From Rhynchobatus australiae (taxonomy: Eukaryota): a stretch of DNA of 63,532 nucleotides. Where the stretch lies: NCBI GenBank assembly GCA_034780895.1, contig JAUZTB010000094.1, positions 9,707,992 through 9,771,523 on the forward strand, given 5' to 3'. The notes beneath the pieces are model-generated. The model ran no database searches. It saw only the letters and a program-made list of their open reading frames with translations, and was not told the DNA's origin. Made by a program: the position numbers and the translations under genes. This document shows, in pieces, positions 1 through 63,532 of the stretch. How positions within the stretch are numbered: the stretch's first letter is position 1; every line of letters begins with the position of its first letter.

Positions 1-3000
1 GCTCTGTAAATGTATATTGATTCTAATGGCAAATGGGTATGTTATACTATGGCAGCTTATAACTGTTGTTGGGGGTATGAATCAACATTGCAGGAGGATA
101 GTAACAGTATAGATATATGCAACACCACATGTTTTTGGAGCACCACAGAAATCTGTAACAGTCCAAGAGATATAGAACATTATAAGGGAGAGATGTTTGT
201 AATAATATAGACATATGCAACTCTACGGGGATCTGAAATACCATGGGGGTCAATAACATTATAGGAAGTCCATAACATTTTTGCGATGAGTAATACAATA
301 GGGAATGCAAAAATAAAGGAGCTTGTAACCATTCATCAGGAGAGTGCAGAATCTGTAAAAGTATAGTGGTTTGTAACACCAACCGGGTTTTGTAACAGAT
401 TAGGACCATCTATGACTATTTTGGGTGGGTGTGTAGGTGGTCTGTAGCAGTATAGCGGGCTTGTAAATTATTGAGATGCAAAGCACTATAGGTGTTTCTA
501 ACCATATGGGGAAGGTTAATTGTACAGGGATATGTAACATTAGAGGGGTCTGCAACAGGAATGCCGATCTGCAACTGTGTAAGAATATGTAACTCAACAG
601 TGGACTGTAACAGCTTAGAGATATGTAATGGTATAGAGATCTGGATGTGCATGTATCCCTCAATTTCTCAATATCTGANNNNNNNNNNNNNNNNNNNNNN
701 NNNNNNNNNNNNNNNNNNNNNNNNNNNNNNNNNNNNNNNNNNNNNNNNNNNNNNNNNNNNNNNNNNNNNNNNNNNNNNNNNNNNNNNNNNNNNNNNNNNN
801 NNNNNNNNNNNNNNNNNNNNNNNNNNNNNNNNNNNNNNNNNNNNNNNNNNNNNGTAACACCATTGACTCTTTGGAGTACATGTCTTTAATCTGTGAAGCC
901 ACTTTTTGCTACGAACAAATAGCACATACTATCTGTGAATGGGAATATATTGCACCAAATTTCTCATAATGCATTTTGCCTAGCGTTTTCAACTTATGAA
1001 ATTTTGCTAAATGAAATGTTTCCCAGGAATGCATCTCTTTCGTAAATTGAGGAAAGGCTGTAGAGAGATCAGTAGCGATATAGGGGGAGTGTCTGTAACA
1101 TTATATGGATAAATAATACTATAGGTCTACATAATAGTGTAAGGGTCAGAAACAATAATGGGTCTGTTACACAGTAAGGATGTGTAATATTACAGTGATC
1201 TTTGACACTATGGGGCAGAGTAGTATAGGAATACATAACACTACAGGGGCCTGTAACCATGGGTTTGCAACTGTGGAGAAGGGATGGGGCTGTAACAGCA
1301 ATGGAATAGTTTTCATATAAGGCTACATAATATCATTGGGCTCTGCAATGCTATAGTGATGTGTATACCAACGTACAGACATGGAGTACAACAGAAGTCT
1401 GCAGCACTTCAGGAATCTATAATTGAATAGGGAAGTGTATGTAAAGAGGACCTGTAACATTATGAGGTTTGCAATGGTATATGGATATATACCTCTGCAA
1501 TGATCTGTAACAGTTTAATCAGAGGTATCAGTCTGTATTATTACAGGTAAATGTAAAACCTTAGGGGGTCTGCAACAGTGTCTGGGGTCTGAAAGAGTAC
1601 AGGGGAATGTAACAGTACGGGGTGTCACCAGGGTGTATAACAGCATCAGGGGTATAGAATGCCACAGAGATCTGTAACAGTAAAGGATTCTGAAAAAGTA
1701 TAAGGGATCTGAAAAGTATTGGGATTTATAATACGAGTGAATGCAACAGTATGGGGGTAGGCCATTACAGCACAGTATTACACTGCAGTGGTCTATATGT
1801 ATAGGGTCCTGTAATAGAATGAGATCTGTAAATCAAATAGGATGAGTAGGGGGTGCAGTGGGGGAAGACTCTACACATCGGGATATATAAAGTTCAGAGG
1901 GAATCTGTAACATTTTGGGGTGAGGGGGCTCTGTAAGATTACAGAGGTGTTCTGTAACTGAATGAGAATATTAATTGCATGGAAACGGGTCTGTAACAGT
2001 ATAGGGATGGGTAAAACCACAGGGATCTGTAACAGCATTGGGGTCTGAGACAGTAGTGGGGTCTATAACATGATATGGATGTTTAGTACTATGGGGAACT
2101 GTTAAAAAGATATGGCTGTTTATAACAGTGCAGGGGAACATTTTTAAAAAGGGCTACCTAACACCAAAGGGGTCTGTAACAACACTGGAGGTCACAACAG
2201 GGTAACAGTTCAGGGGCTGCAACATTACAGGAATTTGTAACACTACATGCTAGAGACAGTCTATAACATTATAGAAACATAATTCTACAGTGATCTGTAA
2301 TGCTATAGAAGTTGTAAAATTATAGGCATCTGTAACAGGAAAGGCATATACAACACTGCATGAATGTGTAACACCACAAAGGTCTACATATCAAAAGGGA
2401 TGTATAACAATACAGAGGACTATAACACTATGGGGATCAGTAATTATAGAGGGTTTGTAGCATTGTTGGGATGTGTAACTCTAGAGGAATCTGAAATACT
2501 ACAAGGGGTCTGAAATACTGTAAGGATATGCATCAATATAGGGTCATACAATACTTTAGAGGGGTTATAATGCTGTAGTGATACGGAATACTGTAGGAGA
2601 CTAACACTACAAGTGCCTGTAACACTACAGGGGCTTTTACCTATGGAGTGGTCTGTAACACTACAAGGAACTGTAACAGGACTGAGATAGGGCAGCACAA
2701 TGGCACAGCTAGTAGAACCACTGCCTCATAGGGCCAGCGACCTGGGTTCAATCCTGACCGGGTCTGTGTGGAGTTTGCACACTCTCCCTGTGATTGTGTG
2801 GGTTTCCCCAGGTGCTCTGGTTTCCTCCTACATACCAAAGAAGTGCAGGTCGGTGGGTTAATTGGTCACTGTAAATTTCCCCTAGTGTGTAGGCGAGTGG
2901 TAGAATCTGGGGGGAGAGTTGATGAGAATGTGGGGAGAGTAAAAATAATGGGATTAATGTAGGATCAGTGTAAATGGATGATTGATAGTCAGGCAGACTC

Positions 3001-3520
3001 GATGGGCCAAAGGTTCTGTTTCCACACTGTATCTCTCTCTAACTTCATGATATGTAATTCAGTCGGGCTCTCTAACATTATGAATGTTTATAACACAGTA
3101 ATGGGGTCTGTAACAGTATGTGGCGGGTGTCTCACAGCAATACTATAGAGGCACGTGATAGTATAGGGATGCAGTAGCAATACAAAGGATCTGTAAAAGT
3201 TAAGGTGGATTTGCAATGTTTAGGGATATAAAACAATGCATTAGTCATTAGCTGTACCAGTTGAAGGGAGCCTGTAATGTTAAAGGGAGGTGTAACACTA
3301 CAAGCGTCAGTAACATTGAAGGATATGTAACACTATATGATTTGTAAAATTGTAATGGCTCTGTAATATTGTAGAGATACATAGCAGCTTAAGAGTCCAT
3401 AACATTGTAGGGGTTTGTAATAGTTTAGGCAACTGCAACATTATAGGGTCCGTAACAGATCATGGGTGTATAACAGGATAGCTCCTTGTGACATTGTAGA
3501 GATATATAAACTAATAGAGT
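1..3520. repeat. Highly diverged ~20-bp minisatellite (core ggg[at]TCTGTAACA) filling intron 32
   Basis: The TGTAAC(A) core recurs at short intervals over 3.5 kb; interrupted by a gap (679-853) and a SINE. Confidence 0.8.
2690..3045 (+). mobile_element. tRNA-derived SINE (V-SINE/HE1-like), near full length
   Basis: A box TGGCACAGCTAGT, B box GGTTCAATCC, body gtgtggagtttgcac...ggtttcctc, LINE-like tail gggcc...ctgtttcc; paralogous to copies at 4471 and 48408. Confidence 0.85.
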
Positions 3521-3614
3521 TGATAGTAAAGGCTGACACACTAAGATGGGTAACTTTTTGGTCTTGATGCATTTACTTTTTATATATCTTTTTAAGAAAG
3601 AATGTGATACTTAC

Positions 3615-3659
3615 TCTGGGACCTGTCGGACCTGCAGCACCAGCCTCACCTGGGACACC
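3615..3659 (-). CDS. COL2A1: Exon 32 (45 nt) GVPGEAGAAGPTGPR
   Basis: cAG/GTAAGT boundaries; ends at helix residue 498. The next exon (expected to carry GFPGER) is not seen in the window. Confidence 0.96.
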
Positions 3660-3759
3660 CTGTACAAGAAAAACACAGGTAAGTGATGACAGACAGTAAC
3701 TACGCACAACTTGGCATTATACAGAGAAGTGCAAAGGTTTAGTCATTTCAGTTACTCCA

Positions 3760-3975
3760 GATGTAGAGAGGGTTTGGACCTCACTGCCTAAAAGGATGGT
3801 GGAGGCAGAAACCCTTCCCACATTTAAACACCACTTGGATATATACTTAAAGAACTGTGAACTGTGGAGCTATGGACCCAGTGCTGGAAAGTGGGGAGCT
3901 CTTTTACAACTGGCACAGACACAACAGGCTGCAAGGCTTTCTTCTGTGTCATAAATTTTCTATGGTTCTATGATT
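3760..3975 (+). mobile_element. CR1-type LINE 3' tail fragment
   Basis: Resembles the tail of the CR1 copies at 9260-9897 and 29535-30040. Confidence 0.6.
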
Positions 3976-4470
3976 TCAATCCTAAAGTGGCCTGTATAAA
4001 GTGTGGCTAGTATTACTTCGACAGCATTTTATTTGGGTCTTCTTTACAAAATTCAGTTACCAGCTGGACAGTTAGTCTCCATGTAGTAAGGACGAATGCT
4101 GTTACCCTCCAGTGAAGCCTAGTCATAATTAATTTCTCTCACTTTGGGTCTCCAAAGATTTTATGTTGTTAGAATCTTTTCTGCCTCTATTTTTTGAGAC
4201 TAGTCAGCAATTGTCCCCAGAACATTTTTCTCTTTGTTCCTCCTAGTCTGGAAATAAACTATCCTCCATCCCCTTCCTCCTTCCCGAATCCTGACTCGAT
4301 TGAAATCAAGATAAATTCACACTATTTAGGGTAACTTACATTTTCCCATACCAGCTACTGATTTGCCCACCAGAAATTCAAATTCTTTATTTCTTAAGAC
4401 CCAAAATAATGGAACTCCCTATCTCCCTCCAGTCTTTCTTCCCCAATACAATCTTATAAAGACCAAATTT

Positions 4471-4767
4471 AGTGGCACAAGGCATAGCCAGCAGTGCTGC
4501 TGCCTCACAGCTCCAGAGACCCGGGTTCAATCCTGACCTCCGATGCTGTCTGTGTGGAGTTTGCACGTTCTCCCTTTGACTGCATGGGTTTCCCCCGGGT
4601 GCTCCAGTTTCCTTCCAACATCCCAAAGACGTGCGGGTTGGTAGATTAACTGGCCACTGTAAATTGCCCCTGGTATATAGGGGGAGTTGATGGTGAGAAT
4701 AAAAATAGGATTATTGTGAATGGGTGCTTGACGGGCCTGTTTCTGTGCTATATGAATCTATGACTCC
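4471..4767 (+). mobile_element. tRNA-derived SINE (V-SINE/HE1-like)
   Basis: B box GGTTCAATCC, same body as 2690-3045, tctatga tail. Confidence 0.85.
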
Positions 4768-5011
4768 AGGTAACCATAATCTACAAAATAGTTATTACAT
4801 TTCATTAATAATCTACTGTATGAAACACAATGGTGTGTTCTGACAAGCTAAAGTACCAGATATTGCTAGTTGCTGATTGCTACTAATCTACCGTATCCAC
4901 TAGCTCTGTCCTTCATATTGGCTTAATAAATAAATATTAAGGGAAAATTTCTGAATAGATGAATGTTTAACCTTTAAAGGAGGCATTGCCTGAGATTAAT
5001 TGATTACATAC

Positions 5012-5065
5012 CTGGTCACCTGGCTTGCCACCTTCACCAGGAGGACCTGGGGGACCTGGCAGACC
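5012..5065 (-). CDS. COL2A1: Exon 31 (54 nt) [18 protein letters not shown]
   Basis: cAG/GTATGT boundaries, Gly-X-Y. Confidence 0.96.
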
Positions 5066-5339
5066 CTGTAATAAAAGTAAAACAGATTGATTAATACAGA
5101 ATAATCTAAAACTGAAGATTTGATATTACAGTAAATGAAAACAAAAGTAGATTTATTATACCTGTTCAATAAATTTAACAGTTACTGTATACGTATAAGA
5201 AATTAACATAAGAATGCGAAGTTGAGGAAATCATCTTCCAAACATAAGGCTTTAAGTAAGTGTCAGCACCAATAGATTTAGAATTTATAAGTAATAAATG
5301 CTAAAACAGTGTTCTATTTCTATATCACAAATTTAAAGC

Positions 5340-5545
5340 AGCGGTAGGTGAATTGGCCAATGTAAAAATATTGTCCCAAATGTGTAGGTGAGTAGCAGAA
5401 TCTGGTGGGAGGGGGTAAATTGATGGGGATATAGGGATAATAAAGTGGGATTAGTGTAGGATTAGTATAAATCTACTTGATGGTCGGCATAGACTCAGTG
5501 GGCTGAAGGGCCTGTTTCCGTGCTCTATGTCTCTATTGCTCTATA
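5340..5545 (+). mobile_element. 5'-truncated SINE of the same family
   Basis: Matches the 3' half of 2690-3045 (tgtgtaggtgagtagcagaatctgg...gggctgaagggcctgtttcc). Confidence 0.75.
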
Positions 5546-5609
5546 ATTGACAGTGGGTATGATTTAAATAAGTGCTTTAGTAATGTTGAATAGATTTTAT
5601 CATGCATAC

Positions 5610-5663
5610 CTGGAAGCCAGGAGGACCAGGTGGACCTTGTTCACCTCTTTCACCAGCAGGACC
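5610..5663 (-). CDS. COL2A1: Exon 30 (54 nt) GPAGERGEQGPPGPPGFQ
   Basis: cAG/GTATGC boundaries, Gly-X-Y. Confidence 0.96.
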
Positions 5664-6578
5664 CTGTAAAATGAACAAACAGGAGTGAACAAACACCTTG
5701 GCTTTTAACACAGCATTGCATCAAAATTCTTGTGCACCCTAAATGATGTGCAAGAATGGCTCAAATGACTGTTTTGGTCAAAAATCAGTTCCAACTGAGA
5801 CCTGAGGTCATGGTTGCAAGGTCCGGAGTGTTGCACATTTTTACAATCAAATATGCAGTAGTGGTGATGGAGGAGTGGCCTGAGGCTGTAGGCAAGTAGT
5901 CAACCTACTCTGAAGGCCTCAAACGTGGGTGCTGCAGGAACAAAACTATGTTGTTCCAGGAGTGTCCAAGGACAGGAGCTGCTTGGATATTATGGGCCAA
6001 ATTTCCCCACAATGTTCCAAAAGAAGTGGGGCAAAGGTCATTTTGTGCACCCCTATGTGGAAAATGGGGGTCACAACAGGAAGTGCCTGGTCAAGTTTTC
6101 TGAGTGATGCAAAATTATCTGGAAAGAGATTGTTATCATGCTTCACACATGGAAAAATCAATTTCCAATTGCATAATACTGAAAATATTTCCAGGCACAT
6201 TTTTCAGGAAAGTATTAGTGGCCACATTGAAGTGTGCTGATGAAAACAGCATTTGCAAATGATAAAACATTTTAGAGTCAGTCCTCATTTTATTTAAGTG
6301 AAAGTTACTGAATATAATGACTTTTGTAGCAGAATTTTTATGAGTCATATTAAAATATGATAAGATGTGTCAATGGGTGCTTGATGGTTGGTGCAGATTC
6401 AGTGGGCCAATGGGCCTGTTCCCATGCTGTATGAAACCACGATTCTCTGTGGCAGTCCATGGAGCCTGCATCAATATGGAGGATCATGACTGGTGATGTA
6501 AAGACATTATGAATTTTCAAATGAAACATATCTAACAATCTGTTCAGACAGTAAATTATCCAAGGTATTTGAACTCAC

Positions 6579-6632
6579 TGATGGACCAGGAGGACCTTGA
6601 GCACCTGTTTCTCCATCTTTGCCAGGCAGACC
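6579..6632 (-). CDS. COL2A1: Exon 29 (54 nt) GLPGKDGETGAQGPPGPS
   Basis: tAG/GTGAGT boundaries, Gly-X-Y. Confidence 0.96.
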
Positions 6633-7188
6633 CTATGAAGAATAAAGAGTAACGTTCAGTATGCAGTGATGGAATTAAAAGTATTCTTTTAAACCTGTGA
6701 GTGCTGCACCTTAAAACACTCTGTATGATTGCCACTTAGACTCACTATCTATTGATATTTTAATTAAGGGGATTTTACTATACTGTACTCTGTTCTCTAT
6801 AATGAAAATATGCTATATTATTTTATAATAATGCTTTTCTATTCACTATGGTATACTTTATTATGATTTTGCTGTGCTATATTTTGGAAACTATGTTCTA
6901 TATGTCATTATACTATAACATATTATTCATATATTGTATATTGTAATGTTTCCTACTGCTAATATAGTTCCCCACATATACCACATTATATAATACTGTG
7001 TGTGGTATTTGCATATGAATACATTGTGCTCCCACTTAACTATTACACAATGTGATGTACTTGCAAGGAATACAGACTACATTGTATATAAAGTGGGAGA
7101 ATTGTACTGTACAAATCTATTGGATTTTATATAATTTGGTGTTCTTTTAATCTGAATAGTGTGGAGTATTTGGAACATAACATGGCAT

Positions 7189-7193
<5 letters not shown>

Positions 7194-7220
<27 letters not shown>
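7194..7220. repeat. (TA)n microsatellite in an AT-rich low-complexity block (about 6770-7400)
   Basis: Direct reading. Confidence 0.9.
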
Positions 7221-7225
<5 letters not shown>

Positions 7226-8161
7226 TATATCTGAAATTATATATCTGAAATTTGTAGCACCAAATATATATATATTACACAAATACTGTAATACAAAATA
7301 CAGAGTACTCATAACAGGTGTGACATATTTTATATATATTTGTTGGTACCAATGGATCAGTTACTATTAGTGGTTTATTATGATGGTAATGAAGATTAAA
7401 CCTTGCAGGCTGTACAGAGTAGTTGACTAAACTCACACTCCCACAACGAAGAATGCTCAGATAACTGGGGATAAAAATGTGGCAGTACAAGTGTCAGTTT
7501 TCTAATCCATGCTTTGTTTAAACTCAGCCCTGATGGTAATGTCAAATCACTGATTTTATACTTAATATTCAACGCTTGCTTGTATCTTGCTTTACAATAC
7601 TGTGTAAAAATAGTATTAATCCATAGCATTTTATTATTCTACTTTGCACTGCTGCAAATCACACTATAATCCTGATGGTCAATCCATTAATTTGTATTTC
7701 AGTGTTCTATTGCAACTCATTAAGATCTCCTAATGTAATAGCAACTTCATATTGATATCAATGGCAATTAACTACTATTAGTGTATTTCCATAAAGTTAA
7801 GTAAAATTAGGCCACTTGCTTCAGGTTATTAACCTCTGCAAAGGCAGGACTTTATAATTAAATGTGTTGGGAAACTCAATGTCCCACTCATCACAAGACA
7901 TTTAGAATTCATCCTACATTAGGTAATCCTTTCCAATGAACAGTGTGTCTTGCTGTTTCCAATTCTGTATGCTCTATTCGCAATATTTCTATGAGATGCC
8001 ACAGAACATTATATTATGACCATTACATCATACATAGATGCTGTTAGTCAAGATGTATGTTAATGGTGGCCATGGTATGATTCGTTTAAACATGGTCAAT
8101 CAAGATTAATAACCTTCAGCCATTGAATTACAACTATTCTGAAAAATATTGGGTTACTTAC

Positions 8162-8215
8162 CCTCAACCCAGGAGCACCAAGGAGACCCTTCTCACCAGC
8201 CTTGCCAGGCTCACC
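8162..8215 (-). CDS. COL2A1: Exon 28 (54 nt) GEPGKAGEKGLLGAPGLR
   Basis: tAG/GTAAGT boundaries, Gly-X-Y. Confidence 0.96.
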
Positions 8216-8363
8216 CTAGTGAAAAGAAAGAAACAAAATGACTTTACATTTAATCTGGGCAGAACGTTGGGTCAATCAAGTTGCTTTGTTTTTATCTTTA
8301 CAAGAAATTCATTGAAAGTATTAGTGAGTATAACATAGGATGTACAGAAAGCAGAGTACATTA

Positions 8364-8534
<171 letters not shown>

Positions 8535-9259
8535 CTATGTAATTGCCATGTTGATGTATTTATTTTGCATTAAACTGAACACTAATAAATTGTAAAAAAA
8601 AAGGAACCAACACAATGAAACTTAAATCAGTTTTAGATTTTGTTTCATTTAGGCATTTTCCTTGATGGTTGCACGCTATTCCTATCTTCCTAGAGTCTGA
8701 TCCTTTTACTTAAGGGAACAGGATAGTCTGAATGGCTTGGCTATTATACTCTCCCCTGACTAGGAAAGGGTGATCTGAATGTTTTTGCATGCATACCCTT
8801 CTCCACCTTAGCACCCATATCTTTCATTACTTAGCATAATGGAAGAATCTGAAATGTTTGGCAACCATACCCTTNNNNNNNNNNNNNNNNNNNNNNNNNN
8901 NNNNNNNNNNNNNNNNNNNNNNNNNNNNNNNNNNNNNNNNNNNNNNNNNNNNNNNNNNNNNNNNNNNNNNNNNNTTGGCAACCATACCCTTAAATACCTT
9001 TGATAGATGGGCTGAACACTTTAAGAAACATACTCCCTTCCTAGGAGAATAAAATGGGGTGAATGCTTTGCAACATAGGCCCTCTTTCATAGATTTGAAT
9101 AGGATTTGAATGGGAAACTTTTGGCACACATACTCTTCTCCACCTAAGATATGGTGTGAAGGCTCTGAGGCCCACAGATTCCACGACCGAGGGGAACGTA
9201 ATGATCTGATATTTTTCTCATCACATATTTTCATCTTGGAAGGATGTAGGACATATTGA

Positions 9260-9897
9260 AAGGTTAGTTAGCAAAGTGGGATTATGGACTTCTTAAATGG
9301 AGGTATTGAATACAAAAGCTGGGAAGTTGTGCTGATCTATGGTAAAACTCTCCTTAGGCCACAACCAATGGGTTGCATCCAGTTCTGATCACAACACTTC
9401 AAGAAGGATATCTTGGTCCTTGACCAGAATGGCTCCAGTGATGAGGGGTTTTATCTACAAAGTTAGATTGGAGGAGTGAGGTTTGTTGTCCTTGGAGCAA
9501 AGGAGGCTGAGGGGAGACACGGTAGAGGTGCACAAGATAATGACAAATTAAAATAAGGAAGACAAAGGTAAAAGTTGTTCATCTCTTATGGTACAAGGAC
9601 TGGGAAGGGGGGGGCACAGATTTAAGGCTTTGGGCTGTCAAGGAGGATGCAAGGAAGGACACTTTTTTCTTTTACACAGTGAGTGGTACTGACCTGGAAC
9701 TTGCCACCTGCAGATGTGGTGGAAGCAGAAATGATCAGTGATTGCAAAAAGAAATTGAACAGGCACTTGAGGGAAATAAACTTGCAGGGCTATTGGGATA
9801 TAATGGTGAAATGTGACTGACTGGATTGCTTCACAGCCAGCGTGGACTCAATGGGCCAAATGACCTGCTTCTGTGCAGTGATGACTCTATGACTATA
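9260..9897 (+). mobile_element. Decayed CR1 LINE 3' fragment
   Basis: cagttctgatcacaacacttcaagaaggat and ttggagcaaaggaggctgaggggaga align with the CR1 ORF2 end at 29556; SINE-shared tail. Confidence 0.75.
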
Positions 9898-10178
9898 TTG
9901 TCTGCTGTTCTTTGCTCTTCAGCTGAAACAATAGCATAGTCCATGCTGAGATTGCCCCCACATCCCAGTCAAGGTTACCTATTTTCATAGAATCATAGAG
10001 TTTACAGCATGGAAACAGGCCTTTTAGCCCAACTTGTCTATGCTGACCAAGATACCTTCCTGAGCTAGTCCCATTTGCCTGTATTTGGCTTAAATCTCTC
10101 TAAACCTTTTGCTTGACATTAAATAGGCAAATCCTAGAAAGTGACAATAAAATTCAGGAAACTTTCAACTGAACTTAC

Positions 10179-10232
10179 AGTAGCTCCAACTTTTCCTTGA
10201 GGACCAGCATCTCCAGGGCGACCAGTAAGACC
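10179..10232 (-). CDS. COL2A1: Exon 26 (54 nt) GLTGRPGDAGPQGKVGAT
   Basis: tAG/GTAAGT boundaries, Gly-X-Y. Confidence 0.96.
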
Positions 10233-11544
10233 CTAAACAAAACATATCCCAAATAAAAAGTCAAAAATCAGTAAAACAGAACATCCATATACTTAATTCA
10301 TTAGTAAGATAATTTTTTGTCAGTTACTAACAGTTGGTCCCATTAAGTAACTCCAAAGTCACTTTTGCCAAGTTACTCTTTTGGGAGAAACAGAAGAGCT
10401 GACATTAAGGTTTAAATGATTTATTGATTATGTCTTTTAAAGTTAGTACACTTATCAACTGTTAAAATTACAAATTATTAAGTGCTTCCTTATTGGGAAT
10501 TTCCATTGTGTTTGGCAATATTGAAAGACATATATGCCCTGCATTGTATGTGGCAGTTCTTAATATAAAGGCTGAATGAACTGAACCAAATAGCACCAAA
10601 TCGTTGGTGAGAAGCTATGTCCTGTCATTACTGTGTGTAAAAACATCTCTCTACTGCAAGCTTTCCTTAGGGCAATGAATCTGTGCTATTACTGTGTCAT
10701 GTGGTCTGCAAGAGTACAGAGATGATACAGGTGTATTCAGAATATAGTCAGTGTGGTCAGGAGACCAATTGTTGGTCACTCCCCTCCCTCTTCACCAGTC
10801 CAGATCCCCACCACCCCTCCCCAACTTTTAAATGAGCAGAATTTAGGTTACTTGGGGGATTCACTAATGACTGGCTTAGCTTTTAGTTGTTAGCAGAGAT
10901 GGAATTCAGTACCTTCCTTTGCTGACAATGACCAAAAAAATGCTTTGGACCATGGTGCGAAAGCTGCCATAGCAACACAATTCTTTCTTTATATAGAATA
11001 ATGTTGTGTTTTCTTTTAAAGTAGGCATGGCACATGGGCAGCAAATACTGGCTGGTATTGTAAATGTTCACCAGAACTACAGGATAATGGGAGAAAAAAT
11101 GATTTGAATGCACAATGTATACGAAGGGGGGGGGGGGCTATCTTACTCAGGGCTCAAGATGCTCCACAGACTGAGCATAAATGATTTATCAATTATTACC
11201 AAGCTGAGGAACACCAAGTACTGAGCAGTGGATTCAAGGACCTGATCTCGGCACCAGACTCCACTTCCAAAAATGTACTTTGGTCCCAGAAGTGAGAGAC
11301 ATTTAGTGCTCCACTCAATTTCTGAAATAGTCATTTTATGGTTGTGTAATTCATACATTTAACGGTGACGGAGTACATTTGGAAAAGAAGCTTTGAAGAA
11401 ATTAGCAAATGTAAGAAATAAAATATTGTGCTGTGTATCTAATGTGGCAAATGTTCCCTCAAAATATTATCTACCAGAAGGCTATTATGAACACTTTGTG
11501 TACATTTCGATATTAGAAGATAGTTTTGTCAAATTCCTGCTTAC

Positions 11545-11643
11545 TCTTGCCCCCGGAAGACCAGGTTCACCAGGGCGGCCAGGATCTCCATTAGCACCTT
11601 TAGGCCCAGCAATACCAGGAGCACCGCGCTCACCCGGGGCACC
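11545..11643 (-). CDS. COL2A1: Exon 25 (99 nt) [33 protein letters not shown]
   Basis: cAG/GTAAGC boundaries, Gly-X-Y. Confidence 0.96.
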
Positions 11644-11849
11644 CTGCAATGGGAAACAAAATAAAAGTTAGTTTGTTTTCCAAAAAAAAGTATCATCAGG
11701 TCTATTTGGAATGCAGTCACTCTTAATCCTCTGTAGTGCCCTAGTTAGTCAAAAGCCACTGCTTCCCTATTTGGGGAGATTCTTCTTTCCTCTCCATACT
11801 CAAAACTTTATTCCTTTGCTCAATATTATTATTGTTGCTCTGAACAAAA

Positions 11850-11982
11850 GCCTTTGAGTCCTCATGCAGAGTCTTGACCCAAAATATCAACTATCCCTCT
11901 TCCTCTACAGGTACTGCTTGACCTACTGAGTTCCTCCAGAAGTTTGTTTATTTGCTCCAGATTCCAGTGTCTCTTGTGTCTT
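11850..11982. mobile_element. Half copy of the hairpin (cagcatct/gagttcctccagc) element
   Basis: ctgcttgacctactgagttcctccag...ttgctccagattccag matches 57480-57555. Confidence 0.65.
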
Positions 11983-12820
11983 CAAAAGTCATTGCTTCTC
12001 TCTCTCATCCTCCTCAGCTCCAAATGCATATCCCTACAAATTGTTCTCATATCCTACTCTACAATATTACTGCACTTCAAAAGTACTTCATTGGTTGTAA
12101 AGTGCTTTCGGACATCTTGAGGTCAGGAAAATTGCTGTATAGTGCAAGTTTTTCTTTACTTTCTTATTCCTACCAAGTCGAGATCAAGTTGAACTGGAAT
12201 GTGTCTTACTAAGACTCCTATTAAGTAGGGCTTCAAACTACTTGCTCTCTACTTCTTTTCTTTCTTCAATATTCTGATGGGATTTAAAATTCCAATTTTG
12301 CATCACCTATTACTTCTCCATAAACCTCGATGCCTTTCCAACTCTTTCAACCATGATGGTGCCCTCCCCTTTGGCACAGGTCTTCTAACCATTCTTCTGT
12401 TTAAAAAAAAGACTAATATTTAACACCAGTTAGCAACAATCACTTGGAATTTACACATGAATTTTCTAGTGAAGAGTACTGCTCCTGTAACAATTCCACT
12501 CATCTCTTGACAAAGGCAAGATTCAGGGTAAGATTAATTTACAGAATTTGGAGTTAATTATATAATATTCTCTACCTTATTGTAATATGTTGTCTTAAAG
12601 GGATTAAAAATCAGTTCCAGTTAGAGATGGGGCTTAGTGAGCAGATGTTGATTTTGGTGCCCAAGAACCTTTCACTTCAAAGAACCAACTTTGGGTCATG
12701 ATGTATCGAATTTTATGTGCATTTTAATTAAGTAATTGAATAATTATTTGTGCTCTTTTAATTTTATAGGCAATGTAGCTGACCTTAAACAATGTGGCTA
12801 TTATGGAATATGGTACCTAC

Positions 12821-12874
12821 CTTTGGACCGGCAAGACCATCCTGACCTGGGAAACCACGGTTACCAGGAGCACC
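12821..12874 (-). CDS. COL2A1: Exon 24 (54 nt) GAPGNRGFPGQDGLAGPK
   Basis: tAG/GTAGGT boundaries, Gly-X-Y. Confidence 0.96.
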
Positions 12875-13891
12875 CTAGCAATGGAAACAAAAGAATTAAT
12901 GAGAATACCAAGGCCTCATCACAGTGCTAGTAAAATTAGTCTTTGCATTAATCTCATTGATCAGTGATCTTGTTGAAATATATAACATCCTGACAGTGTA
13001 GGTGCCTTAAGGACGTTTCCCCTAGCAGCATAGTGTCAGGATTAGACAAAGGTGAGAAGGAATCTTTTTCTCCTTGAGCTTTGTGAGTCTTTGCAATTCC
13101 CTGCCTAGAGAACAGTAGACGCTGAGTCATTGGGCNNNNNNNNNNNNNNNNNNNNNNNNNNNNNNNNNNNNNNNNNNNNNNNNNNNNNNNNNNNNNNNNN
13201 NNNNNNNNNNNNNNNNNNNNNNNNNNNNNNNNNNNNNNNNNNNNNNNNNNNNNNNNNNNNNNNNNNNNNNNNNNNNNNNNNNNNNNNNNNNNNNNNNNNN
13301 NNNNNNNNNNNNNNNNNNNNNNNNNNNNNNNNNNNNNNNNNNNNNNNNNNNNNNNNNNNNNNNNNNNNNNNNNNNNNNNNNNNNNNNNNNNNNNNNNNNN
13401 NNNNNNNNNNNNNNNNNNNNNNNNNNNNNNNNNNNNNNNNNNNNNNNNNNNNNNNNNNNNNNNNNNNNNNNNNNNNNNNNNNNNNNNNNNNNNNNNNNNN
13501 NNNNNNNNNNNNNNNNNNNNNNNNNNNNNNNNNNNNNNNNNNNNNNNNNNNNNNNNNNNNNNNNNNNNNNNNNNNNNNNNNNNNNNNNNNNNNNNNNNNN
13601 NNNNNNNNNNNNNNNNNNNNNNNNNNNNNNNNNNNNNNNNNNNNNNNNNNNNNNNNNNNNNNNNNNNNNNNNNNNNNNNNNNNNNNNNNNNNNNNNNNNN
13701 NNNNNNNNNNNNNNNNNNNNNNNNNNNNNNNNNNNNNNNNNNNNNNNNNNNNNNNNNNNNNNNNNNNNNNNNNNNNNNNNNNNNNNNNNNNNNNNNNNNN
13801 NNNNNNNNNNNNNNNNNNNNNNNNNNNNNNNNNNNNNNNNNNNNNNNNNNNNNNNNNNNNNNNNNNNNNNNNNNNNNNNNNNNNNNNNNNN

Positions 13892-14058
13892 GCACTTGTG
13901 GTGTTACCTCCAAGAGTATAAACCATACACCTTGACTTCTCATTTACATGATTATAAAAGGAATTCTGTGAGGCTGCAACTGCACTTGTGGTGTTACCTC
14001 CAAGAGTATAAACCATACACCTTGACTTCTCATTTACATGATTATAAAAGGAATTCTG
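13892..14058. repeat. 90-bp-period tandem duplication next to a 756-N gap
   Basis: gcacttgtggtgttacc...ggaattctg occurs identically at 13892 and 13982. Confidence 0.9.
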
Positions 14059-14411
14059 AACATGCAAAGTAAATGAATCAACATCTGAAAAAGACGTTAG
14101 TTTACATTGTAGGGAGACCCTTCTATATCTCTTCCTTCCATTCATATCCCCTATGCATCCTTAAATATGGTACCAAATCTGTACAGCTTACAGGATCAAA
14201 GTAAGGTACAAATTTAATAAAATGGGGTCTGCTTATTACAAATAGAGAAAATTACACAACATTGTATAAGGTTCTATAATTGTATAAATATTGCTTCTTT
14301 TATCTTTGATTATAGTGAGTAGAGTACCAAGCTAATGGTTGAGGAATCAATTGTGCTGCATTTTGTCAGTGTGAACTACTAACAAGCATATTAGAGATTT
14401 TGGAAACTCAC

Positions 14412-14519
14412 TCTCTCGCCAGGGGGACCATTAGGACCAGCAGCACCAGGTTCACCACGAGGCCCTCTCTTGCCTTCTTCACCAGCAGGTCCGGGAGCAC
14501 CTTGAGGACCAACAGGACC
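14412..14519 (-). CDS. COL2A1: Exon 23 (108 nt) [36 protein letters not shown]
   Basis: tAG/GTGAGT boundaries, Gly-X-Y. Confidence 0.96.
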
Positions 14520-15004
14520 CTACAGGAAACATCAGGAAAGGAATATTAGATGCAATGACAGAGTGAGCATATATATTTATTCCATAATGCTAATTCTAAT
14601 TTTAATTGTACTACAACTGTATAAAAGGGCAGACCTAATGTATAATTTGAAACTTTTAATGAGATATTACTGTATGCTTCCTATCAACAGCTGCTGATTT
14701 ATTAAGGAACTGGTCAAGACCAGGAGGTATTTATTCTCCATACCAACTAACCTTCTCAACATATCATCCCCTTGTTAAGAATATATTTGCTTATCTCTTC
14801 AACCTACTTCAATGCCTGCACTAATTCCATATACTCTCTGCACAAAGTTCCATTTTGGGCTCCAAAGTTCCATCTGACTTCTCTCTTAATTATTCATTTT
14901 TGTGTCCTCTGATATTTTGGTTAGTACTTACTATTTGAACTAATAAGGGGTATCTATACTTTTGAAAGCTGAACTATAAAACAGAAATCATTTTAAATAC
15001 TTAC

Positions 15005-15058
15005 GATCTCTCCTTTTGGGCCTGCTTCTCCCTTGAATCCTGGAGCTCCGGGTTCACC
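15005..15058 (-). CDS. COL2A1: Exon 22 (54 nt) GEPGAPGFKGEAGPKGEI
   Basis: tAG/GTAAGT boundaries; helix residues 256-273. Confidence 0.96.
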
Positions 15059-16554
15059 CTATCAGACAAGACAATAGCAGGGTTAAAAGTTGGGGACTGG
15101 GAGCATTCATGAAGCAGCACTATGTCAGTATGGTATAGATTAGTGGTGTTCACAAACTGTGGCCTTTGACAGACTTCCTAATCACATTGAAGACCTGGCC
15201 AACTAAAGGATGTCCCTAGAGTAATTTTTCAATTCAGTGCAATGCCAGCTCTGAGAAATTTTCACATTATCTACTTCACTTGGAAAAGCCCAGGAATAAT
15301 ATTCCTATTCAACTCTTCCAAACAGGTTAAACTTAAGGGTAGCATTTTGAGGTTCATGGAAGTCGGATGCTAGTTCTAGGTCCGGCCCTGGTGGAACAGT
15401 AATTTAAGGGGGTGAAACAAAAGTACTAGATAAATATATTGCACACCAGTACAATGTATTGGTTTACATGTGTTTATGTATGATCTTGTGGCATAATATG
15501 CTCAAAGGACCTAGTGATAGTACTCTTTCTCACTCTGCAACAAAAGCAGGCAAGAGAATGCAAGATTATTCCAGCCTCTATACAGTGAGCTAAATGGCCC
15601 TTTAAAATAGAAATGTTTACTAATTCTACATTCTCTTCCAGCTGAAAAGTGTTTGGTCTCCATTTGAAAACTGACCAGTGTGTGAAGTGATTGAGGCCAG
15701 GTGCTTCACAGTGTAAAGTACTACAAAAGCAAATCTCTTTTTTTTCCATGGGGCATCATCCTGTTAGTGACCCTTATTAAAGGGTTGCCAATGTGAAATT
15801 TAGTAAAGCATTGTGTAGTGAATGGAAATTGAACAAAAACTTGCTAATGCTGGAAATCTGAAATAAAAATGGAAAATGCTGCAAACACAGTTATTGGGCA
15901 GTATCTATGAAAGAGAAACAGAGGTCACATTTCTGGTTGAAGATCCCTCATCAGAACTATCATTGTATCGTGAAAAAAGTTTGGTGAAGTTTGACAATGA
16001 TAGGATATTTGGTCCAATTTTGATGTGGTATAATTTGAAACAGTTTAGCATTATGAAGTTCAGTGCAGTATTACAATGGGTAATTTCATTAAAGTTTAGC
16101 ATGCTGAAGTCTGGTGTGTTATCATTCGATATAGAAGATTTGATAAAGTTTGGGGTAGTTTTGTAATGATGCAATTTGATATATTTTGTATGGTGACATT
16201 TATCATTATTTGGTAAGTAATTTCAACACAGGTTGGCAGAGTGAAATTTAGTGTAGTTTAAAAAAATCTAATTTAGTATAGCCAACATATTTAAGTCATT
16301 TCATGTAGGTTAATTTGTAGTGGTGACATTTGGTATGATGTGGTGTAGTATATTGTCATTAATATTATACTTCTTGGTTGAACTTAATGCATCGTGACTA
16401 GAGAAGCACTTTAAACTCCACTGAAAGTAATGAAAGTCCAGAAGATTCCAGTTGGGAAAATGCTCAAACTCCAAGTTAAATCATTTTGAAACTACAAATT
16501 TTATTTCATGACAATTCAGAAAGAAATCTAAAAAAGTCGAATACGTTTACTTAC

Positions 16555-16653
16555 TTGTTGACCTTTAGGACCAAGAGGGCCTGTAGCACCTTGTGGGCCT
16601 GGAGGCCCACGTGGACCAGGGAAACCAGGAGCGCCAGCAATACCAGGAGCACC
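16555..16653 (-). CDS. COL2A1: Exon 21 (99 nt) [33 protein letters not shown]
   Basis: aAG/GTAAGT boundaries, Gly-X-Y. Confidence 0.96.
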
Positions 16654-17402
16654 CTTTGAGAAGAAAACAAGAGAAGCTGGCATCAAGTGGTTGATGGGGC
16701 ACTAGTAAGAAGATACAAGGCCTTGATGGCACCAACTTTTAACAAATAGGTAATAAGTGTAGGCTTTATATTCATAATTGTGCTCAGTTACTTTAAGATG
16801 ATGAGCAAACAGATGTATAATGGAAGATTTTGGCTTTAATAAGGATGTGAACTCAGAGCAGTGTTGAGGTCAGAGTAGAAAATAATGTAATGGTTATGTC
16901 ATGAGGAAATTAAAATGATATGCGCCAATTTTCACAAGATTTGTGCAAATTACACTCTTCCAAATCAATTGATTGGTCTCACAATTATTACTTAATCAGG
17001 GAAAATTTGCCCTCATCAAGCAAATGCCAAAATGGCCAGCTCTTGGAAATGCTCTTTTAATGTACTTTACATGGGCATACATTGCTTGCTTGCTCTCCCA
17101 TGTTTACTCTTGACATCATTCTATGCAACTGCATTATCCTCATGTTGCTCCTAAAACTTGGAGCACTGGAAATTGATGATCAAAAGACCAATATTTGGTT
17201 TGCAGAACACTTTTATTATGAATTAAATTATTTTTGTCTTGTTATGCATCACAAGCCTAGAATTCTCCAAATATTTTAAAATCAGTTAAGGTTAAATGAT
17301 TACTAGATAAGAGAATTCAAATCTACTTTGATATTTCGGAATTTAGATTTATTTTATGTTTAAAAGTAAGTAAAAGTGAGAAAATATTGGAGCTATACTT
17401 AC

Positions 17403-17447
17403 AGCTGAACCTTTTGCTCCAGGAATACCATCAGTACCAGGATTACC
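17403..17447 (-). CDS. COL2A1: Exon 20 (45 nt) GNPGTDGIPGAKGSA
   Basis: AG/GTAAGT boundaries; visible within ORF 17349..17531. Confidence 0.96.
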
Positions 17448-17955
17448 CTGTAAAGGCAGACAGAGGAGATGTAAGTCATTGTAACTCAGCAACATTAAAC
17501 AGCAAGAGAAAAAATGAGGGCATATTTCCAAAACAATGTTTTATAATGGATACAGGAGGTTACTGTACTTTTTGAAGACCAGACTGTTGCAATATTAATG
17601 ATTAGGATTATGTGATTTGTGAAACTTAGTGTACAATATTGAGGATAAGAACTCTACAGATATATTTGGAAGCACAGATTTGCTCAGGAAGTTAAATTAC
17701 TAGAATTGAACTTAATCTCTCTGAGTTAGAGTGGAGAAAAATCTAGTGAACTTCTGTGAGGCCAGACCCACCTAAATTTGATATTTTGCCATGGCCAAGT
17801 AGCAAGTAGCCTGAAGGCATTCAATAAATGAAGGCAGGCTGTTTGTTACTTAATCTACAATTGAGAAGTTTCTACAAAGATTTGGGGGTACTATATCCCT
17901 GCATTTGGGGAAAAATTACAAAATAAAAGCCTGGGTAATTGATTCGATAACTTAC

Positions 17956-18054
17956 AGGAGCTCCAGCGGGACCTGGAGATCCGGGGCTCCCTGACTCTCC
18001 TCTTGAGCCCTGGGCACCTTCAGGGCCTCGAGCACCAGTTGGACCAGCTTCTCC
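17956..18054 (-). CDS. COL2A1: Exon 19 (99 nt) [33 protein letters not shown]
   Basis: AG/GTAAGT boundaries, Gly-X-Y. Confidence 0.96.
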
Positions 18055-20029
18055 CTGTATGGAATAAAAAGAAAACAGGCATTAGGACAACGTGCAGGAA
18101 CCTTAAGACTAATATGGCATTCTATAATATAATCCAAAAATATGACAAAATTATTGTTAAAGTAATGCTGAATTTTGCTTCTCCATGTGAAATCTACTAC
18201 TGGAAAGAATGAATGTTTATCTCTACAGTGCTTATGAAGAAAGATTTAGGTAATGGGGAAGTTGCAAATTGCTGTATCTAGTTATGGAGAACACCACCTG
18301 TTAAGATCATAATGATCCATATTTAGAGTGATAGAAATATTATATATCAAATCACAATTATATACCACACAATTACCAATGAATATTCGACTCCCTTGAT
18401 CTTGGTTAGTGATAAGAAGCCTCTTCCATGATGTTTATAAATTATCGGACATTGATAAGACTAATCTCATAATAAATTATGCCTTTGAAGATGTTTAGTG
18501 GCATAGGTAAAAGCCATACCTAGTGATAGGGACAAAAGTCATATCTGTATGACCAGTTGCTTAGCTACAAGTCATGGTGCAGGCAAATCATGGGTAAAGA
18601 TAATGAACTTTTATTTATTCATTCATAGAAATAGGAAATTGTTGGCAGAGCTGGCATTTATTGTCCATCGCAAATTGCCTCTGAAACTGAGGAAGCAATT
18701 AAGATTCAAGCAGATTGATAAGTATGGAGTCACATATAGGCCAGATTGGGTAAGGATGGCAGATTTCCTCTTCTGTAAGGCACAAGTGAACCAGACTGAT
18801 TTTTCCAACAATCTGGTAGTTTTTAGGTTAGTAATTTGCTTTTTCTATTAAATTCCATACTATAAATAATTGCTTGAATTTAAATTCAAGCATTCTTGGT
18901 GAGCTTTGAACTGACGTCTTAGAATCAATATTCCAGAATTCAAGCTGTTTTTCCAGTGCTGTTGGTGTGGGATATGTCCAAAAATGTTGATATAGCTGTA
19001 TCCCATGGTTTTGGATACTGGGTACTGCCAGTGATTTGTGTATCATTATGTCCAGTGGTTCTTGCATGCAATGTGCCCAATATTCTGGGTAAGGCCGTTC
19101 CCAGTGGCATTGGTATACAGTACATTGAGTGACTTGGATGAGGGGTGCTAATAGATTGGGGTCTGGAATACCTCCAGTGTCTGAGCATGGCTATACATTG
19201 TTGTATTAATACGAAGTGTGCCAAGTGTCCCCTGTGGCATTGGTATGGACCATGTAGTCAATCACATTAAAATAGAAAACATTCCATCAATTTGGGTATG
19301 GCTGTGCTCAATCATATTACTATGAAGCATATTCAGTAATTTGGGAAAAGGTTCTGATGAAAATTAATAATCCTGACCATTGGTAAATCCTCAACACAAG
19401 TATTTTAAGAAAATACCAACAAATTTGCATTTTCAGAAATTTAAGGACTTTTTAACTAAGGCAGGCAATAGCTTCACAGGGTTAACTAAATAAATACATA
19501 GAGGGGGAGAACATATTATTGGGAAAATATTACAAACAATTTTAAGGAAAAAGAAAGGACTATTGAGCATTACAGGTGTATATTATTTTCATAAATCAGT
19601 TCCACCTGAATGCCTTCCAACCCCATCCCATGGTTCTTCCCTCTTTAAACGGGTTGAGTTGATTATTTTCATAACCTTGAATTCTTTGATTGGGTCACTT
19701 CAAAGTCTTCTTTTTCCTAAAGAAAATTATCCAAGCTTGTCTAACCTTTCCTCATAATTTAAGTCCTTGATACCAAAAATCATTTTTGTTGATGGTGGTC
19801 AGTGCCTGTTTGTAGCCTGTTAAGGGCAGTATTGTTTATGTCATCAGAACTGCACACTATGCAATTATAGAGGTCTGACTGGTAACTTTACAAAGCAGAG
19901 ATGCATCTGTCAAGCTTCAATTGGAGAAAAACTTGGACACCCACATGAAGTGTGAACAAAGCAGAGTTTCAAAGAACAATCAGCTGTATGTTCAGGAACA
20001 TTGAATCAAATAAAGTGAGAGGTTGGTTA

Positions 20030-20450
20030 ATATTTATTTATGTGGATCAAATCTAACATTAGAGCAATAAGAATGCTGAATTTAGGACACTAACACTGGG
20101 ATGATGGGTGAACACAACTTTGAACAAGTTGGGATTCAGGCAGTAGAATTTTGGTTAACCTAAAGTTTATAAAGGGTAGAACTAGGAAGTGTGGCCATGA
20201 GTGCATTAGAAGAGCTTGGTCGAGAGCTCACAAGGTTGGGGTGTGTATCAGCAGAAGGTGAGCTGAGGTGGGGCAGACCAGATGGCATTTCAGTGGTAGA
20301 AATAAGCATTTTTAGTGATGGTGCTGATACAAGGTCCAAAGATCATCTTGAGGTCAAACTTGGCAGCAAGGTTGCGTCTAATTCAGTTTCAGACAGATAA
20401 CAAGGAGAGATATGAAGTCAATGGGTATGAAACAGTTTGTGACGGGAACA
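20030..20450 (-). mobile_element. Old L2-like LINE fragment
   Basis: The reverse strand reads cgcaaccttgctgccaagtttgacc, resembling the RNLGVxFD region of L2 ORF2; heavily decayed. Confidence 0.45.
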
Positions 20451-22261
20451 AAGACATTTCGTAGCAGCAACACAACCTACATCTAGTGGTTTTGTAGATA
20501 CTGAATGCAAATAATACTGCCACCTAACTTCTTAGCAATGTAGATTTGTGTGTTTTGAATTCCAGGAGTGTGATAACTGAGTGCAAGGTCATTACGTTAA
20601 GACTGGCTATCTCATTTTGTCAGCAAAATTGAAACAACATAATGGAACCATTTTTTGCAACTAAATTTGTATTGAAACAATGGGACAAAGGTTTAAAAGC
20701 ATATTATACAATAAGACTTCCTCTCTTTCTTACTTCACTGTTCTTTATTCCTCTGTTTCTGTCTTTTGTAAAAGATTGTAAAAAAAAAACTTCTTTCTTT
20801 CTCACCCACACCTGGNNNNNNNNNNNNNNNNNNNNNNNNNNNNNNNNNNNNNNNNNNNNNNNNNNNNNNNNNNNNNNNNNNNNNNNNNNNNNNNNNNNNN
20901 NNNNNNNNNNNNNNNTCCTCCCCACATAAACTCTTTTTCATCTCAGTGGTATCTCACAGTGTGTATTTTAATGCAGTTTTTTAACTTTCCCATATGTCAG
21001 GATGGGTGGAGGAAGGGGCAGTTGGTGGAAATGAAATGGCACAGGATTATATCCCCTTTGACTATTTAAATATACTGTGCTATCTCTGACTTTTTGCTTC
21101 CATTCAGTATCTCAACCTGCTCAGGTGTCCATAAAACTGGTTGATCTTTCTGATATCTACTGAAAGCAGAAGTCCCTCTGAAGAATACACTAAGATAAGG
21201 AACTTTAAACCCAAATCAATGATTTTTTTCATCTTCCACAGATAAAAAGAAAAATTAGATTCCAAAACAAATTTTTAGTAGGCTTTTAATTGCTAATTTA
21301 ATTAGTTTGGCACAACATCGTGGGCCGAGGGGCCTGTTCCTGTGCTGTACTCTTCTGCGTTCTAAATCAACTCACTTGCCCATTAACAATGTATGCTGAC
21401 TCCTGCCTCAAATGTCAAAAGCATTTTGTTTTGCTGGAGCTTTATTTTGAGCNNNNNNNNNNNNNNNNNNNNNNNCACCAATAATTTTATTTAACTAAAT
21501 AATCTTGTGAGGAACATTTCTAAAAGAGCATTTTAAATGGCTGCTACTTTAGCTTGATATATTTTAAGACATGGTGTCATCTAAAGACAAGACAAAAAAA
21601 AAGGCAAGGCAGGGATTTTGTTCAGGTTAAACAAAATGTGACATTTCTGTATGTACATGACTTTGATCATTGACCCAGGTTAAAAGATAATGGGTAAGTT
21701 ATCTGATGGCAAATACCATCTTGTTTCAGGCTTGAGTGTTTGATCAACCTTTTAGAGTAACAGCATCTTGAAAGTCTTTCAAACAACATGGGGGTTTAAA
21801 CCTTGAACCAGGTCCTGTCAAGTATTCCAAATGTCTATCCTGCAGGTAGATGTAAATAAATCTCACTTGTCAATGAAAATCTCCTACTCCATGCCTTACC
21901 GTCCCTTGAGTGTCATGAACTGGTGAAAGAATGTTGCCTGTGGCCTCAAATTCTCTGTGTTTAGCTCTCAGTCACTTCCCAGCTCAAAGGCTTGCTTTAT
22001 TTAATCAGTTTGTGGCTCTTGGAACCTGGAATTCCTGCCCTCTGGTTATCCTGCCAGGTTGGTCTCTCTCTCTCTCTCTCCCTCATTCTTACTCTGTTCT
22101 GAACTGTAAAACAGAGGGCGGGTGCGGGGAAAGAAGGGGCCTCTACGTCTTTTTCTATTCAGACCAGCTTTCACAGAGGAATGTCATTAGTGCTGCTGTC
22201 TATTCAGGGTGTCAGCAGTAATAAATAGGTTGAGTGATTATCTCCTGCAGCCTCCACTCAC

Positions 22262-22315
22262 CTTAGAACCTGGAGCACCTGGGAAACCGGGAGCACCAGC
22301 AGGACCTACTGGACC
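22262..22315 (-). CDS. COL2A1: Exon 18 (54 nt) [18 protein letters not shown]
   Basis: AG/GTGAGT boundaries, Gly-X-Y. Confidence 0.96.
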
Positions 22316-22789
22316 CTGAAAGGAAAAGACATGGGAAATAATTACAAAACAGAATGGAGCAGAAAACAAAAAATATCATCTGAAAAAAAAATTAGCCAAT
22401 GCTAAGAAACAACACAAGATTTACTCTTATCTTTAATAATCCAAAGGTAACTGAATGCCAGAGGATTTGNNNNNNNNNNNNNNNNNNNNNNNNAGGTGGA
22501 ACCAGGGTGGGGGAGGGGGGAAACTAACCTAAAACTCTTTCATTTTAACCTATTAATTTCTGAAGTGCTCTGCTTTATTGTCTGAGCTGAGAAAAGCTTC
22601 TAGTACATACTACATTGTCATGAGTGGAACTTAACAATTAAACAAATAATTTGATACTAACAATACAAAGTTCCACCTTTATGATACAAAGATGGCAAAA
22701 TTGTCCAGATAATCATTTTAGGAAACAGTACAAAACAGTATTTGTATTTAGTTAAATTATTGACTGTAGGAGATATAGAACATGTATCT

Positions 22790-23205
22790 ACTGGCGTTCA
22801 GGAGAATAAAAGGGGGTTTGATTGAAGCATGTATCATTCTGAAGGGTGTTGACTGGGTAGATAACAAAGATGATGTTTCCTCTTATGGGAGAATCTAGAA
22901 CTAGGGGTCATTGTTTACAAATAAATGACCACCTAGTTAAGCCAGAAATTAGGCAAATTTTTCTCTCAGAAGGTCCTGAGTCTTTGGAACTCTCTTCCTC
23001 AAAGGGTGGTGGAAGCAGAGTCTTCGAATCTTTTTAAGGAGAGGTACATAGATTTTTGTTAAGTGGATGAAAGGTTACCATGGTTACAAAAGAATGCAGA
23101 GTTGACATTAGAGTCACTTCAGTTCATGATCTTATTAAATGGTGGAGCAGGCTTGAGGGGCCAAATAGCCTACTCTTGCTTCTAATTCTTATGTTCATAT
23201 GTCTG
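22790..23205 (+). mobile_element. CR1 LINE 3' fragment
   Basis: atgtttcctcttatgggagaatctagaactagggg...tggaactctcttcctcaaagggtggtggaagc...gaatggtggagcaggcttgagggg-like tail. Confidence 0.75.
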
Positions 23206-23226
23206 TATTTAACCCGAGATACTCAC

Positions 23227-23271
23227 AGGAGGACCAGCTGGACCAGGCAGACCATCATTGCCTCGGGCTCC
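23227..23271 (-). CDS. COL2A1: Exon 17 (45 nt) GARGNDGLPGPAGPP
   Basis: AG/GTGAGT boundaries, Gly-X-Y. Confidence 0.96.
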
Positions 23272-23798
23272 CTGTGAAACAAAAAGGCAGGGTTAACATT
23301 ACAGATTGGTGTTGATGCAAGAGCACATCGGTGAATTGCTCTAAAGTCCAAGAAGCTGTAAAATTTACAAGGTTTGATTGTGTAAGTATGAAATAGATGC
23401 AGCAATCATTTCTATCAGCTGTGAAAGAATAAAGATATTCCTTTGTTCACTATGTCGAATGGTAACGACCAAACTTTACACAATTTAACCCATCATGCTA
23501 GTGCTGGCTTTCTGAAACAGCTCTCCTTTTATTCCCATTCAACTGGCCATTCCTCAGTCAGCCTCCTTCCCTTGTCCTGTTCTATGTATGAACTTTTCCC
23601 TTATTCCCACTGCCCTGTTCTTTCCTCTTCTTGGGTCTACTGTGGTTTCAAAACAGGGTAATATGTTTAGACAAAATTAAACCTATAATTCTGTATGAAT
23701 ATGAAATTTGTGGCATGTATTGATTGATGTACACTGTGTGCATATTGTGTGAACTAGACATTATGGTGTAGCATTTATATTAATATAGTTGTACTTAC

Positions 23799-23852
23799 AG
23801 CTGAACCAGGTGGCCCAGGACGACCTCTCTCACCAGGTAGACCACGTGGACC
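23799..23852 (-). CDS. COL2A1: Exon 16 (54 nt) GPRGLPGERGRPGPPGSA (GLOGER integrin motif)
   Basis: AG/GTAAGT boundaries, Gly-X-Y. Confidence 0.96.
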
Positions 23853-24080
23853 CTGTCAAGAAAAGAAAGTATCCTTTAGGAGCTCTACAGCTAAAATTTC
23901 CTGCTGGTCAAATAAGTGATGCTGTTTTAATGTTGATGCAATTTATAAAATATTTCCACAATGTAAATTAGTGTTTAGAGTTATCACAATAAATCATGCA
24001 AGAAGTTTAAAAAAAATAATTGTCTTGTGCTTTTATATAAAGAAAACATTCCTGGGGTTAAAAGGAAAACAGGTACTTAC

Positions 24081-24125
24081 CATGGGACCAGGAGCTCCAT
24101 TCTCCCCTGCAGCACCAGCTTCACC
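24081..24125 (-). CDS. COL2A1: Exon 15 (45 nt) GEAGAAGENGAPGPM
   Basis: AG/GTAAGT boundaries, Gly-X-Y. Confidence 0.96.
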
Positions 24126-25719
24126 CTGCATGGAGAAAGGTTATTTACTTTCAGAAAGGTCAGTGGGAACAGTGCAGCTAAAAACAGAAATTTAAGCATC
24201 ATTCAGAAATGTTTATCCCACTATTACAGGAGTGCATGCCTGACATTAAGCACACAATTAGCACTACTTAATTTGATTTCTACTATCAACCCAATATGAT
24301 CTTCATGATAGATAAATCCAACCCACCAAGTCAACCTCACATCTGTACCCCACTTGAATCAACTCCTAAAAATAAAACTAGTCATGATCCATCTTCTCCT
24401 TACTTGCCCTGAAACATCATCCTTTTTGCCACTCAAGACACACCAACTTCACTCACTATATGGCTCCAACAATCCTGGAAAGCTCACCTCAAGTGTTTTA
24501 TAATTTATGTCAGATATTAAAGCATTATTAGCTTCAGGGATTGAGACTCCTCAACCTAGTATAGTTAATTAATCAGAAAGTGATACCTTCCAGTTTGCAC
24601 ATTCCAATGTTTGCTGATATCAACATCTTTGGTTTGGTACTATAGATTAAACAGGTGACATTTATGAAAGGGCTGAGCTTCACTTTATTGTGCTACCATC
24701 AGTTCATGATTCTGAAACACGTAGGATTATTGTGATTAAATTCAAATGTATAGTTTTCCCTTCTGTATGTGCACAAAAAACATTTTATGAAAGTTTTAAT
24801 GTGATTGGGCCCACATCTGCTAGAAGTTACACCCATTGGGAAACTGGGCTAGGCACTTTAGGGTACAATTTACCTTAGTGCTACTAACGTTTGCATAGCA
24901 TCACCTGTGCATGCGATGATATTATTAATCTGCCTTACAGAAATTGGAGCAATAATATGTAACGTACAACCTTCATTTTTTTGTTCCAGTAAAAGAAGCA
25001 GCAAACCCCACAGCAAGTCAGCAAGGAGACATCAATTAAGGAGTCACATCTAGGACCTTGATATATTGCTGTGTGCATCTACCTGTTGTGTTTTTAATGT
25101 TCTGTTTATTTCACTTATCCTTGTTGGGTCTCACAATACTTATTGCAGTGATGCACAGCAGATTTACATGCTGCAGTGTCTTCAAAGTGATAAACCTGGG
25201 GCACAGGGCTTGATCTATGCCGACTATTGGGGGTGGGAGGGGTGTAGTGAAGCTCATGGTGGGGGGTGGGGGAAGGGAAAGCTACATGCATTGAAGACAT
25301 ATGTACCTAACCCCATCTTGATTTCTGTGGAGACTGCCACTGACTGGCTTCTCATGATTCCAAGTGGCAAATACACAGCATCCATGAAATTCTCAGGCAG
25401 TTGTTATTGGGAACTGTACAGGTTGTGTTTTATTGCAGCAATCAGGGTGAAAACCAGCTCAACGATTTTTAAAGGTAAATGTTCCCAATTTCCCCATTTT
25501 CTGGAGTCCTCTGGGTGTTCAGGCTAAAGGCAAGACCACTCAGCATACTAATTCAATTTCTAGACTAAATTCCTTCAGGTCGTCTACCTCTGCTGGGGAG
25601 AGAAATATTGTGATACTGTGTGCTTCACTTGCTGTGAGCAGTGGAAAATGATGTGCCCACTGTTAAAGGGACTGGGGGCCTATTACAGATCAGATCAGAA
25701 CAGACTGACATAATTCAAT

Positions 25720-26030
25720 ACTGACATATCCCACTAAGGGACATTCAGTCACAAGCCTATCCCAGGATAAAACATTGCATCATGGGCTTATTCTAGACTG
25801 GGACATTTCAGCATGGTCTTATCCCAGAATTTTTCTTCAACACTTATTGCTCTGTATACAGGCCTGAGCCAGAATCAGAAACATTGACATATAGTCAGAC
25901 CTATCCCATATTTTACCTGCCCTATCCCAAAGTGGTACACTTCTGTACAAGCTTTTCCCAGATTGGAATCAGCTCTGTCTCTAACGGGCTCGTTCTGTAC
26001 AGGCCTATCCAAAATGGAACATCTCTGCTC
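25720..26030. repeat. Diverged ~30-bp minisatellite (cctatcccagactgggacat) related to the 39.5-41.9 kb array
   Basis: Repeated ctatccca / gggacat cores. Confidence 0.6.
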
Positions 26031-26119
26031 AGAGAAGAATTCTAGAAGACAGGAGTTTCAGAAAACAAAATCTGACAGAACAATTGCACTTTAATGAAAT
26101 ACTGATGCATTTTCTGTAC

Positions 26120-26173
26120 CTTTGCACCAACAGCACCGGTTTCACCCTTTGCACCATCGAGACCTGCGTAACC
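26120..26173 (-). CDS. COL2A1: Exon 14 (54 nt) GYAGLDGAKGETGAVGAK
   Basis: cAG/GTACAG boundaries, Gly-X-Y. Confidence 0.95.
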
Positions 26174-26310
26174 CTGTAGGGTAAAAAGAAAACAATAACT
26201 GCCAAAATTATCTTTATTTAATTAAATAAAGGTAGAAATGTATCTGGCTTTAAAGCATAAGTTTTTACTTAATGTGTTATTGATTTTGTTAAAAAGAGAT
26301 TAGCATATCA

Positions 26311-26418
<108 letters not shown>

Positions 26419-29400
26419 CTAGCAAAGTAAAGGAGAAAAGGAAACAATGAGGAACAAAGGAAACANNNNNNNNNNNNNNNNNNNNNNNNNNNNNNNNNNN
26501 NNNNNNNNNNNNNNNNNNNNNNNNNNNNNNNNNNNNNNNNNNNNNNNNNNNNNNNNNNNNNNNNNAGTTGGTGGCAGCTGGTTTCCTTGTTGTGTGGCAT
26601 TTTCTACCAAGCTCCCACAGGAATGTAATGAATCAAAATCCCTGTCACTGGTCGAAGTTAATCAGTTGCACAGGTTTAACTCATGTTGGAGCCGCAGTGC
26701 GATAAGAGCACTTGGACCCATCCTTTATACATTTTGATATACTCTTTAAACAGGCTCTTAAATATTTGTACATTGCTCTGCGGCAGCCTGACAACTATTT
26801 TATAGTACATTTGATCAATCATTTGTTGTTAGGTCCAGTGTCTCCATGTACCTGCACTTTTCAGGTTTTCCAAATACTGTTGGATATCAAAATATGCAGT
26901 TTACCTAGCACCAGGAGGATAAATCCCATGATGCCACAGTAACCTGCCACTTTCAAAAAGATACCTTAGTAATCACTTATAGATTGAGGGAAAGTTAAGT
27001 TTTATTTTGTAAAGTATATTAGAGAGCGTATCACAAAATGTACCTAAGACTCCTACTTAATATACAGAATATTATCACCTTACTCCACTCCAGCAAAGAA
27101 ATTATTTAAAGTCCGGGTTTAATCTTACATTATTTTTGCATTGCGTGCAATCATCTTTCGTAAGCTTTAATACAAAAGAGGATTATGAAGATTTGCATGC
27201 TTTCTGTTATTTTCATATTTCATCACCCCAATCAATCACATTACCCCGACACCACAACTAATGCTATCAGGTCCCTTGTCCCTTCATCTTTCACTGCCTT
27301 TCCTTGCAACACTTCATTTCAATGACCCTCACAAAGCCTATACAATTTTTCCCAATGCCTCCTCTATCACCCGTCTTATACCTAACCAAACACAATCCAG
27401 CACTCCTCATCTACACATGCCATATTTTATTGCAAGCATGGAAATGTCATTGGGGGTTGCTTCCTCCCTCAGTGTCTGCTGTCTTCATTGAAAGTCTGCC
27501 AGAATTCAATTTTGTTATAAGAAGATAAAGGAACCATTGAGATCAAAGAAAAAAATTGCTCTTCTGCATTGTTCTCTTGCATTGTTCACCACTAGAGACC
27601 ATGTTTCATTTCAGAAGAGCATATGATTTGAAATGACCTTTGCCAACTCAGGTGGAGATAATTAATTGGCCCTGATGTTAAAATTCAGCTGGTGTTTGCT
27701 GAAAGCTGAAGTAACATTAAAAGACTTGTTCTCACCTTTCTAGACAGCCTCTTTCTCACCCACTAATTCATTTATCATTCCTTTAGTTTAATAAATTACT
27801 TATACAGATCCAGAACATAAAACTTACAACTGAGATGCGATGGGTATATTTATCTTCTTTTTCACAATATAGTCTTTCTTTTTATTTAAATCATTAATTT
27901 GTCCTCATTTCCCCTAAATCATCTGAAGAGCAGCTAAAGGGCTAAAAGTGCTTGAAAGTAAAGATGACTGAACAGTGCAGCTTCACCTTGGAAACTCAAT
28001 ATGTTACCAATGTTCATACTGCACAATCCAATTTTGTATCAGTTATGGTTCTGAGCAAAAACATTAAGCCCCATTCTCACTCACTGACGACAGGATACAA
28101 AACAATACAATGGCTTGATTAAAATTATATTTTTTTAAATTTCATCCGTAAAGGAATTTTGGATATTTGAAATTATTGTTACTAAGACAGAAATGCAAAC
28201 AGAATTTTTTTTCAGGAAGCATTTTGAGTCATACAAGGGAATTCTGTGGCCAGATTAGACAATCTCAAAATAGTCTGTTCATTGTAAGACCACATCTAGT
28301 CTGGAGTCTCCCAGTGTGATCATTTTAGAACAAAAGTTATCAATCATGATGAAATAGACTCTACAGATAGAGTTTTTAATGAAACAAATGCCCCAGGACA
28401 TTTTATATGATCAGGAACATTAAGATGAGTAATGTGCAAATAAATATACATTGTCTTAAGGCTAAAGAGTTTAACTGTCGTTAAATAAACCATGTATGAG
28501 TTCTTACTGAGGTCAATTAAATGGGGCAAAGACTTCTGATGAAATCTCATTCTTATCCATAACTTATCATGCATTCTGCCCACACCAAGCACTATCTTCC
28601 CGATGTCTCAACTTTGACAATTTTCCTTCACTTTCTCCCCCTCTCTCTTTCCCCACCCCCAACATAAATTTCAAAGTCTTGATTCTACTCATTTCAGGTC
28701 TACCGGTCTCTTCCTGTGCAGAAGGTGTCCTACAGTGATTCTTATTAGGAGGGAACATGCAGCAGAAACTTGCTCAAAGAGATGAAAGAGGAAATGTACA
28801 GAAGATTTGCAGAAAGGATGGAGAGAAAGTCAAAGACACAGCTGAAAATAGGTTTTAGAAATTTGGTAAGAGGAAGTAGAAAAGCACAGGGAGCTTTGCA
28901 GTGAAAGCTGGAAGGGTTTAACTTAGTGCCTTTTAAGCCTTGACCACCAGTGATGAAGCTCAGAACCAAGAAGAAGCCAAATGTAGAGGAATGCAGAAAT
29001 ACCAGGCAGACAAGAGATCAGAACCATGGGCGATCACAACTGCAGGGTAGTATATAGCCCGGGGGGTGGGTGGGGAGGAGGAATGAGGGTTGTGAAGTTA
29101 ACATGTTGGAGGTTATGAGGTACAGAGGGAACAACAGAGAACACAAAATATTGTCTGAAATTACTTACTGCAACATTTGTGCTTCTCAAAATCAGTTAAG
29201 TATAAAACTACAAAAAATCTACCATGTTCAAATTTGCACTTTCGCATATAAGAAATATTTTCCAAGTTCAAAAATATACTAAAATTATTTTCAGCAAGAT
29301 AATGAAAACAGCCCTAAGAACTGGTATTTAGGAAAAAGACAGAGAGGTTTGACCTTGGGGAAGGAGACTTGTACAAATTGCATTCTTTGAGGAGCTTCTT

Positions 29401-29534
29401 GAATAGAAACTAATTGACAAAACTTAATGAAACATATCAAAGGAGATTAGGACTAACTGCATCCATTGAAAAATGTCATCAGACATCATATAAGGCAACA
29501 TGTCAGTTGTTAATTAGCTGTACTTTTAATATTT

Positions 29535-30040
29535 TAAAGCCTGGTCAGACCCCACTTGGAGTACAGTGCTCAGTTCTGGTCACCTCACTACAGGAAGGAT
29601 GTGGAAGCTATAGAAAGGGTACAGAGGAGATTTACAAGGATGCTGCCTGGATTGCGGAGTGTGCCTTATGAAAGCAGGTTGAGGGAACTCGGCCTTTTCT
29701 CTTTGGAGCGACAGAGCTTGAGGGGGGACCTGATAGACGTATATAAGATGATGAGAGGCTTTAATCGGGTAGATAGTCAGAGGCTTTTTCCCAGGGCTGA
29801 AATGGTTGCCACAAGAGGATATAGGTTTTAGGTGCTGGGGAATAGGTATAGAGGAGATGTCAGGGGTATGTTTTTTTACTCAGGGAGTGGTGAGTGTGTG
29901 GAATGGGCTACCACCAATGGTGGTGGAGGCAGATATGATAGGGTCTTTTAAGAGACTGTTAGATAGCTACATGGATCTGCGAAAAATAGAGAGCTATGGG
30001 TAAACCTAGTAATCTCTAAGGTAGGGACATGTTCAGCACT
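29535..30040 (+). mobile_element. CR1 LINE 3' fragment (ORF2 C-terminus), relatively young
   Basis: ORF 29556..29831 EYSAQFWSPHYRKDVEAIERVQRRFTRMLPGL...RLRELGLFSLERQSLRGDLI is the typical CR1 ORF2 tail. Confidence 0.92.
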
Positions 30041-32319
30041 ATTTTCAAGGCCAGAAATCCAGTGCCTTGGATATTTGTCAGAGGTTCCTTTAATTATTGT
30101 TGAAAAATATAGTCCTTATTCCTCAAACAGAAGCTATTCCCAAAAGATTGCCATACACAGCAAGTCAAAAAATGTTTTCACAGATTTGTTTATTCAACTG
30201 ATGTGGAAATGAGTGGGAAAGAAGATAAGAATGCAGAAGATGCCAACATCTTTTTCATCACCTAGAACAGAACTTGTGTTGCAGTTTATTGCCAAGGCAA
30301 CTGCTCAAGTAATTTCTTTTTAAGGTGGTTCCTTAAGAGTTGATAACTTGCAGCTATATTATACATTTCTCATAATGGAAATCAAAATCTGGAAGGTTAA
30401 GGGGGAAAATTAAGGAATGAACAGGACAATGTAGAGGGAGGAGAACAAAGTTGTATATGAAACAAACAGTGTGAGTTTCCACCTTAAGCTGTTAAATTAG
30501 CCCCTGAGAAAACTTCACTGTGTAATTAATTGGAACAGGATTCATTCCATCTGTTAGGTTACAATTGGATACCCATCAAAATAATAAAAATTCAAATAGG
30601 GCCACTAAATATGGTAATCACACCTGGAGGCAAGTACCCGAAAGGAAAACAAAGATAAACAGAATCAAGCAAACTTTCGAAACATGGAGGAACAGGCTGA
30701 ATTAAAATACAATAATAGAAATTGTAAACTGTCTTTTGTGATCTCAAAGCTGAAAATCAATTGAAAGGCTAACAAAATATAATGGAAATCACAATAAAAG
30801 TTGAATTAAAAATGAATAGAATTCGCTAATTCAACAACAGTTGCACAGTTTTATATCTTGAAGAAACCTGCTGCAAACGCAGAATGAGCTGACTAATAAC
30901 TACTAATATTCTGCACGTAACTGAAGTTTAAATCTGCAACTCAAATACTGAGCAAACAGTTATAGAAAAGATATTTAGCTCTTCGGTAATATTTCAGAAA
31001 AGATGCTCAATTCTCTATTCTAGCCCATTTTTTCCTTTCAGGGTTTCAAGAGGTGTATTTGATTTGAAGTGGGTGAAGGGAGAGGTGGTGCAAGTCGGTT
31101 TCGGTTTACAGCAGCTTCACTCTCAATTACTTGTGTCTCACCTACTGCCTCACTACCACTGCACCTTCCACCCTATGATCCTTGCACCATTCTCCTATTA
31201 TCCTCTCCTCATTCCCATCACTATCTCTAGCTCCTTTAATTTGAGCTACCTACTTAATTCAATGGGAATGAAAACAGGATATATTTGTTCCAATTAAACA
31301 GTGGATTATTTGGAAGACTCTTTTCTGAACATGTGTAAACCTCTGCATCCTCTTCTTCAATAATGTTACTTGCATTTATCCTCCATCTACTAACTCCAAT
31401 CTCACTGACCTTGGACCAAGAGCAAGACAGATGAAGGGTATGGTAGGGAATGTGGCGAGAATGAAATGGGATCAATGTAAATGGATGTTTGACACTCAGC
31501 ATGGACTTGGTGGATTGGAGAGTATCTGTGCAGCATGAATTGATGTGATCTCCCTCCCCATCTCCATTCCTACAGTGCTCGATGGTTTTTATTTTCTGTC
31601 TCAACTTACTTGTCTCCCTAAAAATAATTCTGATTAAGTGCATTTTGTACCTGCTACTCTTTATGCTCTTAACAACCCAGCTAAAGACAGGAGAATGAAA
31701 ACAGGACTTGCTTCATGTCCTTTTGTAACGCTACAGCAAGATGCTCTGTCATCATCTTTTCCTGTCTGTGGGGAATTCCTGACTTCCATTTGGCAGACAA
31801 GCCATTGTTTATAAAACTTCACTTTCAAAAGTGCAAAGGTCATAATACCATTCACTACTGAAGTACAAGTTATTTGAAAACCATAAAAGGTGTTAAGAAT
31901 AAATACATCAAAATTTAATTTCAATTCAGCATTAAATATTTTAGTTCTTAACAACATTAAAATTCAAAGCTGCCTGACAGATGTTGTGCCCTTCCCTTGA
32001 CTGAGATACTTGTAGTCAGTTGTACTCACTAACTTCCTGCTTCTTTGCGCTTAGAGATTTGTGGAACTGCACTTACTGATAAAGTGTTTGTGAGGCCCAT
32101 TAGCCGGGATATTGCAGCATTCAGCAGGAAATCCTCGGTCATGTAGCTGGTTACCTAAACACATTTAAGTAAGGGAAACACAATTAAAAACAGTTGTTGC
32201 AATGCTTGGCCAGCTGAGTGGAAATTGCAGCCAGCTATCTTCTGCTCCAGAAAAGAAGACAGACATTTAGTGCAGTTTTATCCCGGTAGGATGATTTAAA
32301 ATGTTAGCTGGTTGATGTC

Positions 32320-32705
32320 AACAGTGGTACAGTTGGTAGTACTCTTGATGGAATCAAAAAACTGATAGTTCAATCCCATTTCAGAGACAGAGGGGATGCT
32401 GCACTGTTTGGAGTGCTATCTTTTAGAGGAGATATTAAAACACTATACTGAGGCCCTGTATGGACACTATTTCAAAGGAGTGATTGTCAGTGTCCAGGTG
32501 AATATTTACCCTTTAAGTTATCTGAACACTATTACACTACTACTTATGGGAACTTGCTGCATGCAAATTGTTTACCGCATGTGAATTATCTACTACTTTT
32601 CTACACTACCATAGTGACTACAATTCCTAAGTCATTAATTGGCTGTGAAATGCACCGTATCAGCTTATAGTCACGAAAGACATTTTAGAAACGCAATTAT
32701 TTTTT
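32320..32705 (+). mobile_element. Old SINE of DeuSINE/SacSINE1 type
   Basis: tRNA-like head (gttcaatccc), gctgcactg...gaggccctgt body, L2-like tail also seen at about 12060-12155 and 44660-44825. Family name from recall. Confidence 0.55.
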
Positions 32706-33589
32706 TTAATGATTATTGCAATTCAGCATGTGGGGTCAAGTTCACAATGATAATAACCAAAATAAAACTTGAGCAGTTAATCATCGCTCACAAGAACACA
32801 AAGATTACCATTTTGGCTTGTTTTAATTTTTGATGCTATTAAGTTCTATTTTATATCATTCATGGAGCAAGCTTCACCACTGATAGGCAACTATTTATCC
32901 AGAATCTTCTAGTCAAAGGATTAAAGGTCACAAATGATCACTGATTACGCCCATTTTTCCCCGTTATGCTGGCAATTTTCTCCCCTCTCATTTCACCTGA
33001 AGATGGCAAGAATTAGCCGAGCTTTATTTTAAATGGCATCCTTGAACTGGACAAGTACAAGCAGAGATATCCCAGCTATCTCTAACCCTCAATCGATAGA
33101 CATAAATGCTTTTAATAACAGTTCCAGTAGCAGAATCATTGGTAATCATAACACACAAACTTTCTCCAGATACATTCCCACATTGAATAATTTCTTCAAT
33201 TCCACTTATTTTCTCCAGACCTAAAGTGTACCTATAGGAGCTGACTGGAGTCCAAGCTATGCCCATCTGTTTGTGGGATGTCAAACACAGTCTTTCTTTT
33301 GATCCTGGAATGTCAAAGGCCGAGGGGTGACCTGATAGAAGCATATAACATCATGAGACACACAGATAGGGTGGATAGTCAGAGTCTTTTTCCCAGGGAG
33401 GAAATGTCAAATACTCAAGGGCATAGTTTGATTCAGTGCTGAATTATTCCATAACTATTAACAGGATTCCTTGTCATAAATCCTCTACTGTAAACCAAGA
33501 GCTCAAAGGCTAATTATCAGGCTGCAATTAGCCATTTTCAGTATAGAACAAAGATCACTGATGACACCTCCACAGTATGAATGTTTTTT

Positions 33590-34520
33590 CTGTAAAGTGC
33601 AGTGAATAATCTTTGACCCACAAGCTACTATCTTTATTTTTATTCTTCCCTCTTCCGAGATCACTCCCATCTGCTTTATTAGACCCTTCTAACAGTTCTG
33701 GAAGGTTACTTGTGTACTTTCTAGTGAGGACAGAACCAAAGTATTTGTTTAATTGCTTTGCTATTTCTTTGTTGCCCATTATTAATTTTTGTGACTGTTG
33801 AGACCCTACACTGGACTTCCTTAATCTTTCTTTTTCTGTATTTGTTGAAGCTTTTCCAGTCCATTTTATGTTTCCTGTAAGTTTACTTTCATGCTCCATT
33901 TTTTGCTTTCCTGACTAATGTCTTTGTCCTTCCTTGCTGAAACCTAAACTGCTTGAAAACCTCAGACTTGATACTTTGACATTCCCATGTGATTCATCTT
34001 TGGATCTCATGTTCTCCTTAACTTCTTTTGGTTTACTTTTCCTTTTGTATTTTTATGCCAGGCATGAATGTTTAGATGCTATTGGAAATCAAAACAAACT
34101 GCAAATGCTCAAAATCTGAAATAAAAACAGAAAATGCTGGAGAAACTCAGCAAGTCAGGCAGCATCTGCAGGATGAGAAACAGTGTTAACCCTTCAGGTC
34201 CGAGACCTTTTATCACATAACGTAACTGTTGCAGCATTAATTCTTTAAATGTTTGGCATTGATAATCCACTGTAATGCTTTTTAATGAGTCTCCTCAATC
34301 TGTCATAGCCAACACATTCCTCATACCTTCATAGTTTCCTTTGCTTAAATTCACGGACTTAGTTTTGGATTTATCTACTTTACTTTCTAGCTTCATGAAG
34401 AACTCCTTGATGTTATGGCCACTCTTCCCTTATAAACCTTCTCACAAAGCACAACACTCAGTCTACGATAGCATATTACTTCGTAGGCTGTTCCATATAA
34501 TGAAGAATTCTGGAAGGCAA
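33590..34520 (-). mobile_element. Decayed CR1 ORF2 fragment with a nested hairpin-element half (about 34085-34220)
   Basis: ORF 33555..33899 contains LIMGNKEIAKQLNKYFGSV, resembling the CR1 tether region. Confidence 0.7.
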
Positions 34521-36485
34521 AAAACTAGGAAGTAAAAAGCTTCAATTCTTATGAAGAATTTCAAACATCTTCATAAGAACTTAAAATAACCTAAAAAGTT
34601 AATTACTTCAAAATCCATAAAATTTTGAAGTAATTGTCATGAGGTAAATAAAAACTAATTTCTACATTTTGAGTCTTAATTGCCAGAAAGGTTAAGTTAT
34701 GACTTGGTAAACCTTTTAAAAACACAGTTGCATGTGAGCTAACATTGCCTTGAATTTTCACATCACAGTGGGAGCAGCTTATAAATTCATATCGCATCAC
34801 TTACTTCTGAAGATTGAACTAGAGGACCCTGCGATATGGAACCAAGTAGAGGAGCAAGTATCAATGAAAGCATCTTCCATGTTAAACTGGATTTGTGCAC
34901 AGTCCAAGAGATGCTGTCAGATTCACTTAATTACAAAGGTGATGCAGCCCTTGATGCAAATTCTAGATTAGCAATTTACTTGAAATACTGATGTCATGAT
35001 TCATAATAAAATGGTTCCCAAATTTTGCTCTATATCTGATTTTCACAACCCTTTATCCATAAGGTTCCAGTTCAAGTTATCTCACAAGTACCATCTTTTG
35101 CACTGTATTCAAAAGCAGATTAATTCACGGAAGGTCTCATTTCAGGCCTGGGTAATTTTTAACTCTTTTGGGCAGAATATTTGCTTGGAAGGATGGTAGG
35201 GAATACTTGAAGACAGCATGGAATCAGGCAAATGCACAAGTACCCCACACAGCACCGGCTTGTGCCTCATCACTGAGAATTCACTGGCAAGACTGAATTT
35301 GGCCAGCCCTAACCACAAGAAATAGAAGCCACTGTGTCCTTGAACCTACCCTCCATCTCAATAAGATTGGGGCTGAGTCGATAACTCCATGTTATTTGCC
35401 AGCCTGATTTCCAAACATATATCAATATCAACTCTGAACACAGTCAACAAATGAGCATCCACATATCTTGTAGTGAGAAATTCCAAAAAAAAAATCACAG
35501 TCCTGAGTGAAGTATACATTGGAACATTAATATCAATTTCACGTTAACAGTGCTTGTACTCAAATTTTCATTGTGGGGAGTGGAGGAAGGGAGGAGAATA
35601 AAGGGAGGAGAGAAACTTTGGAAGACATTTCATAGCTTCGTTTCCTTAATTATTTACAGCCTCTTCAGAACATAAAATAATTGATTCACTTTGGAGCAAA
35701 ATATTCTCAATACTTTTTATTTCATTTGTGATTAATATATAAACATGTTTCTTGTTTATGAATTATTTTGTACTGTTGTCTTATTACATGTACTTGTTTA
35801 TACAAGTAGTTTAATAATGCCCTTTGGTAACTCTTAAGACCTTAACAGAATGCTTCATGCTTGGTATACTGGTTTGTAGTAACCAAAAGATTCTTGCCTG
35901 TACTGACTGTTATGTGTTGAGTATATACAACATGCACATGCCTTCATGTAAAAAGTGCTCTGGAGATATTGAATAACTATTCATGTGAATGTTATAATGC
36001 TCTAATACTGGTCTGTATTAAACTATAGTATGAGTACTGTAATATTGCTTTGAAATTATTAGCACACCTCAGCTTGCAGTAACTAACAGGATTTTAATAT
36101 GAGGTTTTGAAATATGAAATAGAGATATAACTGGAATGAAAAAAACATACATTGGAGACTAAATGGGATAGAAATGTTTGCCTAGATTATGGAGGAAGGA
36201 GAAAAATAGCTCAATCTGTGGGGTCTGTGCCAACAGTGGAATTGGCATCATTTGAAGAGTTCCAGGTAGATAACTATGTTACTTGGGTTTTTCTAACTTC
36301 CAGAAATGGATCATCCTGTCTTCCTGGAACTTCTAATTCCTGTGCATCATTTTATGATGTTCACCTGGATACTACTTTTTCTTTTAGTTTGATAACAAAA
36401 TGCAGATCACATGGGCAAACAAACCCGTGAGCTATTGTAATGCTTATCTGTTCAGTTTGAAATTTAGATCAGAGTTCCACTGTAC

Positions 36486-36539
36486 CTGTGGTCCTGGGGG
36501 TCCACGTTCACCTGGTTTTCCAGATTTACCAGCCTCACC
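36486..36539 (-). CDS. COL2A1: Exon 12 (54 nt) GEAGKSGKPGERGPPGPQ
   Basis: cAG/GTACAG boundaries, Gly-X-Y. Confidence 0.95.
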
Positions 36540-36637
36540 CTGTGAGATAAATGGAGATCATCCTGTTAGTCCTGTGCGTAATCATAAAGTGCTGTCTAAA
36601 TCAAATAAAAAATCTGACAATTAAATCAAATGCTTAC

Positions 36638-36691
36638 ATCATCACCAGGTTTACCAGAGGGTCCAGGAGGACCACGGGGACCCATGGGACC
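36638..36691 (-). CDS. COL2A1: Exon 11 (54 nt) [18 protein letters not shown]
   Basis: AG/GT boundaries, Gly-X-Y. Confidence 0.96.
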
Positions 36692-36893
36692 CTGCAACAA
36701 AGAAACACTCATTTACAAGAGAGAATCACATGTCCATTTCACCTAAGACCAAAGCATAACAGCCCCCTGCTCCTCCTCCCAAATGGAAGCTGTCAAACTG
36801 CCATGTTAAAGATCACATGCAAACTCAGTCAACAGCCAAAGATAGATTTAACAAAAGTAAATTTGCCATTCCACTCATCTACCCACTATTAAC

Positions 36894-37030
36894 TACAAAT
36901 CCCCAACAGCTATCCCTGTAACACTATCCCTGTTACAGCTACCCCTGTTACAAATCCCCAACAGCTATCCCTGTAACACTATCCCTGTTACAGCTATCCC
37001 TGTTACAAATCCCCAACAGCTATCCCTGTT
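36894..37030. repeat. 55-bp tandem repeat, about 2.5 copies, built of ctatccctgt(t/a)aca subunits
   Basis: caaatcccc at 36896, 36951 and 37006. Confidence 0.92.
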
Positions 37031-37278
37031 CTCCCATGGCCTGGATTTTAACAAGGCTCTTCCTAGTTTGTATAGCTCAGTTGCTCACTGGACAGCTTTT
37101 CAGAGCTCTCAGAAGACACAATAGACTTTTTTTCCTTGAAGATAAGACATTAAATATTACAACATTTATATCTTCAAAGTTATCCCACAGTAAAAAGGAC
37201 AGTTACTTTCCCTTTTACTTAATCACATTCATTCTTAAATCTGAAATCGATTCAGTCAGTGTTATCTGGGATACTTAC

Positions 37279-37332
37279 AGCAGCACCAGCTTCACCGGGT
37301 TCTCCAGGAGATCCTTGGAAACCTTGAGGGCC
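37279..37332 (-). CDS. COL2A1: Exon 10 (54 nt) GPQGFQGSPGEPGEAGAA
   Basis: AG/GT boundaries, Gly-X-Y. Confidence 0.96.
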
Positions 37333-37491
37333 CTGTCAACAGAATAAATCCATTAGTGACAAATCTCAGAAGAACTAAAATGTAAGATTCTCCTATATTT
37401 TAAATCTAATTCCCTTGTAGTGCCATGTTATGTTCATTAAGTTAGTAACTATACAATAACTCCAAAATAGGATCAGAATGTCAATACTTAC

Positions 37492-37536
37492 GGGAGCACC
37501 TGTGGGTCCTGGAGGTCCTCGAGGTCCCATGGGGCC
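37492..37536 (-). CDS. COL2A1: Exon 9 (45 nt) [15 protein letters not shown]
   Basis: AG/GT boundaries, Gly-X-Y. Confidence 0.96.
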
Positions 37537-39499
37537 CTGCAAATGAAATGCAGAATGTGTTAGGAAAGGCAGAAGTCTGTAATTTTGAATACTTATTACA
37601 ATATATGTTATGTGCTATTTTAGCATGAATATGTGTGTGGTTGACCACAGATCTGGAGCAACTATATGGATGTTTGGGCTTAGAAATTAATACATGGGAT
37701 TTTACTGATAGATATTAGATATGGGTATAGGTATTTAAAGGTGGATAAGCAGTTACATGCAGTTACGTGGAAATGGTCAAGAACATAAAGATGGGGTGGG
37801 AGTGTATAAAAGAATTTTGTTACAGGTAGTTGTGGAGATGTTGTGTAGGGAAGAGGAGGATGTGTATGGAGAGGAGGTGGGTATGCAATTATGGAAGGAT
37901 TAGTTTGGGGATGGGTATATAAAGAGAGCTATGTGATTAGAAGTAGTTATGGATGAATATGTGTAAAGGGAGATTTGTCTACATTATGATGGCCATGTAT
38001 GGAGTGTGGGTAGGATGTAGTTATGAATGAGTGTTTAAGAAGGAGTGTATTGGTCTGGGTAATTTTAAATCAGTAGTTCCAACCAAGTACTAGGGCACAG
38101 CAAGTATGCATTTCTAAAATAGGAAGTTGAAAGTTTGTATGTGATATGGATAGACCTAATCAGTCACTGAGGGCCAATAGACAAGTGAACCATATAATAT
38201 CTAATGATTATTGTCTCTAGAGAACCCATGAAATGCAAAAGAAATGTGAATGTGGGATGCAAAATGCTTGCATGAGAATAATAATATTGAACACGTAGTA
38301 AAAATGGAAAGAATAGACATCTGTTTTGGATTCAATAAGTATAATATAAAAATATTGGAGGAATAATTACAAGTGAAGGACACCAGCTACACTACTCCGG
38401 AAAGAACAAAGAGATGGTGAAACTCTCATCCTTGGTTGGATGCACTTAATGCATGATGTACTAACATATGCTCATTGATTACTGCTTCTGAAATTTTCTT
38501 CATACGACCAAGGATGACTTCCCACCTGCTACAGAATTTCCATGCCCTGTGGTGTATATTTGGGTGTCAGGGTCATATGGTATGAAAGCCATTTAACCAA
38601 ATGTCTCAGAGATGATTGGTGTTTTTCTGACAGGAAAATTTTAGTGAAATTGTAAATTAAATTATTAAATCTGAACATCATTCAATTTCAAACATCAATG
38701 CTGAAGTAGGGCGAGAAAGATCTGAGAATGTGATACAGACAGGCAATGCAGAGGGAGGTTACATACATGGAAAGAACATAAAATACAGAAAATTACTGAA
38801 AGCATTCCTGAGGCAGACTACAATTCCGAGCACAACAGCTCCAGTCACAACAGAAACAAAATAAAGCTCAGGAATGTGAGCAAAAACACAGCTTTGTTAA
38901 GTATTAACACCAATGTCTTAAAAAGGATCAGCACACAAAGAGGAGTGTTGTGGAACTGAATCACAGATTAAGGAATTTAAATAGGATACAGAAAGAAAAG
39001 TACTGGAGCAACTTTGAAACAGTGCTCCAATCAAAACGGTCTTAAGGTCAAGGAACGGAATAAGGTTAGGGATGTATTAAAAGTATATAAGGTGAAACTA
39101 ACAAGACACTCAAAGACAGGTAAAGATGCCTGCATACTAACAGAAATGTTTCACAATGCATGGAAAGTGATGTGCAGAAAATCATCCAATTCTCCAAAAG
39201 GATTATACTGACAAATTCAATTTCTGGGTTTTGGCAAGTCCCTGCCAATAAAATCATGAGGCCAGAGAATATAGTTAAGAAACTTCAGTCACATGAACCA
39301 TGTTGTGACAGTATTGCTAAACTAGAAAGGATGAAAAAGAAACTAGACAAGTTTGGTAGTAGAAGTAGAAAGGGCTTAATATTGATTTAAGAATAAATGA
39401 ACAGAGAGGTATATCTATTTTCTTAACTTTGCAGACTAATTCACGAAACTGGACCTCTTGATGGGACATTTATTGAATCATATATCTCTATTTTGTGAT

Positions 39500-41950
39500 T
39501 GCCTTGGAACATTGCTGTCCCATGATCACAGCAGGACACAGCTATAACTATATCCCATGACCAAAGTGAGACATTGCTGATCCCCATCCAATGATCCCTG
39601 TGGGATATTGTTTATCTCAATTCCATAGTCACTGAGAGTCACCACTGTAACTGTATCCATCAATCCCAGTGGGACATTGTTCATCCTTCATCCATGAACC
39701 CCAATGGACACTGTTGCAACCCTCTCCCATGAAACATTGCTATTCCCTATCCTGTGGCACCAGTGACATATTGGTGAGCCTACCCTGTGACCCTAAGGGA
39801 CAATCACTGCTTATCAATATCCCATGATCTCACTAGACACAGATGATCCCCATCCCATGACCCCAGTGGGACATTGCTGAACCCAATCCAATGATCCTCA
39901 GTGGGACACAGATGATCCCTTTTCCATGATCCTAGGGCAACACCAATGATCTCTATCCCATGATCCCTGTGGGACATTGTTGATCCCTATTCCAATGTCC
40001 CAGTGGGACATTGTTGATCCTAATCCCACCATCACAGTGGGATATTGCTGCCCACTATCTCATGATACCAGTGGGACACTGCTGAACCCAATCCCATGAA
40101 CTCTATCCTATGACCTCAGAGGGACTCTGATGATTCCTATCCCATGATCCCAGTGGGAGACATGATTATTGTCCCATGATGTTCCGGGTACACTTTTGAT
40201 CTCTTATCTCATGTTCCCATGGGATACTGATAACCCTTGTCTAATGTTCCAGTGGACTTTGCAAAACCCTATCCCACAATCCTGGAGGAACATGGTTGAT
40301 TCCCATCCCATGATCCCTTTGGGACATTGCTGAACCCAAACCCATGATCCTAGTGGGTCAGTGGGTGTAAGTGGGTGGTAGGAAAATCAGGGCATGTGAG
40401 AAAGAATAAGTTACAGGTAAATAACTGGGGGAATAGGATTGATGGAATTCCTCTGAGAGCCAGCATAGATTCAGTGGGTTGAATGGCCTCCTTCAATGCC
40501 ATAAGGATATATTAATCCCAATGAAACACAGCTGATCTCTATCCCTTGATCCCAGTGGGATATTCTTGATCTCAATCTCATGATTTCAGTGGGATATTAC
40601 AGGTCCCTACCCTAAGGTGCCAGGAATAAATTGCTAAATGTGATCCTAGTGCAACTTAGCGGATCTCTTTAGTGGGAAACTCCCTATCCTAAGATCTCAG
40701 TAGACATTGTTCATCCCTATCCCATGATCCCACTAGTACATTTTTGATCCCTATCCCATGATCCCAGTGGAGCATTTATGACCCCTATCCCATGATCACC
40801 GTGGGACATAGCTGATTTCCATCAAATGATCCTTGTAGGGCACTGCTGAATCCTTCCCATGATAATAATGTGACAGTGATGAAACATATCCACAATCCCA
40901 GTGGAACATTGCTCAGGCCTGTTCCATGATCCCAATGGAATATTGTTGATGTCTATCTTATGATCCCAGTGGAACACTGCTGATTCCTATCCCTTGAGCT
41001 TAATGGCACGTTTCAGATCTCTGTCCAATGATCCCAGTAGAATGCTCATCCTTAGTCTTTGACACCAGTTGGACACCATTCCAATTCAATCCCATGATCC
41101 TAGCAACACATTGGTGAACCCTATCCCATGATCTCAGAGGGATATCACTGATCTCTATTTTGAAGGTCACAGTGGCTCATTACTGGTCCTTTTCCCTTAT
41201 TCCCAGTGGGGCATTGCTGATCCACATCCCATGATTCCAAGGGAACATCAGTGAACAGGGATAAGTAATCTCAGTAAGACATTGCTTATTCTATTCCATG
41301 ATCCCACCAGTACATTATTGAATCCTATCCCAGGATCCCAATGGGTCATTGTTGATTCCTATCCCACAATCCTGGTGGGACATTATTATTTCCTATCCTA
41401 TGAACCCAGTGGAACATTGCTGATCACTATCCCATGATCCCAATGGGACACCTTTGATCTGTATCCCAATTTGATATTGCTAACCCCTAGTCCAGGGTTG
41501 CAGTGGGACAACCTTGATCCTTATTCCATAATCCCAATGGAGAAGCACTGACCCCTATGATATTATCCCAGAGGGGCACTGCTGATGACTATTCCATGAT
41601 CCCAGTGAAACATTACTGAATTCTAGCCCATGATCCCAATGGGTCATTGGTGATCCTTATCTCATGGTTGCAGTGAAACAACCATTGATCACTATCTCAT
41701 CATCCCAGTGGAAAACCTCTGATCCCTATCTCATGACTCCAGTGAGACATTGATCTCTATTTCATGATTCCAGTGGGATATTGCTAATTCGTATTCCAAG
41801 ACCACAGTGGGTCTTTGTTGATCTCTATTCCATAATCCCATTGGCACATTGTTCATCCTTTCCCCCAATCCCTGTGGAAAATTCTTGTAATCCCATCCTC
41901 TAATTATCGTGGGGCATTGCTGTAACTCTAACTTGGATTCCCATCCCTCT
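39500..41950. repeat. Diverged ~34-bp minisatellite (ccctatcccatgatcccagtgggacattgctgat) in intron 8, with a SINE 3' fragment at about 40357-40510
   Basis: The unit is readable throughout 2.4 kb (roughly 65-70 copies by length). Confidence 0.92.
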
Positions 41951-43807
41951 GTTGAACAAGCTAGATTGCTAAAATTACCCTATTCTATAAGTATTTTACA
42001 AGTTGGAATAACAAATAGTTGTACAGCCAAAAAAATACAACCAATAAGAAAACATAGGGTCAGAATAAGATTATTTAGATATGCTGGAAATTACAAAAGT
42101 TAGTTCAAATTGGATTAATGCAGTGTAAAAAGTCAATGGAGAACCTGGATTTGATTGTGTTAAGTATATTCTGAATTGTTTTTAATAGGCAGACTGGAAG
42201 ATTTTGTTGGATTCAAATTCAATGGAAAACTGAAATGCTTATGAATCTTATACTGTACTGAAGGCAGGTACAAAATGGAAATTAAATACAACAGGTCCTT
42301 CAGAATATAAATTAGACCAGTTTAAATATGGATTGAAAATAAAAGCTGAAAAATAAGACTTACAATGGTAAATAAAGGTAGCCCCCAAAAACTGACCATT
42401 TATTGAATGGTATGAAAATAGATCAAGTAGATAAAATGTATAGCTATATAACAGTCTCATAACGTAAGATGGGTGAAGTAATGGCAACATTCAGCAATAG
42501 GTACAAATTCAAAAAGAGGCATTTAATAACTTTGAATTGTAGTTAAACTTTAAGATGAATAAGTGGCCTATTATTTCGATGTCATTTGCAATTGGGAAGT
42601 ATTTCTCCCTCTGGTTTCCACCCAAATTTACCTACATATTGCTGAATGTGACACCTTATCAGCACAATAAAGAAGTATTTTTTAAAACTGTGAGTAAACT
42701 GATTTTGAATAGGTGAAAATGACTTTAAAGCCAAAACAGAACCATTTACCAGTACACATTGGTGTACATTAGTTAGCATCTTAGTTTAAAAAAAACTTTC
42801 AAAATGCACCTAAAATACAGATGAATTTTAAGACCCTCCTTGAAGGCCTGTGAAGTGTCACAAAGAGCTGAAACTCGCATTGGTAGTTAATATAGTCTGG
42901 GACAAAGCCAGTTTTGTAGTGGTGTTGGCATTTAGCACAATGTTTTTTAATCTAGCTGAAAATATTACTGAAACTTAACTTGTTCAAAATGTGTATCTCT
43001 CACATCTCATATATCCTTATGACACAGGTCATTTAGCCCATTGAGTCTATGCTGTCAGAGCAATCCCGCCAAAACTATCTCCCCACTTATTTTGAATTTG
43101 TACTTCAATATTTTTAATCTTTTGCACTGGTTTGTGTGATTCTAGGTGAATTGTGCTGAAATCAGTCAGTGTAATTGAGCAGAAACTCCTAAATTTTATA
43201 TTAGATATAAAGTTTCTGTGATAAGATGACAAAATGTGTTTGAGCTTTGAATACAGACAGAGAATGAAAACCAGCCAGACACAGTGACAGGGTCCTTCAA
43301 TTAGCACCAGAAGTTACAAGCCTCAGTATAATGAGCTACCACAAGGTAAACTGTTTGCTACTGCCTGGAAAAGTAAAAGGCAATAAAGTATGGTTAGGTA
43401 ATGATATAGACAGAGGTAACAAAAGAAGTGGATACAAAGTATGTGCATGAACCTGCAGAATGAGAAACCAAAGAAAATACTGGATGGGTGTGCATGGGAA
43501 CAGACAATTATAGATATAAATAGATGGCGATATGAATATAAATGGAAATAGATGTACAGACAGGGAGATATGGGGAGATATGATGTATAGGAATTGAGAG
43601 ATGCACACAAAATAGGTACTAATTTAACATTGCATGTATCATCTCATTACATAACTAGATTTAGATATCTAGCCTTAAGTGTGTGGCAATATTAATTGTT
43701 TGAATAAAACCTGTTTATTTCATTACAATCAATAGAGACCAGAGATATTTGGTGAATACAATTTTGACAATCCTGGAATATTGCTAGGAAATAAATGCTT
43801 TTCTTAC

Positions 43808-43885
43808 CATTGGTCCTTGCATGACACCTATCTGAGCGCCTCCTGCTTTCTCATCAAACCCTCGTGCCATCTGTGAAGCAAAGTT
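43808..43885 (-). CDS. COL2A1: Exon 8 (78 nt) [26 protein letters not shown]: N-proteinase site, N-telopeptide, start of main helix
   Basis: cAG/GTAAGA boundaries; FDEKAGG cross-link lysine motif. Confidence 0.97.
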
Positions 43886-45933
43886 CTGTTGAAGTAAAAC
43901 AAAAACTTGAATTAGCTGGGTGGCTGTGCTTCATCACCTTAACATGGTTATCTTATGCAGAAACACCAGAGTGAATGAAACCTTAGGTCCACGTGCATAA
44001 TATCACAGGAATGTCACAAAGTCTCGACTCATTGTTTGGGAGAATTTAGCAGGGAAATAGCTCATCTAGTAAAATAAAATTTGCATTTTATTCTTTAGCC
44101 ACAGGGGATCTGGCTTCAAATCTGGACAGTTGAGACAAAAGTTTCACTCTGTGTTGGGCCTGATGTGATATATACTTGTGTAGTTCCAATCAAATTTTTT
44201 GTGTGAGAGCCTAGGGTGCAAAACAATCCCTGGATAGGTGGAAATTGGCATTCTCGCCACACAAAGCGGGGAGTAGGAAATTGAGGATGAGGAACTTTGT
44301 AGGGCAGAACAGAAGAAGCGGTTTATTTTATTTAGAAAATTAAGTTAATTATGTAACAGCCAGTAACATAATGAGATAACCATATCTTCTGTTATTGTAC
44401 TCCTGCCCCAGCAACTCATCAATTTACAGTTTATTTTATGAGCTACATACTCCTTCAACACCCTGCTGTCAATTTCTAAGTTTGAGTCATACATCAGAAA
44501 AAATTTGAAACACTGTCCCTCATAATAACAATCTTGTCATTAAATTCAATTTATTTTCTTTTTGATTTTCTGTGTTCTTAAAATTTACCTTTTGAGCAAG
44601 CTTACCTAATGCAACAGCAAACTTTCTTTCTTTAAGCTATACCATCAAAGACATTGGTCTCATTGTCTTGGTCTCATTTTTATTAGTGGAATCTTACTGT
44701 GTGCAAAAATAGCTGATGCTTCTACTTATGTTCTACATTACAAAGCACTGTGCTTAAGGTAATTCATTGTATATTAAGTATTTTGAGACATTTCTAAGAA
44801 GCCTGAGATAAATGGGCTCTTTCGTTAACATTTAACACATTTAAACTGACTGCTTCAATTGTCAAAATAACTCATTTTTTAAGGTAATTACTGGAAGAAG
44901 AAAATCTGTTCACATAACTCTCGTTTCTATCTCTGCTGTCTCTTTATAAAGCCGTTACAGGCTCAACTAATTGATATTTCCATAATTTCATGACTATCAA
45001 TCTCACACGTGGAAGGTCCTTGTGGTATGAACTGTGTAGGTTTCTAAAGCTGAGCAGTCAGAGCTAATACTCTCTGAAACTTCCCAGTCGTCGGAATGTA
45101 ATTTATGAGAAATAGTTTAATCTTGTTAAAACATGCCTGCAACCAAAAAAAGTTGGATCTATGATTAATAAAAGACAAAATTGATGAGGAAATATTCCTA
45201 ATGTCTCCATTATGACAACCTCAGTTTGAAATAAAATGACCTGTCCGAATGGAAGAGATTAGAAGATCAAGGCTGTATAAAAGAAGATGCGTTCATCTGA
45301 CAGATTCAGATATATGGATTAGAATTTTACATTGGCTTGTGATGTTTTTATGGGTAAATGCATTTGATCAATTGAAAATGAGCATCTCTGATTCTATTCC
45401 CTGGCTATGCTGAGTTGGTTGATCTTAGCTTGTAAGTATGCTCCTAATGGCCTCAGTGTTCTTGGGTTATGTAAGTGGAAACATTCTGTCAGGTGATTAT
45501 CAGGTGATTCCAGTTGGGAAAGTGTATATGTATACATGTGTGGAATGGCTTGGATTTGATTTCTCCAACAGACAAATAAATTCCTGAAAGGGGGTTGTGA
45601 TATGCAGGCACAAAGTGCAGAAGTTCCACCATTTAAGGGTGGGACAGATTTGACAGAAAACTTGGCCTTCGCCTCTCTTTTTTCTTACATGTTCATGGAG
45701 TGCTGAGATAGCTTCGCTCTTACAGAAGATTGTATGTAGCACTGGATGAAAGAGAATCACAAAGCCCCAATCTTAAATTGCTTTCTAATCTAAATATAAA
45801 TGTTAAATATTAAAGGGAGAGAGTGAATGGAATGCATAAACCTAACTGTGATACAATTCAGACTTGAGCAGCAGAGGGACTGGGTTGCACATTGAAGAAC
45901 AGGTTAACCTCCTGATGGTTGAGTTGTACTTAC

Positions 45934-46035
45934 TCCGCCAAAGTCAGACATGCCAGATGTTCCAGGTGGCCCGGGTGGTCCAGGATTGCCGGGAGTTCCA
46001 GGTACTCCATCTCTACCACGGGGACCAGGTACACC
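45934..46035 (-). CDS. COL2A1: Exon 7 (102 nt) [34 protein letters not shown]
   Basis: tAG/GTAAGT boundaries; end of the minor helix. Confidence 0.95.
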
Positions 46036-46281
46036 CTAAAATCAAGTAATAATACCTCCACATTAGAAAAGAAAATTAAAATCATGCACGTGACTGCAGA
46101 AAATACATCTGAATGTGCTATCGATTGAAGAAGTACTTTAACGTCCACTTCTTATTGGTGATAATTTTAGAGACTTCCTTTTGCTGATTTCTGCTGCACT
46201 CCAGATAGCATGAGATACTTAATTTATTAAAGTTATTTTATTACATGGAACTAGTTAACAAGAAATACAAAGTTCACTCAC

Positions 46282-46335
46282 TGCTTCACCCTTCATTCCA
46301 CGTAATCCCCTTATTCCCTGTTCTCCAGCTGGTCC
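46282..46335 (-). CDS. COL2A1: Exon 6 (54 nt) GPAGEQGIRGLRGMKGEA
   Basis: tAG/GTGAGT boundaries; Gly-X-Y. Confidence 0.95.
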
Positions 46336-46428
46336 CTAAGGAAAAAGCAAAGGAGGATTATTAAGAGATTCAAAATGCTTCCTGAAATTCCAACAGTTGG
46401 CATAAAATTTGGAAGGAGTGACACTCAC

Positions 46429-46461
46429 TTGTGGGCCTGGAGGTCCTCTTGGTCCTACAAC
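46429..46461 (-). CDS. COL2A1: Exon 5 (33 nt) [11 protein letters not shown]
   Basis: cAG/GTGAGT boundaries. Confidence 0.95.
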
Positions 46462-46857
46462 CTGGGAAACACAAAGAAAAAAAAAGTAAAAATCTGCAAT
46501 CATCAATCTTGCTGGATTAATAATTCAGAAAGATTAAAAATCTTGTAAGTAAATATTAAAAAAGTGACATTTAAATTGTTCAAAATATTGAAGTATAATC
46601 ATGAATTATTTATATCAATCTGACAATTATTCAGAGATATAGGGCCAAGTCTTCAATGCCTTCATATAAATCACTTTAGTCAGTCTCTTGACCTGATAAA
46701 TGCTGCAGCAAATAATTTTTTTAAATGCCCGTAGTGCAACTATTTCTTTCACCGTGAGTTAATGCAACAACTGGTGTCATAAAAGGGTGTGATCCACAAT
46801 AAAGCAGAGAAATTAACAGAATTTTCAATGATATTTAAAAGTGCACATGTAACTTAC

Positions 46858-46890
46858 ATCTTTAATATCCCCTGGTTCACCTTTCTGTCC
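46858..46890 (-). CDS. COL2A1: Exon 4 (33 nt) GQKGEPGDIKD
   Basis: AG/GTAAGT boundaries; typical alpha-1(II) N-propeptide. Confidence 0.95.
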
Positions 46891-46979
46891 CTAAAAATAA
46901 TTTGGAAAAAAAGAAAAGGTCATCGATAGTTACAATGAAGGTTGGAATCATAGAACATCTTTGACCTTATTTCCAAAAC

Positions 46980-47160
46980 AAAAAAAACTATTGATGCTAG
47001 AAATCTGTAATAAAAACATAAAATGCTGGAAATACTCGGCAGGTGATATAGCATTTTTGGGGAGAAAAAGGAGTTAATGTTTCAACCTGAAATGTTCATT
47101 CTTTTTTCTCTTTNNNNNNNNNTTCTTGACCTGCTGAATATTTCATTATTTTGTTTATAC
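46980..47160. mobile_element. Decayed hairpin element
   Basis: aaatgctggaaatactcggcaggt ... acctgctgaatatttc inverted arms. Confidence 0.65.
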
Positions 47161-48014
47161 TTGAGCTCAGTTCATTCAATTCATGTGTGTTTTTAAGTGC
47201 AGCATCTACATGTTCATATATTGTGCAACTTTCCATTTTAATCCATTTCCAGGAGCACATACATTTTTGCATTAATTATGCATTAACTGGTACACCTATG
47301 CCAGAAATTTTGAGGACAGGTGACAAAAAAGGGTGGGGTTATTGAAGCTTTCTTCAGCGGGTTGTTGGAATGGGTACTGCCGCTTCCTTTTAAGAAATAC
47401 ATTGAGAGCAGTGTCAGTAATTGTACACAAGGGGAAGCCCGAGACTATATTTAGTGCAGTCTCCATTTGTAATTGGAGAAATAACAGTGATTGAACTCAA
47501 GGCAATTCCACTCAAGGTGATGTCTTGTGACAAAACTAAGTTCAGGGCTAGTATGTCCTCAGAGTAGGGACAGTGTTGGAGGGTGTATTAAAGACAGGAT
47601 CAATGACTGCACCTGATCAAGGTCAAAAGCAGTACTAGGAACAATGTTGTTGCAAAGAGTTAATACAGTCTCATTCAAGTATGGGACCATGACCAATGAA
47701 TGCACTCTGGAAAAGGACAATGAATGCACTCTGGAAAAGGAAAATGCACTTCAATAGTCAAGATCAATGACCATGGTCAGGACAGGGTCATTCATTTAAC
47801 TCCGGACACAATCAGTGTCTGAAGTCACTGCAAGAAAACTGAGGTTCCCCAGGGCAGAGTAAATGGTGGTGCTCATGAAAAACACAGGAACATTACTAAG
47901 GGCAGTGTCAACAATCATATTCAGGTCAACATTGGTAACAACAGTCAAGATGGGGTTATAATCTGAAGCCAGGTTGAGGTCATTGACAATCATCAAAAGA
48001 GGATTGATGAGTAT

Positions 48015-48385
48015 GGTCAGAGCAGGAACATAATGTGTACTTAGGGCAGGGTCAGTTAGTGTGGTCAGGAGAGGGTCAGTGAACGTAGTGATGTCAGGGA
48101 CAGTAAGTGTACTCAGGGCAAGTACAGTGCGTGTCGAGAGGGCAGGGTCAGTGCATGTAGAGAGGGGAGGGTCAGTGAGTGTAGAGCGGGCAGCGTCAGT
48201 GATTGTAGAAGAGGGCAGGATCAGTGGGTGTAGAGAGGGCGGGGCAATGTGTGGTCAGTCAAGGTCAGTGGGTGTGGTCAGAGCAGGGTCAGTGGGTGTG
48301 GTCAGGGCAGGGTCAGTGGGTGTGTTCAAGGCAGGATCAGCAAATATAGTCAGGGCAGGGTCATGAATGTAGTCAGGGCAGTAGT
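48015..48385. repeat. 24-bp G-rich minisatellite (gcagggtcagtgggtgtggtcagg); degenerate copies extend about 47550-49100
   Basis: 8-residue periodicity GSVGVVRA in spurious ORF 48061..48366. Confidence 0.85.
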
Positions 48386-48407
48386 TGCTTTTATCAAGAA
48401 ATGGCAC

Positions 48408-48765
48408 AGGGCAACACAGTGGCACAGCTAGTAGAGCTTCTGCCTCATAGCTCCAGAGACCCAGGTTCAAGCCTGACCTCAGATGCTGCGTGTGTGGAGT
48501 TTGCTCATCCTCCCTGTGACTATTTGTATTTACCCTGGGTACTCTGGTTTCCTCCCGTAACCCAAATATTGGCAATTAGTGGGCCATTGTAAATTTCCCC
48601 TAGTGTTTAGGTGAGTGGTAGAATCTGGGGGGTGGGGGGCACAGGGGCATGCTGGTTGATGGGAATGTGGGGAGCATAAGTTACAGGGAAAATCTGTGGG
48701 GGCATTGAGATGACTCTGTGAGTGGGTATCAACTTGATTGGCAGAAATAGCCTCCTTCTAAATCA
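48408..48765 (+). mobile_element. tRNA-derived SINE (V-SINE/HE1-like)
   Basis: Head TGGCACAGCTAGT...GGTTCAAGCC; same body as 2690 and 4471. Confidence 0.85.
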
Positions 48766-49738
48766 TCAAACATGTCATATCAGTGCCAATGACTGTGGGC
48801 AGAGAATGGCCATCTACATTATTTATGACAGGATCACTGACTTGACTCCTTGCAAGGTCAATCATTTAATAAGGGTAGGGTCAATAAAAGTAAAGACTGC
48901 ATTCTGGGAAAAGTTTGTGACCTTTCTTGGGCTAGGACCAATAGCTGTGGTGCACAAAGGATTGGTGATGTTACTCAGGCTAGGATCAATGAATATAGTC
49001 TGACAAAGGTTAGTGACTTTACTTGGGTGTGGATCAGTAACTGTTTATACAGTTTTGAGTCAGTATTTGTACCCAGGCTTGTGCAAGGGACTTTTCTTGG
49101 CTCATTGTCAAAGACTGTACCCAGGTAAGTGTAGGATATACTGTTGGAATTGTATTGTGCATGAATGTTCATTAGCTTAAAAAGTTGCTTGAAGAGGAAT
49201 GACATGATTTAATAGGCATCATTATATTGTACTGACTCCTGTGGCTGCTTTCTGATTCTGCTCCAGGTGAACTGAATGTAGATAATATTATAGTCTATCT
49301 TTTGCATTGCAGTTTGCCAGAGGCAACTGTCAGTCAGTCAGCTAACGTTTCACTTATTCTCATTAAAATAATTTTCTTTCCAGCTTTGTATAATAAACCT
49401 GCTGCTCACCCTTCACCCTAAGTAGCAATCACTATAAATCTGTCAATCAACAGTTATTAAAATTCATCTGCCATAGATCCAGATAATGAGTTTCAGATAG
49501 GATAAAAAGTGCAAATCCATTCACTTCTATAGGTTCAGGTCGTGGCATGAGTACTGGGGACTCTGTTCATTGAATCATTTGCACTAGATCATTCCATATC
49601 TGCCTGGCCTGGATAAAAAACTTTGCTTTGGTGTGATGGAGCACACTGTTACTTTAATTCTACTGTTAACATTCAGTCTTGGACACTTGATGTTTAAGTC
49701 AATCGAAACATGTAAAATCATTAATAGTGAGATCTTAC

Positions 49739-49755
49739 CTTTGGACCTCTTTGCC
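49739..49755 (-). CDS. COL2A1: Exon 3 (17 nt) xQRGPK
   Basis: cacAG|GGCAAAGAGGTCCAAAG|GTAAGA; restores phase 0. Confidence 0.9.
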
Positions 49756-51107
49756 CTGTGTGTGATGGGGGAAGAAAAAGAACGTTAAACAGCATCTTCA
49801 ATCAGAGCTCTATTCATATTTACATAATGCACCATTAACAGACTGACAGGTACTGCCCTAGCTAAGGAGGAGGTATTTATAAAAACCCAGCCTTGCTTTG
49901 CCATAATGGCAAGAGGTAATGCCATGCACAAAGCATGGTGTGTACTTGCTTTTGACTGGCACTGAGCTATGACTGCAAATGGCTGCCCATCCAGATAACA
50001 AATGTTTAACTCTGCAAACATCAGATCAATGTCTGTTTAGTACGCACAATTCAGTGCAATGAAACAGCAAGCATAAATCAGAATTTCTAAAAAAAACTGG
50101 TAGCAAAATGACCTGTTAAAAAGCAAATTATCAAGTAATGATTAATCCTCCAGCAGAGTTTATTTATTTTATAGGGAAAAAGCTTCTAAATGTCAGCATT
50201 TTTGGCAAAACAAGATTGCTTTGTCGGCATTAAGGCTTGGCTAGATGATAAGCATAATTGAATATCTATCTTTGAACATCTGCAGCAAATAATTCTTTTA
50301 AAAAAGGTATAATCTGATTTAAAAAGATCTCATACTTCTCTTTTGCTTGTTTTATTCACTGGTGCAAGCAGTAAGGAATGTTCAAAGAGTTTTACCTGAG
50401 TTCATCTTATTTTTTAGTAACCAAGTATGCAGCTCATTTGGGGAAAACTGGAAGAACAGCTGCAGATTTGACAATTACAAGTTGAAATTTGAGATTTGCA
50501 CATATATGTACAGAAGGAAAGTCCCCAATTTTGAGCTTGTGGCCAATGTAGAAGTTACCAAGTAATTTATAGCAAACACTGAGTTATTTCAAAAGAACAA
50601 ATGAATCACAGGAATTTTTGAAGTTAATCTCAGGATTGCCACCATTTGCATAATCACATGAAATAAGAAGTGAGGACTGCATATTTCTTCTGCTGAGCTC
50701 AGGTATTTTATAATCGGTGTTTTAGGTAACCACACTTGAGATGTAGCTGCAATTTGATGAAGTTGGCTTTTGGAAATGAAAGCAACAGAGTGACACTCAG
50801 TTGGACCTGGCTTCCTTTGAAACTTGGCTTTTATTTCAGGACTGGGTACAAGGCAAATATGGGGCATTGATAGGAAAAGAGTTAATTGCAAAAATATCAT
50901 TTTCTAAATATCCTAAATCGATCATCTTGCAAAACTCAGGCTATTCTTGAACTTACTGCAGCAATGAATAAAAATACAACAAAATAGAAAGTATAAAACA
51001 AATGCAGATTTCACCTTTTTGCTTAAAAACACAGCAGCCACTAATGGACAAATCTTTCCGGGGGGGGGGGGGCCCTGGTGGTTTTGTCCATAAATGGGGA
51101 ATTCACA

Positions 51108-51145
51108 GTAATTTATTTATATAAGGAAAAAAATAAATAAATTAC
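51108..51145 (-). promoter_or_regulatory. Intron-2 splicing stem-loop over the exon 2 donor
   Basis: Perfect inverted repeat GTAATTTATTTAT (51108-51120 and 51133-51145) with a 12-nt loop. Confidence 0.85.
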
Positions 51146-51358
51146 GATCGACAGGAGGAGCTCGGTCGTTCAGACAGACAGGGCAGCATTCTCCAAAAGG
51201 AATCTCAGGATTAGGACAATCCTTAAAATCTTCGCAGATTATCTCGTCGCAGAGGATAATCCCATTGTCACAGACACAGATACTACAAGGCTCGGGTTTC
51301 CACACATCTTTGTCACTATATGTCTGCCCGTCTTGAATACACTTCACTTGCAGGTCTT
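51146..51358 (-). CDS. COL2A1: Exon 2 (213 nt), VWC/chordin-like cysteine-rich domain; the type IIA cassette exon
   Basis: ttacAG acceptor; [71 protein letters not shown] with 10 Cys; GTAATT donor; phase 1-1 and length divisible by 3. Confidence 0.95.
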
Positions 51359-52158
51359 CTGTAAGTGAATGACGGACGGAGAGGAGAGAAAGAGAGGGCA
51401 AGATATCTGTTAGTCATAAATAGGCGACATGGTAAAACATTTACCAGTTTCTGTACACCTCTATTGGATTTAAACATTTTATTTGTAAAACAAATTCTCG
51501 TCTAACGCTTTCAAAGCTAATTATTTTACAATATAACAATATTTAGCGGACTATGGAAAGTCTGCATGATAAAAAAGGTTTGAAAATGCATAATAAAATA
51601 TGGTATAGAAATGTAAGTATTTGATAATAAATTCTCTTAATTAGAAATTTTAAAACTGCATTAATTTACTAAATTTACGCACAACAAATTCTTGCAATAT
51701 GATGAAAATAGCTTTAAGAAACTGCGCTCAATTTCCACCAGATGGCTCCATTGCATTACTCTCCCCCATCCCCACTACACACACACTGACAATCAAATCA
51801 CGGTATAACAGGTTTTACGATTATGTTATTGAAACCACTACATTTCATTCGATGTTCTAGTTACAAAGCTCGACTGCTAATGACATATAATCGGGCAGTG
51901 TGCTGCTTATTTATTGTGAATGAAGCTAAAAACGTGATTTTAGGCATATAAGAACATTAAACGTGGACATATGAATATGCAAAACGGTTTAAAATTAGCA
52001 ACAATACCTTACAAACCGTAAGGTATCAATATTCTAATCATGTTAATGTAAGGTAGTAATTTGTAGTCGCAGGTATGAGGCTCGCCTCTAGTGTGTCCTC
52101 AATTAATCGTTTTGAATCCGGTTCACTCCCATGTGTGAGCCCGCTAGACCCTCAGATC

Positions 52159-52206
52159 GAATGAATAGATTTCATTCTCAATTGACATAGAGTCGCCGAA
52201 TCACAG
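52159..52206 (-). promoter_or_regulatory. Homologue of the intron-1 48-bp SOX9/SOX5/SOX6 chondrocyte enhancer
   Basis: CTGTGATTCGGCGACTCTATGTCAATTGAGAATGAAATCTATTCATTC is collinear with the mouse element as I recall it (CTGTGAATCGG...TATG...TTGAGAA...CATTCAT). Confidence 0.7.
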
Positions 52207-54579
52207 TTTACTGTCNNNNNNNNNNNNNNNNNNNNNNNNNNNNNNNNNNNNNNNNNNNNNNNNNNNNNNNNNNNNNNNNNNNNNNNNNNNNNNNNNNNNN
52301 NNNNNNNNNNNNNNNGACCAGGTTAAATAAATAATAAGGGGATTGCAATCAATCCAACACACACACACACAACTCTCAGTCTCTCCTAGGCAAACAGCAG
52401 AGACACAAAAGCATCATTCATAACCTGCTCACATCCAGATTTTGTTTGCATTCCAATGCGTATCTCAAATGCAGTCCAACTACTAGAAACAAATAACCTG
52501 AAATTAACCACCCTCAAGAAACTTTATAGTACTTTACGTTCAACTTGTTTCCAAATATTTGCACATAATATTGATATATAATATAATATGAAAAATAATT
52601 AGCAACTTAAATATATTATCCGTTTCTAGAAACCCAGTGAGAGATTTTCTTGCACGAATTTCAAGGTCACTTTCACAACGTCTGGGTTTAGGGGCTCCGA
52701 AGTATACCAAGGTGTGGTTGGTGGTCAACCTTAGACGGCAGGACTTTCTATATCACTTTTTACTCGTTCCACTTCTCTGAAGTGTTGCTTGTATTTCTGG
52801 AAGGGGGGGGGGGGGTNNNNNNNNNNNNNNNNNNNNNNNGGTGCTTTCTCGCCACGCTATAATATAAACAGCTTTTAAAAGAGGAGACAGCCTTTTTTGT
52901 CTTTCAAAATCCATCTATAACTGCAATTCTAATTATATTTTTGGATCAAATTTACAAAGATTTGTTTTCTTTTTCCTGCTTTCAAATTAGCTTCACTTCT
53001 CCAATACAAACTAAAGTCTCTAATCTTACAACCAAGGATCAGACACATTGCATCCGGCTCATCCTGGCCAGGTGTTTAAAACTTTCCGAGGTATGGTGAG
53101 GGATTGGTGTCTGGAGCCCCCTGAGTGCTGATTGGTTGTAAAACGATAGTGACTGGCTTCGCCCGAAGCTCGAACAGACGGGGTAGAAAGAACTCAGACC
53201 GTATCAAGTAACATAGAAACCCGTCCTTTCTTGTTAGTTTTATTACAAAAGATACTGGAGTTTTTACTATTGCTATTGAGTTTAGACGAATGCACTTTAA
53301 GCTTCAAAATAAATGTGGGAGTCGTTTAAATGCTGCGATAGATGCAGAATCAGGATAACCGAAGTAACAAGTGGAATAAAATATAAATTTATAAGTTTAG
53401 CTACAATTCGTGACTAAAATATTGATGAATCGAGTTGAATTAAACAACTCCAATAGGAAATGTGGATATTATCTTCCGATTATGCTAAAGTTGGTCCAAG
53501 TGATCTGGGTCCCTCTTTCTCCAGAGGCTTGTGTTACCGTGAATAGCACTCTGTCAAGAGTCTTGGGCAAGATTGTTTGATCCCGAGGCTGGGCCTCTCT
53601 GGAGGAGGGGCTTCCCTCAGCCCTCTCCAGCCTAGCCAACTATCAATTCGCCTTACAGTTTCTATCTATCCTCACGCCATCCTACCGTAAAAAGTTTTTT
53701 TTTTACTTTCCCCTCGCTCGCCTCCACTGCCTGTGTTATGGGTTTGGCTGCCAAAACTTGACACAGGAGCCATTCCTTTCCCCTTCTCTCAGTCGAGTGT
53801 TTTTTTTTATTGTCTTGATCTCAGCATCAGCAGCCTCGCTGGGGAATTCAAGCAATTCCTCCCAAGATGAAATACTCGTCCAGCTCCTCGCACACTCAAT
53901 ACAGTTTGAGAATATTTTAACGTATTTTCTTTTCAAACTTCCAATTTATTTTATCCATCTAATGCATTCACTATACAGGCTGCTGAATTTGTATTCCAAT
54001 CCACTGCTTGCTCTTGGGTCCCAAACTAAAGTGTCAGAAGTTGGAAGTTGAAGATATTTTTAAAATGCATATTTGAATGTCGATACAGGCAGGTGCGTGT
54101 GTGTGTGGGGGGGGGGGGGGGCGGCCGGCTTGNNNNNNCCGGATTGTCAATTCTACCGAATTAAAGTCTCCCAGGCTGGTATTACTGATTCAAACTATTC
54201 CACTCTGGACCGATTCACACTTTGACACTGCTCCCCAATCTCGGAATCCACTCTCATCCCAGCCTCATTCAAAGACCCAACCACTTCAGGAAAAAAAACA
54301 TCCAACCGTTTCTTTTAACTTCACAAAGTGTCAAGATTTCACATCAGTACCACATCGCAAGGAAACGAATAATTCTCACAGCTGACTTCCCCGTTACTTT
54401 TAAAGCTCCGCAAACGTTTAAAATTAAAAAGCTAAATTAAAAATTAAAAAGAAAACAATTATCTTCTCACTGAATTTCCAATTGAAAAGCTTTTACAAAA
54501 CTAAGCACGCTTTTACTTTACACGAATTCGCTGATGCATGCAAAACTGTCATTTTTTAGAAGAATGAAAATATACTTGC

Positions 54580-54670
54580 CATTTGCTTCTTGACATTTGA
54601 CAACAGCTAATAGAATGGCTTGCGTTGCTGCAAGCAGCACTAATGTTCGGGAGTCCACAAACCTGAACAT
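54580..54670 (-). CDS. COL2A1: Exon 1 coding part (91 nt), signal peptide MFRFVDSRTLVLLAATQAILLAVVKCQEAN
   Basis: ATG at 54670; hydrophobic signal peptide; phase-1 end followed by GCAAGT (GC donor). Confidence 0.93.
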
Positions 54671-54704
54671 ATCTAAATATTAGACATGCAGAGTCGTTAT
54701 GTGG
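54655..54704 (-). promoter_or_regulatory. Collagen 5' stem-loop (5'SL) spanning a uORF and the start codon
   Basis: CCACATAAC GACTCTG CATGTCTAA TAT TTAGATATG TTCAG GTTTGTGG: two stems separated by an internal loop, with one ATG in each arm of the upper stem. Confidence 0.85.
54673..54687 (-). other. uORF2 ATG TCT AAT ATT TAG (MSNI*)
   Basis: Ends 2 nt before the main ATG, inside the 5'SL. Confidence 0.8.
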
Positions 54705-54728
54705 ATGGAGAGGAGAGGAGTCCCACGA

Positions 54729-54743
54729 TTACCGAGCCGTCAT
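54729..54743 (-). other. uORF1 ATG ACG GCT CGG TAA (MTAR*)
   Basis: 4-codon ORF between the TATA-like box and the main ATG. Confidence 0.65.
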
Positions 54744-54799
54744 AAAGTCAACCTTGGAACGGGAAAAAAAGGGTATCCAGTACCGGGCCCCAGCAGAAA

Positions 54800-55000
54800 C
54801 TCAGCGCTCTCTGCTCTGGGCCGGGTACCGCAGTTTTAAGTGCGCTCACTCTTCAATGACTGCGTATATCCCCACTGTTGGTGAATTCGATCCACCCCTT
54901 GCCCCCCAGCCGTGCTGTAACCCGAGCCTCTCCAATCCTTTGCTTGCTCTCCCCATTCACCAAGGCCCCTCCTTCCAGCCCAACCAGCAGCCCCCTAAAT
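54800..55000 (-). promoter_or_regulatory. Proximal promoter with TATA-like GCGCACTTAAAA (TTAAAA at 54834-54839) and G-rich upstream elements
   Basis: Locally GC- and CpG-rich; lies about 165 nt upstream of the ATG; TSS inferred near 54805-54810. Confidence 0.6.
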
Positions 55001-56932
55001 ATTTTAAAAAACTAAAAAAAAACCTTGGGTGAACTTTATCAATTTGCTTAAAAAATACTTACGGTTAAGTCAATTATAACACATGTCTCTTTAAACAAAA
55101 TGTTCATTTTGAACTTGTCTAAAGAAACAGAGTTTTGTTGAACATTTCGTGCAGTTTTATGAAGGCTTTTCGAGAGTGGATTGCAGGAACTTGTGTCTCG
55201 GGCTTGAGAGTTTCTTAGTCTTTCTAATTCTACATATTCCGGGGTGAGATAAGGCGAGAGCATAGACACAAACTCAAGGCTTCCTTAAGAAACGGAGATG
55301 ATTTAGAATAGCAAATTTAGACCGATTCTAATCAAAGATTTACTTCAGTAAGCAATCTAAAGCTTCTCGTGTGCATTCTCTTTTCCTTGTTCAGTTCTCG
55401 GGGCTTCAGGGTGCTTCACCTTCAGATCAGTGTTTTTTTTTCGCAACATTGCGGTGCAAGCTCAGGCTAGAACAGGAATCTGTTGCAGTGAAAAACGTTA
55501 CTTTATGTTTGCAAGTTCCGTTCATATGAGAAGTTACGGTACTTTAGAAGACCTGACAGAATTTTGTTTAGCTCTAAGAATCTTTCAAAAAACGTTTCTT
55601 TATGTTTCATTTTTTTTCTCTAGATGGGAGCCGTGTATAGACAATATAACGCCTTTCTGGCTAATATCAGTTACTTTCAATCCAATTTTTTTAAAGCGTC
55701 GCATATCTGTTTAATAATCGACTCTTCACTAATCCATTGTTATGCATAGGAGAAATGTGTGTACTTATAGAACACAATTCGTTCTTACAGTTTATTACAG
55801 CGAAATAATCACGACACATTTGATACTTTATTCACCTGTCGCAGCACTAAGTTTCGAGTACAGGGGAATGAATGTGTTAAATGTCTCCAATGATGGGGCT
55901 CTGGCACACGCGGAGACCCCGATTTTAAGATGATCCCATCGCTTTCTGTGCGGTCTGAGGTGCTGCCGGAGCCCCGATACAATGTATAGAATGGACTAAT
56001 TGATTGATCAATGTTATCGTACTTAATCTTACATCGTTGATGCTGGGTGCACAATAAATGTTAAATGTCCTACAGCGACTGAAATACTGCGGCTGCGGTG
56101 TGCATGAATGTACGCTGGAATTTTGTTGCGGAGGTTCTCAATCAATATACACCAATTGTCCGATTTTTTTGTGGCTTTGTCCGCGTCACATTGTGTGTGT
56201 TGTTCCTAAGATTCTACCCCTCCCCCCATTTGCGCCTGTTCCCCAATCTCAGCCTAATAGACCGTCTTCAACCAACTTCAGCTTTTGTCTGCCGCCACCC
56301 TTGACAATCTTATATTGAAACTTTCGGGTTTTAACGTGTTTTTAGATGAAAATGAACGGAGAGTAACATTTCGAAATGATTTTTTTTGCTGCCGGTCCCC
56401 TCCCCCAATAAACTTCTTCCTGTGGATTTTCTGAGGGGTTGGAAGAAGTTTGATGGCTGCTTCCAGAAAGAACAGCTACTTGGTGAAAGAACGTTACCGC
56501 AAATCTGACCAATGGGAACAGGAGGTGCGCAAAAATGTTCTAATATGATTGGTCCAGGTGTTAAAGTGGGTGGGCGAACTGTTATCACGTGGCGCAGGCA
56601 TCACAATGGAAAATCGAGCTAGTGCAATGGATAAAGAGAAAGCTTCCCATTCTGTGGAGGGTGGCATTTCTGTAAGATACAGCAGGCTGGATAAACGGGC
56701 GAGTCCAATTTTCAGAACAGAACACTGAAGATAAAACTGAAAGTACCTGTAAAAACACAAGTATCACCGAAAACAGAAAAGGCAGATTACATTTCAGGGC
56801 ATAACCTTTTGTTAGAAAGTTGAAAGATAAGTATGGAATTCGACAGGATATCAACAGGAAAAGCAAAACTGCATGTGCTCCAACACAATCTCCACATTTT
56901 ATTTCCTGCCAGCCCATGAAATTTGCTGTCTA

Positions 56933-57068
56933 AACAGGAGACACAAGAGACTGCAGATGCTGAAATCTGGAACAACAATGTGTTGGAGGAACTCTGCAGG
57001 TCAGGCAGCATCTGTGGAAGCAAAGGGATCATGCTACCTGACCCGCTGAGTTCCTCCAGCAGTTTGAA
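56933..57068. mobile_element. Hairpin element
   Basis: tggaggaactctgcaggtcaggcagcat / atgctacctgacccgctgagttcctcca inverted arms. Confidence 0.75.
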
Positions 57069-57094
57069 ACTTGCTCTCTACTTCTTAGGCAGAG

Positions 57095-57860
57095 CCTCAG
57101 GATCAAGGATGATTTGTTTCCCCTCCGGTTCTGTGGGTTCTGAGGTGGCTAAAGAGGCCCATGTGGGTACCACAGACTCTTCCACAGAAAGGGCAGGAGG
57201 TGGCTGAAGGAGTGGGTATGCATGGACTTCAGGTTCTCAATCCAACCAAATGTTCCTCCATTTTGAATGGGCCAGAGGTTCCCAGGAGTCAGTGAGGATG
57301 GTGCATTTCTTCAAGGAGCTTTCAGCACATCCCTGAATCTTTTTCTATATCCCCCTGGTAATCTCCCATGACAGAGCTGAGAATGGAATGTCTCTTTCAG
57401 GAACAAACAATCTGCTGGAGGAACTCAGTGGATCAGGCCATTCATCTGGACGGACGTCAACTGTCCATTTCCCTCCAAAGATGCTGCCTGATCCACTGAG
57501 TTCCTCCAGCAGTTTGTTTGTTGCTCCAGATTCCAGTACCCGCAGTCTACTATGTCTGTTTCAGGAGTCTGATGCCAAGCATGAGAGTGACATGGCCAGC
57601 TCAATGTAGTGGACTGATGGTAATTAGGACATCAGTCTGGGGATGTTAGCTTGGGAGCGTACACTGAGACTGGTTTGCTTATCCTTCTAGTGGATTCAGA
57701 GAGCTTTGTGGAGACAGTGTTGTTGGTAGCTTTCCAGGGCTTTGGGATGCCTGTTGTAGGTAGTCCAGGTCTCAGAAACACGTAGGAGGGCAGGGATCAC
57801 TGCTGTCCAACAGACTGTGAGTTCTGTGCCAGGTCTGAGGTCTTGATCTTCAAATATCCT
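57095..57860 (-). mobile_element. RTE-clade LINE 3' fragment interrupted by a hairpin element (57403-57551)
   Basis: The minus strand translates approximately to GHVTLMLGIRLLK...SQLCHGRLPGGYRKRFRDVLKAPLKKC...DSWE, similar to the RTE/BovB C-terminus. Confidence 0.7.
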
Positions 57861-58119
57861 TTTATTCAATTGACCAAAGATTGTGCTGACACATTAGATA
57901 AAAGTGGGTATTTCCATAAAATGACGGGTTCAATACTGTGATTTCCTGAGCTGTTCTCTGATGACCACTGGGAAATCTAGGAGATATAATTAACTTTAAT
58001 ATGGCAGGCCAATTGATTCTGGCCTTGAGTGATGTACCCAGATTTGGACATCTTGCCTGCAACAATAAGATTGGAAATTGCAGCTGGCAACATGGTTGGT
58101 TTAATCTGGAACCGGGAGG

Positions 58120-59530
58120 GTAGATGTAGAAAAACTATTTCTGCTAGTTGGGGAGTCTAGGACTTGGGACAGAGCCTAACATTTCAGAGCCAGGCCTTTT
58201 AGGAGTGAAGTTAAGACAAATTTCCACCAGCCAAGGGTTGAAGAAGCAGGAAATTCTCTTCCACAAATTGATCCAATGTAAATTATTATCTTTAAGCCTG
58301 AGATTGATAGATTTTCATTAACCAGAAGTATTAAGAGATATGGGATAAAAAACAGGTACATAGGGTGAGGTTCCAGATTAGCTATAATCACACTGAATGG
58401 TTAAATAAACTTGAGGGGCTACTTTTGTTCATATTACAGAATGGAATTTTAAAAGTCAATACAGGAGGAAAAGGGAAGAAATAAATAGCAGGCAAATTGA
58501 AGTAAACTGTGAAACAATTTATAAATGTATACATTAGTAATGGAAAAGTTTATTAAAGACCCAAAAAGGAATCTTCATGTGGAGATAGGGGACATAAGGA
58601 AATAGTTAAAATATTAAATAAATACATCAGACTGCACAAAGGAGTAACTTGAAGGTTACACTAAATGAGAAAAAGGAATTTATCAACAAGATAGAAAAAA
58701 AAGGGTATATACAAAAACAAAGATTAGTATTACTGGAAGTTGGTGGTCAACTGGTCCAGATGGATTGCATGCTAGGTTGGAGAAAGATACAAAGACAGGN
58801 NNNNNNNNNNNNNNNNNNNNNNNNNNNNNNNNNNNNNNNNNNNNNNNNNNNNNNNNNNTATACTGGAGTAAAGTCAGAGGACTGGAGTGTTGCTAATAAT
58901 GTAGCATTACTCAAGATAGAGAAGAGGATAATCTAGTAAGGTGCTGGCATGTCAGCCCAAAGTTGGTGATGGAGAAGTTCTATGAAAATTATCAGGGTCA
59001 AAGGAATTAGTCAAATAAAGCCAACATGGATTTGTTAAAGGCAGATATTTTCTGACTAACTTTACTGAAGCCACAGAGAATGTTACTTAAGATGGTGTAC
59101 TATATATATGGAACTTTTAGAAGGCAAAGGCTAATTGTCACACGGGGGGCTAATTAAGAAACTGGAAGCTCAGAATTAAGTGATGTTATGGTATGGAATT
59201 AGCTTAGTGACAAGAAGTAAAATGGTAGGTTGATATTTTTCAGGCTAGCATGTAATCACTAGTGGTGTTCCCCAATAGTTAGTTATGAGTCCATTCCACT
59301 TTTCAATTTTGTAAACGAGGTTTGATAGAGTAGACAAAGTGTAGGGAGAAGCATTATAACATTTACAGATGACACAAAGCTTAACATGGTAGTGGATAGT
59401 GATGTGAGTGGTTCTTGGCTTCTCAAATACATAGAAGCATGGCAGATGGAGTTCAATGCAGAGAACAGTGTAGTGAGGCAATTTGTGAGGATTAATAAGG
59501 AAAGACAGAATATTATAATTGGAAAAAGTT
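58120..59530 (+). mobile_element. Decayed CR1 LINE fragments (3' tail plus RT region)
   Basis: gaggactggagtgttgctaat, ccaacatggatttgttaaaggcagat and actagtggtgttccccaa are CR1 RT-like remnants with many stops. Confidence 0.7.
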
Positions 59531-60212
59531 TGATGGGTAGATAAGCAGCACCTTAAACATATGCCAACTTTTGTGCAATAACTGCACTGAGATACTATGT
59601 TGGACTATTTCTTCCTCTTCTATCAAATCTTACTTTAGTTCATGTAATGGAGGATCTTATTCTAGTGAATGTTGCTCTCCTTAAAATGCTTCAATAAACA
59701 AAAAAGTTATTAGGTAGATTTCACCATATAGCTGTCTTTGCTGGACAAGAAATTAGTTGTAATATCATTACATTTATTATAATGGTTCTATACTTTTAAA
59801 TTGACACTATATTCTGCATTCTGTTTTCTTGTTACTAGCTCGATGTAATTATGTATGGAATGATCTGTCTGGATGGCACACAAACAAAAGCTTTTTACTG
59901 TATCTCGATACATTTGACAATAATAAACCAATCTTCAATAGGCAAATGGGCTTTTGTTGCTCAAGGTATTCATTATGATTTGTTTTTGCTGTTCAAGAAA
60001 TTCATCGGTGATTTGCTGAGGGTATTAATGGAATAATTTATATATTTCATGGTAATGTAAATATGTACGCTGACTTGGAAAAGGAGACCAAAAATGATAG
60101 GTTGATTCCTGTAGATAGATTCAGATTAAGGAAGATGTACTTTATTGTGTGTGGCAAATGTTTTTTAACATGTATAAGTGCAGCCTTGTACACTGGTGTT
60201 AGGTGTATTTAA

Positions 60213-60392
60213 TATAAAAGCAGAAAATGCTGGAAACATTCAACAGGTCAGGCAGCATCTGTAAAAAAGGTTTTCGATATGAAACATTAACCCTATTTCT
60301 CTTTCCACAGATGCTGCTCTGCCTGATCTGATGAGTGTTTTCAGCATTTTCTGTTTTTTATTTCGGATTTCAGCATCTTCAGTTTTTTGATT
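60213..60392. mobile_element. Hairpin element with ~45-bp inverted arms
   Basis: cagaaaatgctggaaacattcaacaggtcaggcagcatctgt / acagatgctgc...cctgatctgatgagtgttttcagcattttctg. Confidence 0.8.
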
Positions 60393-61109
60393 TTCAATAA
60401 CTAGTACTTTTAATGTTGAGGTGTTCAATTAAAAGTTAGGAAGAAAAAGAAGAATGAGAGGCGATAATTTATAAAACCATTGACATTCCCCAAATAATGT
60501 GATGAGGTTATTGGGAAGGTAAATAGGATTTTGGCTATTTCAACAGTACAGTATCGAGAAAAGTAATCAGAACAAACTGAACCTTGTAGTACTTTTAATT
60601 TTCAAAATAGACTTCAGATGTTATTAATATTTATATTAGATAAACAAGACTGTTTTACAGGAAATATGATTGAGGTCATCAAAATGCTGAAGGAATGAGT
60701 CTTTGACCAGTTAGATGATAGGAGACAGATCGGATAGGGATAAACAAAAGGGACGTACTTAGGCAAGGAGTTAGATAAGGCTTTTTCAATGAAGAATTAT
60801 TGACATTTGTAATAAATTACAGAAGTGCAGATAAGCATGGATTTCATTGCAGTTACTTCAAAGGAGGACTGGAGAAGCTCCTGAGGGTGGAAGAGATTCC
60901 AATTTATAAAGGTAAACTGGAGTTTGCTGGAAACAACAACACTTGGCTGCTTGTTCCTGCCATGCCCTTATTTTTCCTTGATAACCCCGTGGAGAACCAG
61001 AGAGGAGCTTCCTAGAATAAGCCTCATGTACTTCTCAGTATTGTTCACCTCCCTCTGAAAAGTGCATGTCAGTGGCAGGGATTGGGATGTGNNNNNNNNN
61101 NNNNNNNNN

Positions 61110-61790
61110 NGCCTAAACAATGGCTGCACCTGTAGGTGGTATCCATTTTCTTGAGAGTTGTTGGAGCCATTCTCATCCAGGCAAGTACAGAGAGTTCCAA
61201 CACACTCCTGTCTTGTGCCTTGTAGATGGTTCAAAGGCTTTCAGGTCCAACTGAGTTTCTGCTCAATGGTAATCCTCAAGATATTGATTCTGCAATGGTA
61301 ATGGTATTGAATGACAAAGGTAGGTGTTTATTGGAGATGGTCACTGTGTGGTAGCTTTGTAGTATGAATGTTATATGCTACTTATCCGCCCATGCTTGAA
61401 TGTCATCTTGGTCTAGCTGCATATAGGTATGGACTTCATTTGTTGAAGAATTGCGAATGGAAATGAACATGATGCAACCATCAACAAACATCCCTTATGA
61501 TGGAATGAAGACACTTGATAAAGCAGCTGAAGATGGTGAACATAGGATACTGCCTTGGAAAACTCCTGCAGTAATGTTCATCGACTGGGATAATTGACCT
61601 TCAACAACCACCACCATTTTCCTCTGTGTAAGGAATGACCCTAACCATTGGAGTGCTTTTCCCTTGATGTCCATTGACCAGGGCTCTTCAATGTCACACT
61701 TGGTCAACTGCTGCCTTGATGAGAGGCTGGCACTACCCAATTGTCCTCCAAGCCTATTTCACCTGGATTTGCTCACTCTCTGGAATTGGT
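61110..61790 (-). mobile_element. Non-LTR retrotransposon RT fragment (CR1/L2 group)
   Basis: ORF 61495..61740 IKGKALQWLGSFLTQRKMVVVVEGQLSQSMNITAGVFQGSIL is the GVPQGS RT motif region. Confidence 0.8.
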
Positions 61791-61829
61791 CCCTAGATTT
61801 GTTCTCTGAGTGTCATTGGTGTGTAGATT

Positions 61830-63532
61830 TGTTAGAATCATAGAAAGGTTACAGCAAATGAAGAGGCTATTTGGTCCATTATGTCCACACTGGCTTTCTA
61901 TCTCACCACTTCCATCATGCAGCTCCTTCTCAATAACCTTGCAAATTTTTCTTCAACAATTTACATATTCCTATAAAATCTCCTCTTCAAAGAAAACACT
62001 ACCAGCCACTATCATCTATCCTTGTAATTGTTTTCCCTCATCTCAGAATCCATTCTCATAAATCTTTTCTAGACCCTCTCTAATGCCCTCTCATCCTTCC
62101 TGTAATGAGATCACCAGAACTGAATACAATATTCCAGCTGAGACCAGACCAATGGTTCAGCATGACCTCTCTGCTGTAATTATCTATGCCTCTATTGATA
62201 GAGCCTTATTAAGTGCTTTCTCAATATGTCTTGCCACTTTCAATGATTATGTATATCTATAACCCTAGCTCCCTCTGTTCTACTATTTTCAGAAAGAATG
62301 TTTTATTCTATTTTGCCTCTCCTCATTCTCCCTACAAAAATGCACCACATCACAATTCTCGGCAGTAACCTTCACCTACTATGCATCTAACCATTCTACT
62401 TGCCTGTTTATTTTCCACTGCAATTCATCACTGACCTCTTGGCAGTTCACAAAACTGTTAAAGTTTGCATTATCTACAAATTTAGAAATTGTGCTTTGCA
62501 TCTCCATGTCTAAGTCATTAATATAGATCAAAAGTAGCAATGGTCCAACCACTGATCCCAGAGGATGGCATTATTCATCTTCTTTCATTCTGAGAAACAA
62601 TCTTGTTACTTAGCCAACTTCATATCCATGGTATCAATGTCCCTTTTATGCCATGTTCTTCAACTTTGCTGTTAAGCCCGTTATGTGGCACTTTATCAAA
62701 AGCCTCCTGCAAGTCCCCATGCACCACATCGACAATATTACCTTCATCAACTCCTTGTTACCTCATCAAAAAAATTCTACTAAATTGGTTAAACACCATT
62801 TTTTCTTGATAAATCAGTGCTGACTTCCCTTAATTAATCCATTTTCCTCCTGGTGACTATTAATCTTGTCCTAGATCAATATTTCTAAAAGCTTTCCCAC
62901 CACTGAGATTGGACTGGGTGGCCTGCAGTTGCTGGGCTTATCTTTACTCCCTGCGCTCCAGCTTTCTGGCACCACCCCTCATATCCCAAAAGCAATGAAA
63001 TATTTTGGCCAGTGTCCCTGGGATTTCTTCCCATACTCTCTTCAAAATCCCAGATGCATCCTATCTGGTCCTGGCGATTTACCTATTTTTCTAATACCTG
63101 TTTTTACATTTTATTATCCAGTCTCTCAAGCATCTCCTCCTTCATTATTATTTTGGAAACGGCCTCTTCCCTGGTGAAGACAGATGCAAAGTACTCATTT
63201 AATATCTTAAGAGTGCCTTCATCATTCATGTGTAAATTCCCATTTTTGTTCTTAATAGGCCCCAGTCCTCCATGTACTACCCTTTTACTATTTATATGCC
63301 AAAAAATATTTTTGGATTCCCATTTATATTGACAGCTAATCTTTTTTCATATGCTCTGTTTAGCTGTCATATTAATTTTCACTTCCCCTCTGTTTCTTTT
63401 GTAACCAGCCAGGTTGTCACTGGTATTTACAACTTGACACTTGTCATACACATTCCTTTTTTTGCTTTATCTTCTTTTGTATCTCTTTCGTCATCCAGGA
63501 AGCTCTGGAATTTTATTTGTTCTTTTGCCCCT
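61830..63532 (-). mobile_element. Decayed CR1 LINE (ORF2 and 3' tail)
   Basis: Reverse strand has RT remnants (gcttttgataaagtgccacataac, tttgtagataatgcaaact, tgtattcagttctggtgatctcattacaggaagg). Confidence 0.8.

What the first reader, a model, noticed from the sequence alone, without database searches (positions are those of the whole stretch)
54655..54704. COL2A1 carries an intact collagen 5' stem-loop (LARP6-type) with embedded uORF
Seen: the mRNA-sense sequence CCACAUAAC-GACUCUG-CAUGUCUAA-UAU-UUAGAUAUG-UUCAG-GUUUGUGG folds into a lower stem (CCACA/UGUGG plus AAC/GUU, one bulged U), an internal loop (GACUCUG/UUCAG) and a 9-bp upper stem. It holds a 4-codon uORF (MSNI*) ending 2 nt before the start AUG. 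Known: this is the architecture of the 5'SL of COL1A1, COL1A2 and COL3A1 mRNAs (COL1A1, from recall: CCACAAAGAGUCUACAUGUCUAGGGUCUAGACAUGUUCAGCUUUGUGG), which LARP6 binds to regulate translation. It is generally described as absent from mammalian COL2A1. Yet the exons show this gene is alpha-1(II). Inference: the 5'SL/LARP6 system was ancestral to all clade A collagens, may still control cartilage collagen in this lineage, and was lost from COL2A1 on the mammalian line. It also explains the MFRFVD N-terminus, whose codons form the 3' arm. This is the best candidate here for an under-described system; frog and fish col2a1 with similar N-termini may share it.
Basis: partly seen in the sequence, partly recalled or inferred. 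Interest (0 to 1): 0.8.

Follow-up and report, generated by a model that had tools for sequence, protein, structure and literature searches.

The report
Collagen start-codon hairpin in shark COL2A1
A shark-like fish keeps, at the start of its cartilage collagen gene, the RNA hairpin thought to be special to type I and III collagens; this was already noted once in frogs in 1991, and whether the hairpin's usual partner protein LARP6 binds this slightly altered copy is untested.

Summary
The element is real. It lies on the minus strand (54704→54655), folds as two stems around an internal loop (−16 kcal/mol, 0 of 200 shuffles), and holds a 4-codon uORF ending 2 nt before the start AUG. A second 4-codon uORF lies upstream. 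The gene is COL2A1 (32 in-frame exons; VWC and helix exons match α1(II) best), and the nearest named protein is from a catshark.

Two corrections. First, the core claim is in print: Su et al. 1991 (PMC2289160) noted this start-codon hairpin in both Xenopus col2a1 mRNAs (data not shown), although LARP6 papers still say it is confined to types I and III. Second, 'intact' is too strong: the loop is 6×4 rather than the canonical 5×4, one conserved G is C, and a competing register (about 0.5) pairs the loop A. The five binding-critical bases are still in place.

Protein N-termini, a proxy for the 3′ arm, keep the motif in 8 of 11 fish, frog and squamate rows, 0 of 4 birds and 0 of 1 mammal, which suggests two separate losses. 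LARP6 binding and the transcription start are untested. Verdict: a variant of a known element, of moderate interest.

The parts
54655..54704 (-). Collagen 5' stem-loop (5'SL) variant spanning the start codon
54696..54704 (-). Lower stem, 5' arm (non-coding; bulged U at 54699)
   Evidence: outer 5 bp at 0.87-0.98, inner 3 bp at 0.35-0.41
54690..54695 (-). Internal loop, 5' strand (B1-like, 6 nt instead of 5). The A and both U's sit at canonical distance from the upper stem; C stands where the NMR model has G9. 54693-54695 can instead pair with 54660-54662 (about 0.5).
54667..54689 (-). Upper stem (10 bp including two G·U pairs) with 3-nt apical loop; holds the uORF2 AUG in the 5' arm and the main AUG in the 3' arm
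54663..54666 (-). Internal loop, 3' strand (B2), with the three binding-critical bases C, A, G; made of codons 2-3
   Evidence: critical bases; sequence
54655..54662 (-). Lower stem, 3' arm (codons 3-6). The first base is G (Arg codon), which prevents the canonical closing pair.
54673..54687 (-). uORF2, MSNI*, out of frame with the main ORF, weak context (-3 U), stop 2 nt before the start AUG
Type I collagen mRNAs also have two short uORFs.
54707..54720 (-). Pyrimidine tract between uORF1 and the stem-loop
54834..54869 (-). Two TATA-like words (at 54869 and 54839); inferred transcription start near 54810-54840, upstream of both uORFs and the stem-loop
   Evidence: motif match only; TSS not shown
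54580..54670 (-). COL2A1 exon 1 coding part (91 nt, signal peptide), followed by a GC splice donor
51146..51358 (-). COL2A1 exon 2 (213 nt, VWC domain)
43808..49755 (-). N-propeptide/N-telopeptide exons 3-8 (17, 33, 33, 54, 102, 78 nt)
3615..37536 (-). 24 triple-helix exons (45/54/99/108 nt), in frame; no further exon was identified in 1-3614 and the C-propeptide is not in the window

Best explanation
The element is a homologue of the collagen 5' stem-loop, inherited by COL2A1 from the clade A fibrillar collagen ancestor and kept under RNA-level selection in an elasmobranch. It most likely works as in type I collagen. Two weak-context uORFs, plus a stem that buries the start AUG, hold translation down by default. 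LARP6 binds the internal loop, locks the open 6x4 register, and recruits helicase and cytoskeletal partners that raise and localise procollagen translation at the ER. Shown here: sequence, predicted fold, uORFs, gene identity, lineage affinity. Shown in print: the hairpin in Xenopus col2a1 cDNAs, and the mechanism for type I/III mRNAs. Inferred: transcription through the element, homology by descent (about 0.95), continued RNA-level selection (about 0.85), and LARP6 binding to this variant loop (about 0.55).
For: The fold, and its rarity against chance. Sense over antisense stability. The layout matches the published 5'SL: two stems, central loop, start codon inside, two uORFs (PMC4813270; PMC4615758; bioRxiv 2020.09.30.320564). 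B2 C/A/G and both B1 U's are in register with the NMR numbering U10, U12, U25, G28 (PMC12288881). Stems need no fixed sequence. Residue 3 is S or R in 9 of 10 COL2-type rows (window included) and S in 6 of 6 COL1A1/COL3A1 rows of the position table; S and R are the only residues that AGN codons encode, as expected if the loop's A and G are fixed on the RNA. Residues 4-5 show the highest cross-paralogue identity (0.83, 0.80). Xenopus col2a1 cDNAs carry the hairpin. A COL3A1-like N-terminus (MMSFV) implies a changed B2 strand, yet COL3A1 is the most enriched LARP6 eCLIP site (PMC13078889), so some loop change may be tolerated (my inference; it assumes the same register and extends a bird sequence to human).
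Against: The strict 5x4 loop cannot form. The G9 position is C. The register that pairs the loop A away is slightly favoured, 0.51 against 0.41. The loop is described as entirely conserved among type I mRNAs of human, chicken and alligator (PMC11195269), and single loop changes abolish binding. The bound state forms a new pair involving an unassigned loop G, which could be the G that is changed here. Zebrafish larp6a/larp6b double mutants are viable with no obvious bone or fin defect (PMC7055395). No DNA of another species' col2a1 5' arm was available, so covariation was not measured. Trees on the short segments did not resolve orthology.
Confidence: 0.55

Rival explanations
1. The hairpin and uORFs are kept as a LARP6-independent brake on translation initiation. 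The loop has drifted because LARP6 no longer binds, so this lineage shows an early stage of what was completed in birds and mammals.
For: Stems are near-perfect while the loop departs from canon. The competing register sequesters the loop A. Fish larp6 mutants have a normal-looking skeleton.
Against: All five critical positions are retained. The Arg-3 change is shared with catshark and also seen in bullfrog, so it looks tolerated rather than decaying, though the codons there were not seen.
Confidence: 0.27
2. A non-functional relic: the 3' arm is held by constraint on the signal peptide, and the 5' arm is a leftover.
For: Much of the signal peptide is conserved among col2a1 orthologues, well beyond the arm, so protein constraint is real.
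Against: The 5' arms are non-coding yet complementary to the 3' arms. The fold is strand-asymmetric. A hairpin at the same place exists in Xenopus. A neutral 50-mer would not last across the shark-tetrapod split (established divergence time; inference).
Confidence: 0.08
3. The element was copied into this gene from COL1A1 or COL1A2 by gene conversion or exon-1 swap in this lineage, and is not ancestral.
For: The first eight residues are nearly the same in COL1A1 and COL2-type rows.
Against: Residues 9-27 are COL2-type and shared with frog, snake, lizard and teleost rows, not with COL1A1. Xenopus has the hairpin too. One ancestral origin plus losses is simpler than repeated copying.
Confidence: 0.05
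4. The gene is not COL2A1 (for example COL5A2 or a lineage-specific clade A copy), or the 5' half of the element is not in the mRNA.
For: AU tests on a 98-column tree reject no grouping of the window (p 0.28-0.46). An AG at 54674 could act as an acceptor. The TSS is not mapped.
Against: VWC best PDB hits are alpha1(II), E 1e-30 (COL1A1, COL3A1 and COL5A2 VWC domains did not appear, so this search has no paralogue control). Four helix exons map collinearly on the type II chain 9wxp_BD at 59-90, 110-145, 164-196 and 215-247. One exon is 31/33 identical to type II against 25/32 to alpha2(V). N-propeptide identity is 69-71% to eel, cod, silverside and bullfrog rows, 52-55% to COL5A2, 50-53% to COL1A1 and 43-46% to COL3A1. 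TATA-like words lie 135-165 nt upstream of the element.
Confidence: 0.05

Closest known systems
Collagen 5' stem-loop of COL1A1, COL1A2 and COL3A1 mRNAs, bound by LARP6 (PMC4813270, PMC4615758, PMC12288881, PMC11195269, PMC13078889; passages read)
   Same: Spans the start codon of a clade A procollagen; two stems around an internal loop; 3' loop strand with C, A, G; two U's in the 5' loop strand at the NMR model's spacing; two short uORFs.
   Different: Host gene is COL2A1; 50 nt against 46-48; loop 6x4 against 5x4; C at the G9 position; G·U instead of G-C closing the upper stem; slipped or alternative pairing at the top of the lower stem; inferred distance from the cap 105-135 nt against 75-85; binding untested.
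Start-codon hairpin of Xenopus laevis col2a1 mRNAs (Su et al. 1991, PMC2289160; passages read)
   Same: Same gene and same position; seen in cDNA; near-identical signal peptide; the paper already contrasts it with other known type II mRNAs.
   Different: One sentence, data not shown, no sequence or function given, predating LARP6. The frog has Ser at residue 3 where the window has Arg. The window extends the case to cartilaginous fish.
Rfam families (release 15)
   Same: None matches: 0 hits at gathering score in the window; 3 hits at E 0.5-9.7, none on the element.
   Different: No Rfam model matched the element, so a library test of membership was not possible.

Membership tests
Canonical LARP6-binding collagen 5'SL | Overlaps the start codon of a fibrillar procollagen mRNA | tested here: met
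   Main ATG at 54670 is in the 3' arm of the upper stem; 702-aa open frame over 32 exons
Canonical LARP6-binding collagen 5'SL | Two stems flanking an internal loop | tested here: met
   Predicted only:
Canonical LARP6-binding collagen 5'SL | Nine-nucleotide (5+4) conserved internal loop, 46-48 nt overall | tested here: not met
   Loop is 6+4 (or 3+4 in the rival register), 50 nt; strict descriptor 0 hits; G9 position is C
Canonical LARP6-binding collagen 5'SL | Five binding-critical bases (B1 A and U; B2 C, A, G) | tested here: inconclusive
All present at canonical distance from the upper stem, but the A is paired in about half the ensemble.
Canonical LARP6-binding collagen 5'SL | Two short upstream ORFs in the 5' UTR | tested here: met
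   54743-54729 and 54687-54673; uORF1 counts only if the TSS lies upstream of it
Canonical LARP6-binding collagen 5'SL | Transcribed, 75-85 nt from the cap | not testable with these tools
   Only TATA-like words found; they imply 105-135 nt
Canonical LARP6-binding collagen 5'SL | Bound by the LARP6 La domain at nanomolar affinity, with an effect on translation | not testable with these tools
   No protein-RNA tool; elasmobranch LARP6 was not retrieved
Canonical LARP6-binding collagen 5'SL | Significant score against a covariance model of known 5'SLs | not testable with these tools
   No Rfam match; no vertebrate DNA collection on hand; RNA sequences in the NAR supplement could not be read
COL2A1 (alpha1(II)) orthologue | Best sequence match to alpha1(II) in VWC and triple helix | tested here: met
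   By whole-chain E-value, long repetitive chains outrank type II in 3 of 4 exon searches; the in-register stretch is type II's.
COL2A1 (alpha1(II)) orthologue | Groups with COL2A1 in a phylogeny | tested here: inconclusive
   57-, 217- and 98-column trees leave the window unresolved; the 217-column tree places it with COL2-type and COL5A2 rows (89/90), apart from COL1A1 and COL3A1; AU tests reject nothing
COL2A1 (alpha1(II)) orthologue | N-propeptide exon pattern with small exons 3-8 and a cassette VWC exon 2 | tested here: met
   213, 17, 33, 33, 54, 102, 78 nt; the match to the human pattern is recalled and comes from no call
COL2A1 (alpha1(II)) orthologue | C-propeptide identity and synteny | not testable with these tools
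   3' half of the gene is outside the window; no neighbouring gene recognised in 55000-63532

The most novel reading that the evidence does not exclude
LARP6 control through the 5'SL is the ancestral jawed-vertebrate state of type II collagen. It still operates in sharks, bony fish, amphibians and squamates, and was lost twice independently, in birds and in mammals, each time as the start of COL2A1 was rewritten; in birds the new N-terminus is rich in GC-codon residues (8-11 of residues 2-13 are G/A/R/P, against 4 in hamster and 1-2 in the others). Elasmobranchs use a 6x4 loop that widens the known LARP6 recognition code. The 'type I/III-only' rule would then be an artefact of studying mammals and chickens.
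Probability: 0.4. Interest if true: 0.65.

Novelty: new variant of a known kind. Interest (0 to 1): 0.42.

Why it matters
The LARP6 field states that the 5'SL occurs in no collagen mRNA other than types I and III. A forgotten 1991 remark on Xenopus and this elasmobranch gene contradict that for non-mammals. If LARP6 binds, four things follow. Cartilage and notochord collagen is a LARP6 target in the fish and frog models used to study LARP6 and anti-fibrotic LARP6 inhibitors. The element goes back to the jawed-vertebrate ancestor of COL2A1. Birds and mammals give two natural knock-outs for asking what the element buys. The 6x4 loop is a natural mutant for the still unsolved RNA side of the LARP6 complex. 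If LARP6 does not bind, the element separates the hairpin's repressive role from its LARP6 role.

Tried and rejected
Rfam gave nothing on the element.

Phylogenies of VWC or N-propeptide segments were too short to place the gene. Rows were named non-human hits only, many of them truncated or frameshifted gene models, trimmed by rule; the hamster row was cut to the VWC.

The helix comparison found no full-length COL2A1 among 19 named rows. X/Y identity was 0.39-0.47 to the COL3A1, COL5A2 and Danionella rows, with stretches at 0.7-1.0 only in the snake and moray rows. The exon 8 PDB search found nothing.

Two searches for printed primers or morpholinos covering a col2a1 start were uninformative (25 unrelated listings, none opened; 0).

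Ten literature searches (listings) returned no paper on LARP6 binding to COL2A1. They also missed the 1991 paper, which I fetched from a recalled DOI, so absence from these searches is weak evidence. The library lacks most subscription journals.

Not held: Stefanovic 2000, Cai 2010 and a 2011 Genome Research paper on vertebrate RNA structure families. I recall that last paper adding COL5A2 to the collagen hairpin family, unverified. The NAR 2025 supplement with the RNA sequences could not be read; it bears on the exact B1 comparison. The one supplement held for PMC11310781 had no collagen gene names. PMC1440920 lists only COL1A1 and COL1A2 hairpins. PMC10807742 mentions LARP6 only in a reference.

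The cluster-member look-up could not be made, so my COL2 labels on 'hypothetical' rows were not cross-checked. The Komodo model's upstream extension was considered as a view of the 5' arm and set aside as probably spliced. No covariance model was built, since only one DNA copy was on hand.

Full report
Observation. The 50-nt element is at 54655-54704 on the minus strand, letter for letter as reported. It folds into a lower stem, an internal loop and a 10-bp upper stem at -16.0 kcal/mol, z=-4.11, with 0 of 200 shuffles as stable; the z-score falls to between -3.0 and -1.3 with more flank. Only 9 of 5137 GC-matched 50-nt windows of this locus fold as well. The upper stem (about 1.0) and the outer lower stem (0.87-0.91) persist when the element is folded inside the spliced 5' end of the mRNA. 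The antisense strand folds at only -9.8. The uORF MSNI* runs 54687-54673 and the main ATG is at 54670. A second 4-codon uORF (MTAR*, 54743-54729) and a pyrimidine tract precede the element. Both upstream AUGs have a pyrimidine at -3 and the main AUG has G. Rfam has no match, and the core occurs once in the window.

The gene. Thirty-two minus-strand exons join into 702 codons without a stop. All 31 acceptors are AG; 31 of 32 donors are GT and intron 1 uses GC. Exon 2 is a VWC domain whose best PDB matches are alpha1(II) (E 1e-30). Four helix exons fall collinearly and in register on the type II chain 9wxp_BD. One is 31/33 identical to type II and 25/32 to alpha2(V), and another is 32/36 to type II. 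Long repetitive chains score higher by whole-chain E-value in 3 of those 4 searches, which reflects repeat counting. The N-propeptide is 69-71% identical to eel, cod, silverside and bullfrog proteins that I label COL2A1, 52-55% to COL5A2, 50-53% to COL1A1 and 43-46% to COL3A1. Trees on these short segments did not settle the placement, and AU tests rejected none of four groupings, so orthology rests on identity and exon anatomy. The nearest named protein is from the catshark Scyliorhinus torazame (27/30 over exon 1, 53/60 over the VWC), so the window is probably from a shark or ray (inference).

Comparison with the canonical element. From passages of PMC4813270, PMC4615758, bioRxiv 2020.09.30.320564, PMC11195269 and PMC12288881: the 5'SL is 46-48 nt, spans the start codon, has a nine-base loop with five critical bases (B1 A and U; B2 C, A, G), has sequence-tolerant stems, and comes with two short uORFs. 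Figures are not held and the NAR supplement could not be read, so I aligned to the NMR numbering given in the text. Counting from the upper stem, the window keeps U10, U12, U25 and G28 and the C and A of B2. It has G·U for G13-C24 and C for G9. The base below B2 is G, the third base of the Arg-3 codon, so the canonical closing pair cannot form: a strict 5x4 descriptor finds nothing, while one base of slack finds only this element (7 hits in 150 random 62-kb sequences; relaxed after seeing the element). That G pairs either with the C at 54696 (6x4 loop, A free, 0.41) or with the C at 54693 (3x4 loop, A paired, 0.51). 'Intact' is therefore not shown. Some tolerance is plausible: a COL3A1-like protein begins MMSFV, which would change the B2 C if the register holds, yet COL3A1 is LARP6's most enriched eCLIP site in human cells (PMC13078889 passages).

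Distribution. No vertebrate DNA collection was available, so I used protein N-termini as a proxy for the 3' arm. The three protein searches listed 87, 120 (of 1011) and 28 hits. I used only named non-human entries, and of those the 22 with an N-terminus; the Komodo model was trimmed to its internal Met. The pattern M-x-S/R-F-V/L/M is met in 8 of 11 COL2-type rows from shark, teleosts, frog and squamates (misses: cutthroat eel, conger, and a doubtfully assigned goby), 0 of 4 birds (one flagged as unverified by its source), 0 of 1 mammal, 3 of 3 COL1A1 and 2 of 3 COL3A1 rows. The S/R swap at residue 3 is what a fixed AG in the loop predicts. Because squamates are closer to birds than to mammals (established), retention in snakes and Komodo dragon implies separate losses in birds and mammals. 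The 5' arms were not seen, and turtles, crocodilians, monotremes and marsupials are unsampled. Five clade A genes are inferred for the vertebrate ancestor (PMC8887668 passages). Presence in four of them fits an ancestral element; COL5A2 stayed unchecked.

Prior art. Su et al. 1991 (PMC2289160; passages) state that both Xenopus laevis type II procollagen mRNAs have an interrupted palindrome around the initiation codon that can form a stable hairpin (data not shown), a sequence shared by vertebrate fibrillar procollagen mRNAs except type II. Later LARP6 papers nonetheless say the element is confined to types I and III. My ten searches (listings only) showed no test of LARP6 on COL2A1 and no report for cartilaginous fish, but they also missed the 1991 paper. 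I also read passages of PMC4288179, PMC5364628, PMC11310781, PMC1440920, PMC10807742 and PMC2132792; none mentions a COL2A1 stem-loop in the passages shown.

Mechanism. Most likely (0.55) the element works like the type I 5'SL: weak uORFs and a buried AUG restrain initiation, and LARP6 captures the open-loop register and promotes translation. The main rival (0.27) is a LARP6-independent brake with a drifting loop. It gains from the register ambiguity and from zebrafish larp6a/b double mutants, which are viable without obvious bone or fin defects (PMC7055395 passages; the words cartilage and col2a1 do not occur in that text). A relic (0.08), a conversion copy (0.05) and wrong gene or untranscribed arm (0.05) fit poorly.

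Verdict. This is a real, homologous but non-canonical collagen 5'SL in an elasmobranch COL2A1. It is a variant of a known element whose presence in a type II gene was noted in frogs in 1991 and then overlooked. What is new here is the extension to cartilaginous fish, the 6x4 loop, the second uORF and the sign of two separate losses. Interest 0.42; 0.65 if LARP6 control and the double loss are borne out.

Noticed in passing
window 54579-54574 (-): Intron 1 uses a GC donor (GCAAGT); it is the only nearby site that keeps frame with exon 2, and the other 31 donors are GT. Exon 1 appears one codon shorter than in the catshark protein.
   Followed up: partly
window 51145-51125 (-): AU-rich tract right after the exon 2 donor. 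Gene models of seahorse, Komodo dragon, rattlesnake and bobwhite read through what looks like the same tract (NLF), so it seems conserved from shark to amniotes. I recall it as the element controlling IIA/IIB exon 2 splicing; not checked.
   Followed up: partly
window 54743-54729 (-): Second 4-codon uORF followed by a pyrimidine tract. I recall a similar short uORF at the matching place in mammalian COL2A1, which would mean uORF1 outlived the stem-loop; not checked.
   Followed up: partly
window 56974-57066, 57399-57526, 60216-60358: Three related short palindromic repeats with 36-40 nt arms (MITE-like), upstream of the gene.
   Followed up: no
window 59329-59544 (+), 61495-61758 (-), 63104-63346 (-): Decayed frames that read like CR1-type LINE reverse transcriptase fragments (family name recalled).
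   Followed up: no
window about 39961-40042: Strong intronic hairpin (-22 to -23.5 kcal/mol per 50 nt at about 50% GC) in the intron between exons 8 and 9.
   Followed up: no
P0066, P0204, P0207, P0228 (birds), P0168 (hamster): COL2A1 N-termini replaced by unrelated sequences, rich in G/A/R/P in birds, suggesting GC-driven rewriting of the 5' end.
   Followed up: partly
P0033, P0060 (eels), P0046 (goby): Teleost col2a1-like N-termini that break the loop codons (Ile or His at residue 3); possibly duplicates that are losing the element.
   Followed up: no
window 54655-54704: No Rfam 15 model matches the element even at E up to 10; Rfam may have no family for the collagen 5'SL.
   Followed up: partly
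window, 13 N runs (1494 N), nearest at 54133-54138: Gapped draft assembly; no N lies in the element or in the mapped exons, but single-base errors cannot be excluded.
   Followed up: no
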